From positions 380,324-412,323 of the forward strand of contig DIHO01000019.1 of the NCBI GenBank assembly GCA_002420185.1: DNA of 32,000 nucleotides, read 5' to 3'. Below are positions 1 to 32,000 of this stretch, in pieces. Both the position numbers and the translations under genes were made by a program. The stretch comes from Opitutales bacterium UBA5694. GTDB lineage: Bacteria; Verrucomicrobiota; Verrucomicrobiia; Opitutales; Opitutaceae. Numbering within the stretch: position 1 is the stretch's first letter; the number at the start of each line of letters is the position of its first letter. The notes beneath the pieces are model-generated. The model had not been told where the DNA came from, did no database searches, and saw nothing but the letters and a program-made list of their open reading frames with translations.

Positions 1-733
1 TCTCCTTGAGTACCTTAATCACACGGCCGATATTATCATCAATATTCTCGCACATACCTAAGAATGAAGCTTCGCGTTCATCCAGACCTTCGCGTCCAAA
101 AAACCGATCAAAGTACTCATCTGGTACCTGATATGGACTGTGCGGAGTATTGAAAGAAAGATAGCAGAATAATGTTTCAGACTGGTTTTCTTTAATAAAG
201 CGAATCGCCTCATCAGTTATAACATCCGCAATGTAGCCAGTCGTTTCCTCAGGCTTTAATCCCCGCAAAAGTGTTGTATCAAAATAGTTGTTAACGTGGC
301 CGGCTGTAAAACCAAAAAAGTCATCGAATCCCTGCCCAGTCGGCACAAAAGGGTACTGGGCACCGTTGTGCCATTTCCCGAAGTATCCAGTATGGTAATT
401 AGCTGCTTTTAGAGCTTCTGCTATTGTCACAACATCAGGATCCATAGCCTCCTGGTTACGTGTTACTCCATGCACGCCACTCCGAACAGGATCCATTCCG
501 GACAGAATTGCGGCCCTGCTTGGTGCACAGACGGTTGAAACGTAAAACCGATCAAAGCGTACCCCATGACGGCCGATGCTGTCTATATTTGGCGTCTTGA
601 GTATTGGATTTCCATGAATGGAAAGATCTCCATATCCCTGGTCATCCGTGATTATCAGGAGAACGTTGGGCTGGCTGGAGGCAAAGGTGGCAACAGTCAG
701 GAAAATGGAAAACACACAACAGAGCTGATTCAT
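1..733 (-). CDS. Sulfatase (arylsulfatase family), N-terminal part; the 3' end lies outside the window
   Basis: Minus-strand ORF open to the window edge, so it is absent from the ORF track. ATG at 733-731. My translation reads MNQLCCVFSIFLTVATFASSQPNVLLIITDDQGYGDL...STVCAPSRAAILSG...GKWHNG. This gives a signal peptide, the DDQGYGD metal site and the C-x-P-x-R formylglycine motif of type I sulfatases. Confidence 0.9.
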   Translation of the reverse strand, partial: MNQLCCVFSIFLTVATFASSQPNVLLIITDDQGYGDLSIHGNPILKTPNIDSIGRHGVRFDRFYVSTVCAPSRAAILSGMDPVRSGVHGVTRNQEAMDPDVVTIAEALKAANYHTGYFGKWHNGAQYPFVPTGQGFDDFFGFTAGHVNNYFDTTLLRGLKPEETTGYIADVITDEAIRFIKENQSETLFCYLSFNTPHSPYQVPDEYFDRFFGREGLDEREASFLGMCENIDDNIGRVIKVLKE

Positions 734-747
734 AATTCTAAGTATAG

Positions 748-2619
748 TTACTTACTTGCCCTGTAGTTGCCGATGGCCTCGGTCACCTTAATTGCCCGGT
801 CGTACACATGAAGGGCATTAACTCTTCCCTTTAAGCTCTTCGCGACTGTCCAATGGCTGGCACCATTCAGGTCATGTAGCTGTGGATTTAAACGACCCCA
901 TCCGAATCGCCGCTGGTCACCACCATCATTCAATAATCCATCTACGACAAAGAGGATGACATTTGGGCCACCATCAACGATTATGCTGACATGGTGTTCT
1001 TGATTCAGTCGTGTAGTTATCGGATCACTACTCCAAGAATTCACCATCCGCCCGTCGCACATGGAGAACTCGAGAGAACTATCATCGCCGGTCTCTAACC
1101 AAAATCCCTTGCCCCATTTGTCACGGCCATCCACCAGCATTTGCCCGGGAGTCAGGTCCTTCAGCTTGAACGAAACCTCAATGGTTAGACCCGCGCCCGT
1201 ATCTTTACCAGCCTTGTCTGCCCGTTCTGAGCGCACGTAGAATGGATCAAACTTAACCGCCTTTATTTGATGACCTACCGTTCGGTTATTTAAATCCCAT
1301 GATGCAACCAAACCATTCTCACAGCGCTCACTAATGAATTCCTGATTCCACAGTAGCTCGATTAATGATGAATCCAGTTCATGCACTCGTGCCAAATCCT
1401 TCTGCGTCTCTGTAATGAAGTATTTCCCACCCTCCTCAATTAGGTCGGGATAGCTCATCCGAATCATGGGATCCTTGTCAAAGAGCAGGATCTCCGGCTG
1501 GCTCCAACTGATTATCTTGCCATTTGCCCCATCTTGTTCAACGCCACCCAGCACCCAAGCGGGATTGCGATCACGATAGGCGACCGTTCTCCTGTCGGGT
1601 TGCTCCCGTAGCCACTCGCCTCCGTGATTGTGGTACCAGTACAGATATTTTCCATTTTCACATCTCCAGGCAAAATTCGCCGCCCGAGGATTCTTCACCC
1701 TACGGCCATTACCGTAGCGCATGTATTGTGGTGGTTCCCATGTGTGCCCCCCATCACGGCTGTATGTATTGACTGGATGACCGTCGATTGTCCGGTAAAC
1801 GCAATAAATGGATCCATCGCTCAAAACCGAATAGCTTTGTTCACTTGCTATCGGCCCGCCTCCTTCCGGTGTGCGTAAACCGATGTCTCCATCCGGAAGG
1901 GTTTCCCATTTTGCTAGGGCAGGATCATCAGCGGTTAGCAAATCTTTGCTCTTGAGAAGCACTCCCTCATTGGAAGTGAAGAAACCTTCTCCAAAATTAC
2001 CCACTTTGATAAGCGGTACATAGGCTACTCCCTTAAGAATAAATGCCTTACCAACATTCCAATGGAAACGGATTTTCCCACCGTAAACATTCTGCCGATC
2101 TATTTCAGTCTCTCGGACGGGAATAATGAAGCGCTTATCTGACCAGCTTTTCCCATTATCATCACTGTATTTAAAAACATAATACCCGAAAGAATCGACC
2201 CGCGTAATGTTTTTGCTACTGGATGTGTCTGACGGATCCCGTTTAAGACTCCGGATATTGTCCGCATTGTAATTATAAAAGACGAACAATCGTCCATTGG
2301 GAGCTTTCAAAGGTACCGCATAAGACGCCTCCGGGCCTTCAGGGGATTCCACCTCCACCAAGTCCTGCCATGACTTCCCCTGATCAAAGCTTCGCTGAGT
2401 TGTGATATGCTGGGTATCTGCACCCTCCTTTCCCATAGCTGTTGTTATGACTACCATCCATGCACCATCATCCGTCCTTACAACATAAGGCTGGTCTGAA
2501 TAGCTCCTGTTGGGGATTCCACTACCGTTTAGAATATCCCGCCAGTCCGTATCAGCTCGTGCGGATTGAGAGCTGATGGATAATGACAGGGTTAATAATA
2601 AATGGACTACCTCTTTCAT
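748..2619 (-). CDS. Secreted BNR/sialidase-like glycoside hydrolase with a C-terminal LamG (concanavalin-like) domain
   Basis: 623-aa ORF with an N-terminal signal peptide. Three Asp-box/BNR motifs are present (FDQGKSWQD, SDDNGKSWSD, SRDGGHTWE). The C-terminal ~170 aa has a LamG-like pattern (GLTIEVSFKL...HHVSIIVDG...LFVVDGLL...LHVYDRAI). Confidence 0.8.
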   Translation of the reverse strand: MKEVVHLLLTLSLSISSQSARADTDWRDILNGSGIPNRSYSDQPYVVRTDDGAWMVVITTAMGKEGADTQHITTQRSFDQGKSWQDLVEVESPEGPEASYAVPLKAPNGRLFVFYNYNADNIRSLKRDPSDTSSSKNITRVDSFGYYVFKYSDDNGKSWSDKRFIIPVRETEIDRQNVYGGKIRFHWNVGKAFILKGVAYVPLIKVGNFGEGFFTSNEGVLLKSKDLLTADDPALAKWETLPDGDIGLRTPEGGGPIASEQSYSVLSDGSIYCVYRTIDGHPVNTYSRDGGHTWEPPQYMRYGNGRRVKNPRAANFAWRCENGKYLYWYHNHGGEWLREQPDRRTVAYRDRNPAWVLGGVEQDGANGKIISWSQPEILLFDKDPMIRMSYPDLIEEGGKYFITETQKDLARVHELDSSLIELLWNQEFISERCENGLVASWDLNNRTVGHQIKAVKFDPFYVRSERADKAGKDTGAGLTIEVSFKLKDLTPGQMLVDGRDKWGKGFWLETGDDSSLEFSMCDGRMVNSWSSDPITTRLNQEHHVSIIVDGGPNVILFVVDGLLNDGGDQRRFGWGRLNPQLHDLNGASHWTVAKSLKGRVNALHVYDRAIKVTEAIGNYRASK

Positions 2620-2837
2620 GATTTATAACTGATCTGAACTATTACCGATTGCCTCGTATAAGTGAGGCTTCCAACGATCTTCAAACTGTCAGGGAACCAT
2701 ATCCCTTGCAATCACACAGTATACCATCGCCACCAGCATGTTGACGAATAACAAGACAAACGACAATTCTCTGCGGATCGGTCCGATAGGGGACAAGGAG
2801 AACCGAGTGAGTTGATCTGTTACTCCGGATGTGTTCA

Positions 2838-4430
2838 TCATTCCATCACATCCTCAAACCAGTTTTCCAACTGGGATTTCAGTTCGCTGACCAATTCCGG
2901 ATACTGGTCTGCCAGATTATTCGTCTCACTTGGATCCTCCTCAATATTATAGAGCTCCGGTGCTCGTGCATCGGATAAGGTCCGCTCCACAGGAGGATTG
3001 GATATTTCCATCTCAAAATGCGGGCGATCGAATAATTCTCGATACGGTGGACCATCACTCTTGAGTTTTATCATGGCCTCAGGAATCCTGGGGTAATACA
3101 GCTTCCATGGACCATTCCGGACGGCTGAATTACAGTGCACCTCTGGATCATAACGATTGAACTGCCAGAATAGTGATCGCACATGATCATCTTGACCGGT
3201 TCGGAAAGAGGAGAGCAGCGATCGGCCGTCCAGTGGCAAAGTGGAAGCGGATTTAATGCCGGCGGCATCTATCAAAGTCGGGCGCCAATCTATGAAATGA
3301 CCAACTGGGTTTAGGGTTTTCCCTCCTTTAAATCCTTTTGGCCAACGAACCAGGCAGGGCACCCGTATTCCCCCCTCCAACACATCCTGTTTCATCCCTC
3401 TTAACGAACCATTGTAGCGGTCCATGTTATACTTCCCCTCGTCGCTGGAGTAATTGCCCAGCAGTGGGCCGTTATCGCTGGTGAAAACCACAATTGTATT
3501 ATACGCCTGGCCCGTTTCCTTGAGAGAATCAAGTACCTTTCCGATCCCAGTATCCATGCTTTCGATCATTGCGTAGAGGGTCGCCACACCCTTGTTGAGC
3601 TTCCCCATCTGCATGTATTTTTCCACCAGTTCCTGCGGTGCTTCCAACGGTGAATGGGGTGAGTTGTAGGACAGGTACAGCAAGAACGGATCCTGCCGTT
3701 TCACGCTAATAAAGCCTACCGCTTCATCCGTAAACATATCCGTCAGGTAGCGCTTATCACTTCTTTCCGAATAACCGTCCCGGTCGAGGATCCAGTTATA
3801 GTAATACATTCCTCCATTGAGAAACCCGAGGAAGTGGTCAAAGCCTCGAGCTATGGGATGGTATCGCATGTCATACAAACCGTTGTGCCATTTCCCGATC
3901 ATTGCCGTGACATATCCGGCTTGATTAAAGTCATCCGCGATCGTGGTCTCCTCTAAGGCGATTCTGTCCAGTCCACGATTGGATTCCACGGAAATGGCAC
4001 CTGTCCGGTGATTATAGCGGCCTGTCAACAGGCCAGCACGTGCAGGTGCACAGAGTGGTGAGGCGGAGTAATGTTGGTTCAGGATAAGGCCTTCTGCCGC
4101 TAGTCTATCCAGATTCGGCGTATTCAGAATAGTATTCCCGTAGCACCCCAAATCCCCGTACCCAAGATCATCTGCAAGGATGAATACGACGTTGGGTTTG
4201 CTGATAACGATATGCGAAAGGTCAGCTTCAGCTTTAAAGCGGATGAATTGGGTTGAATAAACAGCGTGAATAATCGGGCACAGGACTAGAAAGAGGAGAG
4301 AGAAGATGGCGTGTTTGATGGGGTGCATCTGTGGGGTAGTAGTTGAAGAATTTAGCCATCGATGGATGGTGGTGGGCTTTCGCAGATCAAATCTTCTCTG
4401 TGCATCAACTTTAGTGGTCCCAAACCTCAT
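2838..4430 (-). CDS. Arylsulfatase (type I, formylglycine-dependent)
   Basis: Motifs ILADDLGYGDLG, SPLCAPARAGLLTGR (C-x-P-x-R) and GKWHNG. The true start is probably the internal Met at 4328 (MHPIKHAIFSLLFLVLCPIIHA, a signal peptide) rather than 4430. Confidence 0.9.
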   Translation of the reverse strand: MRFGTTKVDAQRRFDLRKPTTIHRWLNSSTTTPQMHPIKHAIFSLLFLVLCPIIHAVYSTQFIRFKAEADLSHIVISKPNVVFILADDLGYGDLGCYGNTILNTPNLDRLAAEGLILNQHYSASPLCAPARAGLLTGRYNHRTGAISVESNRGLDRIALEETTIADDFNQAGYVTAMIGKWHNGLYDMRYHPIARGFDHFLGFLNGGMYYYNWILDRDGYSERSDKRYLTDMFTDEAVGFISVKRQDPFLLYLSYNSPHSPLEAPQELVEKYMQMGKLNKGVATLYAMIESMDTGIGKVLDSLKETGQAYNTIVVFTSDNGPLLGNYSSDEGKYNMDRYNGSLRGMKQDVLEGGIRVPCLVRWPKGFKGGKTLNPVGHFIDWRPTLIDAAGIKSASTLPLDGRSLLSSFRTGQDDHVRSLFWQFNRYDPEVHCNSAVRNGPWKLYYPRIPEAMIKLKSDGPPYRELFDRPHFEMEISNPPVERTLSDARAPELYNIEEDPSETNNLADQYPELVSELKSQLENWFEDVME

Positions 4431-4672
4431 TTACTCGTTACTGCTTTTGACGATCTACAGAAATATGCATAACTAGCTTCGATAGGTAGCCAAACACCTG
4501 CTTTGTTTACAATAAATCTGACTTGGTTAAATTGACAAGCAAATCATTTGTAATAAAGAAACGATTCACAGCCTAGGTAGGGTTGTGGTGTGAAAGGCGG
4601 CTAAAATCGAAACTAGTTACGGCACCCCGGAACTTTCCCCTACACAAATACATCAACTGAAATTTTAATTTA

Positions 4673-5545
4673 ATGAAAAGAACAGCACTTGTCACAGGAT
4701 CCAATCGAGGAATCGGCCTAGCTACTGTCATAAAGCTCGCTTGCCACGGGCTTAAGGTATATGCAGGAATGCGAGATCCGGAGACCAAATCAAAAAACCT
4801 TCTTCGTTCTATCTCAGGCGATGACTTAGACGTGGATGTTGTAGAACTCGATGTTAATCATGAAGCATCCGTCAAACGGTGTTTTGCTTCAATTGAGTCC
4901 TCAGGGGAAAAAGTAGACATCTTAATTAATAATGCTGGAATCGAGAGACGAGGATCGGTTGAAAAATGTCCTATCTCAACTTTCGAGGAAGTAATGAATA
5001 CGAATTATCTGGGACCCATTCGTTGCATTCAGGCAGCTTTACCGAATATGAAAAAAAGTGGTACAGGATTGATAGTAAATATCACTTCTGTAGCGGGCAA
5101 GGTGGCCGCTTCACCGCTTGCACCTTACACAGCATCTAAATTTGCTTTGGAGGCACTCTCAGACTGCCTCGCCCAGGAGGTACTGCCGCATGGCGTCAAA
5201 GTGGCGATAATCGAGCCCGGGATAATCGCGACAGACATGGCTGCTGACATAACCAAGGCAGAATACGATCCTGACTACCCACAGCAAAATAGGATGGCGG
5301 CCATGTTCGTAGAATCTCTCAAAAGCCCAGCATCGACTCAAATTGTAGCTGACGCTATAGTGGAGATCGTGGCTGGTAAAAGGGAAGGTTTACGGCATCC
5401 AGTTGGGCCAGATGCTATCCCGTTTCTTGAATGGAGAGAAAGCAAGTCAGACTCCGAGTGGGCGAATTGGCATAACGTCACTGACGAAGAGTGGTGCGAG
5501 TCGCTGGCAAAAGACTTTGGAATGAGCGTCAAATTAAGTGGCTAG
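4673..5545 (+). CDS. Short-chain dehydrogenase/reductase (SDR) family oxidoreductase
   Basis: N-terminal TGSNRGIGLA (TGxxxGxG dinucleotide-binding motif), NNAG motif, and the catalytic S...YxxxK (YTASK). It ends 40 nt upstream of the TIR gene on the same strand. Confidence 0.85.
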   Translation: MKRTALVTGSNRGIGLATVIKLACHGLKVYAGMRDPETKSKNLLRSISGDDLDVDVVELDVNHEASVKRCFASIESSGEKVDILINNAGIERRGSVEKCPISTFEEVMNTNYLGPIRCIQAALPNMKKSGTGLIVNITSVAGKVAASPLAPYTASKFALEALSDCLAQEVLPHGVKVAIIEPGIIATDMAADITKAEYDPDYPQQNRMAAMFVESLKSPASTQIVADAIVEIVAGKREGLRHPVGPDAIPFLEWRESKSDSEWANWHNVTDEEWCESLAKDFGMSVKLSG

Positions 5546-5585
5546 AATTTTTTATATGAACCCCAAAATGAAACTTTAGATCATC

Positions 5586-7088
5586 ATGAATGACATTTTT
5601 ATTAGTTACGCACACATTGACGACGAGTCCCTTGATGAGCAACAAAAGGGTTGGATCTCAAAATTTCATAGATCGCTTTCAGTCAAGATAGCCCAATTAA
5701 CAGGAGAACCTCCAAAGATTTGGAGAGATCCAAAGTTGCGAGGGAATGATGTGTTTGATCAGGCGATAGTGAATGAATTTAAGAATTCACGCCTGATGAT
5801 TTCGATACTTACTCCGAGATATGTGAAATCTGAATGGTGCCGGAAGGAAATAACTAATTTCTGTCGCAATGCTGAAGATCAAGGAGGACTCAATGTTGAA
5901 GGTAAATCGAGACTTATTAAAGTTATAAAAACCCCTATTGCTGCCCATTCGAGTGACACCCAGCTACCTGGCATTCTAGGGAGTATTTTGGGTTTTGAAT
6001 TCTTCGAGCTTGATCAAGAAACGGGCCGTGTAGTTGAGTTTGATGAGGCCTTTGGACAAAAGGCGAAACAAAGTTATTATTCTCGTATTTACGATTTAGC
6101 TACGGAGGTAGCCGATGTGCTTGTTGCGTTGGATAACGAGAAAGATGGGGATCAGGAATCCGTGATTCCTGCTCCAGATGAGGATAGCCAAATTGTTTTT
6201 TTGTCTTCGGTCACCTCAGACCTCGAGGAATCTCGTCGCAAAATTTCTCGTGAGCTCGTCGCCCGTGGTCATCAGGTAATAGGTTTAGATCCTTTGATTG
6301 CAGCCTCGGAAAATGCTTTGTCTGAAGCCACTGCAAAAATAAGCGAGGCGGATTGCGTGGTACACCTAGTAGGAGAGAAGTACGGCATCGTCCCTGAAGA
6401 TGCACAATGCTCCATACCTGAAATGCAATTGAATGCATCTGCCGAGCGTGCCTCAATCGATCCAAGCTTTAGGAGATTCGTTTGGATGCCAAGATCAGTG
6501 AATCCAACCGATCCCAGGCAAGTTACCTTTCTTCATGGTTTAATGGAGGACCCAAACCGTCAAAAGGGCGCAGAGATGCTTGAGGATACTTTGGATAATT
6601 TTAGAGACTACATTGTAGAAAAACTGCGTGTCCCGATACCCATTAGCACCCCGGCTGAAACGTCAATGCCGGATAGTGACGGAACAAAATCCGTTTACTT
6701 AATATACGACCTTCCAGACGAAGAGAACGTTGCGCCCTTGGAGGACTTCTTGTTTGATAATGGCTTGGAGGTTTTGACGCCAAATTTCGATGGTGATGAG
6801 TCAGAGATAAAGGAATCAAATATCGAAAAGCTCAAATCTTGCGATTCCGTCATGATATATTACGGCCAATGCGCTAAGACATGGGTCGATATGAAGCTCA
6901 TGAGCGTAATGAAAGCTCCCGGATATGGCAGGAAGAAGCCTTTTTCAAGCAAGCTCGTCTTCCTGGCACCGCCTTTTGATAGAAGGAAAATGCGATTCAG
7001 GAGCAACTTGGCTTCGGTAATAACTCAAGCGGACGAAGAATTTTCAGCGAAGGACCTAGAAATCGCTTTAGAAGAGCTAACGAAATAA
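5586..7088 (+). CDS. Triple-module TIR-like protein: N-terminal TIR domain, DUF4062-like module, and a third TIR/DUF4062-like alpha/beta module
   Basis: Module 1 (aa 1-~185) has DIFISYAHID...ISILTPRYVKSEWCRKEI, the classic bacterial TIR signature including the SxWCxxE glutamate (E88, nt 5847-5849). Module 2 (aa ~202-345) has IVFLSSVTSDLEESRRKISRELVARGHQV...ADCVVHLVGEKYG, which matches the DUF4062 pattern. Module 3 (aa ~368-500) has SVYLIYDLPDEE...CDSVMIYYG. Confidence 0.8.
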   Translation: MNDIFISYAHIDDESLDEQQKGWISKFHRSLSVKIAQLTGEPPKIWRDPKLRGNDVFDQAIVNEFKNSRLMISILTPRYVKSEWCRKEITNFCRNAEDQGGLNVEGKSRLIKVIKTPIAAHSSDTQLPGILGSILGFEFFELDQETGRVVEFDEAFGQKAKQSYYSRIYDLATEVADVLVALDNEKDGDQESVIPAPDEDSQIVFLSSVTSDLEESRRKISRELVARGHQVIGLDPLIAASENALSEATAKISEADCVVHLVGEKYGIVPEDAQCSIPEMQLNASAERASIDPSFRRFVWMPRSVNPTDPRQVTFLHGLMEDPNRQKGAEMLEDTLDNFRDYIVEKLRVPIPISTPAETSMPDSDGTKSVYLIYDLPDEENVAPLEDFLFDNGLEVLTPNFDGDESEIKESNIEKLKSCDSVMIYYGQCAKTWVDMKLMSVMKAPGYGRKKPFSSKLVFLAPPFDRRKMRFRSNLASVITQADEEFSAKDLEIALEELTK

Positions 7089-7100
7089 CCCTTCACGATC

Positions 7101-10100
7101 ATGAATAAAGAAGATTCTCAAAACCCTTTCCCTGGTTTGCGCCCTTTTTATTTTGATGATAGCTATCTCTTTTTTGGAAGGGATGCTCAGATAACGGAAC
7201 TTGCTAGTCGATTGCGTAAAAACAAATTCCTGGCTGTTGTTGGAACTTCAGGAAGCGGAAAGTCTTCACTCGTCCGGGCAGGCCTTCTGCCAGAGCTGTT
7301 GAGCGGCACCATGGTTAGTGCGGGTTCGCTTTGGGAAACAGCGATTATGAGACCAGGTGGTGACCCCATAACCAATTTGGCAGAGTCAATCGTACAGGCG
7401 GATCTATATGATCCCGAAGAGGAGGAGATCGTCTCTCAAGTGCGAGCAACCCTTACCAGGAGTGGTCTTGGACTGATAGAAGCCATCAGACAGTGCGACA
7501 TAGAGGAGGGCTCAAATCTTCTTATCGTCGTCGATCAATTTGAGGAGATTTTTCGGTTTAGGGGTAGCGATGACGCTAGTGACGAACAGGCGGCTTTTTT
7601 CGTAAATCTTCTGCTCGAGGCAACAGAACAAAGTGAGCTCCCAATCTATGTCATTATAACGATGCGATCAGATTTCTTGGGGGATTGTAGCCGATTTCCG
7701 AGACTGGCTAATTCTGTCAACGAGGGCGAATTTCTAATACCACGTTTAAATCGGGATCAGAGAAAAGAAGCGATAGAGGGTCCTATAAGAGTAGCAGGAG
7801 GAGAAGTATCCCAGCCTCTCCTGAACCGACTTCTCAATGATATTGGAGACGATCCAGATCAATTGCCCATATTGCAGCATGCCCTTATGCGAACTTGGGG
7901 ATATTGGGCAAAACATAGTGATCGTGATTCTATTGACTTGGATGATTACAGGGCGACCGGCGGCATGACAGAAGCTCTGTCACGTCACGCAAATGAGGTC
8001 TACGCTGCTCTACCAAGCGATGGTCACAGAAAAATAGCGGAAAAGGTTTTTAAGAATCTAACGGAAAAGATTGATCAAGGACGGGGAATTCGAAGGCCTA
8101 TGCCTTTTGGAGAGCTCCTTGAAATTGTCCAATGTGCTGAGGAGGATCTACGTTTAGTCGTAAACGAGTTTCGTGCCGCAGGTAGAACTTTTTTAATGCC
8201 AGCCCCGACGAGGAAAATTGATTTGTCTACCGTAATAGACATTTCGCACGAAAGCCTCATGCGAGTGTGGACTCGTCTCAAGGACTGGGTAGACGATGAA
8301 TCACAGTCGGCAAGGATTTACAGGCGTTTGGCTGACACAGCACAACTTTTTGAAGAAGGAAAAGCGGGCTATTATCGAGATCCGGATCTTCAGATCGCTA
8401 TGTCTTGGAAAGAAGAGGCACAACCGAATCACCTGTGGGCAGATAGGTACTATGAGGGATTCGACAGAGCAATGCAGTTCCTCGACAAAAGCTATGAGGT
8501 CACTAGGCAGGAAGAGATTGATAAAGAGAACGCAAGAATTCGCGAATTAGAATCTGCTAAGGCATTGGCGGCAGAGCAGGAAAAGAGAGCAGCCATTGAA
8601 AAAAGAAGTGCAAAAAGACTCAGAGTTTTGTCAGCTGGACTGGCATTGGCGGGCATTGCCTCTCTCGTTTTCTTAGCGTTTGCAATCAATTCAAAAAACG
8701 AAGTTAGCAATAAGATAAATGAGTTAGCGTCACGAAGTTTTCTTAGGGGACAAGAACTTGAAAAAAGCAAAGACGGTCTCAAGGCCTTGCCTTGGTACCT
8801 CGATGCAGTTGATCTGTCTAAAGGTAATGAATCGCTCAATGCAAAATATTTAAATGCTCTTTCAAATAAGCTTTCTAGTAATTTTATCCTAGAAAAAGGA
8901 ATAAATGTAAAAGACGTCTCGGAGTTGATCATCTCTGAAGACGGAAAGCTACTCGTGATAAATACAAACGCTGGTTTGTTTGGCGCGGAAAACAAGGTCC
9001 ACGTTTACTCATGGCCAGATCTGAGAGAAGTCTGCGAGTTGAAAATCGATGGAGTGATTTTTAAAACCAAGATTTCCCCAGATGGAGGTCATATATTCTC
9101 ATGCTCAAATATTGAATCAAAAGTTTGGAGTGTTTCGGCTGATTCTAAGACTGTTTTTCAAAAACCCTATTTTGGCAGCTTTTCATTCAATCCAAAAAAT
9201 GAAGGTGGATATCATTTGTTTGGATCCTCAGAAGGATTATCTAGAATTGAGAGGGACTTTAGCCAAGAGTCAGTCGTCCATAGCAGGAGAGTTGCTTCAA
9301 CGGCTATATCACCAAACGGGAATCATTATATTTCAATTGAAGAACTAGACCGCGAAACCACTGGTAGCGTGCCAAGTGCAGTCTTCAGAAGGCGATTATT
9401 TAGGTCAGGAGGAGTGCCCTCAAAAATAGTCAGTTTCAGTATTAAAAATGATTCCTTCGAACAAGATTTTGAGAGCGAGTTTGAAGGTTTCATCAGTCAA
9501 ATTATTTTTCCTGATGACTCGCCTGAAGGAATAGCGTTTTTCTCGGCTAGCCAATCTTCTAAACGCTTCACGCAGGTGAACTTCTCAATAGGCGAAGTTT
9601 CTAACGCGGCTCTACTAGATTTCGGTGGTGTGGATCCAGGAGAGCTTCAGATAAAATCAGGAGGTGATAAAGTTCTAGTCGCATCGAGTGTTGGCTCATT
9701 GCAAATACTCGAGAAGCAGCCAACTGGTTGGGAATTAGTTCAAAATTTTCCCCTCAGCGAGAATAGCCCCTCCGATATTAGTAGTAATGGATTGGACGTC
9801 CTGACGTCCAACTCAAATGGATCAATACAATTGTTGTCGGCAATTTCTGGAGATCAATTTGCCGACTCCTTGTATGGGAAAGTGGCGATTAAGGACGCGA
9901 TCTTCGGGCCATCTGATGATAAGGTCATTGTAGCACTTGAGAATGGTGAAGTTAAAGTTTTTTCTATACCCATCGGTAAAGTACGAGTTACTGGAACACC
10001 GTACCAATCTTCCGTCAGCGGTGGGAGGGGTCCTTGGCTAGCCGTCGATGGAATTGTACAATCGACTCGTTCTCCACGAACTCGATCTTCAGATGACTTT

Positions 10101-11975
10101 GAACCGACCTCCATGTCGACGGAGCTCGGAGACGCAAATCCGATGTGGCGTCTAAATTTTGACAGGGTAAGCAAGGTAACTGATGCGAAGATTTGGAATC
10201 GTCCCTCCGCGGGCGTAACCCCAAATCCAAATGATATGTTCATACGACGGCTTAAAAATTTTAAAGTGTCTTTAAAGTTGGATGGCGAGACCGTTTGGGA
10301 AAAATTGTTTCTCCACAAGAAAAGTGATAGTCCCCCATATCCTTACCATGAGGTGGAGTTTGATGACGGAGTGATGGCCGACTGTTTCGAAATAACCATA
10401 ACCGATGTAAACGAAAACAATGAAAAGATCCTCTCTCTTTCTGAGGTCGAAGTTTTTGCTATTTCTGAAAATAAAAATGTCAAATTCGGTGAAGATCTAT
10501 CTCAATATGTAAGGGAAGTCTCTAGTCATGAGTTACTTGCAGACGGAAGAGTCGTTTTATCGAGTTCTAGCATAGAAGCGAAATCATTCGCAAGTTACAC
10601 TAGCAAAGGGGGCGAAGAAGAAAGAATTCTTTCGAAATTTTTAAAAGCTTACGATTCACAAAACTGGACCCTTTGTGTACGGTATTTTTCACAACTTGGC
10701 CTAAATCGGGAAAATTCTGAAGTGGTCCGTAAAGCTATTATCTGCTATAGGAGCTTAGGTTCGTTCGAGGATTCCCAAAAGCTCCTAGCTAATTACTTAA
10801 GTAGTAGTTCACCAGATTATAAATTCATCGTGAATGAATTGTGTAACTTAGATCAATTTGGTTTGGACGTTGGGAGCCTTGTTACAAAGGTGTTATCTAC
10901 GGAGTCGTTTTACCAAGATAAATTAGCGTGCAAAAGCATGAGCCTATTTTTGGTTTCTAGCGACAAATACCAGCTAAGCCAGAGATTACACGATTGGTTG
11001 GAGGATGAATACAACAGAAGAGATTCATACGCTACATTGAGGCCTTCCGAGAATTATGATCTGGAAAACGGAATTACAATTGAAGGCTGGTTTAGATATG
11101 ATGCGCGTGGTTTTTACAGTTGGGCCCCTCGACTTATCAACAAATTCGGCCAAGGAGGCTCCGATGGGTACTGCCTGACTGTTGCTGGCTCCGGAAAAGT
11201 GCTTTTTGAGCTCAATAACAGCAGCACGGGTGAAGCAGCCTACCATTCTGTCGATTCACCCGAATCTGGACAGTGGTTTCATTTAGCAGCAACTTGGGAT
11301 ATACAAACTAAACAAATGCGTATGTACATCGACGGTGTCGAGAAAGGTGATCCATTAGAGTTTCAAGGTCCGATTGGCCTTACAAGCGTACCTCTCGGTT
11401 TCGCAACAAACAATCTAAGAGCGACCCGCATAGATGCCTCATATTCCGAAATAAGGATCTGGAATTACGCAAGAAGTAGTGAACAAATTAGAGAAAATAA
11501 AAACAAGCGGTTAGATGCTGAGCTAGACGGACTTGCTTTTTACGGATCTTTTTCTGATGAAAACGAGATCAGAAAGTTGCCGTGGAGTAAAATTGTGAAT
11601 CCATCAATTCAATCCACCAAGCAGCTCCCTTTCGGAAGTGAAACAGATTATCTCGCTCTTACCGAATCCAATAGTTTTACGGAGAACTTATGGTTGGATT
11701 TGATTCTCGCAGAAAGCTACTTTCAGCGAGATGAAATGAGCGAAGCATTAAACATTCTGACAGCTTCAGATTTTAGATTTAGCAGCCGAGTTTACAATCC
11801 AGCTAGATTAGGGTTAATATCTAAATATCTTACTTTCATAGACGACGGAAATGAGGTATTCCGGGAAAGGATGAGCAGCTTGTTGCAGCAGGGCATAACT
11901 GAAATGAACAAACCCTCCGAAGGGATGCTCCCGTCTTGGGTACCACAAGTGAGAAAGTTAATACAGCCTTTTTAA
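7101..11975 (+). CDS. Transmembrane STAND NTPase (nSTAND-type P-loop) with a beta-propeller-like, discoidin-like, helical-repeat and LamG C-terminal region
   Basis: The N-terminus is NPFPGLRPFYFDDSYLFFGRD...FLAVVGTSGSGKSSLVRAGLLPEL (Walker A). It also has LLIVVDQFEEIF (Walker B), ITMRSDF, LPILQHALMRTW and ISHESLMRVW, the signature of the nSTAND/WD40-associated NTPase family. A coiled coil spans aa ~465-508. A TM helix VLSAGLALAGIASLVFLAFAI (aa 509-529) is preceded by KRSAKRLR. Degenerate WD40-like repeats cover aa ~600-960. A discoidin/F5-8-C-like region covers aa ~975-1122 (MWRLNF...KVSLKLDGETVWE...LSLSEVEVFA). A LamG domain covers aa ~1315-1465 (ITIEGWFRY...GQWFHLAATWD...MRMYIDGVE...IRIWNYARS). 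Confidence 0.85.
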   Translation: MNKEDSQNPFPGLRPFYFDDSYLFFGRDAQITELASRLRKNKFLAVVGTSGSGKSSLVRAGLLPELLSGTMVSAGSLWETAIMRPGGDPITNLAESIVQADLYDPEEEEIVSQVRATLTRSGLGLIEAIRQCDIEEGSNLLIVVDQFEEIFRFRGSDDASDEQAAFFVNLLLEATEQSELPIYVIITMRSDFLGDCSRFPRLANSVNEGEFLIPRLNRDQRKEAIEGPIRVAGGEVSQPLLNRLLNDIGDDPDQLPILQHALMRTWGYWAKHSDRDSIDLDDYRATGGMTEALSRHANEVYAALPSDGHRKIAEKVFKNLTEKIDQGRGIRRPMPFGELLEIVQCAEEDLRLVVNEFRAAGRTFLMPAPTRKIDLSTVIDISHESLMRVWTRLKDWVDDESQSARIYRRLADTAQLFEEGKAGYYRDPDLQIAMSWKEEAQPNHLWADRYYEGFDRAMQFLDKSYEVTRQEEIDKENARIRELESAKALAAEQEKRAAIEKRSAKRLRVLSAGLALAGIASLVFLAFAINSKNEVSNKINELASRSFLRGQELEKSKDGLKALPWYLDAVDLSKGNESLNAKYLNALSNKLSSNFILEKGINVKDVSELIISEDGKLLVINTNAGLFGAENKVHVYSWPDLREVCELKIDGVIFKTKISPDGGHIFSCSNIESKVWSVSADSKTVFQKPYFGSFSFNPKNEGGYHLFGSSEGLSRIERDFSQESVVHSRRVASTAISPNGNHYISIEELDRETTGSVPSAVFRRRLFRSGGVPSKIVSFSIKNDSFEQDFESEFEGFISQIIFPDDSPEGIAFFSASQSSKRFTQVNFSIGEVSNAALLDFGGVDPGELQIKSGGDKVLVASSVGSLQILEKQPTGWELVQNFPLSENSPSDISSNGLDVLTSNSNGSIQLLSAISGDQFADSLYGKVAIKDAIFGPSDDKVIVALENGEVKVFSIPIGKVRVTGTPYQSSVSGGRGPWLAVDGIVQSTRSPRTRSSDDFEPTSMSTELGDANPMWRLNFDRVSKVTDAKIWNRPSAGVTPNPNDMFIRRLKNFKVSLKLDGETVWEKLFLHKKSDSPPYPYHEVEFDDGVMADCFEITITDVNENNEKILSLSEVEVFAISENKNVKFGEDLSQYVREVSSHELLADGRVVLSSSSIEAKSFASYTSKGGEEERILSKFLKAYDSQNWTLCVRYFSQLGLNRENSEVVRKAIICYRSLGSFEDSQKLLANYLSSSSPDYKFIVNELCNLDQFGLDVGSLVTKVLSTESFYQDKLACKSMSLFLVSSDKYQLSQRLHDWLEDEYNRRDSYATLRPSENYDLENGITIEGWFRYDARGFYSWAPRLINKFGQGGSDGYCLTVAGSGKVLFELNNSSTGEAAYHSVDSPESGQWFHLAATWDIQTKQMRMYIDGVEKGDPLEFQGPIGLTSVPLGFATNNLRATRIDASYSEIRIWNYARSSEQIRENKNKRLDAELDGLAFYGSFSDENEIRKLPWSKIVNPSIQSTKQLPFGSETDYLALTESNSFTENLWLDLILAESYFQRDEMSEALNILTASDFRFSSRVYNPARLGLISKYLTFIDDGNEVFRERMSSLLQQGITEMNKPSEGMLPSWVPQVRKLIQPF
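7242..7265 (+). other. Walker A / P-loop (GTSGSGKS) of the STAND NTPase
   Basis: aa 48-55 of the 7101..11975 ORF. Walker B hhhhDQFEE is at aa 140-149 (nt 7518-7547). Confidence 0.85.
8625..8687 (+). other. Single predicted transmembrane helix inside the STAND protein
   Basis: 21 uninterrupted hydrophobic/small residues (VLSAGLALAGIASLVFLAFAI) with a basic cluster (KRSAKRLR) on the N-terminal side. By the positive-inside rule the NTPase sits in the cytoplasm and the ~1090-aa C-terminal region sits outside. Confidence 0.6.
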
Positions 11976-12005
11976 TCATTTTTTTGGAATAAAATGAAAA
12001 TCACG

Positions 12006-12020
12006 GGCCTATCTTAGGCC
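12006..12020 (+). other. Intercistronic stem-loop (GGCCTA-tct-TAGGCC)
   Basis: Perfect 6-bp inverted repeat with a 3-nt loop, between the STAND stop (11975) and the next start (12028). No U-tract follows, so it is not a canonical terminator. Confidence 0.35.
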
Positions 12021-12027
12021 AGTAAAT

Positions 12028-13716
12028 ATGGGTTCATCTCCAGTTAGATTTGCGATAGTTTCTTTAGGTTTATTGGCCCTTTACCTTGGTTGGATCGGTG
12101 CTAACAGCTTATCGGCAGATGATTCCTTCTTAGATTCTTTGTATAAAGCAGTGAAGTTATTCGTGCTTGAGGATTCAGGTATGTTTCGACTCGAGCATCC
12201 CGTAACCCTCGAAATTGCCCGTTGGTTGGCCCCTATGACAACGATTTCTAGCATTTTTGCCGCTGCTAGCACTTATCTTAGGCAGTTATCGGATTTCATC
12301 AGGCTCGTGTTCTGTAGTGATCATACTATAGTCCTTGGAGCTAGTGCCGAGGCCTTGCACCTAATTGCAGACTTAAGTGCATCCAAGACTGGGAAAATCG
12401 TTGTGATTGAAAAAAACGCGAACGCTCCGAACCTGCAGGAATTAAAAAAGTATCGGTCTCTCGTAATCATAGGAGATTTCGAATCTAGGGCTAACTTAGA
12501 AAAAGCAAGAGTATATAAAGCAAAATCTGTAATTAGCCTCACTAGCAAAAACGAAAAAAATCTTTCTGTTATACTGCGGGCAAGTCAGCTGATTCCTGAT
12601 CAAAGGTTCGATAATCCGGTAAAGTTTTATCTGCCAATAAAAGGCTTTTTTCACACAGAATCTCTACAGAGCAGTGGAATTTGTGATTATCCAAGTGCAA
12701 GGAAGAAAAAAATCATAGTAGTCAACCTAGTTAGAAATCGTGCTCGATGTTTATTCTCAAAACATCCAATCGAGCTTGATCGATTAGGAAAAGTAAAGGA
12801 GCCAATTGTCATTTTTGATACCTACAATGATCTCGTTCAGGCTTTTATAGTACATACTGCTGAGGTTGGTCATTACCCTAATAACGTTAAGGCAACTATT
12901 TATATCGTAAGTCCTGACGCCGAAATAAAAGTTGAGAAATTAGCCTATCATTTTCCAGCCGTGAGAGATTGTGTTAATCTTCAAAGCGTGTCGCTCAAAA
13001 GCGGTGACGATGCGGTAGACACTATCGCGGAACTAATCGAGAGCAAGCAGGGCAATTACAATAAATCAGTATTCTTAATGGAATCTTCGCCTCCGTCAGA
13101 AATGATCGAGGCAATAAGAATCAAGGAGAAAATCACGATCGATGCCTCAGTCACATTTGTGATACCTGAGTTAGATAATGGATTACTACCAAAGGGCATC
13201 GATTGTATAAAGAGTGTTGAGACTTTAAAGGATAGCTTGAGCGGTGCAGCAGTCTTTATGGCTTCTTTAGAAGATTCGGCGAAAAAACTGCACGAGGCAT
13301 GGTATAATCAAAATGACATGCTAATTAAGGCCGCAGAGACCGAGGGTATGGTTGATAAGGCTTCAGCACTGAAAAGCAAACCAGCGTTTCTGCCCTGGGA
13401 GGACCTTAGTGATGAACAGAGGAAGCCAAGCATTTCTCTAGCTGATCATGCAGAGATAAAGAGGCGATTCATTATGTCCGCAATGGGAAAGAAAGAAGGT
13501 AGCTCCATCGACGCTAAGTTGATAGATGAAAGCGTGATGGATGCACTTTGCCGGATGGAGCACAACAGATGGATGTCAACCTTAAGGATGATGGGATGGA
13601 ATTATGGCTCGAAACGGAATGACGATAAGAAAATACACAACAATTTGGTCCCATATGACGAGCTTGATGCCGATGCGAAATCCTTCGACAAGACTATGAT
13701 CGAAAATTTGCATTAG
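12028..13716 (+). CDS. Membrane protein with a 2-TM channel-like core, a TrkA-N (RCK-type Rossmann) domain and C-terminal RyR-domain repeats
   Basis: TM1 is FAIVSLGLLALYLGWIGA. A pore-helix-like segment DSLYKAVKLFVLEDSG follows, with no TVGYG filter. TM2 is LEIARWLAPMTTISSIFAAA. The Rossmann region is HTIVLGASAEALHLIADL...KIVVIEKN...LVIIGDFES...AKSVISLT. Two C-terminal RyR-like repeats are present (KKLHEAWYNQ...PWEDLSDEQRKPSISLADH and CRMEHNRWMSTLRMMGWNYG...HNNLVPYDELDADAKSFDK). Confidence 0.75.
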   Translation: MGSSPVRFAIVSLGLLALYLGWIGANSLSADDSFLDSLYKAVKLFVLEDSGMFRLEHPVTLEIARWLAPMTTISSIFAAASTYLRQLSDFIRLVFCSDHTIVLGASAEALHLIADLSASKTGKIVVIEKNANAPNLQELKKYRSLVIIGDFESRANLEKARVYKAKSVISLTSKNEKNLSVILRASQLIPDQRFDNPVKFYLPIKGFFHTESLQSSGICDYPSARKKKIIVVNLVRNRARCLFSKHPIELDRLGKVKEPIVIFDTYNDLVQAFIVHTAEVGHYPNNVKATIYIVSPDAEIKVEKLAYHFPAVRDCVNLQSVSLKSGDDAVDTIAELIESKQGNYNKSVFLMESSPPSEMIEAIRIKEKITIDASVTFVIPELDNGLLPKGIDCIKSVETLKDSLSGAAVFMASLEDSAKKLHEAWYNQNDMLIKAAETEGMVDKASALKSKPAFLPWEDLSDEQRKPSISLADHAEIKRRFIMSAMGKKEGSSIDAKLIDESVMDALCRMEHNRWMSTLRMMGWNYGSKRNDDKKIHNNLVPYDELDADAKSFDKTMIENLH

Positions 13717-14170
13717 AAAATTGAGTCACTTGGTGCTTTTTGGCCGTCGAAAAGTTTAAAGAGTTAAAAAGTATATAGGTACTAGGAGTGTGACTTAGGG
13801 TTTAGCAGTGGATCAGTGTGAGACCTTAAAAAATGGATACAAGAAAGCAAACAGAGCTTCAGTTAAGGGTACATCCCGTTTATCTACGTAAATAGAATAA
13901 GTTGGGTGCTTGGCACTCCAACTGGTTTTAACTTTGCATAGCCCGGGGGAGGATATAATCGAATAACTATTAGAGCGATAGAGCTTTTGCGTCGTAACGT
14001 TAATCGAGCCGAGATCATAGAATCACTTTTGAAGGCAATCTGGGCGATTTCAATGCGATTACTGATGTACCGGTAGTAGCGGTAGGGCATTGTGCGATCT
14101 TGCCGACTGGTCTCGACTATAGACCCTTTCGCATTCTTACTAAGGAAGGTGTCATGCTGTGACAAGGGAT

Positions 14171-15595
14171 TTAAGCCCAAACGCTATGAAACCGTGCCAT
14201 GGATGCATCTCGAATTAAAGCCTGGCCAAAGGCAAACGCTCCCGGTGTTGTGACCATCAGTTGTGGGCAGATGATCATGTAAGCCTTTTCACTGGGATAG
14301 AAGAAGCCTTGTGTCAGTGCATAGCCGCCCCAGTGACTCATGTCTTGATGGTCACTGACCTGATAACCGCAGAGTGAATTTTGATCTGCGTGGGAGGTCG
14401 CCCAGCCGAAATGAAATGACTTGGGAAAAGGGCTGTGTTGGCCAGCTACTCCAAACGCCTTTGCCAATGGGGTATCTAGTCTCAGATCTTGGAAGCGACC
14501 TTTGCATAGCGTGTGCACGCCCTGCGGACTGATAAGCCGCTGACCGCTTTCCGTGATCCCTCCTCGCAAAAGCATATCATAAAACTTTGAGTAGTCGGAG
14601 GCGGTCATGAGTGATCCTGTGTCTCCTGTTTCGAAGCTCCTTGGCCCGCGGTAGTGGGCCGTCTGGTTGGTCAAACGGAAAGGGCCTTCCGGATAACAAT
14701 CTTTCTCTTCTGCAACCATGGTCTTCGTACCATCGGTGGAAAGCTTCGCTCCATAAAGGGTGGGGATCCGATCGATTCTCGGATCACCGTCACCGAGGAA
14801 AAAGGCTGCATCGTTCATTTCTAGTGGATCAAACAGAAGTTCAGACATGATTTCAGAAAACTTTTGAGGCTTTCCCCGAGACGTCTCATACAGTACTTCG
14901 ATCAAGCGGCTGAGAACGGTTGCACCATGACCGTAAGAAAACTCTCCCGGTTCGCAGGTGAGAACTCCTGCCTCGCCGATCGTGTTGACGAATTGCTCCA
15001 AGGTTAAATCTGCGCCCAAAATGTTGGTGCTTCGATAAACGTCTGGATGAATTTTCTGTCGAAGGCCACTAGCGATCAGCCCTGATTTTCGATCACATAG
15101 TCCACCACCCAAAAAAGAATCGTATTCCCCAAAAAGGTCATACTCAATGCCAGCTGATTCACTCATCAAGTGCTTGATCTGCATTTTTTCGGAGGTCGTT
15201 TTCCGATCGAATTTCAGATCAAGCTTCTCTCCGGTTAAGAAGCTGGAGTATTTCAAGGATTCGGGTCCATCGTCAGATTCAACAACGACTTCCCAGTCAC
15301 GATCGAATGAAGGAATGTATTGGCCAACCTCATCCTCAAAGTCAAACAGGCCTTCCTCGTACAGCCGTAATGCGACGAAGCTCGTCAGCACTTTGGTCAT
15401 ACTGAACATGCGAAACATCGCATCGCAGGACATGGGTTTGTTGGTTGCTAGATCGCTTACGCCAAAAGCTTTGTGATAGGTGTCGTTTCCGCATTTCGCA
15501 AAAACCACCAGCCCGGGCACTGACAGCCGTTCATCGCAAAGAAGATCAGAGAAGTGCACATCCAACAGAGATTCATAATCAGGTTTAAATTTCAT
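14171..15595 (-). CDS. Serine hydrolase, beta-lactamase/esterase (class C-like) family
   Basis: 474-aa ORF with the S-x-x-K nucleophile motif (FSMTKV) in the expected N-terminal context (FRMFSMTKVLTSFVALRLYEEG). Length and overall pattern fit the transpeptidase-fold esterase/PBP4-like family. Confidence 0.75.
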   Translation of the reverse strand: MKFKPDYESLLDVHFSDLLCDERLSVPGLVVFAKCGNDTYHKAFGVSDLATNKPMSCDAMFRMFSMTKVLTSFVALRLYEEGLFDFEDEVGQYIPSFDRDWEVVVESDDGPESLKYSSFLTGEKLDLKFDRKTTSEKMQIKHLMSESAGIEYDLFGEYDSFLGGGLCDRKSGLIASGLRQKIHPDVYRSTNILGADLTLEQFVNTIGEAGVLTCEPGEFSYGHGATVLSRLIEVLYETSRGKPQKFSEIMSELLFDPLEMNDAAFFLGDGDPRIDRIPTLYGAKLSTDGTKTMVAEEKDCYPEGPFRLTNQTAHYRGPRSFETGDTGSLMTASDYSKFYDMLLRGGITESGQRLISPQGVHTLCKGRFQDLRLDTPLAKAFGVAGQHSPFPKSFHFGWATSHADQNSLCGYQVSDHQDMSHWGGYALTQGFFYPSEKAYMIICPQLMVTTPGAFAFGQALIRDASMARFHSVWA

Positions 15596-15725
15596 GTTTC
15601 GACTAATTTAGACGTAGGTGGATCAGACGGGCAGTGTCAGTACGCCTCGCTGAGAGAATTTGTAATCCTTTGAATAGATTTCGTCTACTGCTACGCTTTC
15701 CGGAACTGATGCTAGGAAGTTGAAT

Positions 15726-16106
15726 TTAGTGCTTTTGGTACTTGTCGGAGGGTGGCGACGTCAATTGGTCATGGCAAGTGGCAAAACGAGCCGTTGGACT
15801 GGAACGATGATTCCTCGTTCGCCTACCCATCTCACAAAGTTGTGCATAAAGCGTGGATGTGCGTAAGGCAGCCTTGCTGCAGCACGCTTCCCCCTTGTAG
15901 TCGGCGTTCCATGACATATGGTACCGTGGCCTGCCGGCCTTGATGTACTTGTTGACGTTGAGGACGTAGTCACCGTGAAGCCAGTCTCCTTCAAAATTGT
16001 ACCTAGGGCCATATAATCTAGCAGACGACTCGCCATCGTCTTCCTCCGAGCCATGGGAGAGGTCCAAGTCTTCAATGAGGGTGAGCATTAGCTCATCGTC
16101 TTTCAA
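15726..16106 (-). CDS. Hypothetical protein (weak call)
   Basis: 126-aa ORF with an acidic N-terminus and no recognisable motif. It is preferred over the overlapping 15761..16075 frame only because its composition looks more protein-like. Confidence 0.3.
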   Translation of the reverse strand: MKDDELMLTLIEDLDLSHGSEEDDGESSARLYGPRYNFEGDWLHGDYVLNVNKYIKAGRPRYHMSWNADYKGEACCSKAALRTSTLYAQLCEMGRRTRNHRSSPTARFATCHDQLTSPPSDKYQKH

Positions 16107-16430
16107 CTCTTTCGAGGTTTTTGAGCAGCAGACTGATAGAAAGGAAAAAAGCAGTGCAGCGTATAAACCGTGTGAGATTTAAGCGGGGTCAAGGTGAATT
16201 TAGCAAGGCAAATTCTAAAACTAAGTTTGCCCAAAATGGCATAAACTGAGGCAAAATTGAAGTATTTTGGCTACTTTTGGGCTAAATGCCCCTTTTGGTA
16301 GAGATGAAAGTGGCTCATGGTGTGCCAAGAGGGTAATCTCTGATCGCAAAAGGGAGAATATTTTTAAAAAACGGAGGACAACGCTTGAATTGAACATTCA
16401 GCAATTAGGGGTGTCAGTGTCCGCTTAAGC

Positions 16431-16853
16431 ATGCAAAGAAATTCCTTCTCTCGGTCGGTCTCTGTAATAATTGTTACCGTTCTCATTTATCAGTCTGCGA
16501 TTGTAGCTCCGGCGGTCAACATAGCTCTCCCAATTGATGCAGCCGCAAGAATGTTGAGGTTCATTTGGCCCATTTTCTTTGCCCTTATTGGTCTGCTCGG
16601 GCTGGTAAATGCGATATTATCAAAAAAACACAAAGCAGCTGCTGCGGTAAATTTAGCCACGGTGTTTTCTATGGCGACCTGCTACGTGTTAGTTCCGGTA
16701 ATAAATGAGGCGAGAGACAGTGGAAATCTAGATGCCTGGAAAGCACTACATGCGGTTACAGTAGCCCTGACTTTTTTGTCTTTGGTTCTGCAACTTGGAT
16801 ATACTTTAAGATGGTACAAATCAGCTCCGGAGCGGGAAAAAAGATCGGTATAG
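16431..16853 (+). CDS. Small integral membrane protein (about four TM helices, DUF4149/TMEM205-like)
   Basis: 140 aa with four hydrophobic spans (VSVIIVTVLIYQSAIVAPAV, FIWPIFFALIGLLGLVNAIL, AAAAVNLATVFSMATCYVLVPVI, LHAVTVALTFLSLVLQLGY). Confidence 0.6.
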   Translation: MQRNSFSRSVSVIIVTVLIYQSAIVAPAVNIALPIDAAARMLRFIWPIFFALIGLLGLVNAILSKKHKAAAAVNLATVFSMATCYVLVPVINEARDSGNLDAWKALHAVTVALTFLSLVLQLGYTLRWYKSAPEREKRSV

Positions 16854-17075
16854 TCGCGAGAATTACGTGAAATCCAATTCAGCCTTTTTACTCTAAGGGT
16901 ATAGATTAAGATTGTGAGCTCCCATTTCCCCTGATCAGTAAAATGGGTTTCAATGCATTGGGGAACCAACTGTCAGCTGCGCCGACTTTATTTGTCAGTT
17001 GGGCAAGCTCACTTCCCCTTCACCTTGAGTTTACTCGCGAAGTCTTGCTTACACCCGGAAACATGGAGACATTCG

Positions 17076-18008
17076 CTAATGTGATTGAAAAACGGCAAGT
17101 TGAGGCAAGTGGTCACTCAACGCAAACGACTCGAGGTCGTTTGTATTCAGCCGAAAGGCTCCTTCAAACAGCGGTTTCGATTCAACGACCCGATTTGCGA
17201 TTGGTCCAGCGGCCATAGCGTAATCAATTCTCGTCTGGGGATCGTCAGACTTCATGGTGAGGCCTTCTCCTACGCCAACCTCGGCGAAGGTATCCACAAA
17301 ACCAGCGTCAACCCAAAGCTTGTATTCGTCCGTTTCGGGCCGGTGATTCAGATCGCCAATTAGAAGCATCGACCGCCCGGCATCTATATCCGGTTTCATC
17401 GATTCGATCATAGCACGGATTTCTTTGAGGCGAACCGTTGGGTCGGCTCCTGGGTAAAGATGTGCCGAATGGATAATCAGCGGCTCACCGCTCGACAACT
17501 TAATCTTGGCTTGCCCCCAGTGTCGCGTGAACAACTCTTTCGGTCTCTCGCCTTTCATGGGAGCATTCTGTGAATCAGTGATCTCAAATTTACTCAGCAG
17601 TGTTCCCGGCCAATTGCCGCCGCTGGGGAATCGAACGTGGTTCATTCCCAAAAGTTCGGCAACTTTTTGCGTTATTTCCTCTTCAGGTGATTCGGAGAAG
17701 TTGATGAGGTCGGGGTCGTGTAGAGCGAGCTCCATAGCCAGTCGATTTGCCATCTGGCCCTCTGCAACCGCCCGCTTCGCCAACGGTCGGTCGTTTGGCC
17801 AACCCTTGCATTTGTAAATATTGTAAGCGATAACTCGAAGCGGCTTCGGTCCTGATTCATCGGCAAATAAGTTTGAGCTAACTGCGGCAAGACTAGTTCC
17901 GAGTGCTGTGCAAAAGTTTCGGCGTGAGATTGTAATTGGCATCCCCAAGGTAGTGTTTACCAAATCGAAAATAAGCAATTTGCTTTTCCAAGTTTGCCAT
18001 AAATTCAA
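17076..18008 (-). CDS. Exported endonuclease/exonuclease/phosphatase (EEP) family protein
   Basis: Twin-arginine-type signal (SRRNFCTALGTSLAAV). EEP motifs LRVIAYNI, LLIGDLNH, RIDYAM and SDHLP. The biological start is probably the internal Met (MPITISRRNF, ~17942) rather than the TTG at 18008. Confidence 0.8.
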   Translation of the reverse strand: MNLWQTWKSKLLIFDLVNTTLGMPITISRRNFCTALGTSLAAVSSNLFADESGPKPLRVIAYNIYKCKGWPNDRPLAKRAVAEGQMANRLAMELALHDPDLINFSESPEEEITQKVAELLGMNHVRFPSGGNWPGTLLSKFEITDSQNAPMKGERPKELFTRHWGQAKIKLSSGEPLIIHSAHLYPGADPTVRLKEIRAMIESMKPDIDAGRSMLLIGDLNHRPETDEYKLWVDAGFVDTFAEVGVGEGLTMKSDDPQTRIDYAMAAGPIANRVVESKPLFEGAFRLNTNDLESFALSDHLPQLAVFQSH

Positions 18009-18129
18009 TTATTCCGATTTGATTAGAAGGAGATAGTTTTCACCTTCCTGTTGAAATTTATATCATTTACCAAAAGGGAATAGGGGCGGGCCACACAAGG
18101 CGAGAATTATCGTGTATTCGGTCGAATGG

Positions 18130-20880
18130 TTAGTTTGAGGCGGGGACATCGCGTTTCAGGTTCTTTTTCCGCTGGCTGTTCTGGGGCTTGGATTTGAGTT
18201 CGCCGCCGGGGTGGGCGTTACTTTGGTCCTGACGTATCCATTGCGGCGGCATCATGCGCCGGCTCCAGGTTTGGTAGCGGGCTTTCATTTCTCGGAAAAC
18301 GCTTGGATACTGAGCGGAGAGGTTGGCACTCTCTTGGGGATCCTCCTTTAGATTGAACAAGACCTGACCTCCCGTCCGCTCGTTGATCAGTTTCCAGTCG
18401 CCCATGCGTAGGGCGTGTTTTGAGCCGGAGCGCCAAAAGAGCTCTTCGTGTGGGACTTTGCTTTGCTCGCCTTTGATGAAAGGGAGCAGGTCGACGCCAT
18501 CTATTGCGGTCGCTGTCGTGTCCAATAGCCCGGCCGCTGATAGTGCGGTGGCGTGACAATCGAATCCCATAACGGGATTTTCGTAGAGGCTGCCGGCTGG
18601 TATCGCGTCTGGCCATTGGAAGAGGAAGGGAACGCGAATGCCGCCTTCGTATAAGGTGCCCTTCATGCCGCGGAAGGGATAGTTTTGCGAGGCATTTAGA
18701 GGAGGGATGCCCCCGTTGTCGCTGTAGAACATGATCAGGGTATTCTCGGTAAGATTCAGAGTTTTAAGCGTATCCAAAATAACGCCTACAGCGTCATCCA
18801 TGGCGGAGAGCATCCCGGCCATCACCTTTCGCTTTCTATCTTTTATATTCGGAAAACGTTTCAGATATTTGTCCGTGGCCTCCATCGGTGTGTGCACGGC
18901 ATTGAAGGCGAGATAGAGAAAAAAGGGGTCGTTTCGGTTTTGCTTGATGAAATTAGAGGATTCCTCGGAGAAGGCGTCCGTGAGGTAAGCGGGCTCTTTT
19001 GCGACGCGGATTCCATTGCGGTAAAGCAGGTCTCCATTTTTGGTTTTGGGGTAGTAGCTTCTGGCTCCGCTGTGGAAGACGTAAGTGAAGTCGAAGCCGC
19101 GTTCATGCGGTCGCAGGCCTTCTCGAAATCCAATGTGCCACTTGCCGATCATACCCGTCGCATAACCGACGCCTTTCAGCTTTTCCGAAAGTAGGGGAAT
19201 GCGTCGAGGGACGCCGAAGTTAGCCGCGGCATAGCGCTCCGGACCAGAATTGCGCTCGAATCCGAAACGATGCTGGTACATGCCGGCCATCAGGCCCGCT
19301 CGGGAAGGGGAGCACACGGGGTGGTTCGCGTATCCATGGGTGAAGCGCACGCCATTGGTGGCAATCGAATCGATCCGCGGAGTGGGTACGTCTTGACAAC
19401 CGTTGACGCCCACATCGGCGTAGCCCAAATCGTCGGCGAGTATGAGGATGATGTTCGGTAGACCGCCGGAAGCTTCGACGAGCTTAGTCTGTTTGCCATG
19501 GACATTGGCTGAAGCGGCGACTGGAGAAGCTTTTGCGGTAGAGCTGTGTGTCGAATTCGCTGAAACGGCGTAGATCCATCCGGTGTCATGACTAGGCATT
19601 CCATTGCATTCACCACCTCCGAGGTAAAGTATGTTGTCTTCGCCTTCGAAGGGCGACCGAACGATTGTTCGAACGGCACCGCTGGTCCCTTTGCCAGCGG
19701 CTTCGAAGGACCGTACGGTGTAGACGGGCTTTCTATTTTTTAGGGAGCGGATGAGGAGATTGCGTTCTGAGGCGAAGTAGCGGATCGGTCGTCGTCCGTC
19801 GTCCCGGATGCGGATGTTGCGTTCTTCCATGCCCCCGTTCTCGGCATAGTTCTTGTCGTAGCTACACTGAAATCCGATGTACCAACGGTCTTGCCCATCC
19901 GGGCCTATATCATGCACAATTTTATTGTAGCCTGCCAAGGAACCGTCGATGGGCAGATTCCATTCCTTGGCTAGAAACGCCGCTATATCTAATTCTTTCT
20001 TAATCACGTTGTTCCGGTTCGGGTCGAGCATTTTAGCGACGCCGGTGGTAATGAAGAGCAAGGCTTCTTTGTTGCCGGAAGGGGCGGGTACTGTAACCAA
20101 TCCGCGGATACCGCCGCCTGAGGTCATTCTCGCGTTGTGGTAGACGGACTTCCATTTCGGTTTTTTCCCATCCTCGCGTACCCAGATGTCTTTGGTCGAG
20201 GAGGCGTAGAGTTTGCCGTTGCAGACCGCGTATTCCATGAAGCGCTGCCCCTTTGGTAGGATGAGTTCCGGCTTGCGGCTCCACACCAATTTGCCCTCGG
20301 CGTCAGCGTCGTAGGTGGCGGTGAGAATTCCGAGCGAGGCTTCGGCGTTTTTAGTGCCGCTTACTCCGGCAAAGACCATGTCAGTGCCGGTCACCGTATC
20401 CCGGTGAAATCCCATGCCGCGAACTTGGGAGGTGGTTCTACTTTTTCCCAATGGGAATTCCAGCCAGTCGTCGTTTTCGTCCTGGCGGGCCCAGATCGAT
20501 ACGACGCCTCTTCGGGAAAGCGGGGCTGCGAGCAGGATCGTCACAGGTTCAATCGGCTCGCCTCGATGATCGGATCTGAATTCGAATGACTGTAAAGCGG
20601 TCATTCGCGTGTGGTTCGCGATCATATCCAGATCGACTTTCCAATCCGAATCCTTCGACTCCTTCATTAGGACTTGGCAGCCGCCGAGAGAGCGGTCTGT
20701 TTCCATCCATAGGCTGGTGGCGGCGAAGAGCTTTCCCTGGTGACTAGCGAGCTTTAAAATCTCGGTCCCGCTCATGCGTTTACCGTTTTCATCGGAAGCG
20801 CCCGCGGTCCAGGAAGTGGTAGCGTCGATTGCGTTGGAAAAGACGAAGAGGGTGAGAAGGAGGCAAAGCGTTTGTTTCAT
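18130..20880 (-). CDS. Secreted two-part protein: unassigned ~470-aa N-terminal domain fused to a type I sulfatase domain
   Basis: Signal peptide MKQTLCLLLTLFVFSNAIDA. The C-terminal half has ILADDLGYADVG, HPVCSPSRAGLMAG (C-x-P-x-R), GKWHIG and SDNGG. The N-terminal half has no motif I can name. Confidence 0.85.
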   Translation of the reverse strand: MKQTLCLLLTLFVFSNAIDATTSWTAGASDENGKRMSGTEILKLASHQGKLFAATSLWMETDRSLGGCQVLMKESKDSDWKVDLDMIANHTRMTALQSFEFRSDHRGEPIEPVTILLAAPLSRRGVVSIWARQDENDDWLEFPLGKSRTTSQVRGMGFHRDTVTGTDMVFAGVSGTKNAEASLGILTATYDADAEGKLVWSRKPELILPKGQRFMEYAVCNGKLYASSTKDIWVREDGKKPKWKSVYHNARMTSGGGIRGLVTVPAPSGNKEALLFITTGVAKMLDPNRNNVIKKELDIAAFLAKEWNLPIDGSLAGYNKIVHDIGPDGQDRWYIGFQCSYDKNYAENGGMEERNIRIRDDGRRPIRYFASERNLLIRSLKNRKPVYTVRSFEAAGKGTSGAVRTIVRSPFEGEDNILYLGGGECNGMPSHDTGWIYAVSANSTHSSTAKASPVAASANVHGKQTKLVEASGGLPNIILILADDLGYADVGVNGCQDVPTPRIDSIATNGVRFTHGYANHPVCSPSRAGLMAGMYQHRFGFERNSGPERYAAANFGVPRRIPLLSEKLKGVGYATGMIGKWHIGFREGLRPHERGFDFTYVFHSGARSYYPKTKNGDLLYRNGIRVAKEPAYLTDAFSEESSNFIKQNRNDPFFLYLAFNAVHTPMEATDKYLKRFPNIKDRKRKVMAGMLSAMDDAVGVILDTLKTLNLTENTLIMFYSDNGGIPPLNASQNYPFRGMKGTLYEGGIRVPFLFQWPDAIPAGSLYENPVMGFDCHATALSAAGLLDTTATAIDGVDLLPFIKGEQSKVPHEELFWRSGSKHALRMGDWKLINERTGGQVLFNLKEDPQESANLSAQYPSVFREMKARYQTWSRRMMPPQWIRQDQSNAHPGGELKSKPQNSQRKKNLKRDVPASN

Positions 20881-21327
20881 GGCAAAGCAATTTGGTTGGG
20901 TAAAACACTGCTCTCGGGGGCTATCGCTGGACTTGCCCTATTTGGACATTAAAAAATTAATTTTTAGATTCGTTGGACCGGTTAATTCGCTCTTGTCTTC
21001 CAATACGGTCTTTCATCTTTTCAAGCAGGTCATTTTGTTTTTCCAACAACTCGCACACCCGTGCTAGTCGTTTTCGGCCTAATGTCTCTCCTTAAAATTG
21101 TATCCCAGAAATAATAATGATACCAAAAAGATAGCAACGCTGACGAATATTAAGGCAAAAAGCTCTACTATTTCCATATTTCCACCCTACCATCCCAGAT
21201 CCCCATTCAGAAGATAAATTTTCTGGCTATAGGGGATATATATGTTGGGGCAGTCAGCAGATTCATGTGGTACAATGGTAGCATGAAGTTGGAAGCCCCA
21301 GAGTTGTAGGAGAGCATCGCTGATGCG

Positions 21328-21810
21328 GTGAATGATTTTGCAAACAAGAAGCGAGAAGCAGGTGTTAAGAGCTTGTCTAGAATGAACCCTGTGAAAGTGG
21401 GGAAGATCTTGTATTTATTTTGCCTCGGAGTGAGCCAATCACAGATGGTTAAAAAGTACGGGTTTTGCCACAAAAGCATCAAACATACGCTTCAAGAATA
21501 CGCTGACCATCTTGGCAAATGGACAGAGGTTGGAGCGAGGTTGAGCAAGCAACTTTTTCTCAATCTCCACTCATTACAAGAAGACATCATTGAGGATGTC
21601 AGGGAGCGTATGGAGAGTGGTAAACTGAAGCCCACGTTCCGCGATGTTTATTACGTCTCAACAGCTAAGGACAAATGCTGGGAACAAGCTCACCGCATTG
21701 AGGAACTTAAGAAAGAGACGACGTTTACAAGGAACGTCGTTACTCAGGAGGAACATGAGAAGCCGCTAGCCAAGGTGCGAGGATGGGCGGGGAAGATGGT
21801 GAACGAATAG
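21328..21810 (+). CDS. Hypothetical protein with a possible N-terminal helix-turn-helix
   Basis: 160-aa ORF in an AT-rich patch. The segment VGKILYLFCLGVSQSQMVKKYGFCHKSIKHTLQEY resembles a resolvase/terminase-small-subunit-type HTH. There is no stronger evidence. Confidence 0.4.
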   Translation: MNDFANKKREAGVKSLSRMNPVKVGKILYLFCLGVSQSQMVKKYGFCHKSIKHTLQEYADHLGKWTEVGARLSKQLFLNLHSLQEDIIEDVRERMESGKLKPTFRDVYYVSTAKDKCWEQAHRIEELKKETTFTRNVVTQEEHEKPLAKVRGWAGKMVNE

Positions 21811-21865
21811 CTCTTAAGCTTTTTCACGGTCTCGGCCCGAAAAAATGCCCGACCAATAAATTAAA

Positions 21866-22237
21866 TCAAACGGCTTTCATTGCATGCGCCATTTTTTGGC
21901 TATCATCGTAAGCCCAGAACTCTTTTATTTTGCCCCCTTCAATTTTATGGAAATGCCCAAATTTAGCTTTCAGATCGTCAGCAGATGCATTCAGTTGGGT
22001 TGCGACCTGATCTCCTTCAGAAATCATACTCTCTACGGTTAGAGAAAAATTATCATAGTGGGATGGTATCAATGCTAATAGGCCCATGAACTCATTAATC
22101 CCATTACAAGTTCCAGAGAATTTGTGCATGCCGTTTATAGTGACGGTGCAATCCTCATGGAAAAGTTTGACGAAATTTTCCATATCGCCTGATGCGAAAC
22201 AATCGTATCCTTTTTGAACTACTTCTTTAGGTGTCAT
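21866..22237 (-). CDS. SnoaL-like / NTF2-fold (ketosteroid isomerase-like) protein
   Basis: 123 aa. MTPKEVVQKGYDCFASGDMENFVKLFHEDC...KIKEFWAYDD is the typical N- and C-terminal pattern of small SnoaL/NTF2-like proteins. Confidence 0.65.
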   Translation of the reverse strand: MTPKEVVQKGYDCFASGDMENFVKLFHEDCTVTINGMHKFSGTCNGINEFMGLLALIPSHYDNFSLTVESMISEGDQVATQLNASADDLKAKFGHFHKIEGGKIKEFWAYDDSQKMAHAMKAV

Positions 22238-22261
22238 TTAAAATCTCCTTATTTTATGTTT

Positions 22262-22819
22262 TTAGGTCATCTTTCCGCTAACTTTTTGAAATGTAATTGT
22301 GGTGTCTTGTATCAAAAGATTGAAAAAGAGCAATGCATATATGTGCCAAGCATGAGCCGCAAAGATCAGTTGATTAAAATTAATTTCTAGGCGAGGGGAT
22401 GGCAACAAGCCCATCGCATTGAGGATCGGCAGAGTTACGCTGGTAAGGTTGGTGCAATTATAGAACGCATAATTCCCAATACTCGTAACGCTGTTTCCAA
22501 TGGTTACGCTGGTAAGGCTGGAGCAATTATAGAACGCATCATCCCCAATACTCGTCACGTTGTCGGGGATGGTTACACTGGTCACGGTGGTGTTCCCATC
22601 GCCGAAGATGGAAGTTGCACGATCATTCCCTACCTTAATTACAGGATTCCCATCGACTACGCCTGGGATGTCCACCGCCCCGCCATCACCTGAATAGCCC
22701 GTGATGGTGGCTTGGCTGCCAGAGACTGAATATGTCCAATCCCCAGAGGTGGCTCCCAACAAAGTCTGATGGGCAGAGGTAATAAAAAGGGCGACGAGCA
22801 GAACCAGTGGTGCTTTCAT
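22262..22819 (-). CDS. BspA-type leucine-rich-repeat surface protein, apparently truncated
   Basis: A signal peptide is followed by 23-aa LRR_5-type repeats ([53 protein letters not shown]). The last ~55 aa do not continue the repeat and look like out-of-context sequence. Confidence 0.65.
22434..22640. repeat. Tandem 69-bp repeat (three units; the first two are near-identical and the third is diverged) encoding the LRR units
   Basis: Units start with gttacgc at 22434 and 22503 and with gttacac at 22572. Units 1 and 2 align base for base with a handful of substitutions. Confidence 0.8.
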
Positions 22820-23377
22820 TAATTGATCCCTGCCGAGGCTTGCTTAGAAAGGAAAGCCCTTTTTGAGAGAATAGGCTTTTATGTGTCTGGGAGGAACCCC
22901 ATCTAGCCCCAATCTCCTTTCCCTATTAAGGGGGGATGAATTAGGGTACCAATTTCTTCTTCGGTCCCGGAAACCCTTACCTCAACCTAACTTTATGATG
23001 CACATGAAGAGAGCTAGTAAACAATGGCTACTAGGAGGTGCACTCTCCGCCATTCAGTAGAAGGATTAAGATCTAGAAATTGCGAACGGTCAATACATGT
23101 AACAACCGCATGAGCAGGATTAGAGCCCACCGGGTTTGACGTAGCAAGCTTGCGAGCGAAGAAGGGACATATGCAGCTTGGGTCCGAACAGTGCTGATCA
23201 GCATCGGGCAATTATGAATCACCTCTAATATAAAAACTCAAGTGCTCGCATGTAAAAGTGTTTTTTGTGTTCCGATGTTTCTGACGACATGAGTTCTGCG
23301 ACCGCTTGGGGTATTAGTTGACCGCTACTGAGATTATCCTGTTCGAACGAGGCGAGGTAGGTTAAGGAATCGTTTTA

Positions 23378-24160
23378 GTGAAGATCACATTTCTAGGAAC
23401 TGGTACATCTCAGGGGGTACCCGTAATCGGATGCAGTTGTCCGACTTGCGTTTCGACCGATCCGCGCAACACGCGCTACCGGACGCATGCCCACGTGGAG
23501 ATTGGAAATTTGAATATCCAAGTAGATGCCGCTCCTGAATTCCGGATACAGGCCCTCAAACACTCAATACCGAAAATTGATATGGTCCTGCTGACCCATG
23601 GGCATGCCGACCACATTCTAGGGATGGACGACTTAAGACGCTATTGCGATATGCGTGATGGGGAAGCTCTTCCGGTCTACACTAACGAAGAGGGGAAAGA
23701 GCGGATGCGAAGTATATATGGATACGCTATACGGGGAAAACCCAAGGAGTACGGCTATCCTGCATTTTCCCTTTTTCGGATGCCTTCGAGGCTAGATCTG
23801 CCGGCTGGAGTGATTCATTCGTTTAATCAGAGGCATGGAAACTTTGAATCGCTTGGGTTTGTATTCATAGAACGATTCACAAGCAAGAAGCTCGCCTATT
23901 TTACCGATTGCGATTCTGTGAAGCAAAAAGCTATCGAGCGGGCGAAGGGTGCTGACTTGGCTGTGCTTGATGGGCTGCGCTTTAAGGCCCACAAATCGCA
24001 CATGAGTGTCGAGCAAGCGATCGAGGTAGCTGATAAAATAGGGGCTAAAAAGACCTACTTAATCCACATGACGCATCACGTGAATCACGCTATTGCTGAG
24101 ACGAAATTGCCGGGAAAAGTTCGATTCGCTTACGACAATTTGGTGGTTGACCTTTGTTAG
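23378..24160 (+). CDS. MBL-fold metallo-hydrolase, PhnP-like
   Basis: GTGTSQGVPVIGCSCPTC (Cys cluster as in PhnP-type phosphodiesterases) and LLTHGHADH (HxHxDH) motifs. GTG start. Confidence 0.8.
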   Translation: MKITFLGTGTSQGVPVIGCSCPTCVSTDPRNTRYRTHAHVEIGNLNIQVDAAPEFRIQALKHSIPKIDMVLLTHGHADHILGMDDLRRYCDMRDGEALPVYTNEEGKERMRSIYGYAIRGKPKEYGYPAFSLFRMPSRLDLPAGVIHSFNQRHGNFESLGFVFIERFTSKKLAYFTDCDSVKQKAIERAKGADLAVLDGLRFKAHKSHMSVEQAIEVADKIGAKKTYLIHMTHHVNHAIAETKLPGKVRFAYDNLVVDLC

Positions 24161-24239
24161 GACTTATTGGAAGGGATTGATACGTTTAACCAGCGTAGAC
24201 TTCGACTGATGTATCTTGCAGAAACGTGTTCAGCTGAGT

Positions 24240-25154
24240 CTAGTTGACCGTTATCGGAACGACGACTTCGGAATAGCCGGGGATCGTGATGAAGAGGCTT
24301 CCAGACCCTGGGGATGCTCCTTGGACCGGAACGCTCGTAGAACGCTGGCCAGCTTCAATTCTCACGAAATCCATAATGACGCTATCAGGAATGTCCGTGT
24401 GAACGTCTATCGAGAGACCGCCTGGAGGAGCTTCTTCGGGAATCGTGAAGACCAAAAGACTGGATTGTCCTTGTGCGATCGTCGAAGGCTGGAGCCGTAC
24501 ACTCACCCTTGAAGAGTCGATTCTAAGCGTTCCCGCGATAATCTCACCGCTGATACCCATGACTTTCACCGCATAACCACGACCCTCGGGCAGTGAAGGA
24601 ACGTAGAAGGATAGTGAAGTAGAGCTGTCAAAGCGGGTAGCCGCTGGAGTGTCTCCAACCAGAATTTTGTCGGTCTGTGTGAATCCTCTGCCAAGCACGG
24701 CTACGCGTGTGCCCACGGGGGCCCGGTTAACTTCAAGTTCCACGGTGTACCGATTCTCGATAGAAAACCGGTTCAACTCAGTGACTATTTCCTTAGTCGT
24801 AGCACCATTTTCGGTTTTGAGGTCGTAGTGAACGAGCATGTAGAACGCAGCCTCACTACGACCCGAAGGCATGCGAAAATCGTACTCAAAGAGGCTAGTA
24901 CTCCCAGGAGTCAGACTCATGGGGTGGATTTTACCGTCGATCACGATTTGCGGCCTCAGACTTTCTTTGATAACGGAGCTATTCTTGACCTTGATTTGAG
25001 CCGTGATGGTGTAAACATTCGATGGGTTTGCCTTCATGGTTGAAGGTGTCAGGTCGATGACGTTTATATTACATCCTGCCATCGTGAGCACGAGCGGCAT
25101 GAGCAGGCAAATGAGCCAGTTTCTATGTGTGGACTTGGATGCTGAGGTATCCAT
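24240..25154 (-). CDS. Lipoprotein with IPT/TIG-like Ig-fold domain(s)
   Basis: Lipobox LVLTMAGC. The central segment VGTRVAVLGRGFTQTDKILVGDTPAATRFDSSTSLSFYVPSLPEG has an IPT/TIG-type pattern. Confidence 0.6.
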   Translation of the reverse strand: MDTSASKSTHRNWLICLLMPLVLTMAGCNINVIDLTPSTMKANPSNVYTITAQIKVKNSSVIKESLRPQIVIDGKIHPMSLTPGSTSLFEYDFRMPSGRSEAAFYMLVHYDLKTENGATTKEIVTELNRFSIENRYTVELEVNRAPVGTRVAVLGRGFTQTDKILVGDTPAATRFDSSTSLSFYVPSLPEGRGYAVKVMGISGEIIAGTLRIDSSRVSVRLQPSTIAQGQSSLLVFTIPEEAPPGGLSIDVHTDIPDSVIMDFVRIEAGQRSTSVPVQGASPGSGSLFITIPGYSEVVVPITVN

Positions 25155-25227
25155 GATATTGAGTCGGTAGACTAAATTAGGCCTTGAATTTCGAATAGAT
25201 TAGAAGTGTCAGTAAAGCACAAAGATC

Positions 25228-26427
25228 ATGCAAGCTGGGTTAAAGGCAACTATAGAGACGAAAAAAAACGAATTGGGCAGTGAATTCCAGCCAAAATGGT
25301 GGGGGAAGACGTTGGGACTATACGTTCATGTGCCCTTTTGTGCCACTTCTTGTGACTTTTGTGCCTTCTATCAAGTGCAGGGCGATAGGGCTGGAATTAG
25401 GGCTTACCTCGAAGGGATAGAGGAAGAGGCGGCTCAAGCAGCGGTAGCGGGGCAAGAGCTGAGAACGTGCTTTTTTGGGGGCGGAACCCCAGGTTTGCTG
25501 AAGGCTAAAGATTTACAGATTCTTTGCGAAACAGTCAGACGGAATTTTCGAGGATCGTTGGTTGAATGGACTGTGGAAATGGCTCCCTCAACAGTTAAAA
25601 TCGATAAATTGAAGGTGCTCAAGGAACAAGGCGTTACTCGGATATCCATGGGAGTCCAGAGTTTTGACGATGCGTTGCTGGATAAGCTGGGTCGACAACA
25701 CAGCCGGAAACAGATCCTGAAAGCTTATGACCTGATTCGTGAAGAAGGATTCGAAAGCGTCAATCTTGATTTGATTTTCGCAATTCCGGGACAGAATGAA
25801 GCTAGACTCAAAGAAGACATTCGGCAAGCGGCCCAACTCGGGCCGGACCACCTCTCAACCTATTGTCTGACCTTTGAGGAAGACACGGCCCTTTTTGTTC
25901 AGCTCTCCGAAGGAAAAGTCGCATTGGATGTGGATTTGGAAACGCGCCTCTATTTGACCTGTTGGGAGGAACTGGAACGGCTGGGGTATGAGCAGTACGA
26001 GATCTCAAACTTTGCAAGGCGAGGAAAACAGTGCCTGCATAATGTTAACACTTGGAAGATGGACCAGTGGATTGGTCTAGGGCCATCGGCAGCGAGCCAG
26101 TTCAGAGGAAGGCGTTACTCAAATGTGCCGGATTTGGATCGTTGGTTAGAAGGCGTAAAAGCGAACCACCCCAATTGGATAGACCAGTCCGACCTTAATG
26201 AGGCACTCTTATTGGAAGACGCTCTAATTTTTGGGCTGCGAATGAGCGATGGGGTAGACTTGAATGAGCTTCAGGAACGCTTCGGTCGGAAGCTAACCCG
26301 ATCGCAATCAAAAACGATTGAAGCGTTGGAATCAGATGGAAAACTTCGGAAAAGCGGGGGCCGCATAAGGCTGACTAAAGCCGGAAGATTGTTATCGGAC
26401 GCCGTCGGGAGCACTCTAATGGTTTAA
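25228..26427 (+). CDS. hemW: Radical SAM heme chaperone HemW (coproporphyrinogen III oxidase-like)
   Basis: YVHVPFCATSCDFCAFY (CxxxCxxC radical SAM cluster), FFGGGTP and ISMGVQSF. The C-terminal HemN_C-like region is LNEALLLEDALIFGLRMSDGVDL. Confidence 0.85.
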   Translation: MQAGLKATIETKKNELGSEFQPKWWGKTLGLYVHVPFCATSCDFCAFYQVQGDRAGIRAYLEGIEEEAAQAAVAGQELRTCFFGGGTPGLLKAKDLQILCETVRRNFRGSLVEWTVEMAPSTVKIDKLKVLKEQGVTRISMGVQSFDDALLDKLGRQHSRKQILKAYDLIREEGFESVNLDLIFAIPGQNEARLKEDIRQAAQLGPDHLSTYCLTFEEDTALFVQLSEGKVALDVDLETRLYLTCWEELERLGYEQYEISNFARRGKQCLHNVNTWKMDQWIGLGPSAASQFRGRRYSNVPDLDRWLEGVKANHPNWIDQSDLNEALLLEDALIFGLRMSDGVDLNELQERFGRKLTRSQSKTIEALESDGKLRKSGGRIRLTKAGRLLSDAVGSTLMV

Positions 26428-26635
26428 GGCTTGCCCCCAAAGAAGCCGTTAACGTTATAGGAAGATTTGAATGTTGAGGGAATTGTTTAGAGCTCTTCCA
26501 GTAAGAGCAGTTAATGAGAGACGTTTCGGCTCGCGTGCGTTGTTATCAACGGTTCTAGAAGGGTTTTTTTTGTCTTTGTTGAGATTTACGGTGCCGACCT
26601 GCCCGAATTAGTGAATAATCTTTGAGGTAAGAGCA

Positions 26636-27649
26636 TTGAAATTTAAAACAAGATCAGCGGCTAGCCTCTTTGTTGTGCTCCTGTTATCCGTAGGTTTGTC
26701 TGCGTCAGAAAGGATCGGAGACCACTTCTGGCCCACTCCCAACAACGCTTTTGTAAAGGGTAGGACCTTGGCTCATTTCGTCCAGCCTACTGAATCTGGG
26801 AAGCTGAATTCCGCTCTTTGGGGTTGCGTTCGAAATAATGGTACCCGGTTTCACGAGGGGATCGACCTCAAGGCCACGCAGAAGGATAGCCACGGCGAGC
26901 CGACCGATTCGGTTTTTGCTTTCGATAAAGGGATCGTCCGCTATGTAAATTTAGAGCCCAGGCGCAGCAGCTATGGAAGATATATTGTTATCGAGCATCT
27001 GCATTGGAGTCCCGGTATGGTAACTTTGTATGCTCACCTGAGTGCAGTACCAAACGCCATTAGATCTGGAGTTGAGGTAGCAGGGGGACAGCCAATCGCC
27101 ACGATGGGGCGTTCAGCGAGTTACACTATTCCGCGTAGTCGTGCTCATTTACATTTTGAAATCGGGCTTTGGCTTGGGGGAGAGTTTCAAAGGTGGTACG
27201 ACGAGCAGCGGTTCGATGATCTAAACGATCACGGTGAATTCAATGGGATGAATATAATTGGGATGGATGTTTGGGCGATACTGCAGGCATTAAAAAGAGG
27301 AGAAGTAGCCAATGTCGTTGAATACCTAGCGGCCGAACCGGCTGCGGTATCAGTGAACCACTGGGACCCGCAGATTCCCGATCTCTTGCAGGTAAACCCC
27401 GACCTCATGACAAACTATGTGATTCCTGAAAACCACGAGGGTTGGCGTATCGATTTTTCGGCAAGTGGTCTACCCCTGCGTTTTGAGGCCCTTGCTTCGA
27501 AAACCAGATCTTCGAGCCGAACGACGATTCAGGTGGTTAACGAAAGGGTGGCTAGTTCCCATTCGTGCCTGGGTCTAATCAGCGGGGGCGGGACACCTGC
27601 ACTCGGTGCGAAGCTTAACGGCATCCTGCAGCGGTTGTTTGTAGACTAA
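26636..27649 (+). CDS. M23 family metallopeptidase (peptidoglycan endopeptidase-like)
   Basis: Signal peptide. HEGIDL, YAHLS and HLHFEI match the HxxxD ... HxH zinc ligands of LytM/M23. TTG start. Confidence 0.8.
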   Translation: MKFKTRSAASLFVVLLLSVGLSASERIGDHFWPTPNNAFVKGRTLAHFVQPTESGKLNSALWGCVRNNGTRFHEGIDLKATQKDSHGEPTDSVFAFDKGIVRYVNLEPRRSSYGRYIVIEHLHWSPGMVTLYAHLSAVPNAIRSGVEVAGGQPIATMGRSASYTIPRSRAHLHFEIGLWLGGEFQRWYDEQRFDDLNDHGEFNGMNIIGMDVWAILQALKRGEVANVVEYLAAEPAAVSVNHWDPQIPDLLQVNPDLMTNYVIPENHEGWRIDFSASGLPLRFEALASKTRSSSRTTIQVVNERVASSHSCLGLISGGGTPALGAKLNGILQRLFVD

Positions 27650-27737
27650 GCGCAGTCCGCTGGTCTTTCTAAAGTCGGTAGAACAAAAAAGGCCGCTAGG
27701 TTAGAAGCTGACTCAGGAAATTGATCTCTTAGGCCGT

Positions 27738-27893
27738 TTATTCAGCTGGTTTGGTCTTTTTGAGGCCGACTACGCGGTCGCCCGTTTTCCATTCACCGCG
27801 TTTGCTTAGTAGTTCGACGCGCTCGAATCGCTTTAGCACATTGCGTTTCACGGCGGAGCTGCTGGAAGATTTGTAACTAGGATGCTGTGACAT
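27738..27893 (-). CDS. PVC-type 'small basic protein' (51 aa), below the ORF-track length cutoff
   Basis: My translation is MSQHPSYKSSSSSAVKRNVLKRFERVELLSKRGEWKTGDRVVGLKKTKPAE. The KRNVLKRFERV...KRG.W..GDRV.GL.KTK pattern matches the conserved small basic protein of Planctomycetes/Verrucomicrobia/Chlamydiae as I remember it. Confidence 0.7.
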   Translation of the reverse strand: MSQHPSYKSSSSSAVKRNVLKRFERVELLSKRGEWKTGDRVVGLKKTKPAE

Positions 27894-27899
27894 GGCTTT

Positions 27900-28280
27900 T
27901 TAACTAGGGTCTTTTTTTCCAAGGCGGAGGAAGTTGGACGCTTCTTTTATCCAGATCAAGTACTTTTCGTCAACTTTTACCGCTTCTGTTTCAATCCACT
28001 GATGAGTATGGTAGGGATGGAGCTCATTGATGCGGGTCCGAGCTATTGGCAGATTGCTTCCGAGAATTTTTAGCCATAACCGAAATTCAGTGGTGCTGCA
28101 CCGCTCTCCATCCCAATTGTAAATGGAAGTAGTGGGTCCGTCGAGTTGTACGCAGGCGGCAATTCGCTCGTTTACGAAGGCATTGGCGATTGCAAGCCCC
28201 TCTGCTTCTGTTGAGACCGTCGTCCAGCAAGTAAAAAGTGGATCAGTTTTATGGGAGTCCTCGGAATCTGGTTCGGTCAT
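27900..28280 (-). CDS. cutA: Divalent-cation tolerance protein CutA
   Basis: The pattern AIANAFVNERIAACVQLDGPTTSIYNWDGE...EFRLWLKI...LHPYHTHQWI is characteristic of CutA1. Confidence 0.8.
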   Translation of the reverse strand: MTEPDSEDSHKTDPLFTCWTTVSTEAEGLAIANAFVNERIAACVQLDGPTTSIYNWDGERCSTTEFRLWLKILGSNLPIARTRINELHPYHTHQWIETEAVKVDEKYLIWIKEASNFLRLGKKDPS

Positions 28281-28308
28281 GATCGCGCAATAATCTCTTG
28301 ACCCGCTA

Positions 28309-28563
28309 GTGCTTCAAGGTAAAAGGCAGAATTCCACATACCAAAAGGAGATATCTGCTTTGAGAGACGATTATATAAAAGAAGCCCGGAAGGTCATCAC
28401 TGATCCGAATATTTTAGTCAACGTTGTGTCGCGTCGGGTCAAACAGCTACGACACGGAAACCGACCCCTTGTGGAGTCACTAGAAAAGCTGAATCTTGAA
28501 GACATCGCCCTGCGAGAAATAATTGAGGGGAAAATAAATTACGAGATAGGCGAAGAAGCTTAA
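28309..28563 (+). CDS. rpoZ: DNA-directed RNA polymerase subunit omega
   Basis: NILVNVVSRRVKQLRHGNRPLVE...EDIALREIIEGKI is the RpoZ signature. A likelier start is the in-frame TTG at 28360, which sits 9 nt after AAGGAG (28345-28350). Confidence 0.75.
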   Translation: MLQGKRQNSTYQKEISALRDDYIKEARKVITDPNILVNVVSRRVKQLRHGNRPLVESLEKLNLEDIALREIIEGKINYEIGEEA

Positions 28564-28592
28564 TCGTCACGACGAAAGGCGACTCACAGGAT

Positions 28593-28619
28593 ACGCGGCG
28601 GGAAACTGTCGCGTTTTTT
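28593..28619 (+). terminator. Rho-independent terminator after rpoZ
   Basis: ACGCGGC-gggaaact-GTCGCGT, a 7-bp stem with one G-U pair, running into a T6 tract (28614-28619). Confidence 0.6.
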
Positions 28620-28656
28620 GTAAGTCGGGACCGATCTATCCGGATGGATTTGTGAA

Positions 28657-29136
28657 TTGATGGCTGGCAAAAAACAGAACAAGTCCAATGTGCCGAAGGA
28701 GATCCGCAACGCTAAAGCGAGGCGGGACTACCTCCTGGAGGATATTTTTGAAGCCGGCATCATTTTGACAGGTACGGAAGTGAAGTCGTTGCGGGCGGGA
28801 AAAGCCTCTTTAAACGAGAGCTTTTGTCGATTTGTTAAGTTGGATCTATTCATATGCGGATTCCACATAGACGAGTATGCTTGGGGAACGATGAACAATC
28901 ACATCCCTCGTCGTGAGCGAAAGCTGCTGCTGCATCGACACGAGCTGCGCAAATTGAATAAGCAGGTCGAGTCAGGAGGCAAGACGATCGTCCCTCTGCG
29001 TCTGTACTTTAAAGAGGCGCTGGTTAAAATCGAGATAGCGGTCGGCGTTGGTAAAAAGCTTTTTGACAAGCGGGAAGATCTCAAGAAGAAAGCCGTCATG
29101 CGGGATGATGATCGGTCTTTTAAGTTTCGTCGATAG
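28657..29136 (+). CDS. smpB: SsrA-binding protein SmpB
   Basis: NAKARRDYLLEDIFEAGIILTGTEVKSLRAGKASLNESF...RERKLLLHRHELRKL...GKTIVPLRLYFK...KIEIAVGVGKKLFDKRE. The probable start is the ATG at 28660. Confidence 0.9.
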   Translation: MMAGKKQNKSNVPKEIRNAKARRDYLLEDIFEAGIILTGTEVKSLRAGKASLNESFCRFVKLDLFICGFHIDEYAWGTMNNHIPRRERKLLLHRHELRKLNKQVESGGKTIVPLRLYFKEALVKIEIAVGVGKKLFDKREDLKKKAVMRDDDRSFKFRR

Positions 29137-29160
29137 AGCCACCTAATACTCTATTTTTTT

Positions 29161-29787
29161 ATGAACGAACAAATGAAAATCGCCTGTCTTGACCTAGAGG
29201 GGGTTTTGATTCCAGAGATCTGGACAAGTCTTGCTGAAAAGACGGGTGTCGAAGCGCTCAAGCTCACTACACGCGACATCGCGGACTATGATGAGCTAAT
29301 GGGAAAGCGGCTCGAATTGCTGGATGAACACGGATTGACGTTGAAGGATCTTCAGGAGGTAGTAGCTACGATGGATCCACTGGAAGGCGCTAGGGATTTT
29401 CTGGAATGGCTGCAGGACCAGGCTGAGGTGATAATCCTCTCGGACACGTTTCGCGAGTTTGCCATGCCTTTGATTGCCAAACTAGGGAATCCGACTATGT
29501 TTTGCCATTCCCTTTCCGTGGATAACGAAACGTATCGGATTAAAGACTACGTACTCCGACAGAATGACCAGAAGCGAAAAGCGGTGATTGCGTTGAAAGG
29601 CTTGAACTTTCGTGTGCTGTCCATGGGAGATTCCTACAATGACCTGAGTATGCTTGAGGAAGCGGATGCTGGAATTTTCTTTAAGCCGACCAAGAAGATA
29701 ATAGAAGAGTTTCCACAATTCCCGGTTACCGAGAATTACCAGGAGTTGAAATGCCATTTATGTTTGGCACACGGTTTCCGCCGGTAG
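29161..29787 (+). CDS. thrH: Bifunctional phosphoserine phosphatase / homoserine phosphotransferase ThrH (HAD family)
   Basis: KIACLDLEGVLIPEIWTSLAEKTGVEALKLTTRDIADYDELMGKRLELLDEHGL...VIILSDTF...GDSYND...EFPQFP is near-colinear with Pseudomonas ThrH as I recall it. Confidence 0.8.
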   Translation: MNEQMKIACLDLEGVLIPEIWTSLAEKTGVEALKLTTRDIADYDELMGKRLELLDEHGLTLKDLQEVVATMDPLEGARDFLEWLQDQAEVIILSDTFREFAMPLIAKLGNPTMFCHSLSVDNETYRIKDYVLRQNDQKRKAVIALKGLNFRVLSMGDSYNDLSMLEEADAGIFFKPTKKIIEEFPQFPVTENYQELKCHLCLAHGFRR

Positions 29788-29829
29788 CACTATAACGACC
29801 AGGGCCGAATTAAGGTCCGGCTCAATCCC

Positions 29830-30294
29830 ATGTTGCACGTCGTATTATTTCAGCCAGAGATTCCTCAAAACACCGGAAACATTGGCCGTACTTGTGCCAT
29901 TTCCGAGTCTCGCTTGCATTTGATTTATCCACTTGGGTTTGAAATAAGAGATAAACACCTGCGTCGAAGCGGAATGGACTATTGGCACAATCTTGATATC
30001 CGGCATCATGAGAGCTGGGAGGCGTTTAAGAATTCGGCTGACGGACCGAAGCGGTTATTTTTAATGACGACGAAGGGGGCTAGGTCTTACTGGGATGTTG
30101 CATACGAGGATGGAGACGGACTTGTCTTTGGTAGAGAAGGTTCGGGGGCCCCCGATTGGATGCACGAAGAGATTGGGGAGGACCGACGCGTGTTAATTCC
30201 ACTCTACAACGATACCCTGCGATCCTTGAACTTGGCTACCAGTGCGGGGATTGCCGTTTACGAAGTGATGCGACAGCTCAAGGGCAGTCGTTAA
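29830..30294 (+). CDS. trmL: tRNA (cytidine/uridine-2'-O-)-methyltransferase TrmL (SpoU/TrmH family)
   Basis: HVVLFQPEIPQNTGNIGRTCA...HLIYPLGF...LRRSGMDYWH...LVFGREGSG...IPL...RSLNLATSAGIAVYE. Confidence 0.85.
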   Translation: MLHVVLFQPEIPQNTGNIGRTCAISESRLHLIYPLGFEIRDKHLRRSGMDYWHNLDIRHHESWEAFKNSADGPKRLFLMTTKGARSYWDVAYEDGDGLVFGREGSGAPDWMHEEIGEDRRVLIPLYNDTLRSLNLATSAGIAVYEVMRQLKGSR

Positions 30295-31031
30295 GCTCAT
30301 ATAGGATCGTTTTGCCCAATAGCCATTTTTACGCAAAAAGTATTGAACGTAAAGATGCCTTAGCTTGGAGACATCATGCACGGATTGCAGTTGCCCAGAC
30401 ATTGAATGAGAACGATCCGAGAATCGAAATCACTTGAGTGGTGCACTCTCGATTTGAACCGCTGGTTCGCACATGCACTGTCGTCGATCGCACGGTGACC
30501 TTTCCTAGAGCGAGGGGTACTGCGGGATTTGCCAATCTCTGCATAAACTGAGACGCTATCGGTTTATTTTGGTTCTCGACCTGCAGTGATTGGCTCCTGG
30601 CGGGTTAACGATTTTCCTTAGCAAGGTGCTTCGTGAGGTGGGGTGAAGCGACGCCCTGGACGGGGCGATATTATTTGAGAAATAGTTGGTTCCGTTGCCT
30701 CGAAGAATCGGCTGTGCCCATCCGTTGGACATTCTGATGGAGCTTTGCCGTGTATTTGGTTTGGAGACCAAACGCAGGGTTGTGGTTAAGTTAAGTTTAA
30801 AGGATTTGTCAGATCTCGGAATCACACAGGACCATCGGATCGTCGAGATCGCACCCGCTCTCAGAATTCCGAAACGGCGCGATAAAAATGTTGGGCGGAG
30901 ACTTAGTATCGGTTTCCGTAAATAGATTAATCGAGGAGTTATCTCGACGATTCTAAGGGTGGAAAGACGCTCTCTCTTGACTTTAGTGGGTACGCAGCGT
31001 TGAGGAATGATGATTCGAATTTCTTTAATGA

Positions 31032-32000
31032 ATGATTGATCTAAAAATATTACGAGAATCTCCAGAGGCGGTACGCAGCGGAATATTAAAAAAACGCAGT
31101 GACTGCGACCTCGATGCGGTGCTCAATGCGGATGGGGAACGGAGGAAGCTCATCGTTGAGGTTGAGAACCTCCGAGCTGAGCAAAAAGCCGCTAATTCAG
31201 ATATGGCTCAGATGCAGAAGGGGAGTCAGGAGTTTATGGAGAAGGTCGGCTCAATGAAAGCGTTATCAGCTCGAATTAAAGAAAGCGATGGTGTGTTGAA
31301 GGAGTTGGATGCGGCATGTAGCGATCTTTATCTGAGTGTACCGAATCTTCCTCATGAATCAGTTCCTGAAGGCAAGAGTGATGCCGATAATGTAGTTTTC
31401 AAAAGCTGGGGTGAAATTCCGGAGAGTAAATCGTATCACATTCCTCACTACGATTTTGATTGGCTGGAACAAATAATCGATTTCAAGCGCGGGACGAAGG
31501 TAACGGGTGCTGGATTTCCCTTTTTCGTGGGTGATGGGGCGAGACTTGTGCGTAGTCTAGTCTCGTTCTTCCTCGATCAAGCAAACGAAGCGGGTATCCA
31601 GGAAATGGCGGTTCCTTTTTTTGTCAACGCTGAGAGTGCAACTGCGACGGGCCAGCTTCCAGACAAAGAAGGGCAAATGTATCAAACTGTTGAGGACAGC
31701 CTTTACGCGATTCCGACCGCGGAAGTACCCTTGACCAATTTTCTGCGGGATGAGATCTTGGATGAGTCGGATTTGCCAATATACCGTTGCGGTCATTCGG
31801 CCTGTTTTCGGAGAGAAGCGGGCAGCTACGGGAAAGACGTGCGGGGATTAAACCGGGTTCATCAGTTCGATAAAGTTGAAATCCTTAAATGGGTTAAGCC
31901 AGAGTCCAGTTACGACGAATTGGAAAGCCTGCGCGATTACGCGGAGAGCTTGCTGCAAAAGCTGGAGTTGCCCTACCGTGCTCTGCTAATGTGCGGAGGG
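31032..32000 (+). CDS. serS: Serine--tRNA ligase, N-terminal 323 codons; it continues past the window
   Basis: ORF open to the window end, so it is absent from the track. MIDLKILRESPEAV...(coiled-coil arm)...LSVPNLPHESVPEG...GAGFPFF...TAEVPLTNF...FRREAGSYGKDVRGLNRVHQFDKVE contains the class II motifs of SerS. Confidence 0.9.
   Translation, partial: MIDLKILRESPEAVRSGILKKRSDCDLDAVLNADGERRKLIVEVENLRAEQKAANSDMAQMQKGSQEFMEKVGSMKALSARIKESDGVLKELDAACSDLYLSVPNLPHESVPEGKSDADNVVFKSWGEIPESKSYHIPHYDFDWLEQIIDFKRGTKVTGAGFPFFVGDGARLVRSLVSFFLDQANEAGIQEMAVPFFVNAESATATGQLPDKEGQMYQTVEDSLYAIPTAEVPLTNFLRDEILDESDLPIYRCGHSACFRREAGSYGKDVRGLNRVHQFDKVEILKWVKPESSYDELESLRDYAESLLQKLELPYRALLMCGG

Follow-up and report, generated by a model that had tools for sequence, protein, structure and literature searches.

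A candidate TIR–nSTAND1 conflict cassette with a predicted RyR-domain membrane effector in an Opitutales bacterium

What is the role of three closely spaced genes in the marine Opitutales bacterium UBA5694 that encode a TIR protein, a membrane STAND NTPase and a channel-like protein with RCK and RyR domains? We examined these genes within a 32,000-nucleotide stretch of DNA (the window), for which a sequence-only reading had proposed an undescribed conflict or defence system. Gene 1 is predicted to encode a signal-generating or NAD-cleaving enzyme, gene 2 a sensor and switch, and gene 3 a ligand-gated membrane effector. We give somewhat better than even odds to a reading of the cassette as a TIR signalling (conflict/defence) system under STAND control, with a RyR-domain ion-channel effector that is opened by an ADPR-type signal.

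Table 1. Positions of the cassette genes, their modules and the upstream SDR gene within the window
Feature	Position	Strand	Description
SDR ORF	4673-5545	+	Fourth same-strand ORF, 40 nt upstream of the cassette
Gene 1	5586-7088	+	500 aa; three modules: TIR, DUF4062 and alpha/beta of no assigned family
Module A, TIR	5586-6146	+	Pfam TIR_2 and TIR; catalytic-type glutamate E88
Module B, DUF4062	6174-6635	+	TIR/N-deoxyribosyltransferase-like alpha/beta fold
Module C	6678-7085	+	aa 365-500; alpha/beta, flavodoxin-like (AF2)
Gene 2	7101-11975	+	1624-aa single-pass membrane nSTAND1 NTPase with long lectin-like tail
nSTAND1 NTPase module	7125-8360	+	Pfam nSTAND1, aa 9-420, E 7e-98
TM helix	8625-8681	+	Gene 2 aa 509-527, VLSAGLALAGIASLVFLAF; Kyte-Doolittle score 2.32
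Hypervariable sensor region	8706-11972	+	Beta-propeller and F5/8 type C (discoidin-like) matches, both weak; helical stretches; LamG
Gene 3	12028-13716	+	562 aa; 2TM pore-like module, tandem RCK, RyR repeats
Pore-like module	12028-12309	+	TM1 aa 4-28, short re-entrant helix 34-46, loop, TM2 59-94
RCK region	12310-13260	+	RCK1 (TrkA_N Rossmann) aa 95-250; second RCK-like alpha/beta domain aa 251-411
Two RyR (R12-type) repeats	13261-13713	+	Predicted pocket for ADPR-type ligand

The layout first read from the sequence, three ORFs on one strand with spacers of 12 nt (gene 1/gene 2) and 52 nt (gene 2/gene 3), is exact in its coordinates. The absence of a U-tract terminator also holds, as neither junction has a terminator-like site on the + strand: the 52-nt spacer contains a T-run without a hairpin before it, and its 6-bp hairpin at 12006-12020 is not followed by a T-run on the + strand. 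GC content is lower in the cassette, as had been claimed, though modestly (0.40–0.46 over 8000–13500 versus 0.46–0.51 in the flanks). The flanks are of the catabolic type described earlier, with genes for sulfatase, SDR and beta-lactamase-family proteins; sulfatases are abundant and a sialidase-like gene is also present. In L072, a close relative, the SDR gene accompanies the cassette. It is missing beside cassette relatives in the other genomes examined, and is therefore not counted as a functional part.

Gene 1 has 1,527 homologues of about 500 aa (42–55% identity), mostly annotated as Verrucomicrobiota, and its AF2 model (pLDDT 85.6) consists of three alpha/beta modules separate from one another. 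They had been taken for one TIR domain and two TIR/DUF4062-like modules, and counted as three TIRs, which is borne out in part: the first is indeed a TIR domain, whereas the second is DUF4062 by Pfam and the third is without a significant family match. Module A matches Pfam TIR_2 (aa 4–96, E 2.6e-14) and, under cutoff, the TIR-like NCBIfam model FxsC_Nterm (E 6.5e-14). The SxWCxxE glutamate noticed earlier is readable in the translation as SEWCRKE (S82-x-W84-C85-x-x-E88), with S82, W84, C85 and E88 invariant among 68 homologues. Foldseek matches of the gene 1 model include the TIR domains of AbTir, SARM1, MyD88, TLR1 and RPP1, as well as nucleoside 2-deoxyribosyltransferase and DNPH1, the latter two not attributable to one particular module. 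Module B carries the DUF4062 match (aa 204–280, E 5e-12) and the invariant residues G263, G267, P270 and E271. Module C forms a beta-alpha-beta pattern in the AF2 model (pLDDT above 90); Pfam gave no family match at a significant level, and profile-profile comparison gave a weak similarity to module B (E 0.0056). Module C possibly docks on the STAND protein.

The gene 2 product had been described as a transmembrane STAND P-loop ATPase with a huge lectin-like region, and each part of this description is upheld. The nSTAND1 match (Table 1) is accompanied by Walker A (GTSGSGKS, K54) and Walker B (LLIVVDQFEE) motifs in the translation, and the NTPase module is 97–100% identical to that of strain L072 and 54–66% identical to those of distant relatives. 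No effector-associated adaptor domain was detected in the cassette proteins. The TM helix is real, and an equivalent is found in all TIR-partnered nSTAND1 proteins checked. Because the flank on its N side is basic (seven K+R versus three on the C side), the NTPase is predicted to lie inside and the tail outside the cytoplasm, a placement of the sensor that the sequence-only reading had not drawn out and whose sole basis is the positive-inside rule. The tail contains Laminin_G_3 (aa 1308–1463, positions 11022–11489, E 1e-21) and, under the Pfam cutoff, Beta-prop_THOC3 (E 4.6e-4) and F5_F8_type_C_2 (E 0.008). The ectodomains of some relatives carry WD40 or ankyrin repeats, which are unusual for a location outside the cytoplasm and count against this topology.

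Gene 3 belongs to a channel family of 2,691 clusters at E<=1e-30. Its AF2 model (pLDDT 91.3, pTM 0.86) places the outer, re-entrant and inner helices of a pore before the tandem RCK and RyR domains, and Foldseek matches it to GsuK (E 3e-10), the TrkA ring, MthK and Slo1, which bears out the channel-like core proposed earlier. Conserved residues of the pore module are D36, Y39, Q43-L44-F45 and L61-E-x-A-R-[FW]-L-A-P69, and the re-entrant helix and loop segment is 100% identical between the window and L072. There is no K+ selectivity filter in the gene 3 protein, and the filter motif T[VILT]G[YFL]G is present in just one of 82 channel-family members. For a pore without a K+ filter, ion conduction is less sure and is not established.

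The TrkA-N and RyR domains recognised earlier are both recovered by Pfam (TrkA_N, aa 101–192, E 5e-11; RyR, aa 501–559, E 2.7e-13). Sequence matches of the RyR region in the PDB are to Repeat12 of RyR1/2/3 and to bacterial RyR domains, and Foldseek finds resemblance to models of phage RyR-domain proteins. Repeat 1 has H422, W425 and W457. Repeat 2 has H512, W515, H537 and D554, whose spacing (0/+3/+25/+42) is that of H75/W78/H100/D117 in RyDEP and of H129/W132/H154/D171 in RyR Tad. Two 2026 preprints show that these phage proteins (PF02026) bind 2'cADPR, 3'cADPR and cADPR via H/W/H/D (PMC13232231; 10.64898/2026.06.04.730250). Within the channel family H512 is conserved in 81/82 members, W515 in 79/82 and D554 in 71/82.

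Genes with TIR or DUF4062 domains recur beside members of this channel family. Among about 110 neighbours (at most two genes away), 11 have TIR_2 and at least 4 have DUF4062. Of 44 loci, 22 have such a gene near the channel gene; where both flanks are 5 kb or longer, the count is 17 of 24. TIR genes are rare, and the claim of enrichment is based on this general knowledge together with adjacency. Spacing between the genes runs from an overlap of 4 nt to a gap of about 60 nt (L036, L029, L012, L013, L015/17, L011, L018), and linked loci occur in Verrucomicrobiota, Desulfobacterota, Calditrichota, Chlorobiota, Ignavibacteriota, Chloroflexota, Bacteroidota, Actinomycetota and Gammaproteobacteria. 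The TIR/DUF4062-bearing partners are mostly STAND-type, with an NB-ARC, NACHT or nSTAND1 NTPase joined to TIR or DUF4062 in one protein; others combine TIR or DUF4062 with TPR or WD40 arrays, with no NTPase detected. In about half of the channel-family loci no TIR/DUF4062 neighbour was seen; those of a Frankia group have a PP2C partner in its place and others no recognisable partner. Channel loci also encode RyR domains fused to SLOG/LSDAT, NUDIX and RelA_SpoT modules, and L016 and L025 encode an additional SIR2-TIR protein and a YpsA-SLOG protein.

The full three-gene set of the proposed cassette is not widespread, yet the channel family is by itself tightly linked to TIR/DUF4062 in many phyla. 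All relatives examined have a TM-nSTAND1 gene after the gene for the 500-aa TIR protein, in L071 as a degraded remnant only. The conserved unit is the TIR protein plus the TM-nSTAND1 protein. This pair is found without the channel in several relatives, among them the closest TIR-nSTAND1 relatives, which have neither a channel gene nor a remnant of one; these include L068–L070, which share the F5/8C-LamG tail. The channel is thus dispensable for the pair and is taken as an accessory effector.

From these components we propose the following pathway. The hypervariable lectin-like tail of nSTAND1 would detect a cue outside the cytoplasmic membrane, with phages, foreign cells and surface glycans as candidates. 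The cytoplasmic NTPase would then switch or oligomerise in an NTP-dependent manner and thereby activate the separate TIR/DUF4062 protein, since this is the general working mode of STAND-TIR proteins. The TIR domain (E88) would cleave NAD+ to yield an ADPR-type signal, possibly 2'cADPR, 3'cADPR or cADPR; cleavage of NAD+ to such signals is known chemistry of bacterial TIR domains. To judge from the phage RyR proteins, this signal would bind H512/W515/H537/D554 in the RyR repeat of the 2TM tandem-RCK protein, and the bound ligand may move the RCK ring and open a pore that is not K+-selective. Ion flux and loss of membrane potential would lead to growth stop or cell death. Where a relative lacks the channel, its TIR protein presumably has NAD+ depletion as its sole action or passes a signal to an effector whose gene lies elsewhere. 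The logic from signal to membrane effector is mechanistically plausible because RyR domains bind cADPR isomers made by TIR proteins (PMC13232231; 10.64898/2026.06.04.730250).

The occurrence of the TIR-nSTAND1 pair in loci where no channel remnant was found is also consistent with a different arrangement, which we consider unlikely, where the pair is a complete NAD+-depleting abortive-infection module and the RyR protein is a regulator or a neighbour acquired in this lineage. As a regulator, it would use its RyR repeat to clear stray cADPR-type signal, by hydrolysis or sequestration, and so act as an off-switch or a brake on autoimmunity. Retention of H512 and D554 in repeat 2, the catalytic dyad of the RyDEP glycosidase, fits this role and could indicate signal degradation instead of sensing, and the channel diverges faster between strains than the TIR protein (ratio of non-synonymous to synonymous codon differences 0.87 versus 0.29). 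However, phage RyR homologues sharing these residues mostly bind without cleaving, and clearance of a signal needs only a soluble enzyme, whereas here the RyR repeats are part of a protein with a 2TM pore-like module, itself conserved, and a ring of tandem RCK domains, a fusion that points to a membrane output. Tight operonic linkage of the channel to TIR/DUF4062 genes in many phyla is likewise unlike that of a chance neighbour.

In the sequence-only reading, the TrkA-N/RyR protein reads NAD+ consumption or an NAD-derived nucleotide. Taken as a role of the TrkA-N domain, this would mean that the RCK Rossmann fold senses NAD+/NADH levels or such a nucleotide, that TIR-driven NAD+ depletion gates the pore, and that the RyR repeats have an accessory part. 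Structures of GsuK, the structural neighbour, contain NAD or ADP in the RCK domain, and most family members keep an acidic residue in beta2 and the GxGxxG motif (75–76 of 82). In the window lineage, however, this motif is absent and the RCK1 glycine loop is the degenerate G104-A-S-A-E-A, a state seen in 4/82 family sequences, while the RyR tetrad is intact. Because of this degenerate loop the RyR domain is the likelier signal reader, and the binding of TIR products by RyR domains has direct experimental support. We regard the TrkA-N assignment as improbable.

Comparison with the near-identical strain L072 argues for a conflict system sensing through a hypervariable ectodomain. The ectodomain of gene 2 is only 46–69% identical between the two, with non-synonymous codon differences above synonymous ones, whereas other parts of the cassette are 92–100% and the flanking SDR 95.5% identical. 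Cassette relatives lie in different genomic positions and have different sensor tails; some are pseudogenised or fragmented, and some adjoin integrase or toxin-antitoxin genes. The combination of TIR and STAND is itself a hallmark of conflict systems (PMC7159879, PMC8195603). The same observations, together with the variation between loci of the adjoining catabolic genes, make it very doubtful that the cassette serves non-immune, housekeeping outside-in signalling, in which a glycan degrader would sense environmental polysaccharide through the ectodomain and adjust its ion flux or metabolism, as might be suggested by the sulfatase-rich flanks with their sialidase-like gene and by LamG and discoidin-like domains, often carbohydrate-binding, in a tail predicted to be periplasmic.

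How does the cassette compare with known systems? It had been said to match no named system; PADLOC assigns none to the cassette proteins, and none of this composition was found in the literature searched. The PADLOC Avs and bNACHT models gave no match, and ThsB matched only at E 0.0024. Thoeris comprises TIR-signalling anti-phage systems, types I–XI (Ofir 2021; Yirmiya et al. 2025 preprint 10.64898/2025.12.03.692087). The cassette resembles Thoeris in having a TIR with a catalytic-type glutamate beside a separate small-molecule-binding protein with a toxic or membrane output, and the cADPR isomers used by Thoeris are those bound by RyR domains (PMC13232231). It differs in its 500-aa, three-module TIR protein and in having, between the TIR and effector genes, a gene for a large membrane STAND NTPase that is the TIR protein's conserved partner. 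The Thoeris survey of Yirmiya et al. explicitly discarded TIRs in an Avs/STAND context, and the effector labels in its text and in the available parts of its tables include neither a RyR sensor nor a 2TM/RCK output (10.64898/2025.12.03.692087). Type X Thoeris likewise pairs a TIR protein with an effector of channel type ('ion channel' ThsK). However, its TIR is short, single-domain and from the Type II-like cluster, and its effector, as recovered from L055 and L056, is an Ion_trans_2 protein of 208 aa that has a TLTYGG filter and neither RCK nor RyR. Identity of the window channel with the Type X channel was rejected, sequence similarity being absent (E 0.14).

Avs/AVAST and bNACHT resemble the cassette in three respects: the switch is a STAND NTPase, the sensor region is variable and the effector is a TIR. 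Loci related to the cassette include true TIR-NACHT or TIR-NB-ARC fusions. In the cassette, by contrast, TIR and STAND are on separate polypeptides, a channel gene is added, and the STAND protein is of the nSTAND1 clade, membrane-anchored and with a sensor predicted to be extracytoplasmic. That clade, TIR-type effectors and variable C-terminal sensors are shared with the nSTAND1 conflict systems of Kaur, Burroughs, Iyer and Aravind (PMC7159879, PMC8195603), papers that do not mention TrkA, RyR or DUF4062 partners; in the subgroup described here, the constant feature is a TM helix with a lectin-like tail after it. The gene 3 protein has the 2TM pore and tandem RCK of GsuK, MthK, Kch and the TrkA gating ring (Foldseek E 3e-10 to 1e-6), but differs from RCK K+ channels in lacking a TVGYG-type selectivity filter, in its C-terminal pair of RyR repeats and, in the window lineage, in the degenerate RCK1 glycine loop. 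In animal RyRs the domain is on a very different, six-TM Ca2+ channel. The likeness to phage RyDEP and RyR Tad extends to the Pfam family (PF02026), pocket residues and their spacing, and structure; those proteins are small soluble counter-defence dimers, whereas gene 3 carries two tandem repeats on a bacterial membrane protein. Since it is fused to a membrane protein encoded beside TIR genes, the RyR domain would here be on the side of defence. The cassette looks like an undescribed immune pathway and, if this is true, one in which an ADP-ribose signal made by a TIR protein opens a channel.

We recovered three open reading frames (ORFs) on the plus strand at exactly the positions assigned to them by a sequence-only reading of this DNA, separated by 12 nt (genes 1 and 2) and 52 nt (genes 2 and 3), and Pfam confirmed each of its motif-based domain calls. 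The ORF lengths and Pfam scores of the three genes are far beyond chance. A terminator scan found no plus-strand terminator-like site in either junction, in agreement with the claim that none separates the genes. The 52-nt spacer holds a T-run without a preceding hairpin and, at 12006-12020, a hairpin without a subsequent T-run. This hairpin is a perfect 6-bp inverted repeat, GGCCTATCTTAGGCC, and scored as terminator-like on the minus strand only. The lower-GC block described earlier is present but modest, with a GC content of 0.40-0.46 in the cassette versus 0.46-0.51 in the flanks. Several marine metagenome assemblies contain the identical locus, where the contigs reach 279 kb, and the annotations of homologues point to Verrucomicrobiota.

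An SDR-family oxidoreductase gene precedes the cassette and may be co-transcribed with the TIR gene, and a promoter-like site lies in its 3' part (5333-5361). We rejected it as a fourth member because it is kept only in a near-identical strain (L072) and is missing from all other relatives. About 10 kb downstream of the cassette, from approximately 23378 onward (21351-21689 in L001, an assembly copy of the locus), is a gene for a metallo-beta-lactamase-fold protein with a precomputed Pfam match to Lactamase_B_2 and a weak one to Anti-Pycsar_Apyc1. Apyc1 breaks down cyclic-nucleotide immune signals; the gene found here probably encodes an ordinary MBL hydrolase.

The protein encoded by gene 1 matches TIR_2 (E = 2.6e-14) and DUF4062 (E = 5e-12), and its AF2 model (pLDDT 85.6) consists of three separate alpha/beta modules with disordered linkers between them. 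Across 68 homologues we saw no variation in the TIR motif S82-x-W84-C85-x-x-E88 (SxWCxxE), which carries the glutamate E88, or in the DUF4062 residues G263, G267, P270 and E271. A Foldseek search returned bona fide TIR domains (AbTir, SARM1, MyD88, TLR1, RPP1) and also nucleoside 2-deoxyribosyltransferase/DNPH1, although these matches come from the whole chain and are not assignable to single modules. Three TIR domains had been proposed for this protein. The first module stands as a TIR domain (TIR_2), but the second is DUF4062 and the third has no significant Pfam match. Because profile-profile comparison among the three modules was not significant and the Foldseek matches cannot be attributed to modules, we rejected three TIR domains as an established feature. 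Homologues of gene 1 number 1,527; they are about 500 aa long, 42-55% identical, and mostly annotated as Verrucomicrobiota.

Gene 2 encodes a STAND protein with an almost complete nSTAND1 match (PF20703, E = 7e-98, 329 bits, model positions 1-374 of 379), a Walker A motif GTSGSGKS (K54), a Walker B motif LLIVVDQFEE, and a Laminin_G_3 match (E = 1e-21). A single strong transmembrane (TM) helix (aa 509-527) follows the NTPase module, and every TIR-partnered nSTAND1 protein that we checked has one strong TM helix in this place, whatever its tail. Since seven K and R residues flank the helix on the N-side versus three on the C-side, the positive-inside rule predicts a cytoplasmic NTPase and a 1,090-aa tail outside the cell. 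Between the window and L072, identity is 95.5% for the SDR protein, 96.4% for the TIR protein, 97-100% for STAND residues 1-500 and 92% for the channel-like protein of gene 3. STAND residues 600-1624 are 46-69% identical, with more non-synonymous than synonymous codon differences. The step in divergence within the gene (window 8706-11972 versus L072 4236-7526) is abrupt, and synonymous differences are raised as well. Judging from these two alleles, the step would be in keeping with replacement of the allele or with diversifying selection acting on a recognition surface, and the raised synonymous differences suggest recombinational allelic replacement as much as in-place positive selection.

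Gene 3 matches TrkA_N (E = 5e-11) and RyR (E = 2.7e-13) and belongs to a large and widespread family, for which an exhaustive profile search returned 2,691 clusters (50% identity) at E <= 1e-30, nearly all of 570-620 aa and matching end to end. Its AF2 model, built from an 82-sequence alignment, has a pLDDT of 91.3 and a pTM of 0.86. The top Foldseek match in the PDB is GsuK (E = 3e-10, in entries with NAD and with ADP bound), and other top matches include the TrkA gating ring, MthK and Slo1/BK; in the viral library the best matches were to a K+-channel protein of a phage and to numerous phage proteins with RyR domains. In the model, a channel scaffold of GsuK type carries a RyR module that is predicted to bind a ligand. 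Like the RCK-gated K+ channels GsuK, MthK and Kch, the model has a pore-like part of two TM helices (2TM) with a re-entrant helix, followed by RCK domains. However, the T-[VI]-G-[YF]-G filter is absent from the window protein, which reads LFVLEDSG there, and is found in one of the 82 family members; the window protein also has no Pfam match to Ion_trans_2. We rejected a canonical K+ channel because the selectivity filter is lacking. Between the window and L072 the re-entrant helix and loop show no change. Divergence within the channel is greatest in the second RyR repeat (window 13498-13713, aa 491-562), which is 79% identical between these strains versus 94-100% in the rest of the protein, and pressure from phage inhibitors is one speculative cause.

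Two 2026 preprints describe phage PF02026 domains that act on TIR products (PMC13232231; 10.64898/2026.06.04.730250). In RyDEP, H75 and D117 are catalytic, W78 contacts the adenine and H100 the phosphates, and most RyDEP homologues bind with nanomolar affinity without cleavage (PMC13232231). RyR Tad binds 3'cADPR with a Kd of 43 nM, and also 2'cADPR and cADPR, via H129/W132, H154 and D171 (10.64898/2026.06.04.730250). The residue spacing 0/+3/+25/+42 is common to RyDEP (75/78/100/117), RyR Tad (129/132/154/171) and H512/W515/H537/D554 in the second RyR repeat of gene 3. The equivalence was drawn from this common spacing, the RyR consensus, the numbering given for the residues in the papers, and alignment with RyR domains other than RyDEP. 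RyDEP itself, gp78 of phage DyoEdafos, was not among the phage matches. In a PDB sequence search the repeat aligned to RyR Repeat12 domains and to bacterial RyR domains including PDB 35tm_A, which was also among the matches of a bridging search from Gordonia phage Hanem gp62. The residues are widely conserved in the family (H512 in 81 of 82 members, W515 in 79, D554 in 71), with H, S, T or N at position 537, and all four are the same in the window and L072 despite the divergence of the repeat. Gene 3 shares its PF02026 domain and H/W/H/D residues with RyDEP and RyR Tad. However, those are small soluble phage counter-defence proteins, whereas gene 3 encodes a bacterial chromosomal membrane protein with tandem repeats on a channel. 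A bacterial TrkA/RCK-RyR membrane protein is mentioned neither in the two RyR preprints, nor in the conflict-system papers of the Aravind laboratory, nor in the 2026 STAND survey, nor in the accessible part of a Thoeris survey (10.64898/2025.12.03.692087).

On balance we favour, by a little, a model in which the membrane-spanning STAND protein (TM-nSTAND1) would sense an outside cue and activate the TIR protein. An ADPR-type signal made by the TIR protein would then bind the RyR pocket, and movement of the RCK ring would open a non-selective pore and depolarise the cell. The model draws on the domain identities, folds, residue conservation, gene linkage and sensor hypervariability found in our analysis, and on the literature for TIR chemistry and for binding of cADPR isomers by RyR domains. 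Its main rival, which we consider unlikely, holds that TIR and STAND together suffice as an NADase module and that the RyR protein regulates or degrades signal; the H/D dyad retained in the RyR repeat is consistent with such a role. A version in line with the sequence-only reading instead casts the TrkA-N domain of the channel as a reader of NAD. The GxGxxG loop of RCK1 is intact in 75-76 of the 82 family members, but in the window lineage it has degenerated to G104-A-S-A-E-A, a further difference from RCK-gated K+ channels, and this weakens the proposal to the point that we think it quite improbable.

Viewed from the TIR gene, a homologue of gene 1 is directly followed by an nSTAND1 gene in every context examined, although at L071 this gene is reduced to a degraded remnant. 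The NTPase and TM part of these relatives is 54-66% identical to that of the window, but the tails differ. The anticipated co-occurrence of the three genes in other genomes holds for the TIR protein with TM-nSTAND1 and fails for the channel in L062, L064 and L068-L070, where we found neither the channel gene nor a remnant. This indicates that the TIR protein and TM-nSTAND1 are the conserved core and that the channel is an accessory third gene of the window lineage. All genes are kept in L072. At three loci (L068, L069 and L071) an intact TIR gene sits beside a fragmented or degraded nSTAND1 partner. Flanking genes vary from locus to locus, and mobile or toxin-antitoxin neighbours include a phage-type integrase (L065) and toxin-antitoxin genes (L066). 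The cassette shows the behaviour of accessory genome, and we rejected a conserved core-genome locus, raised earlier as a challenge to a defence role, given the different flanks, pseudogenes and variable content of its relatives. A housekeeping role in glycan sensing is likewise very unlikely in view of this behaviour and the hypervariable sensor.

Viewed from the channel gene, we collected 41 loci in species-representative genomes of at least nine phyla, as well as three distant homologues from metagenomes. Pooled Pfam scans of about 110 neighbours up to two genes away detected TIR_2 (11), DUF4062 (at least 4), AAA_16 (11), and abundant TPR and WD40 domains. With per-locus HMMs, seeded from Pfam-confirmed TIR/DUF4062 domains, and Pfam, a TIR/DUF4062 protein was found near the channel gene at 22 of 44 non-redundant loci, and at 17 of the 24 with 5 kb or more of flanking sequence on each side; these counts are lower bounds, as the seeded HMMs missed the DUF4062 proteins of L012 and L013. 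Single-sequence phmmer and iterative HMMs built from the window TIR modules or nSTAND alone detected almost no neighbours, and ORF calling was rough in high-GC loci. TIR genes are rare, and from this rarity, rather than from a matched background, we infer that the enrichment is very large. The linkage is often operonic.

The nearest analogues of the window cassette are in two gammaproteobacteria (L016, 11704-20973; L025, Halioglobus japonicus, 11721-20069). In these, a SIR2_2-TIR_2 fusion (approximately 500 aa) is followed by a TM-nSTAND1 protein (approximately 1,550-1,590 aa), the pair converges on the channel gene, and a YpsA-type SLOG protein (approximately 640 aa) is encoded between them. 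They form a parallel trio or quartet made from different parts. In Frankia, a PP2C/SpoIIE-type phosphatase and a large unannotated protein precede the channel gene (L042, 8216-9823; L045, 8337-9902), and neither of these two individually checked loci has a TIR/DUF4062 gene; other Frankia loci are L035, L039, L047 and L048. Six PP2C neighbours were present in the pooled scan of channel loci. This suggests a different upstream input to the channel in the Frankia clade. A Verrucomicrobiaceae MAG (L021) carries two 2TM-TrkA_N-RyR genes (4219-6033 and 9941-11695) within 6 kb and also encodes an AAA-RyR protein; a TIR protein is encoded at a distance of about 7.4 kb.

Additional RyR-domain proteins often occur at RyR-channel loci or TIR-nSTAND1 loci. 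SLOG and NUDIX are established modules that bind or hydrolyse ADPR-type ligands, so RyR fusions to them speak for a role of bacterial RyR domains with a nucleotide ligand. Together these proteins look like a wider bacterial nucleotide-signalling network centred on RyR.

Features of the cassette and of loci with homologues of its genes (positions in nt, or in aa of the gene 3 protein where marked)
Locus	Feature	Position	Strand	Remark
Window	Gene 1, TIR/DUF4062 protein	5586-7088	+	ORF, 500 aa
Window	Gene 2, TM-nSTAND1	7101-11975	+	ORF, 1624 aa
Window	Gene 3, 2TM-RCK-RyR	12028-13716	+	ORF, 562 aa
Window	SDR-family oxidoreductase gene	4673-5545	+	40 nt upstream of TIR gene
Window	TM1	aa 4-28		AF2
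Window	Short re-entrant helix, then loop	aa 34-46		AF2
Window	Long TM2	aa 59-94		AF2
Window	Rossmann RCK1 domain	aa 100-245		AF2
Window	Second RCK-like alpha/beta domain	aa 258-410		AF2
Window	Two helical RyR repeats	aa 412-561		AF2
L068	nSTAND1 gene	11494-16312		interrupted by opposite-strand ORF
L069	nSTAND1 gene	11507-16332		split, three ORFs
L071	nSTAND1 remnants	11400-12888		frameshifted
L062	STAND tail			3keto-disac_hyd and ankyrin
L064-L067	STAND tail			WD40
L068-L070	STAND tail			F5/8C and LamG
L036	TIR, channel, TIR			4-nt overlaps
L029	Channel, then DUF4062-WD40			2 nt
L012, L013	DUF4062-TPR, then channel			3, 10 nt
L015, L017	Channel, then DUF4062-NACHT-TPR			18 nt
L011	Channel, then TIR			38 nt
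L018	Channel, then TIR-NACHT-TPR			63 nt
L014	Channel, then TIR-NB-ARC
L027	DUF4062-NACHT, then WD40, then channel
L014	RelA_SpoT-TPR-RyR	14972-17518	-
L041	RelA_SpoT-TPR-SLOG(LSDAT)-RyR	3921-6443	-
L043	NUDIX-RelA_SpoT-SLOG-RyR	6044-9133	-
L021	AAA-RyR	1199-3904	-
L029	RyR protein	6627-9332	+	weaker AAA_16 match
L027	Further RyR-domain protein	86-2623	+
L032	Stand-alone RyR	6176-6676	+	about 167 aa
L043	Stand-alone RyR	9375-9881	+	about 167 aa
L066	RyR-TPR-S-guanylate cyclase	19905-21470	+

PADLOC returned no system-level match for the three window proteins (best ThsB1, E = 0.0024, 15 bits), in line with the earlier statement that no named system has this composition, and none for the partner STAND and TIR proteins at other loci. 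The cassette resembles Thoeris in having a TIR protein with a catalytic-type glutamate and a separate effector predicted to sense a ligand, whose RyR repeat has the pocket residues that bind 2'/3'cADPR in phage homologues; binding is predicted here. However, Thoeris is a minimal pair of TIR and effector without a STAND protein, whose TIR protein is itself the infection sensor, whereas the cassette has a 1624-aa nSTAND1 protein between the two. No ThsA/ThsB-level PADLOC match was found in the cassette, and the channel has no match at all. The survey defining the Thoeris types, in its accessible part, left out TIRs in STAND contexts and describes a Type X that pairs TIR with an 'ion channel', ThsK (10.64898/2025.12.03.692087). 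We found two Type X loci in metagenomes (L055, 3358-4495; L056, 372-1509), a useful reference for this little-described type. Their ThsK candidates are 208 aa long, match Ion_trans_2 (E = 2.5e-5), carry a TLTYGG pore loop, and are encoded 4 nt upstream of the TIR gene. The ThsK candidate and the window channel are unrelated (BLASTP E = 0.14), and a search of plasmids with the Type X TIR returned only Type II (TIR and Macro) loci.

With Avs/AVAST the cassette shares a STAND NTPase with Walker A and Walker B motifs. In Avs, however, effector, NTPase and sensor are on one polypeptide, whereas the TIR protein of the cassette is a separate ORF 12 nt upstream; TIR/STAND fusions were found only at other loci (L014, L018 and L034). 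The repeat sensor of Avs is cytoplasmic and recognizes phage proteins, whereas that of the cassette comes after the TM helix, with a predicted position outside the cytoplasm. No Avs model was among the PADLOC matches of the window STAND or partner STANDs. The NTPase belongs to the nSTAND1 clade of the conflict systems described by Kaur et al., in which the effector is linked by fusion or adaptor domains; in the cassette and its relatives a TIR protein is always adjacent, and Pfam detected no effector-associated adaptor (EAD) families. The cassette is Thoeris-like in its TIR protein and separate effector and Avs/nSTAND1-like in its STAND switch and variable sensor, and falls outside the full definition of either.

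A broader proposal, which we advance tentatively as somewhat short of an even chance, is that TIR-made cADPR isomers, by way of the RyR (R12-type) repeats, gate bacterial 2TM-RCK-RyR proteins, which would be ion channels. In the cassette the drive would come from a STAND receptor that spans the membrane and monitors the cell exterior with a hypervariable lectin-like ectodomain. If so, a RyR-domain RCK-type channel would be a new effector class for TIR-based bacterial immunity, and STAND/NLR-like sensing and Thoeris-like small-molecule signalling would be joined in one operon. The large bacterial RyR family (approximately 2,700 channel-architecture clusters, and the SLOG, NUDIX and RelA_SpoT fusions) would acquire a cellular role. 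The carriage of RyR-domain sponges and glycosidases by phages would be explained, and the phage RyR 'sponges' would be captured copies of a host sensor domain. The hypervariable outer domain of the TM-nSTAND1 would suggest that NLR-like bacterial receptors can sense extracytoplasmic cues. Avs proteins are cytoplasmic, whereas a cADPR-gated cassette would have a membrane-spanning, outward-looking STAND protein, which would widen the current view of STAND immunity as sensing of cytoplasmic targets only. The action of cADPR on animal ryanodine receptors has been debated for decades, and the cassette would offer a simple system in which to ask whether a RyR Repeat12-type domain couples a cADPR-type ligand to gating. 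The prokaryotic axis from TIR enzyme through cADPR to RyR-domain channel would then predate or parallel the cADPR modulation of these animal receptors.

Follow-up and report, generated by a model that had tools for sequence, protein, structure and literature searches.

A Tandem of One Active-Type and Two Predicted Inactive TIR-Fold Modules Encoded beside an nSTAND1 NTPase and an RCK/RyR Channel-like Protein

Results

The window (the whole 32,000-nucleotide stretch of DNA that was analyzed) encodes a protein, which we refer to as TIR3, in which one TIR domain predicted to be of the active type is permanently tethered to two TIR-fold domains predicted to be inactive. The Gln and Lys that occupy the presumed catalytic position in the latter two are themselves under strict selection. 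The TIR3 gene is followed by the genes of an nSTAND1 NTPase and of an RCK/RyR channel-like protein (Table 1). TIR3 and nSTAND1, often together with the channel-like protein, resemble the components of an undescribed alarm system based on NAD. The TIR3 family is large, and its members have so far been annotated merely as 'TIR domain-containing protein'.

Table 1. Features of the TIR3 locus, with their positions in the window and the evidence used.
Feature	Position	Strand	Evidence
Segment 90% DNA-identical to locus L022	4655..5671	+	blastn and tblastn, window vs L022
TIR3 gene, three-module protein	5586..7088	+	ORF and translation, 500 aa
Module 1, canonical TIR with E88	5586..6143 (aa 1-186)	+	Pfam and motif alignment
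Module 2, DUF4062/NIR TIR-like domain with Gln281	6183..6629 (aa 200-348)	+	Pfam, hhalign
Module 3, TIR/NDT-fold domain	6681..7085 (aa 366-500)	+	AF2 model and Foldseek
nSTAND1 NTPase, 1,624 aa	7101..11975	+	Pfam nSTAND1, E 7e-98, 329 bits
Channel-like protein, 562 aa, facultative third gene	12028..13716	+	Pfam and profile vs PDB

The TIR-type domain signal in TIR3 is well above chance. A sequence-only reading of this DNA had proposed three tandem TIR-fold modules, of which the first alone keeps the catalytic-type Glu, and this architecture was confirmed by Pfam, by alignment and by fold matches. The strings that it had quoted were all found in the translation where it had placed them: DIFISYAHID at aa 3-12, YVKSEWCRKEI at aa 79-89 (with the GAA codon of E88 at 5847-5849), IVFLSSVTSDLEESRR at aa 203-218, HLVGEKYG at aa 260-267, VYLIYDLPDEE at aa 370-380 and SVMIYYG at aa 421-427. 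Its statement that modules 2 and 3 show no WCxxE-type motif had to be corrected, as both hold recognizable remnants of the catalytic motif, in versions with Gln281 and Lys437, respectively.

The AlphaFold2 (AF2) model of whole TIR3 consisted of three separate beta-alpha-beta domains (residues 2-186, 203-347 and 369-499) with disordered linkers between them; at a pTM of 0.42, it contained no confident inter-domain packing and did not predict the orientation of the modules. The Foldseek search with the whole model returned mostly spurious multi-domain alignments (rmsd 13-25 Å), and the TIR matches present among them could not be assigned to any module; a model of module 3 only was used as the query instead. 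Profile-profile comparison (hhalign) of module 1 with module 2 or 3 gave nothing usable, and that of module 2 with module 3 was collinear yet weak (E 0.06-0.11), indicating that none of the modules arose by a recent duplication of another. The conservation of residues given below was counted in 202 TIR3 homologues from across phyla, unless indicated otherwise.

Module 1 has a long insertion following helix alphaC. It matched Pfam TIR_2 over aa 4-96 (E 2.6e-14; 54.2 bits, cut-off 28) and Pfam TIR (E 4e-5; 23.8 bits, cut-off 21.3), and it contains the full S-x-W-C-x-x-E-[LI] motif, matching active NADases. Its 'YvkSeWCnkEl' aligns with 'YLKSDWCWDEL' of Cat1, 'YADSKWCLMEL' of L6 and 'YARSRWCLDEL' of RUN1, and E88, on helix 83-98 of the TIR3 model, falls on the Glu of WCxxEL in these proteins, which is the NADase position that the sequence-only reading had attributed to it. 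E88, C85, S82 and W46 were each present in 202/202 homologues and W84 in 200/202. With E88 at the catalytic position, module 1 is predicted to be an NAD+-cleaving enzyme. In NCBIfam, module 1 matched best to NF040588 (FxsC_Nterm; E 6.5e-14, aa 5-118). Assignment to this FxsC TIR-like family was rejected, as the score was 52 bits against a cut-off of 130; no genes of an FxSxx-COOH system were seen in the window.

The assignment of module 2 to DUF4062 was borne out by three lines of evidence. Pfam DUF4062 matched aa 204-280 (E 5e-12; 46.3 bits, cut-off 24.7), the profile of the module matched the KpSwz structure (E 9e-5), and hhalign aligned the module with canonical DUF4062 over 143 columns (probability 97.5%, E 4.8e-12). 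In the last alignment, Q281 stands opposite the residue mutated in KpSwz E97A. The motif S276-x-x-E-x-Q281 is the DUF4062 'S-x-T-E-x-E' with Gln (codon 6426-6428) in place of the catalytic Glu. Both Q281 and S276 were found in 202/202 homologues and E271 in 201/202, and Gln filled the 281 column in 70/72 representatives. The DUF4062-specific Q/W/E motif of helix alphaB, described for Evangelion, was absent from module 2, the relevant region of which (aa ~241-254) is variable in the alignment.

To call DUF4062 a TIR-related module, as the earlier reading had done, is correct as to the relation but says too little, since 2026 preprints showed that DUF4062 acts as an NADase by means of a catalytic Glu of its own (10.64898/2026.05.01.722283; 10.64898/2026.09.04.749371). 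For this reason, the missing WCxxE alone is no proof that module 2 is inactive. What appears decisive, as judged from the sequence, is the replacement of the catalytic Glu with an invariant Gln. In the DUF4062/NIR proteins PsAvs2, Vulcan, VstA and human TEP1, a Glu-to-Gln change led to the loss of NADase activity or defence (10.64898/2026.09.04.749371). Module 2 is best explained as a TIR-fold domain predicted to be catalytically dead. Two other residues were considered as a stand-in catalytic Glu of this module and rejected: E271, as 'Y-G-x-x-P-E' is found also in L088, a DUF4062-TPR protein in which an S-x-T-E-x-E of its own seems to be retained farther downstream, and E279, the position of which is variable among homologues.

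Module 3 had no Pfam match at E up to 10, and its profile had no significant match to PDB sequences. Its AF2 model (pLDDT 92, pTM 0.88) matched TIR and NDT structures in Foldseek with a probability of 1.00, including the NDT 2a0k (E 6e-5), the RRS1 TIR, which gave the best TM-scores (0.68-0.70), and also RPS4, SARM1, TIR-STING, SPARTA TIR and DNPH1. The further flavodoxin-like unit of the earlier reading is by these criteria a domain of the TIR/NDT fold. Its motif W433-V-x-M-K437 reads as 'WCxxE' with Lys and mirrors W84-x-x-x-E88; W433 and K468 were found in 202/202 homologues and K437 in 199/202. K437 (codon 6894-6896) is located on helix 431-442 of the TIR3 model and is paired with Q281 in the weak collinear hhalign alignment. 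The motif, the helix register and this alignment, rather than a structural superposition, suggest that Lys437 occupies the place of the catalytic Glu; with the alignment of modules 2 and 3 being weak, the equivalence is not proven by sequence alone. A basic patch (R449, K468, R470) is present in the C-terminal part of the module. As for module 2, the best explanation of module 3 is a TIR-fold domain that is predicted to be catalytically dead. The module 3 domain was found in 1,925 representative proteins, and it was C-terminal in nearly all of the 150 matches listed.

The nSTAND1 gene starts 12 nt past the TIR3 stop codon. The nSTAND1 domain of the encoded protein begins at aa 9, without an N-terminal effector domain, and the C-terminal sensor region includes a Laminin_G_3/ConA-like region at aa 1308-1463 (Pfam Laminin_G_3, E 1e-21). 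Among the TIR3 homologues with enough sequence, 78/80 were followed on the same strand by an nSTAND1 NTPase, and the C-terminal domains of these NTPases varied by locus (Ank, TPR, WD40, Laminin_G_3). An NTPase of the nSTAND1 clade, variable sensors and linkage to effector genes, which together characterize nSTAND1 conflict systems (cf. PMC8195603), were all found here. In two partial proteins, module 3 was joined directly to nSTAND1. Both are fragments, found on short contigs, and may be artefacts of assembly or gene calling.

In the channel-like protein, aa ~1-90 hold TM1, a pore helix, a degenerate filter and TM2. An RCK/TrkA_N domain follows (aa 101-192; Pfam TrkA_N, E 5e-11), and the protein has an RyR/R12 domain at its C-terminal end (PF02026; aa ~500-559; E 3e-13; 50.4 bits, cut-off 27.4). 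Pfam Ion_trans_2 did not match its N-terminus, and the channel homology comes solely from the comparison of the N-terminal family profile with PDB, in which GsuK (E 8e-14; query 6-185, chain 16-211) and MthK (E 3e-6; query 12-211, chain 23-215) were matched over pore and RCK, the match being collinear from TM1 via the pore helix and TM2 to the first RCK domain. However, in place of the GsuK filter TTLGFGD, the window protein has LFVLEDSG, and its homologues have F-x-[ML]-x-x-x-D. The K+ selectivity filter T-[VL]-G-[YF]-G-D is absent, and because of this degeneracy, ion conduction by the third protein is only putative. The Rossmann GxGxxG is degenerate as well (GASAEA).

The RyR domain, which the window protein has in addition to the parts shared with GsuK, contains H512, W515, H537 and D554. 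These were invariant in 10 diverse homologues and are spaced exactly as in RyDEP (3, 25 and 17 residues). RyDEP uses these four residues, His, Trp, His and Asp, both to bind 2'cADPR and 3'cADPR and to cleave them; they are also the residues that bind ADPR or 3'cADPR (PMC13232231). The conserved His/Asp pair could serve signal degradation instead of sensing, and sequestration of the nucleotide is a further possible function of the domain.

The channel gene was operonic with TIR3 at 29/70 loci and recurs mainly in Bacteroidota: channel homologues were directly upstream of TIR3 at 27/35 loci of the group made up mainly of Bacteroidota, and were missing at most Verrucomicrobiota loci (present at 2/35). 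Relatives of the channel protein collected by word-indexed homologue searches numbered 7-10 proteins only, which is no measure of family size.

The three-module arrangement had been regarded as unusual. Instead, it is common, with more than 1,500 proteins as full-length TIR3 homologues and 222 loci in species-representative genomes, mainly of Verrucomicrobiota and Bacteroidota, and with several paralogous cassettes per genome. It is, however, undescribed in the literature searched, which yielded no description of the TIR3 architecture or of a host RyR-channel effector; a 'tandem TIR' paper was discarded as a precedent, as it concerns Dictyostelium and is unrelated. Some TIR3 relatives carry a kinase or cyclase N-terminal to the modules, as seen in the nine scanned with Pfam out of 32 representatives that are extended N-terminally by 100 aa or more. 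E88 was retained in only 18/32 of these representatives and W84 in 5/32, whereas Q281, S276 and W433 were each retained in 32/32. This decay of module 1 with the persistence of modules 2 and 3 indicates that the latter serve something besides module 1. The two kinase-fused and cyclase-fused genes that were examined had nSTAND1 genes immediately after them.

At the 5' side of the cassette, the segment shared with locus L022 comprises an SDR gene and the first 86 nt of TIR3. Past 5671, the TIR3 proteins of the window and of L022 are only 45% identical, and the 5' end of TIR3 is likely a recombination boundary, as far as these comparisons of sequence tell. The GC content of the cassette is lower than that of its flanks. 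PADLOC gave no significant match to the cassette proteins (best E 0.001-0.005, over short stretches), and for lack of a meaningful match, the locus was filed under no named defence system. No known defence genes were found near the cassette in the window; the genes around it encode sulfatases, a BNR protein and proteins of the beta-lactamase fold. With neither a PADLOC match nor known defence genes nearby, a defence role of the TIR3 cassette is only an analogy.

Discussion

Domain identities, residue substitutions with their conservation, and gene linkage are observed here. We lean, with slightly more belief than doubt, towards a two- or three-gene NLR-like (STAND) system in which TIR3 serves as both output and adaptor subunit, with module 1 as the NADase. 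In such a system, the nSTAND1 NTPase would detect a cue via its variable C-terminal domain and then oligomerize, the oligomer would gather copies of TIR3, and module 1, the sole module with the catalytic Glu, would form TIR assemblies with NAD+-cleaving activity. Modules 2 and 3 would be the constant part, responsible for STAND coupling, for the templating of TIR assembly, or for both, and they might keep a nucleotide-binding pocket. With the third gene, as in the window, ADPR or a cyclic ADPR isomer derived from NAD+ would bind to the RyR domain and change ion flux across the membrane; without it, the output would be NAD+ depletion itself. The sequence-only reading had offered three roles for modules 2 and 3: built-in assembly partners, adaptors docking to the STAND protein, or nucleotide-binding regulators. 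The comparative data speak most for a constant unit of STAND coupling or regulation, because Q281, S276 and W433 are invariant where E88 is lost and because of the module 3-nSTAND1 fusions, and ligand binding may still be a part of their function.

A more specific proposal, which we make only tentatively, is that the STAND-triggered TIR makes ADPR or a cyclic ADPR isomer that directly gates the RyR/RCK channel, and that modules 2 and 3 act as a 'substrate-trap' coupling or regulatory unit. If true, prokaryotes would have their own counterpart of the cADPR-ryanodine receptor axis of animals, which has long been debated, and the two might even be related by evolution.

Overlapping with the favoured reading is a possibility that deserves attention even if we doubt it, namely that the sensing of small molecules is the main task of modules 2 and 3. 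NAD+, ADPR or a related nucleotide would bind at their dead sites, and module 1 would be switched allosterically, similarly to the action of the SARM1 ARM, with STAND coupling occurring via another surface. The invariant or nearly invariant Q281, S276, E271, W433 and K468 are positions of pocket-type motifs and not core residues only, Glu-to-Gln is the classic swap that removes catalysis and keeps the shape of the side chain, and the invariant basic patch of module 3 would suit phosphates. However, module 2 lacks a conserved Q/W/E motif, and the strict nSTAND1 linkage together with the occasional fusion suggests a protein-protein role. TIR NADases need adjacent TIRs to shape the active site, as is also cited in the Swarozyc preprint, and the three modules could meet this need within one chain by packing head-to-tail into a pseudo-oligomer that completes the site of module 1; TIR3 would then be a self-sufficient NADase that the STAND protein restrains or localizes. 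The best TM-scores of module 3, to RRS1, the non-catalytic half of the RPS4/RRS1 TIR pair, are in line with that. We find such packing improbable, though, considering the independent domains of the AF2 model, with their disordered linkers and lack of confident packing, the toxicity expected of an NADase that is always on, and the persistence of modules 2 and 3 in kinase or cyclase fusions in which module 1 decays. It would be more improbable still that all three modules are non-enzymatic scaffolds, similar to adaptor TIRs of the MyD88 type, with E88 conserved for structural reasons. Many TIR domains do retain the Glu without a reported activity, but E88 is complete where there is no other output domain and is lost in 14/32 of the N-terminally extended proteins, which is the pattern of a catalytic residue, and the entire S-x-W-C-x-x-E motif is like that of active NADases.

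As to the purpose of the cassette, it might belong to the general signal transduction of Verrucomicrobiota and Bacteroidota rather than to anti-phage defence, with STAND receptors of environmental or cellular cues driving the formation of a second messenger from NAD, and an ion channel. Neighbouring genes for housekeeping or polysaccharide use instead of defence islands, the result of PADLOC, the kinase or cyclase outputs of related proteins, which are typical of signalling, and the multiple paralogous cassettes in each genome are all consistent with that. Still, we regard it as rather unlikely: variable sensors on a conserved NTPase and divergent paralogues are typical of conflict systems, as are the lowered GC content and the 5' recombination boundary, and all bacterial combinations of TIR, DUF4062 or STAND characterized to date act in defence.

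The favoured reading, a STAND-triggered TIR output, has close likenesses in NLR-like STAND defence proteins, among them Avs proteins, such as PsAvs2, and plant TNL receptors, which combine a STAND NTPase, a variable C-terminal sensor and an NAD+-cleaving output of the TIR superfamily, and for which activation by oligomerization is known. In contrast to them, the output here is a separate polypeptide encoded immediately upstream, with three TIR-fold domains, two of which are predicted to be dead, and the NTPase of the cassette is of the nSTAND1 clade, has no N-terminal effector domain and gave no PADLOC match to Avs. The DUF4062/NIR NADases (Swarozyc KpSwz, Evangelion Eva01, Vulcan, Vesta, human TEP1) are the relatives of module 2, whose alignment with canonical members extends across the entire domain and includes the motifs 'T-x-D-L-x-x-E-R', 'G-x-R-Y-G' and 'S-x-x-E-x-[E/Q]-x-x-x-A'. 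Module 2 differs from them in having an invariant Gln for the catalytic Glu (E97 of KpSwz, E87 of Eva01, E108 of PsAvs2), in being devoid of the Q/W/E motif, and in its internal location between TIR-fold domains instead of N-terminal to AUX/STAND. The 2026 preprints describe DUF4062/NIR only as an effector with NADase activity; TIR3 adds a conserved variant of it that is predicted to be non-catalytic. The cooperation of a Glu-less TIR with a competent one is known from the RPS4/RRS1 heterodimer; in TIR3, however, the partners are covalently joined in one bacterial chain, and the two predicted to be dead come from different branches of the TIR superfamily. This makes TIR3 a natural system for studying the function of non-catalytic TIRs, a question also asked for the plant RRS1-type and animal adaptor TIRs.

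The encoding of a TIR enzyme beside a protein with a domain able to bind ADPR-derived signals resembles Thoeris (ThsB and ThsA). However, ThsB matched only marginally (PADLOC E 0.0024; Pfam ThsB_TIR 15.9 bits, cut-off 21.2), and no SLOG or Macro protein is present in the cassette, whose trigger would be a STAND NTPase and whose candidate receptor is an RyR domain on an RCK channel-like protein, encoded by a facultative gene. An RyR domain within a channel-type protein is also found in animal ryanodine receptors. Unlike RyDEP, which is a viral counter-defence protein, the product of the third gene is host-encoded, operonic with the TIR enzyme, and has its RyR domain fused to a two-TM pore and RCK. 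In a simple bacterial operon of three genes, the proposed connection of cyclic ADP-ribose with RyR domains becomes open to a direct test; the operon is carried by cultured strains, including Olivibacter sitiensis DSM 17696 (L047: 8020-14698), and also by Sediminibacterium ginsengisoli DSM 22335 (L064). The RCK-RyR channel-like gene may represent a new class of effectors for NAD-derived immune signals, as suggested by the retention of the residues that bind ADPR/cADPR and by its recurrence beside unrelated genes of this kind: in 3/3 other contexts examined, distant homologues of the channel gene adjoined unrelated TIR_2 or DUF4062 genes.

Architecture of TIR3

Each sequence string quoted in the sequence-only reading, which had proposed three tandem TIR-fold modules with a catalytic-type glutamate (E88) only in the first, was found at its position in the translation of the TIR3 gene. 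In the AlphaFold2 model of the whole protein (33 homologues, pLDDT 81), separate beta-alpha-beta domains appeared at residues 2-186, 203-347 and 369-499. Disordered linkers connected them, and the model did not predict how the domains are placed relative to one another (pTM 0.42). The proposed three TIR-fold modules in one chain were borne out by Pfam matches to TIR_2 and DUF4062 and, in the case of module 3, by the predicted fold.

Positions of the features discussed, in the window and in related loci (L-numbers)
Feature	Locus	Position	Strand	Remark
TIR3 ORF	window	5586-7088	+	500 codons
Asn412 codon	window	6819-6821		module 3, helix alphaB
nSTAND1 gene	window	7101-11975	+	Laminin_G_3
Third gene	window	12028-13716	+	562 aa; TrkA_N and RyR (Pfam)
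BNR/sialidase-like gene	window	748-2619	-	Laminin_G_3
Low-GC region	window	~8000-14000		STAND and channel genes
Segment shared with L022	window	4655-5671		
Segment shared with window	L022	4033-5049		Opitutaceae MAG
TIR3, head-to-head pair	L013	8028-9590	-	proteins of the pair 41% and 52% identical to window protein
TIR3, head-to-head pair	L013	10001-11500	+	52% identical to window protein
TIR3	L061, L072	~9986-11490		Chitinophagales/Chitinophagaceae
RyR + TPR-S + guanylate cyclase gene	L003	15810-18053	+	two genes past nSTAND1
Stand-alone RyR gene	L099	11115-11606	-	163-aa protein

In module 1, TIR_2 was matched by residues 4-96 (E 2.6e-14, above the curated threshold). The TIR3-family motif Y-v-k-S-e-W-C-n-k-E-l aligned with YLKSDWCWDEL of Cat1, YADSKWCLMEL of L6 and YARSRWCLDEL of RUN1. 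In the aligned solved TIR proteins, this Glu is the catalytic residue, as is established for plant TIR NADases. Thus, E88 occupies the catalytic position, as had been proposed.

In module 2, DUF4062 was matched by residues 204-280 (E 5e-12, above the curated threshold), and the module scanned by itself also matched TIR_2 weakly (Pfam, E 0.0095). Its profile matched KpSwz (E 9e-5), a DUF4062 protein solved by cryo-EM and deposited as the E97A mutant. As SFTEKAF of this mutant aligned with SYTEKEF of a wild-type Vibrio homologue, the catalytic Glu of KpSwz is the second Glu of S-x-T-E-x-E, which agrees with E87 in the 'acidic-SYT' motif of the related NADase Eva01 (2026 preprint). When the profile of module 2 was aligned with that of seven canonical DUF4062 domains (probability 97.5%, E 4.8e-12, 143 columns), Gln281 fell in the catalytic-Glu column, with one additional loop residue ahead of S276. 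Glu-to-Gln substitutions in PsAvs2, Vulcan, VstA and human TEP1 led to the loss of defence or NADase activity (NIR preprint, 10.64898/2026.09.04.749371). Since Gln281 is in the catalytic column and such mutants of NIR proteins lose function, module 2 is a DUF4062 domain naturally carrying an inactivating Glu-to-Gln substitution; it lacks the catalytic Glu by which active DUF4062/NIR proteins are defined. The sequence-only reading was right about the DUF4062 type and the missing Glu, but had taken DUF4062 as merely TIR-related, whereas it is a TIR-like NADase whose Glu is needed for defence (three 2026 preprints).

Module 3 alone had no match in Pfam and belongs to no curated family. Its separately predicted structure (28 homologues, pLDDT 92, pTM 0.88) matched in Foldseek a nucleoside 2-deoxyribosyltransferase (NDT; E 6e-5), the RRS1 TIR domain (TM 0.68-0.70), the TIR domains of SARM1, TIR-STING and SPARTA, DNPH1 and a CMP N-glycosidase. 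Judging from this model, module 3 is a member of the TIR/NDT superfamily, consistent with its earlier assignment as a TIR-fold unit. Its motif W433-V-x-M-K437 in helix alphaC parallels W84-C-x-x-E88 of module 1, and K437 is opposite Q281 in a collinear yet weak profile alignment with module 2; K437 probably stands in place of the catalytic Glu (Glu-to-Lys).

Among 202 TIR3 homologues (36-100% identity, several phyla), the residues E88 and C85 of module 1, Q281 and S276 of module 2, and W433 and K468 of module 3 were kept in all, W84 in 200, E271 (module 2) in 201 and K437 in 199. This near-invariance argues that the dead sites of modules 2 and 3 are under purifying selection and not decaying. 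The sole near-invariant position at which the window protein differs is Asn412, which is His in 199/202 homologues.

Distribution of TIR3 and its STAND partner

The TIR3 family is large and effectively without a name: its >1,500 proteins are annotated at best as 'TIR domain-containing protein'. One-genome-per-species collections contained 222 loci, in Verrucomicrobiota, Bacteroidota (including the cultured Olivibacter sitiensis, Sediminibacterium ginsengisoli and Algoriphagus), Acidobacteriota and others. The earlier interpretation is largely supported, except for its view of DUF4062, a NADase family naturally inactivated here, and of the three-module arrangement as unusual, which these numbers contradict.

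An nSTAND1 NTPase gene followed on the same strand in 78 of the 80 TIR3 genes for which ≥600 nt past the gene were available, and within 250 nt in 73. The NTPase domain is 45-80% identical across loci, and the C-terminal part varies by locus (Laminin_G_3 in the window and L004; Ank repeats, TPR or WD40 in others). As the nSTAND1 domain of the window protein begins at aa 9 (Pfam), the STAND protein itself lacks an effector domain; the layout is that of an NLR-like system with the effector supplied in trans. Laminin_G_3 (ConA-like) also occurs in the BNR/sialidase-like protein of the window. In the Verrucomicrobiota cassette L003, a 166-aa ORF of no known family separates the TIR3 and STAND genes. 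L061 and L072 have channel and TIR3 genes with no nSTAND1 downstream (in L061, a CNNM/CorC transporter and a hexapeptide transferase follow TIR3), and would be a channel-TIR3 pair minus the sensor.

Relatives with N-terminal extensions

The module 3 profile had 1,925 matches among 1.84 billion representative proteins, and module 3 was C-terminal in nearly every one of the 150 matches listed. Beside proteins of ~500 aa, there were relatives of 600-1,070 aa (loci L092-L095), in which the three-module unit was preceded by a Ser/Thr kinase (P0131, P0132, P0142, P0145, P0149, P0153), an adenylate/guanylate cyclase (P0129, P0138, P0141) or extra TIR domains. P0234, with extra TIR_2 domains, lies in an EAD9/iSTAND/AAA/VWA operon, not with nSTAND1. 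We compared 40 representatives without an extension with 32 having an extension of at least 100 aa. E88 was present in 39/40 of the former but only in 18/32 of the latter, and W84 in 31/40 and 5/32, respectively. In contrast, Q281 (38/40), S276 (39/40) and W433 (39/40) were kept in all 32 extended proteins. nSTAND1-WD40 genes were directly 3' of those kinase-fused and cyclase-fused genes that could be placed on a locus. This pattern of loss and retention, together with the nSTAND1 linkage, suggests that module 1 behaves as a dispensable catalytic output, and modules 2 and 3 as a constant part accompanying the STAND partner. In two partial metagenomic proteins, P0196 (324 aa) and P0275 (242 aa), module 3 continues straight into an nSTAND1 NTPase domain, possibly as natural gene fusions, or as read-through or assembly artefacts.

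The third gene encodes an RCK-RyR channel-like protein

The N-terminal 215 residues of the third protein matched, by profile, two K+ channels, GsuK (E 8e-14) and MthK (E 3e-6), collinearly through TM1, pore helix, TM2 and RCK domain (2-TM pore), with a degenerate K+ selectivity filter; Pfam alone did not detect the pore region. In its C-terminal RyR domain, H512, W515, H537 and D554 are invariant among diverse homologues and spaced identically to H75, W78, H100 and D117 of the phage protein RyDEP. Through these residues RyDEP binds 2'cADPR and 3'cADPR, both products of TIR enzymes, and cleaves them; in the crystal they hold ADPR (PMC13232231). In the literature searched, no paper described channel proteins with a RyR domain that are encoded by the host in systems of this kind.

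Channel-gene homologues repeatedly share an operon with TIR3, lying 3-36 nt 5' of it in 27/35 loci of a group that is mainly Bacteroidota; in the Verrucomicrobiota group the gene occurred in only 2/35 loci. Distant homologues (20-28% identity) adjoined other TIR-superfamily genes in 3/3 further contexts inspected: two DUF4062 proteins (L088), two TIR_2 proteins and a SLOG-type protein (L091), and a DUF4062-STAND-TPR protein and a small stand-alone RyR protein (L099). The latter, host-encoded and similar in size to phage sponges or glycosidases, lies between the TrkA_N-RyR and DUF4062-STAND-TPR proteins, with a KAP NTPase nearby.

Possible mechanism and relation to known systems

Building on the observed domain identities, substitutions with their conservation and gene linkage, we propose that the STAND sensor would oligomerise upon a cue, concentrating the three-module protein, and that module 1 TIRs would next assemble and cleave NAD+. 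Coupling or assembly would fall to modules 2 and 3, which may also bind nucleotide. The channel-like protein, where present, might respond to the product or, alternatively, degrade it.

A defence role of the cassette is suggested by analogy only, as PADLOC had no match in the window and the surrounding genes are of housekeeping type, sulfatases among them. The cassette would work like an NLR/Avs-type system, with a STAND sensor and a TIR NADase output. The use of a signal receptor is possibly shared with Thoeris. The ThsB match was marginal. FxsC_Nterm membership was rejected (score below threshold). With these results, no catalytic Glu in module 2 and no curated family for module 3, the cassette falls outside every named system that was tested.

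The STAND and channel genes have 41-43% GC (flanks 47-55%), which is consistent with horizontal acquisition. Over ~1 kb, running from an SDR gene through the spacer to nt 86 of TIR3, the window and L022 are 90% identical in DNA. Past this segment, identity between the two TIR3 proteins falls to 45%, and the upstream region is unrelated, which looks like a recombination boundary within the 5' end of the TIR3 gene. Several divergent TIR3 paralogues often occur in one genome. This, the low GC and the identity drop fit a mobile, fast-evolving conflict locus. Multiple divergent TIR3-nSTAND1 cassettes were present in the genome of L013, L016 and L019, and several in MAG SP274 (L020, L025, L029, L033).

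Follow-up and report, generated by a model that had tools for sequence, protein, structure and literature searches.

The window, i.e., the whole 32,000-nt stretch of contig DIHO01000019.1 that was analysed, carries an intact ORF for a STAND protein of 1624 aa. A second gene (the partner gene) lies directly upstream, and a possible third component follows downstream. The features were assigned as follows.

5586..7088, + strand: partner gene, 500 aa, three TIR-like alpha/beta modules (Pfam, AF2), ending 12 nt before the STAND gene
5586-6143, + strand: partner TIR_2 module, aa 1-186 (Pfam E=2.6e-14, 54.2 bits against a cut-off of 28)
6192-6626, + strand: partner DUF4062/NIR-like module, aa 203-347 (Pfam DUF4062 E=5.1e-12)
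6690-7082, + strand: partner divergent DUF4062-like module, aa 369-499 (AF2, hhalign)
7101..11975, + strand: whole gene of the predicted membrane-spanning nSTAND1 protein, intact ORF, 1624 aa
7125..8360, + strand: nSTAND1 NTPase module, predicted cytoplasmic, aa 9-420 (Pfam PF20703 E=7e-98)
7242-7268, + strand: Walker A, GTSGSGKSS, aa 48-56 (motif residues invariant in 32 homologues)
7521-7547, + strand: Walker B, LIVVDQFEE, aa 141-149 (motif residues invariant in 32 homologues)
8481..8624, + strand: charged helix before the membrane helix, aa ~461-508, ending in KRSAKRLR (sequence; AF2 from aa 491)
8625..8687, + strand: single predicted transmembrane helix VLSAGLALAGIASLVFLAFAI, aa 509-529 (hydropathy; position conserved across the family)
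8688..8879, + strand: juxtamembrane helices, predicted periplasmic, aa 530-593, with the motif LKALPWYLDA (alignment, AF2)
8886..10007, + strand: degenerate WD40-type beta-propeller, aa ~596-969 (AF2, Foldseek)
10107..10466, + strand: F-type-lectin-like module of the galactose-binding/discoidin superfamily, aa ~1003-1122 (profile against solved lectins)
10614..11015, + strand: alpha-helical (TPR-like) repeats, aa ~1172-1305 (AF2 secondary structure)
11022..11660, + strand: LamG/concanavalin-A-like lectin module, Pfam aa 1308-1463, sandwich to ~1520 (Pfam, AF2)
11676..11963, + strand: C-terminal helical region, aa ~1526-1621 (AF2, low confidence)
12028..13716, + strand: possible third component, a membrane protein with TrkA_N and RyR, 52 nt downstream (Pfam)

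Pfam recognized the NTPase module as nSTAND1 at 329 bits (cut-off 27.1), and the match runs over positions 1-374 of the 379-position profile. The original prediction, made from the DNA letters, had placed a STAND NTPase module of about 460 aa at the N-terminus, and the match at aa 9-420 agrees with it. No effector domain is fused at the STAND N-terminus; nSTAND1 begins at aa 9. Metagenome relatives include one protein 98% identical and of equal length, and others 68-70% identical and 1631 aa long. The NTPase module is 52-67% identical to homologues, but their C-terminal parts are only 14-25% identical. Across phyla, the NTPase identity is 45-67%. Searching with aa 1-560, which covers the NTPase, phmmer found 13,601 cluster-50 representatives at E<=1e-30. 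In PADLOC, no model was assigned to the STAND protein or to the upstream TIR/DUF4062 partner. The STAND protein matched none of the Avs family models and gave weak P-loop matches (E about 1e-3) to mad3 and mad8 only.

The segment VLSAGLALAGIASLVFLAFAI is the sole strongly hydrophobic stretch of the STAND protein in the hydropathy scan. Its Kyte-Doolittle mean over 19 residues is 2.32, and the runner-up window reaches 1.04. The original prediction had described one hydrophobic helix of 21 residues at nt 8625-8687 with the flank KRSAKRLR, and the hydropathy analysis returned exactly these coordinates. Before it, a charged coiled coil had been proposed, which is given here as a charged helix. In the AF2 model of aa 490-1624 (pLDDT 76.8), the segment is contained in one continuous helix of 65 residues (aa 491-555). 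A survey of nSTAND homologues for such a helix together with discoidin/LamG modules had also been proposed. The helix was found at the same position in all of the 120 best homologues, in 129/131 cluster-50 representatives and in 77/77 ORFs of sufficient length taken from 80 genomes (six phyla), and also in 6 of 8 distant nSTAND1 relatives on plasmids (27-38% identity). The cyanobacterial caspase- and CHAT-nSTAND1 proteins that were examined carry it as well. Because its position is conserved across the whole family, the helix is not a chance feature. Its sequence varies in the family, with a length of 19-24 aa and a basic N-terminal flank being kept, and it is uniformly hydrophobic, not amphipathic. 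A buried core helix is unlikely, because such a helix would keep its sequence and not just hydrophobicity and length.

The orientation of the helix was judged by flanking charges. In the window protein, 7 K/R were counted among the 15 residues preceding the helix, compared with 2 among the 15 that follow it. Over 120 homologues the means are 5.55 and 3.13 K/R per 15 residues, and the mean net charge is +3.8 before and +0.45 after, the N-side being more positive in 111/120. None of these homologues has a hydrophobic, signal-peptide-like N-terminus. In many homologues, a coiled-coil stalk of more than 100 residues, rich in A/E/K/Q, directly follows the helix and is long enough to span a periplasm. 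The N-in/C-out single-pass topology is therefore predicted as very likely, on hydropathy and charge counts, which are both crude measures. The claim that the sensor faces the periplasm or cell surface by the positive-inside rule is supported indirectly and as a prediction, by the charge bias, the conservation of the helix, the stalks, the post-helix domain types and the outer-membrane genes next to related STAND genes. All computational tests that were run agree with this topology and with an extracytoplasmic sensor.

The 1095 residues after the helix begin with a short helical stalk, on which the propeller, the F-type-lectin-like module, the helical repeats and LamG follow. The juxtamembrane motif LKALPWYLDA is conserved, and W565 and D568 are invariant in 33 homologues. 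Degenerate WD40-like repeats had been proposed for the region after the helix. The fold stood, as the propeller of the AF2 model aligned in Foldseek with WD40 propellers at target-normalised TM-scores of 0.62-0.74, e.g., 5nnz_A (0.74) and 5yzv (PkwA WD40, 0.71). However, the repeats of this copy are too degenerate for the Pfam WD40 thresholds, the best match being Beta-prop_THOC3 (E=0.015). Homologues of the STAND protein gave strong WD40 Pfam matches.

The discoidin-like module proposed at nt ~10023-10466 holds at the superfamily level, and by profile it is more precisely an F-type lectin. A beta-sandwich was modelled by AF2 at aa ~1015-1120. The Pfam match of the window copy to F5_F8_type_C_2 (aa 1003-1087, E=0.059) is under the cut-off, and F5_F8_type_C or F5_F8_type_C_2 was found in 8-9 of 11 homologues. 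When the lectin-region profile of 11 homologues was compared with solved F-type (fucose-binding) lectins, the best five gave E=2e-17 to 3e-12. The matches include the Sm-hPAF lectin (4gwi/3le0, E=2e-17), FBP32 (6.5e-16) and a fucolectin-related protein of S. pneumoniae (E=1.9e-13). The fucose-binding triad of F-type lectins is His/Arg/Arg. By alignment, the two triad Arg are kept in the window copy (R50 and R66 of the alignment), and the His is absent, with TEL where relatives have THT.

Helical repeats had been expected after the discoidin-like module, and AF2 helices were found there at aa ~1172-1305; homologue P0009 has TPR matches at the equivalent place. The LamG module, previously placed at nt ~11043-11495, was detected as Laminin_G_3 at nt 11022-11489 (E=1.2e-21, 77.9 bits against a cut-off of 27.6), and the LamG-type beta-sandwich was modelled at aa ~1310-1520.

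The accessions PF07691, PF06439 and PF07676 were found among the post-helix domains of homologues. We take these to be PA14, DUF1080 and PD40, respectively; PF06439 was named 3keto-disac_hyd in the domain search. In homologue L089, a Peptidase_M74 (MepA murein endopeptidase) domain follows the helix. The post-helix domain types, i.e., F-type lectin, LamG, the three accessions found in homologues and the Peptidase_M74 of L089, are extracytoplasmic in kind and support the predicted topology. WD40, TPR and ankyrin repeats are the commonest post-helix modules and are uninformative on location. The make-up of the ectodomain changes wholesale among relatives, i.e., WD40 only, TPR only, lectins, ankyrin or peptidase, and paralogues with differing ectodomains occur inside one genome or contig. 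A conserved NTPase combined with a hypervariable ectodomain and paralogues is a conflict-type signature.

The partner has no hydrophobic segment at its N-terminus and opens with the beta-A strand of the TIR fold. Its AF2 model (pLDDT 82) consists of three alpha/beta modules. By Foldseek it matched the TIR domains of SARM1, TLR1 and MyD88, each with probability 1.00, as well as those of RPP1 and RUN1 and a nucleoside 2-deoxyribosyltransferase. The DUF4062 match covers aa 204-280 with 46.3 bits against a cut-off of 24.7, and modules 2 and 3 align with each other (hhalign, E=2e-4). The presence of this TIR + DUF4062 gene directly upstream is new in this analysis. The pair recurs across phyla. In 70 of 80 genome loci, the STAND gene is directly preceded by a partner homologue, with gaps of -4 to 27 nt, and the same holds for all six metagenome loci checked, down to 38% identity. 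Functional coupling of the STAND protein to the TIR partner is likely.

The catalytic Glu of the TIR module is E88 in the window copy, within an SxWCxxE motif aligned to plant TIRs, and was kept in 45/71 partners. The DUF4062 domain was found in 62/71. In anti-phage systems, DUF4062 domains act as NADases (bioRxiv 10.64898/2026.05.01.722283, 10.64898/2026.09.04.749371), and the reference catalytic glutamates of DUF4062/NIR are E97 of KpSwz, E108 of PsAvs2 and E87 of Eva01. The F11/E87 spacing of Eva01 points to Q281 as the candidate catalytic position by residue counting only, with E279 as the alternative. By the same counting this position is Gln in 68/71 partners, so the DUF4062 module may be inactive. 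The chances of an NAD+-consuming or NAD+-derived output are put at about even. In other partners, a Ser/Thr kinase domain (8/71) or a nucleotide cyclase domain (4/71) was found, and in a Runella variant the upstream TIR is replaced by STAS, an anti-sigma antagonist and an RsbW-like kinase. These variants indicate signalling rather than suicide.

An outer-membrane beta-barrel or TonB-dependent receptor gene was found near the STAND gene in 31/80 loci, i.e., 26/28 of Bacteroidota and 5/20 of Acidobacteriota, nearly always directly downstream. It mostly starts within about 17 nt of the STAND gene end, and a few ORF calls overlap the STAND gene or sit up to ~100 nt off. As exceptions, one gene sits on the opposite strand upstream of the STAND gene, and two others are more distant or have an over-extended ORF call. 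A lipoprotein gene follows the outer-membrane gene in 23 loci, and these outer-membrane and lipoprotein partners all carry signal peptides. The same outer-membrane gene arrangement stands beside the STAND gene on a Runella plasmid. The TonB-dependent receptor/barrel, lipoprotein and MFS-HEAT genes belong to a syntenic five-gene operon in 23-26 of the 28 Bacteroidota loci, which looks vertically inherited. No outer-membrane partner gene was found at the window locus.

The best reading of these results is a single-pass inner-membrane STAND receptor that works with the upstream TIR/DUF4062 gene, with a probability of roughly 55%. The conflict-type signature was counted in its favour. The NTPase and the TIR partner would be cytoplasmic, and the propeller/lectin region would be translocated and face the periplasm. 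The variable ectodomain may bind an envelope-borne or external ligand, which could be a piece of the envelope, something made by a competitor or a particle bearing glycans (e.g., an adsorbing phage), and the signal would pass via the helix or by receptor clustering. The direct autoinhibitory contact between sensor and NTPase of the Apaf-1 type would be impossible, because the membrane lies between them. Ligand binding would then lead to NTP-dependent oligomerisation of the NTPase modules, and the oligomer would recruit or activate the TIR/DUF4062 partner for NAD+ cleavage or a nucleotide signal. Growth arrest, cell suicide or downstream signalling would be the outcome.

The name nSTAND1 (PF20703) goes back to Kaur, Iyer, Burroughs and Aravind (eLife 2021, PMC8195603). 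The NTPase of the window is a full-length, high-scoring member of these conflict NTPases, and its relatives, like nSTAND1 proteins already described, join the NTPase to an effector (TIR, caspase, CHAT or trypsin) and to WD40/TPR/FGE C-terminal regions. Unlike in these nSTAND1 proteins, the effector candidate here is a separate three-module TIR/DUF4062 protein, neither fused at the N-terminus nor EAD-linked. No mention of a transmembrane helix after nSTAND1 was found in the nSTAND1 papers that were read. The 'transmembrane STAND ATPases' are listed as sensors fused to Pepco-associated proteases in a 2025 preprint (bioRxiv 10.1101/2025.11.14.688446), and caspase-NTPase-TM architectures were drawn in the 2012 survey of Asplund-Samuelsson et al. 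(PMC3501461). Both share the architectural idea of the STAND protein but are figure-level mentions without analysis of topology, ectodomain, outer-membrane partner or TIR/DUF4062. The idea is therefore not wholly new, though mentioned only in passing. The original prediction of a different sensing logic stands as a predicted difference from cytoplasmic Avs.

Avs and bacterial NACHT proteins share a STAND NTPase, a variable C-terminal repeat sensor and a death-type effector with this system, and Avs2 uses DUF4062, also present in the partner here, as effector. However, in Avs the sensor is cytoplasmic and its ligands are phage terminase or portal proteins, whereas here a membrane helix is predicted to part the sensor from the NTPase, and the candidate effector would act in trans. 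The eukaryotic NWD1, NWD2 and TEP1 likewise combine a STAND NTPase with a TIR-like DUF4062 module and a WD40 propeller. In them, however, the three parts form one cytoplasmic polypeptide that lacks a membrane helix, and the NTPase is of the NACHT type. Toll-like receptors (TLRs) and single-pass bacterial receptor kinases such as PknD and PknB follow a similar logic, in which a single membrane helix joins the ectodomain to a signalling module in the cytoplasm. TIR domains also serve in TLR signalling, and PknD has an extracellular beta-propeller. However, their ectodomain and switch are non-homologous, and here an NTP-driven STAND oligomerisation module is placed between the membrane and the TIR output. 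FecA-FecR-FecI and the SusC-like transducer/anti-sigma pairs are cell-surface signalling systems. The relatives in Bacteroidota and Acidobacteriota resemble these in encoding an outer-membrane TonB-dependent receptor or barrel beside a single-pass inner-membrane protein with a predicted periplasmic domain. The window locus differs in having no outer-membrane gene, and its cytoplasmic side is an NTPase and TIR, not anti-sigma/sigma.

An immune or conflict role, against physiological signalling, is proposed tentatively, at somewhat less than even odds. In its strongest form, which is a speculative proposal, the protein would be an outside-in innate-immune receptor uniting TLR and NLR logic in many bacteria. 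The outward ligand-binding domain, the one membrane helix and the TIR output would be TLR-like, and the NTP-driven STAND oligomerisation switch would be NLR-like. A periplasmic or outer-membrane-coupled propeller/lectin sensor might then respond to foreign glycans, to attack by a competitor or to a phage that adsorbs or injects, prior to any entry into the cytoplasm, and fire the TIR/DUF4062 NADase.

The same membrane architecture could instead serve physiological trans-envelope signalling, which is possible but rather doubtful. The periplasmic propeller/lectin domain would then inform signalling enzymes in the cytoplasm of envelope stress, of a substrate captured at the surface or of a glycan that serves as nutrient. 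An outer-membrane receptor may assist as in FecA-FecR or SusC-anti-sigma, and the TIR would be a second-messenger generator or scaffold, not a killer. The flanking genes look like ordinary chromosomal context (sulfatases, polA, SIS/CBS). The host region, with sulfatases and a BNR sialidase carrying LamG, is one of polysaccharide degradation, and the ectodomain contains lectin modules; both count in favour of this reading. The apparently vertical Bacteroidota operon, the kinase or cyclase fusions of the partner, the Runella variant and the NTPase identity across phyla also speak for such signalling. Known defence families were not enriched in the flanks (118 neighbours), so immune and physiological signalling roles are both possible. 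However, the TIR and DUF4062 modules characterised so far are NAD+-degrading immune effectors. The caspase, CHAT, trypsin and TIR effectors that relatives carry in cis, and the DUF4231 proteins adjoining the Caballeronia versions, typify conflict systems; DUF4231 proteins are presumably SLATT-type predicted pore effectors. A hypervariable ectodomain on a constant NTPase with paralogue expansion also resembles immune receptor diversification.

A structural role of the ectodomain in a membrane-spanning protein is improbable. In this reading, the beta-propeller and alpha-solenoid would form a scaffold or a coat-like element in the periplasm, the cytoplasmic NTPase would drive or time its assembly, and the TIR-like partner would be a non-catalytic adaptor. 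In Foldseek, the propeller and helical repeats also aligned with COPI and IFT-A coat proteins, and the Gln of DUF4062 and the loss of the TIR Glu in about 1/3 of partners would suit an adaptor. However, the coat matches have TM-scores of 0.13-0.25 and high rmsd, indicating generic propeller/solenoid folds, and the wholesale ectodomain change among relatives fits ligand-recognition diversity, not a conserved scaffold.

Least probable is an ordinary cytoplasmic STAND sensor whose helix is not constitutively membrane-spanning but buried, oligomerising or a latent membrane-inserting effector like alpha-1 of plant CC-NLR resistosomes: WD40 and TPR are standard cytoplasmic STAND sensors and the sole post-helix modules in most homologues, and AF2 confidence across the helix is only 53-72, but a uniformly hydrophobic helix that is free in sequence and fixed in position, length and basic flank, that is not packed into a domain in the model and that is followed by long A/E/K/Q stalks argues against it; the periplasm-type modules and the outer-membrane/lipoprotein operon partners also favour export.

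To our knowledge, the sensing of ligands in the cytoplasm is shared by every STAND immune protein characterised in prokaryotes (Avs, bNACHT) and by the eukaryotic NLRs, and we know of no member of the transmembrane STAND class that has been studied so far. Surface sensing is the task of receptor classes other than STAND/NLR. If the predicted topology of the inner-membrane STAND receptor is true, STAND switches can also be wired as transmembrane receptors, and it becomes a mechanistic question how ligand binding reaches an NTPase that the sensor cannot touch. Through this family, cues from the envelope or from outside may reach a death or signalling enzyme within the bacterial cell. If the immune reading is also true, outside-in STAND immunity would make up an entire class, its members numbering tens of thousands in at least six phyla. 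The TIR/DUF4062 partner links the family to the new NIR/Swarozyc NADases and to eukaryotic DUF4062-NACHT-WD40 proteins (NWD1, TEP1). A concrete, testable trans-envelope model follows from the operon partners, i.e., the outer-membrane barrel and the lipoprotein, and cultured, tractable carriers occur in Cytophagales, Caballeronia, Streptomyces and Nostoc. In Caballeronia NK8, TIR is fused in cis to nSTAND1-TM, and in Caballeronia SBC2 a separate TIR gene lies upstream.

The gene downstream of the STAND gene encodes TrkA_N, an NAD-binding Rossmann domain (Pfam E=4.8e-11), and RyR (E=2.7e-13). Its place as a third component of the system is suggestive only. The TrkA_N/RyR gene also adjoins a 68%-identical STAND paralogue, and RyR, TrkA_N or TPR-S/cyclase proteins were found near the pair at about 10 other loci of Bacteroidota, Acidobacteriota and Verrucomicrobiota.

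The ORF of the STAND protein (7101-11975, + strand) was intact and codes for 1624 aa. At the sequence level its NTPase is a bona fide nSTAND1, i.e., a member of the family named in PMC8195603. In a hydropathy scan, exactly one membrane-grade segment, VLSAGLALAGIASLVFLAFAI, was found at aa 509-529 (nt 8625-8687). Its Kyte-Doolittle 19-residue mean was 2.32 vs 1.04 for the next best window, and KRSAKRLR lies immediately N-terminal to it. The original prediction had placed one helix with this flank here, and its coordinates and description were exact. The C-terminal part (aa 490-1624) was modelled by AlphaFold2 from 33 homologues with a mean pLDDT of 76.8. Four ORFs of 84-167 aa inside the gene, two antisense (8492-8995 and 9854-10318, - strand) and two in other frames of the same strand (8296-8550 and 9082-9348, + strand), are most likely chance ORFs.

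Features of the STAND protein (aa positions; all encoded on the + strand)
aa 9-420, +, full-length nSTAND1 NTPase (Pfam E=7e-98)
aa 48-56, +, Walker A GTSGSGKSS, intact and invariant among homologues
aa 141-149, +, Walker B LIVVDQFEE, intact and invariant among homologues
aa 491-555, +, single unbroken helix through the hydrophobic segment (AlphaFold2)
after aa 555, +, two short helices between the long helix and the propeller (AlphaFold2)
aa ~596-969, +, beta-propeller (AlphaFold2)
aa ~1015-1120, +, beta-sandwich (AlphaFold2)
aa ~1172-1305, +, alpha-helical repeats (AlphaFold2)
aa ~1310-1520, +, LamG beta-sandwich (AlphaFold2; Pfam Laminin_G_3 at aa 1308-1463, E=1.2e-21)
after the LamG module, +, C-terminal helices (AlphaFold2)

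The degenerate WD40-like repeats read from the sequence correspond to a propeller fold in the model, which in a Foldseek search against PDB was similar to the WD40 propellers of human ODA16 (TMt 0.74) and PkwA (TMt 0.71); the Pfam propeller match at aa 564-670 was sub-threshold (E=0.015). Foldseek on the whole C-terminal model gave propellers only and no lectin-module match, so the lectin modules were identified by sequence profiles. The discoidin-type Pfam match at aa 1003-1087 was also sub-threshold (E=0.059), and F5_F8_type_C_2 was passed by 9 of 11 homologues of this region. A profile built from these 11 homologues matched the Streptococcus mitis Sm-hPAF lectin (E=2e-17), striped-bass FBP32 (E=6.5e-16), and the S. 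pneumoniae fucolectin-related protein (E=1.9e-13 and 2.8e-12). By profile comparison, the predicted discoidin-like module is refined to an F-type lectin domain, within the same galactose-binding superfamily. The His of the fucose-binding motif was lost in the window copy. The LamG assignment was borne out by both the Pfam match and the modelled beta-sandwich.

The helix was then surveyed in the nSTAND1 family. All 120 best homologues carried a single hydrophobic helix straight after the NTPase, at aa 476-532 or, in two entries truncated at the N-terminus, at aa 367 and 419. The helices were 19-24 aa long and differed in sequence, and a hydrophobic N-terminus was found in none of the 120. Scanning one genome per species, at least 595 relatives were found. 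The best 80 of these, taken for locus analysis, belong to Verrucomicrobiota, Planctomycetota, Acidobacteriota, Cyanobacteria, and Bacteroidota, plus Desulfobacter, and the helix was present in 77/77 of their ORFs long enough to judge. It was also present in 129/131 further cluster-50 representatives and in 6/8 distant plasmid relatives (27-38% identity), i.e., Runella, two Caballeronia, Nostoc caspase-nSTAND1, Nostoc CHAT-nSTAND1, and Streptomyces HTH-nSTAND1, and was absent from Tolypothrix trypsin-nSTAND1 and Chlorohelix nSTAND1-SUMF1. Therefore, the helix predicted from one gene is widespread in nSTAND1, but not universal, and its recurrence identifies it as a family character and not an accident. 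With aa 1-560 as the query, phmmer matches at E<=1e-30 numbered 13,601 cluster representatives. The protein belongs among STAND/TIR systems, and the post-NTPase helix marks a very large multi-phylum family. In the phage collection, only three weak matches were found, all in uncultured 'Bacteriophage sp.' records, and the nSTAND1-TM family is not phage-borne.

Because there is a single helix, the two halves of the STAND protein lie on opposite membrane sides. The ATPase half should be cytoplasmic, since it has no signal peptide and is followed by a basic flank. Among the best 120 homologues, K/R averaged 5.55 per 15 residues before the helix and 3.13 after it; the net charge was +3.8 and +0.45, respectively, and the N-side was more positive in 111/120. 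Export of the C-terminal half is supported by the F-type lectin and LamG modules. In homologues, PF07691, PF06439 (Pfam name 3keto-disac_hyd), and PF07676 were found, which we take to be PA14, DUF1080, and PD40, and past the helix of one homologue from Pyrinomonadaceae there is a MepA-type murein endopeptidase domain (E=7.6e-12). In many homologues the membrane helix runs directly into a heptad A/E/K/Q-rich helix of >100 residues, plausibly a periplasm-spanning stalk. The commonest post-helix modules, WD40 in 47/67 homologues and TPR in others, are uninformative on cellular location. The opposite N-out/C-in topology was rejected, since it runs counter to the charge bias and would need a 508-aa ATPase to be exported without signal peptide into a compartment lacking ATP. 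We strongly infer the N-in/C-out topology with a periplasmic ectodomain, at a probability of roughly 85%. The original reading of an extracytoplasmic sensor is thus supported by several independent computational lines, i.e., charge bias, lectin and MepA-type domains, stalks, and outer-membrane neighbours.

These neighbours, a further support for C-terminal export, are outer-membrane beta-barrel genes near the STAND gene, found in loci of Bacteroidota (26/28) and Acidobacteriota (5/20) among the best 80 of at least 595 relatives. The barrel proteins bear signal peptides and matched OMP_b-brl_2, Phenol_MetA_deg, or Plug + TonB_dep_Rec. In nearly all such loci the barrel gene is on the same strand directly downstream, mostly starting within ~17 nt of the STAND end, with a few ORF calls overlapping or up to ~100 nt off. 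The exceptions are L051 (upstream, opposite strand), L068 and L073 (394 and 701 nt downstream), and L040 (ORF call overlapping the STAND gene by 198 nt). Within the same best 80, the next gene after the barrel codes for a lipoprotein in 23 loci, and a 10-12-TM MFS-like/HEAT gene is nearby in 27 loci, nearly all upstream of the TIR gene. The annotated Runella plasmid has the same order, STAND and then TonB-dependent receptor. A five-gene operon (23-27 of the best 80 loci, nearly all Bacteroidota; typically L057, 1311-11452) was recognized in the following order.

Gene order of the five-gene operon
1, MFS-like+HEAT protein (10-12 TM, ~1055-1090 aa)
2, TIR/DUF4062 protein
3, nSTAND1-TM-WD40 protein
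4, signal-peptide outer-membrane beta-barrel
5, lipoprotein (~400-470 aa)

The operon lipoprotein has acidic residues just past the lipobox Cys, which resembles the Bacteroidota surface-lipoprotein export signal.

The outer-membrane partners in many lineages extend the original prediction, and so does a constant TIR/DUF4062 partner gene of the family, which was absent from it. The gene (5586-7088, + strand, 500 aa) is placed 12 nt upstream of the STAND gene and matched TIR_2 (E=2.6e-14) and DUF4062 (E=5.1e-12). Its AF2 model (pLDDT 82) shows three alpha/beta modules, with Foldseek matches to the TIR domains of SARM1, TLR1, MyD88, RPP1, and RUN1 and to nucleoside 2-deoxyribosyltransferase; module 3 is a distant copy of module 2 (hhalign E=2e-4). 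Of the genome loci (best 80 of at least 595), 70/80 have a partner homologue as the immediate upstream neighbour of the STAND gene, and so do all examined metagenome loci, which reach down to 38% identity in the STAND protein. Some partners have an added Ser/Thr kinase (8/71) or nucleotide cyclase (4/71). In Caballeronia NK8 a TIR domain is fused to nSTAND1-TM, a fusion carried on a plasmid, and in Caballeronia SBC2 a separate TIR gene precedes the nSTAND1-TM gene.

In three 2026 preprints, including bioRxiv 10.64898/2026.05.01.722283 and 10.64898/2026.09.04.749371, DUF4062 domains are shown to be TIR-like NADases, both in the anti-phage systems Swarozyc, NIR/Avs2/Vulcan/Vesta, and Evangelion and in human TEP1; the catalytic Glu is given there by residue number only. 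A PDB sequence search found no DUF4062 structure. The TIR catalytic Glu is present as E88 in the window partner and is kept in only 45/71 partners. In the DUF4062 motif S-x-x-[DE]-x-Q (residues 276-281), Gln occupies position 281 in 68/71 partners, the expected catalytic Glu position by an uncertain mapping from the spacing of the Eva01 F11/E87 pair. Because of this Gln, the DUF4062 module may be a catalytically dead regulatory copy and the canonical TIR (E88) the active one.

The cluster-50 representative P0245 (1138 aa) was considered as a partner-NTPase Rosetta-stone fusion and rejected. It has two tandem nSTAND1 copies with three hydrophobic segments between them and another after, so that the same NTPase is arranged differently with respect to the membrane. 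Giants of 2500 to >4000 aa (Planctomycetota L016-L025 and L030, and some other members; representatives reach 4119 aa) keep the same N-terminal NTPase and helix, and their partners often have an added Ser/Thr kinase.

The STAND protein would be a single-pass receptor whose variable periplasmic ectodomain binds a ligand from the envelope or outside; in some lineages this ligand may be supplied by the barrel and lipoprotein. With the sensor out of reach of the NTPase, coupling is probably by ligand-induced clustering or by a conformational change transmitted along the continuous coiled-coil/membrane helix. Oligomerisation of the NTPase modules would follow and switch on the TIR/DUF4062 partner, which would consume NAD+ or synthesize a nucleotide signal. 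In function, such a receptor comes closest to TLRs, to single-pass receptor kinases, and to cell-surface signalling of the FecA/FecR type.

A conflict or immune role of this receptor is a real possibility, at somewhat under even odds. It fits the TIR/DUF4062 modules of the partner, the caspase, CHAT, or trypsin effectors in cis of relatives, and the DUF4231 genes beside both Caballeronia NK8 and SBC2 systems. It also fits NTPases that are 52-67% identical where ectodomains are only 14-25% identical, and paralogues differing in ectodomain within one contig or one MAG. However, by PADLOC and Pfam, defence genes were not enriched among 118 flanking ORFs (the PD-T4-6 and DRT matches were generic kinases and polA), so a 'defence island' argument is unusable. 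The ordinary chromosomal context with sulfatases and a sialidase, the synteny of the five-gene operon across Cytophagales, the kinase or cyclase partner variants, and the Runella variant with STAS/RsbW-type genes and not TIR also speak against it. Physiological trans-envelope signalling, the other reading, is only slightly less likely than the immune one.

The STAND protein is not a member of Avs: no PADLOC model was matched by the three proteins of the locus, the effector is unfused, and the sensor lies past the membrane helix. The TIR/DUF4062-STAND pair mirrors the DUF4062 + STAND + WD40 triad of eukaryotic NWD1 and TEP1. The literature touches on a transmembrane STAND only briefly: a list of sensors fused to Pepco-associated proteases includes 'Transmembrane STAND ATPases' (bioRxiv 10.1101/2025.11.14.688446), a survey from 2012 depicts caspase-AAA-TM architectures (PMC3501461), and one NACHT-CLec DGR target was predicted periplasmic. 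In the literature on nSTAND1, DUF4062, and transmembrane STAND/NLR, no analysis of such an architecture, its topology, ectodomain repertoire, outer-membrane partners, or TIR/DUF4062 pairing was found. Cultured carriers include Fulvivirga kasyanovii JCM 16186, Chryseotalea sanaruensis, Chryseosolibacter histidini, Flammeovirga sp. SJP92, and Caballeronia with its plasmids, and make the system testable in experiment.

A promoter/terminator scan of window 4300-14300 gave the same counts as shuffles and does not inform operon boundaries. The window has no tRNA, and thus no integration-site clue. At 12028-13716 (+ strand), 52 nt downstream of the STAND gene, a membrane protein with NAD-binding-type TrkA_N and RyR was found. 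RyR, TrkA_N, or RyR+TPR-S+MAP3K_TRAF_bd+cyclase proteins adjoin the TIR/STAND pair in ten loci of three phyla (L001, L002, L005, L026, L035, L055, L061, L069, L078, and L081), and the TrkA_N-RyR protein may be a third, lineage-variable component reading an NAD-derived signal. The metagenome contig L001 (19.8 kb) has two system copies: the first (1555-9686) is the paralogue at 68% identity, accompanied by a TrkA_N-RyR gene, and the second (13943-15959) begins with adh_short + TIR exactly as in the window. The arrangement differs between close relatives, because the window lacks the first copy.

On the Runella rosea plasmid NZ_CP030852.1 (L090, 2522-11794), TIR is replaced upstream of the nSTAND1-TM gene by STAS, an anti-sigma-factor antagonist, and a small RsbW-like ATP-binding protein, and a TonB-dependent receptor follows STAND. 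This variant suggests partner switching (sigma factor) as another output open to the same receptor. On the Caballeronia plasmids L091 (TIR + nSTAND1-TM-WD40) and L093 (TIR-nSTAND1-TM fusion), the adjoining DUF4231 proteins, a SLATT-type of predicted pore effector, have several hydrophobic helices, with integrase and IS genes nearby. In the window, the regions 748-4430 (- strand) and 18130-20880 (- strand) code for two sulfatases, of 530 and 916 aa, and for a BNR sialidase that has a LamG module; the first ~470 residues of the larger sulfatase had no Pfam family match. The setting resembles a region for the degradation of marine polysaccharides.

Follow-up and report, generated by a model that had tools for sequence, protein, structure and literature searches.

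The closest structural matches to the protein described here are RCK-gated ion channels and TrkA. GsuK of Geobacter sulfurreducens (PDB 4gx0, 4gx1, 4gx2 and 4gx5) is a multi-ligand-gated K+ channel that joins a two-transmembrane (2TM) pore module to tandem RCK domains in one chain, and it is grouped with the RCK-gated channels MthK and Slo1/BK, and with TrkA, as the nearest kin. In eukaryotes, ryanodine receptors and TRPM2 are cation channels that carry a domain binding adenine nucleotides or ADPR, namely R12 in the ryanodine receptor (RyR) and the SLOG-like MHR1/2 and NUDT9H in TRPM2; to our knowledge, an action of cADPR on RyR through R12 is unproven. RyR domains are also encoded by phages: RyDEP of mycobacteriophage DyoEdafos and RyR Tad of Pectobacterium phage CB1 (gp68) are small, soluble, homodimeric anti-defence proteins. 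In two 2026 preprints, phage RyR/R12 domains use an H-x2-W ... H ... [quoted passage not shown]

On the defence side, several systems signal through NAD+-derived or other nucleotides. In Thoeris, the TIR protein ThsB makes an NAD+-derived signal that is read by ThsA, a sensor fused to a killing module, and in the transmembrane effectors of CBASS and Pycsar and the membrane effectors of type III CRISPR systems a nucleotide signal leads to membrane failure. TIR domains are NADases according to the literature, and DUF4062 has been shown experimentally to be an NADase in anti-phage systems (10.64898/2026.05.01.722283; 10.64898/2026.09.04.749371), where it produces ADPR and nicotinamide instead of a cyclic signal (10.64898/2026.05.01.722283). 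STAND NTPases occur with TIR or DUF4062 NADase domains in nSTAND1 systems (Kaur et al. 2020) and in the DUF4062 systems Swarozyc, Vulcan and Vesta. These are described as self-contained NAD+ depleters, and the accessible papers mention no linked RyR/RCK membrane protein: RyR, TrkA and ion channels go unmentioned in Kaur 2020 and Kaur 2021, as do RyR and channels in the DUF4062 preprints.

Here we describe a gene in a 32,000-nucleotide stretch of DNA from Opitutales bacterium UBA5694 (hereafter, the window) whose product combines a pore-like membrane module, tandem RCK domains and RyR repeats, and which lies directly downstream of a TIR–DUF4062 gene and an nSTAND1 gene. We found no earlier description of this RyR/RCK membrane family in the searchable literature, and no paper containing both 'RyR domain' and 'TrkA-N'. 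Our preferred reading, in which we have somewhat less than even confidence, is that the gene encodes a signal-gated membrane effector in a three-gene TIR/STAND conflict operon that is probably directed against phages.

A membrane protein with tandem RCK domains and two RyR repeats

The gene is an ATG-to-stop open reading frame (ORF), and its product is laid out as TM1, a short pore-type helix, a loop, TM2, two Rossmann/RCK domains and two RyR repeats (Table 1). AlphaFold2 (AF2) modelled the single chain with a mean pLDDT of 92.4 and a pTM of 0.88. The model bore out the order that had been predicted from the DNA, in which TM1, an intervening segment and TM2 precede a Rossmann domain. Only one Rossmann domain had been foreseen, however; that first domain was confirmed, but a second one following it had been overlooked. 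Pfam recognized TrkA_N at aa 101-192 (43 bits; cutoff 23.8) and RyR (PF02026) at aa 501-559 (50.4 bits; cutoff 27.4). NCBIfam returned weak TrkA/Kch-like fragments far under its cutoffs, and none of the PADLOC models matched the 562-aa protein.

Table 1. Features of the RyR/RCK gene and its two upstream partner genes, with nucleotide positions counted from the first letter of the window
Feature	Residues (aa)	Position (nt)	Strand	Evidence
Whole ORF: 2TM pore-like module, tandem RCK/Rossmann, two-repeat RyR (R12-like)	562 aa in all	12028..13716	+	ORF, Pfam, AF2, Foldseek
TM1, equivalent of the channel outer helix	4-28	12037..12111	+	AF2 helix, hydrophobicity, alignment to MthK TM1
Short helix, pore-helix-like	34-46	12127..12165	+	AF2, family conservation, hhalign
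Filter-equivalent loop, L-E-D-S-G-M-F-R-L-E-H-P, without TVGYG	47-58	12166..12201	+	hhalign, family motifs
TM2, equivalent of the inner helix	59-94	12202..12309	+	AF2, family conservation
RCK1/TrkA_N Rossmann domain, degenerate glycine loop G104-A-S-A-E-A109	~97-250	12316..12777	+	Pfam TrkA_N E 4.8e-11, column counts
Second Rossmann/RCK-like domain, GxGxxG lost	~255-400	12790..13227	+	AF2 strand/helix alternation, column counts, structural matches
RyR repeat 1, divergent	~412-486	13261..13485	+	Pfam RyR E=0.03 on fragment, family hhalign, column counts
RyR repeat 2, canonical	~497-562	13516..13713	+	Pfam RyR E 2.7e-13, PDB matches, residue spacing
Partner gene 1: TIR_2 (aa 4-96) and DUF4062 (aa 204-280)	500 aa in all	5586..7088	+	Pfam E 2.6e-14, E 5.1e-12
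Partner gene 2: nSTAND1 NTPase (aa 9-420) and Laminin_G_3 (aa 1308-1463)	1624 aa in all	7101..11975	+	Pfam

When the full AF2 model was compared with the PDB by Foldseek, GsuK was the best match (E = 1.5e-9, up to 523 columns), followed by TrkA, Slo1 and MthK, with E values between 1e-9 and 1e-5 overall. The GsuK entries at the top include depositions that name NAD or ADP as the bound ligand. Alignment by hhalign to MthK was colinear from TM1 into the RCK domain, with a probability of 96%. The likeness to MthK/Kch-type channels that had been suggested from the sequence holds for the 2TM–RCK layout, but because the RCK domains are in tandem, the nearest architecture is that of GsuK, Slo and TrkA rather than that of MthK or Kch. 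Unlike GsuK and the other RCK channels, the protein has LEDSG in place of TVGYG, no Ion_trans_2 match, degenerate glycine loops and an additional C-terminal two-repeat RyR unit, and it is found in a TIR/STAND context rather than one of ion homeostasis.

A pore-like N-terminal module without the K+ signature

The N-terminal helices are predicted to take a pore-like fold. When the isolated 98-aa N-terminal fragment of the model was compared with the PDB by Foldseek, the best 50 matches listed were tetrameric P-loop cation channels throughout, namely MthK, KcsA, NaK, Slo2.2 and iGluRs, with TM-scores of 0.31-0.60 and non-significant E values of 0.05-0.8. In profile comparison with K+ channels, a check that the original prediction had proposed, the N-terminus alone reached E=0.019 against MthK and matched nothing in KcsA. 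The N-terminal profile found nothing among PDB sequences at E up to 10, and Pfam Ion_trans_2 was matched neither in the 562-aa protein (E up to 0.01) nor in the N-termini of 40 relatives (E up to 10). TM1 is the sole segment of the protein above 1.6 in Kyte-Doolittle hydrophobicity, and TM2 is weakly hydrophobic.

Within this module, hhalign pairs 'SFLDSLY' of the short helix with 'SWTVSLY' of MthK, and Y39, L44 and F45 of this helix are each more than 90% conserved in 86 relatives. The profile alignment places 'VLEDSG' opposite 'TVGYGD' of MthK, in agreement with the prediction that non-canonical residues replace the K+ filter. The K+ signature was likewise absent from the pore loop of all 155 family proteins retrieved (0/155), and a search for evolutionary intermediates that still carry TVGYG found none. 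Across the family, the filter-equivalent motif is most commonly LESG (36/124), with LQSG in 11 proteins and many other variants besides; given this variation, it is doubtful from the sequences that the family has a defined selectivity filter. TM2 starts with the family signature LE.AR[FW]LAP, in which L61, A64, R65 and P69 are each more than 90% conserved. The high conservation of the pore-helix and TM2-start residues suggests a precise structure.

Both Rossmann domains have degenerate glycine loops

The first glycine-rich loop, already noted as degenerate in the original prediction, reads H99-T-I-V-L-G104-A-S106-A-E-A109, whereas the corresponding columns hold G in most of the 86 relatives (86/86, 79/86 and 81/86). 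The acidic residue that ends beta-2 of RCK1, E128, is retained. In the second domain, for which Pfam found no match when the segment was searched alone, GxGxxG has become T265-Y-N-D-L-V270; it is intact in 70-81 of the 86 relatives. The dinucleotide-binding GxGxxG is thus present in neither domain of the 562-aa protein while being intact in the family consensus. Because both loops are degenerate, opening by an NAD+/NADH shift through the Rossmann domain, one of the two triggers originally suggested, is unlikely for this orthologue.

A candidate cADPR pocket in the second RyR repeat

Both of the RyR repeats expected at the C terminus are real. Repeat 2 was recognized by Pfam and, although repeat 1 alone falls below threshold, the family-level hhalign alignment of repeat 1 with repeat 2 has a probability of 97.5% and an E value of 7.8e-12. 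Repeat 1 retains H422 and W425, as well as W457 (invariant at 86/86), and has no equivalents of the His and Asp of repeat 2. The residues of interest in repeat 2 are E511, H512, R514, W515, R530, H537 and D554. Five of these were counted in the 86 relatives (E511, 86; H512, 85; R514, 82; W515, 83; D554, 73), and the phosphate-contacting His occurs in 34/86. PDB matches of repeat 2 were the repeat domains of RyR1-3 and the bacterial 'putative ryanodine receptor' chains 3nrt and 6uag, and the family profile matched RyR2 with an E value of 4e-40.

The spacing of H512/W515/H537/D554 (His-x2-Trp, His at +25 and Asp at +42) is identical to that of H75/W78/H100/D117 in RyDEP and of H129/W132/H154/D171 in RyR Tad. 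Repeat 2 has the full set, and repeat 1 has H422/W425 alone. The C-terminal ~150 aa superpose on the phage RyR-domain proteins, aligned over 145-163 columns, and this alignment, together with that between the repeats, identifies a two-repeat R12 unit in the 562-aa protein. RyDEP and RyR Tad share with it the PF02026 fold; by contrast with them, it is a host protein whose chain contains two repeats, one of them with the full pocket, joined to a membrane/RCK part. From the eukaryotic ryanodine receptors it differs more widely, as their pore is unrelated (6TM, in a giant RyR) and they belong to quite other organisms and play another role; the R12 repeat alone is common to both. Judging from the pocket residues and by analogy with the phage proteins, the RyR domain is a credible receptor for cADPR-type molecules.

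RyR domains also occur elsewhere in the neighbourhoods of the family, in fusions with RelA_SpoT-TPR, some of which include SLOG(LSDAT), with NUDIX-RelA_SpoT-SLOG and with AAA ATPases. Host-encoded, stand-alone RyR proteins of ~167 aa are present at two related loci (L031 and L042). SLOG and NUDIX are themselves ADPR-related domains. From these architectures, it is likely that RyR behaves as a portable sensor domain.

Genomic linkage to TIR and DUF4062 genes

The RyR/RCK gene is preceded on the same strand by two genes that had been noted as encoding TIR and STAND proteins, and Pfam confirmed both assignments. The TIR–DUF4062 gene is separated by 12 bp from the nSTAND1 gene, which in turn lies 52 bp upstream of the RyR/RCK gene; the next gene downstream is convergent. 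The same three-gene arrangement is kept at two other loci (L007 and L008). The TIR–DUF4062 protein has a WCxxE motif at aa 84-88, within its N-terminal TIR_2 domain, and no family was found for its C-terminal ~150 aa. The nSTAND1 protein (nSTAND1, E = 7e-98; Laminin_G_3, E = 1.2e-21) has one predicted TM helix at aa 506-532 and a region that is weakly beta-propeller-like and F5/8-type-C-like. PADLOC gave marginal matches for the partner proteins, with ThsB matching the TIR protein at E = 0.0024, and a promoter and terminator scan of positions 4300-14400 gave counts equal to those of shuffled controls. The remainder of the window is ordinary chromosome.

As in Thoeris, a TIR enzyme gene and a separate gene for a putative effector are found here in one operon. 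The locus differs from Thoeris in that the sensor would be RyR/R12 rather than SLOG or Macro, with no PADLOC match to ThsA, and in that the killing module would be K+-channel-derived with an RCK ring; furthermore, the TIR domain is joined to DUF4062 and control would lie with a separate STAND NTPase. As in nSTAND1-type systems, an nSTAND1 gene, here with Laminin_G_3, is adjacent to a gene with TIR_2 and DUF4062.

The family comprises at least 2,691 clusters at 50% identity (E<1e-30). The pattern LE.AR[FW]LAP, derived from a 6-sequence alignment, retrieved 41 loci, and we analysed 39 independent loci from Verrucomicrobiota, Desulfovibrionaceae, Calditrichaceae, Gammaproteobacteria, Chlorobiota, Chloroflexi, Ignavibacteriota, Actinomycetota and others. 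TIR and DUF4062 neighbours were detected by multi-seed profiles and verified against Pfam. The proposed link of this gene family to TIR or STAND genes was found elsewhere too: the nearest ORF encodes TIR or DUF4062 in 14/39 loci, and such a gene lies at most two ORFs away in 18/39 and anywhere in the retrieved flanks in 21/39. At the level of ORFs, 21 of 133 at rank 1-2 encode TIR or DUF4062, compared with 2 of 251 at rank 4 or beyond (odds ratio 23, Fisher p=9e-9). Often the family gene and its TIR or DUF4062 neighbour share a strand with a gap of 3-64 bp. By Pfam, the TIR partners are TIR alone or fused to NACHT-TPR, nSTAND1, NB-ARC or Kelch, and the DUF4062 partners are fused to STAND-TPR, STAND-WD40 or TPR. 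An NADase neighbour was not detected in ~40% of the sampled loci, and some loci have a PP2C neighbour (Frankia) or plainly housekeeping neighbours. Since relatives in many phyla adjoin TIR or DUF4062 genes, the protein is probably a membrane effector that is switched on by their products.

In a separate tblastn search against plasmids, one partial match, confined to the RyR part, was found on an Arcobacter plasmid.

Possible mechanism and alternative readings

If the protein is a signal-gated effector, four copies would assemble as in GsuK or BK-type channels, with a K+-channel-derived P-loop pore, bearing an acidic, non-K+ filter-like loop (LEDSG), on top of eight RCK domains arranged as a ring, beneath which four R12-type RyR domains would hang. 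The nSTAND1 NTPase would detect a trigger and activate the TIR–DUF4062 NADase protein, and an NAD+-derived product, either a cADPR isomer or ADPR, would bind the RyR pocket formed by H512, W515, H537 and D554. The RCK ring would then pass the change to the inner helices, leading to cation flow, depolarization and growth arrest or death. Signalling would run from the STAND and TIR proteins to the membrane, with abortive infection as the presumed outcome. The original interpretation of the protein as a cADPR-RyR-type pore is partly supported by the results above, and none of its three computational checks spoke against it. NAD+ depletion by TIR- or DUF4062-STAND fusions can be lethal by itself, and no second effector need be involved.

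The same genomic logic would apply if the protein were a ligand-triggered disruptor of the membrane, with higher-order oligomers whose two TM helices perturb the bilayer, and with its K-channel look a remnant. Bilayer perturbation has been proposed for the 2TM effectors of CBASS, Pycsar and type II Thoeris, and the failure of sequence models to recognize a channel, the variable filter-like loop and the weakly hydrophobic TM2 would all fit. We nevertheless consider this unlikely, because it is gated tetrameric channels in particular that resemble the protein in fold and in the colinear pore-RCK-RCK order, and because conservation is among the highest in the pore helix and at the start of TM2. 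It is also conceivable that the RyR domain ends or buffers the signal, by hydrolysing cADPR isomers as RyDEP does or by sequestering them, and that the 2TM–RCK part merely anchors or regulates it; such a protein would set a threshold and shield the cell from leaky TIR activity. Consistent with this idea, the catalytic His and Asp of RyDEP (H75/D117) are kept as H512 and D554 (85/86 and 73/86 relatives), phage RyR proteins serve as sponges or as a glycosidase, and small stand-alone host RyR proteins exist at the two related loci mentioned above. However, among RyDEP and eight other phage homologues tested, one of the nine was catalytic despite the conserved residues; a buffer needs neither tandem RCK domains nor a conserved P-loop-like membrane module (Y39, L44, F45, R65 and P69, all above 90%); and the RyR fusions to RelA_SpoT and AAA modules suit a sensor better. 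A terminating or buffering role therefore seems to us quite improbable.

A different route to gating would be for the RCK domains to hold NAD+ at rest and for its depletion by the NADase to shift the state of the channel, with RyR as an accessory. Most relatives retain GxGxxG and the acidic residue in both Rossmann domains; GsuK, the nearest structure solved, has RCK domains that bind NAD+ and ADP according to the literature, and entries with NAD and with ADP at these domains have been deposited; and DUF4062 enzymes release ADPR and nicotinamide, not cyclic signals (10.64898/2026.05.01.722283). Here, however, both glycine loops are lost (G-A-S-A-E-A and T-Y-N-D-L-V) and the RyR pocket is intact, indicating that NAD+ depletion is not the main route in this orthologue, and we give this explanation little chance for the present protein, although other family members may use it. 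Finally, an ion transporter with a housekeeping function might lie next to the TIR and STAND genes by chance. TrkA_N/RCK proteins are common in K+ homeostasis, the weak NCBIfam matches are TrkA/Kch-like, several homologous loci have housekeeping neighbours and the rest of the window has nothing unusual about it. Against this stand the 23-fold enrichment of TIR/DUF4062 at the nearest positions in many phyla, the tight same-strand spacing, the lack of a K+ filter in every family member retrieved and the co-occurrence of the family with other RyR-fused, conflict-type proteins, so that a chance neighbour is very improbable indeed. We reject a housekeeping K+ channel in particular in view of the neighbourhood statistics (p=9e-9).

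Implications

A signal-gated effector role, if true, would assign bacterial RyR domains, long known merely as a curiosity, a function on the host side, and would add R12 as a new sensor domain to nucleotide-signalling immunity, along with a new type of effector, a K+-channel-derived pore with an RCK ring. It would also suggest that many TIR- and DUF4062-STAND proteins, presumed to be NAD+ depleters alone, signal to a second effector as well. It is possible, although we hold this wider proposal to be doubtful, that cADPR- or ADPR-gated cation channels with R12-type RyR domains reading TIR or DUF4062 products are widespread in bacteria; the pairing of an NAD+-derived nucleotide with an RyR channel would then have been born in prokaryotic immunity, the RyR-domain sponges and glycosidases of phages would be captured copies of the host receptor, and the R12 of animals would descend from such sensors. 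If the signal-gated reading holds, the family would provide a small and tractable bacterial model for the disputed action of cADPR on ryanodine receptors via R12.

Domain architecture and predicted fold

The reading frame that the original prediction had described as a channel-like TrkA-N/RyR protein was confirmed as an ATG-to-stop ORF, with Pfam matches above the curated cutoffs to TrkA_N (residues 101–192, E = 4.8e-11) and RyR (PF02026; residues 501–559, E = 2.7e-13). We modelled the protein with AlphaFold2 from an 86-sequence alignment of full-length relatives (mean pLDDT 92.4, pTM 0.88). The Rossmann domain proposed previously is present, but the model contains two rather than one. The top structural match in the PDB was the G. 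sulfurreducens channel GsuK (Foldseek, E = 1.5e-9, up to 523 columns), whose matched entries include NAD-bound and ADP-bound depositions, followed by TrkA, Slo1/BK and MthK. In GsuK, Slo1/BK and MthK, RCK domains follow a pore module of two or more TM helices, whereas TrkA is a tandem RCK ring alone.

Features of the same-strand gene run, the channel-like protein and other RyR proteins encoded near its homologues (L-numbers, loci in other genomes)
Feature	Position	Strand	Remark
Short-chain dehydrogenase/reductase	4673-5545	+	first gene of same-strand run
TIR_2 + DUF4062 protein, 500 aa	5586-7088	+	Pfam
nSTAND1 NTPase, 1624 aa, C-terminal Laminin_G_3	7101-11975	+	Pfam
Channel-like protein, 562 aa	12028-13716	+	last gene of same-strand run
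Helix	aa 4-28		AlphaFold2 model
Short helix	aa 34-46		AlphaFold2 model
Loop	aa 47-58		AlphaFold2 model
Long helix leading into first Rossmann domain	aa 59-94		AlphaFold2 model
Rossmann domain 1	aa ~97-250		AlphaFold2 model
Rossmann-like domain 2	aa ~255-400		AlphaFold2 model
All-helical C-terminal module	aa 412-561		AlphaFold2 model
RelA_SpoT-TPR-RyR	L013:14972-17518	-	
RelA_SpoT-TPR-RyR + SLOG (LSDAT_prok)	L040:3921-6443	-	
NUDIX-RelA_SpoT-SLOG-RyR	L042:6044-9133	-	
AAA-type ATPase-RyR	L020:1199-3904	-	
AAA-type ATPase-RyR	L028:6627-9332	+	
Stand-alone RyR protein, 166-168 aa	L031:6176-6676	+	
Stand-alone RyR protein, 166-168 aa	L042:9375-9881	+	

The predicted fold of the N terminus resembles a P-loop pore

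Aligned to MthK with hhalign, the family profile was colinear over TM1, pore helix, filter, TM2 and RCK (probability 96%, E = 1.5e-9), and the family pattern S..D..Y..LQLF.LESG fell on MthK SWTVSLYWTFVTIATVGYGD. The N terminus alone kept this register but reached only E = 0.019; therefore, much of the full-profile score comes from the RCK domain. By hhalign the N terminus alone did not match KcsA, and its profile had no matches among PDB sequences. Pfam Ion_trans_2 matched neither the protein (E up to 0.01) nor the N termini of 40 relatives (E up to 10). A separate model of residues 1–98 (pLDDT 74) was compared with the PDB using Foldseek, and the best 50 matches listed were all tetrameric P-loop cation channels, including MthK, KcsA, NaK, Slo2.2 and ionotropic glutamate receptors. 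Among these 50, query-normalised TM-scores were 0.31–0.60 (0.42–0.60 for K+/NaK-type channels) over 80–114 aligned columns, with weak E-values of 0.05–0.8. Charged residues, as read from the sequence, are distributed as for a K+ channel-like topology with both termini inside. The fold matches, the MthK colinearity and the charge distribution suggest that the N terminus is pore-like at the level of its predicted fold.

As predicted, non-canonical residues replace the K+ filter: the pore loop reads V46-L-E-D-S-G51, and a TVGYG-type signature was found in the pore loop of none of 155 relatives. The commonest family motif there is LESG (36 of 124), followed by LQSG; L-E-S resembles TLESW, the filter sequence of bacterial sodium channels, a similarity that we take only as a lead. 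More than 90% of the 86 relatives share each of Y39, L44, F45, L61, A64, R65 and P69, and the N-terminal segment is, judging by such columns, under strong constraint despite the absent K+ filter. We see an even chance that this module permeabilises the membrane, and less than that for a true selective channel.

Both glycine loops are lost in this lineage

The three glycine-loop columns hold glycine in 86, 79 and 81 of the 86 relatives in Rossmann domain 1 and in 81, 71 and 70 in domain 2, and the acidic residue after strand 2 is present in 85. A canonical glycine-rich loop in both domains is thus the family norm. In the protein studied here, the loops read G-A-S-A-E-A (domain 1, 12337–12354) and T-Y-N-D-L-V (domain 2, 12820–12837). 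The domain 1 substitutions are common to only 3–4 of the 86 relatives, and the loss of both loops with the RyR pocket kept is a feature of this protein and its 90–93% identical relatives P0001–P0004. The domain 1 loop had rightly been called degenerate, and the column counts point to a lineage-specific loss. Gating by an NAD(H) shift through the RCK domains, one of the two routes proposed originally, is unlikely for this orthologue because both glycine loops are lost.

The RyR module retains a candidate nucleotide pocket

The protein clearly belongs to the RyR-repeat family and has the two C-terminal repeats that had been predicted. Repeat 2, recognised by Pfam, matches the repeat domains of RyR1–3 and the bacterial 'putative ryanodine receptor' structures 3nrt and 6uag; the family profile matches RyR2 at E = 4e-40. 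Repeat 1 alone lies below the Pfam RyR threshold (E = 0.03) and is identified by family-level alignment to repeat 2 (hhalign, probability 97.5%, E = 7.8e-12). Many phage 'RyR domain-containing' proteins can be superposed on the last ~150 residues.

Two phage proteins, described in 2026 preprints, indicate what such a module can bind. [quoted passage not shown] RyR Tad, from Pectobacterium phage CB1 (gp68), binds 3'cADPR, 2'cADPR and cADPR, with contacts H129/W132, H154/K147 and K170/D171 (10.64898/2026.06.04.730250). H512, W515, H537 and D554 of the channel-like protein reproduce the spacing of these contacts (+3, +25, +42), and R530 lies at the position of K147. Across the 86 relatives, E511 is conserved in 86, H512 in 85, R514 in 82, W515 in 83 and D554 in 73; the phosphate-contacting histidine is present in 34 and is Ser or Thr in the others. 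In repeat 1, the pocket is reduced to H422 and W425 (Tyr in most relatives). The RyR domain is probably a nucleotide pocket.

The operon and its setting

Gaps of 40, 12 and 52 bp separate the four same-strand genes in order, and the gene downstream lies on the opposite strand. Scans for sigma-70 promoters and intrinsic terminators gave counts no higher than in shuffled sequence. A 6-bp inverted repeat (GGCCTAAGATAGGCC) lies at 12006–12020, within the last gap, and was flagged by the terminator scan on the minus strand only. The dehydrogenase gene is syntenic in a close relative (L007) and, as the gene of an NAD(P)-dependent enzyme beside NADases, may belong to the operon.

G+C is 0.40–0.44 over 8–13 kb (the distal STAND gene and the channel-like gene) versus ~0.44–0.55 in flanking housekeeping genes, a drop that would fit a horizontally acquired operon. 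Otherwise the window is ordinary chromosome, encoding sulfatases, SmpB, a HemN-like radical SAM enzyme and a SpoU methylase. The operon is flanked (748–4430 and 18130–20880) by two sulfatases and a BNR/sialidase-like protein with Laminin_G_3, a setting typical of marine polysaccharide degraders, for example Verrucomicrobiota or Planctomycetota. In GTDB, the homologue closest to the channel-like protein (26% identity) belongs to a Verrucomicrobiaceae MAG (L010).

The nSTAND1 protein has one strongly hydrophobic segment (RLRVLSAGLALAGIASLVFLAFAINSK; residues 506–532, nt ~8616–8696) directly after the NTPase module, so its ~1,090 C-terminal residues, with a clear Laminin_G_3 match and weak beta-propeller and F5/8-type-C matches, are predicted to be extracytoplasmic. 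For a STAND sensor this would be an uncommon arrangement, pointing tentatively to a trigger outside the cytoplasm. Pfam assigns the C-terminal ~150 residues of the TIR-DUF4062 protein (~350–500; 6633–7085) to no family (best E = 0.09); on visual inspection their sequence suggests alternating beta and alpha elements and might form a third domain, TIR-like or flavodoxin-like.

The family keeps company with TIR and DUF4062 genes

A family profile search of 1.84 billion representative proteins returned at least 2,691 at E < 1e-30, and most of the best 150 are 530–630 aa and aligned end to end. Scanning one genome per GTDB species for the motif [TQS][LY]E[IL]AR[WF]LAP yielded 41 loci from at least 10 phyla, a sample biased by the motif, though in no way that should favour TIR genes. 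ORFs were called in all loci, and TIR and DUF4062 were detected with multi-seed profiles, representatives being verified with Pfam.

Of 39 independent loci, 14 had a TIR or DUF4062 gene as the nearest ORF, 18 had one within two ORFs and 21 had one somewhere in the fetched flanks. Such ORFs made up 21 of 133 at rank 1–2 versus 2 of 251 at rank 4 or beyond (odds ratio 23, Fisher p = 9e-9), and same-strand gaps to the partner were often 3–64 bp. TIR_2 (12) and AAA_16 (11) led the Pfam tally over two ORFs either side, with DUF4062, TPR and WD40 families following. TIR partners were TIR alone, TIR-NACHT-TPR, TIR-nSTAND1, TIR-NB-ARC and TIR-Lcl_C; DUF4062 partners were DUF4062-STAND-TPR, DUF4062-STAND-WD40 and DUF4062-TPR. 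On contigs of three distant relatives, the neighbours were DUF4062-STAND-TPR, TIR-Kelch, TIR and SLOG (LSDAT_prok). Exceptions included one locus with a Schlafen/HATPase/MarR protein, several with housekeeping neighbours, and three Frankia loci (L041, L044 and L047) in which no TIR/DUF4062 gene was detected. In Frankia, a PP2C/SpoIIE-type phosphatase gene precedes the homologue, overlapping or abutting it, and these homologues may form a sub-clade with a different regulatory input. The expected link of the family to TIR and STAND genes elsewhere is borne out, and a functional linkage of the protein to TIR/DUF4062 systems is very likely.

A putative signal-gated membrane effector

DUF4062 proteins of anti-phage systems are NADases by experiment, with ADPR as product (10.64898/2026.05.01.722283; 10.64898/2026.09.04.749371). 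Because DUF4062 makes ADPR, and ADPR occupies the RyDEP pocket after cleavage, ADPR and a cyclic isomer are equally good candidates for the ligand. In the mechanism we propose, the STAND NTPase would sense a trigger and activate the TIR-DUF4062 protein; a product made from NAD+, either ADPR or a cADPR isomer, would enter the repeat 2 pocket; the tandem-RCK ring would relay binding to a tetrameric P-loop pore through its inner helices; and the cation leak would depolarise the cell, leading to arrest or death. As a whole, this chain is tentative, falling slightly short of an even chance. The original reading of a TIR-linked RyR channel is partly supported, having come through all three computational checks proposed with it; the NAD(H) route is unlikely in this protein, and the putative pore is assigned from a predicted fold.

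A housekeeping transporter adjacent by coincidence was rejected by the neighbourhood statistics. One possible alternative, which we consider unlikely, is that ligand binding makes the protein disrupt the membrane without forming a true channel. A signal terminator or sponge tethered to the membrane would fit the catalytic His/Asp pair conserved here, but would leave the conserved pore-like module and RCK ring without a role, and seems rather improbable. Sensing of NAD+ depletion through the Rossmann domains, plausible in canonical family members but not in this orthologue, is more doubtful again. In the signal-gated reading, the protein would work like RCK-gated channels and like Thoeris-type effectors but belongs to neither group: it lacks the K+ filter and an Ion_trans_2 match, and it matched no ThsA or PADLOC model.

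In the literature searched, which covered only a minority of subscription journals, no account turned up of a host-encoded 2TM-RCK-RyR protein associated with TIR systems, and no paper there combined 'RyR domain' and 'TrkA-N'. Both studies of the phage proteins (PMC13232231; 10.64898/2026.06.04.730250) discuss only phage proteins and animal RyRs, and the two DUF4062 preprints and the Aravind-group STAND surveys (Kaur 2020, Kaur 2021) do not mention a host protein of this kind. Nucleotide-signal immunity with a membrane effector is known; an RyR sensor domain and this effector module would be putative additions to it.

RyR domains also occur on other proteins in the same neighbourhoods (Table). 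The stand-alone host proteins, encoded next to the channel-like gene and to TIR genes, are similar in size to phage cADPR sponges and might buffer the signal on the host side. A small domain on several unrelated outputs, alongside ADPR-related domains, is the pattern of established second-messenger sensors. The joining of RyR to several different output modules around these homologues suggests a nucleotide-sensing domain that is carried from protein to protein in bacterial conflict systems.
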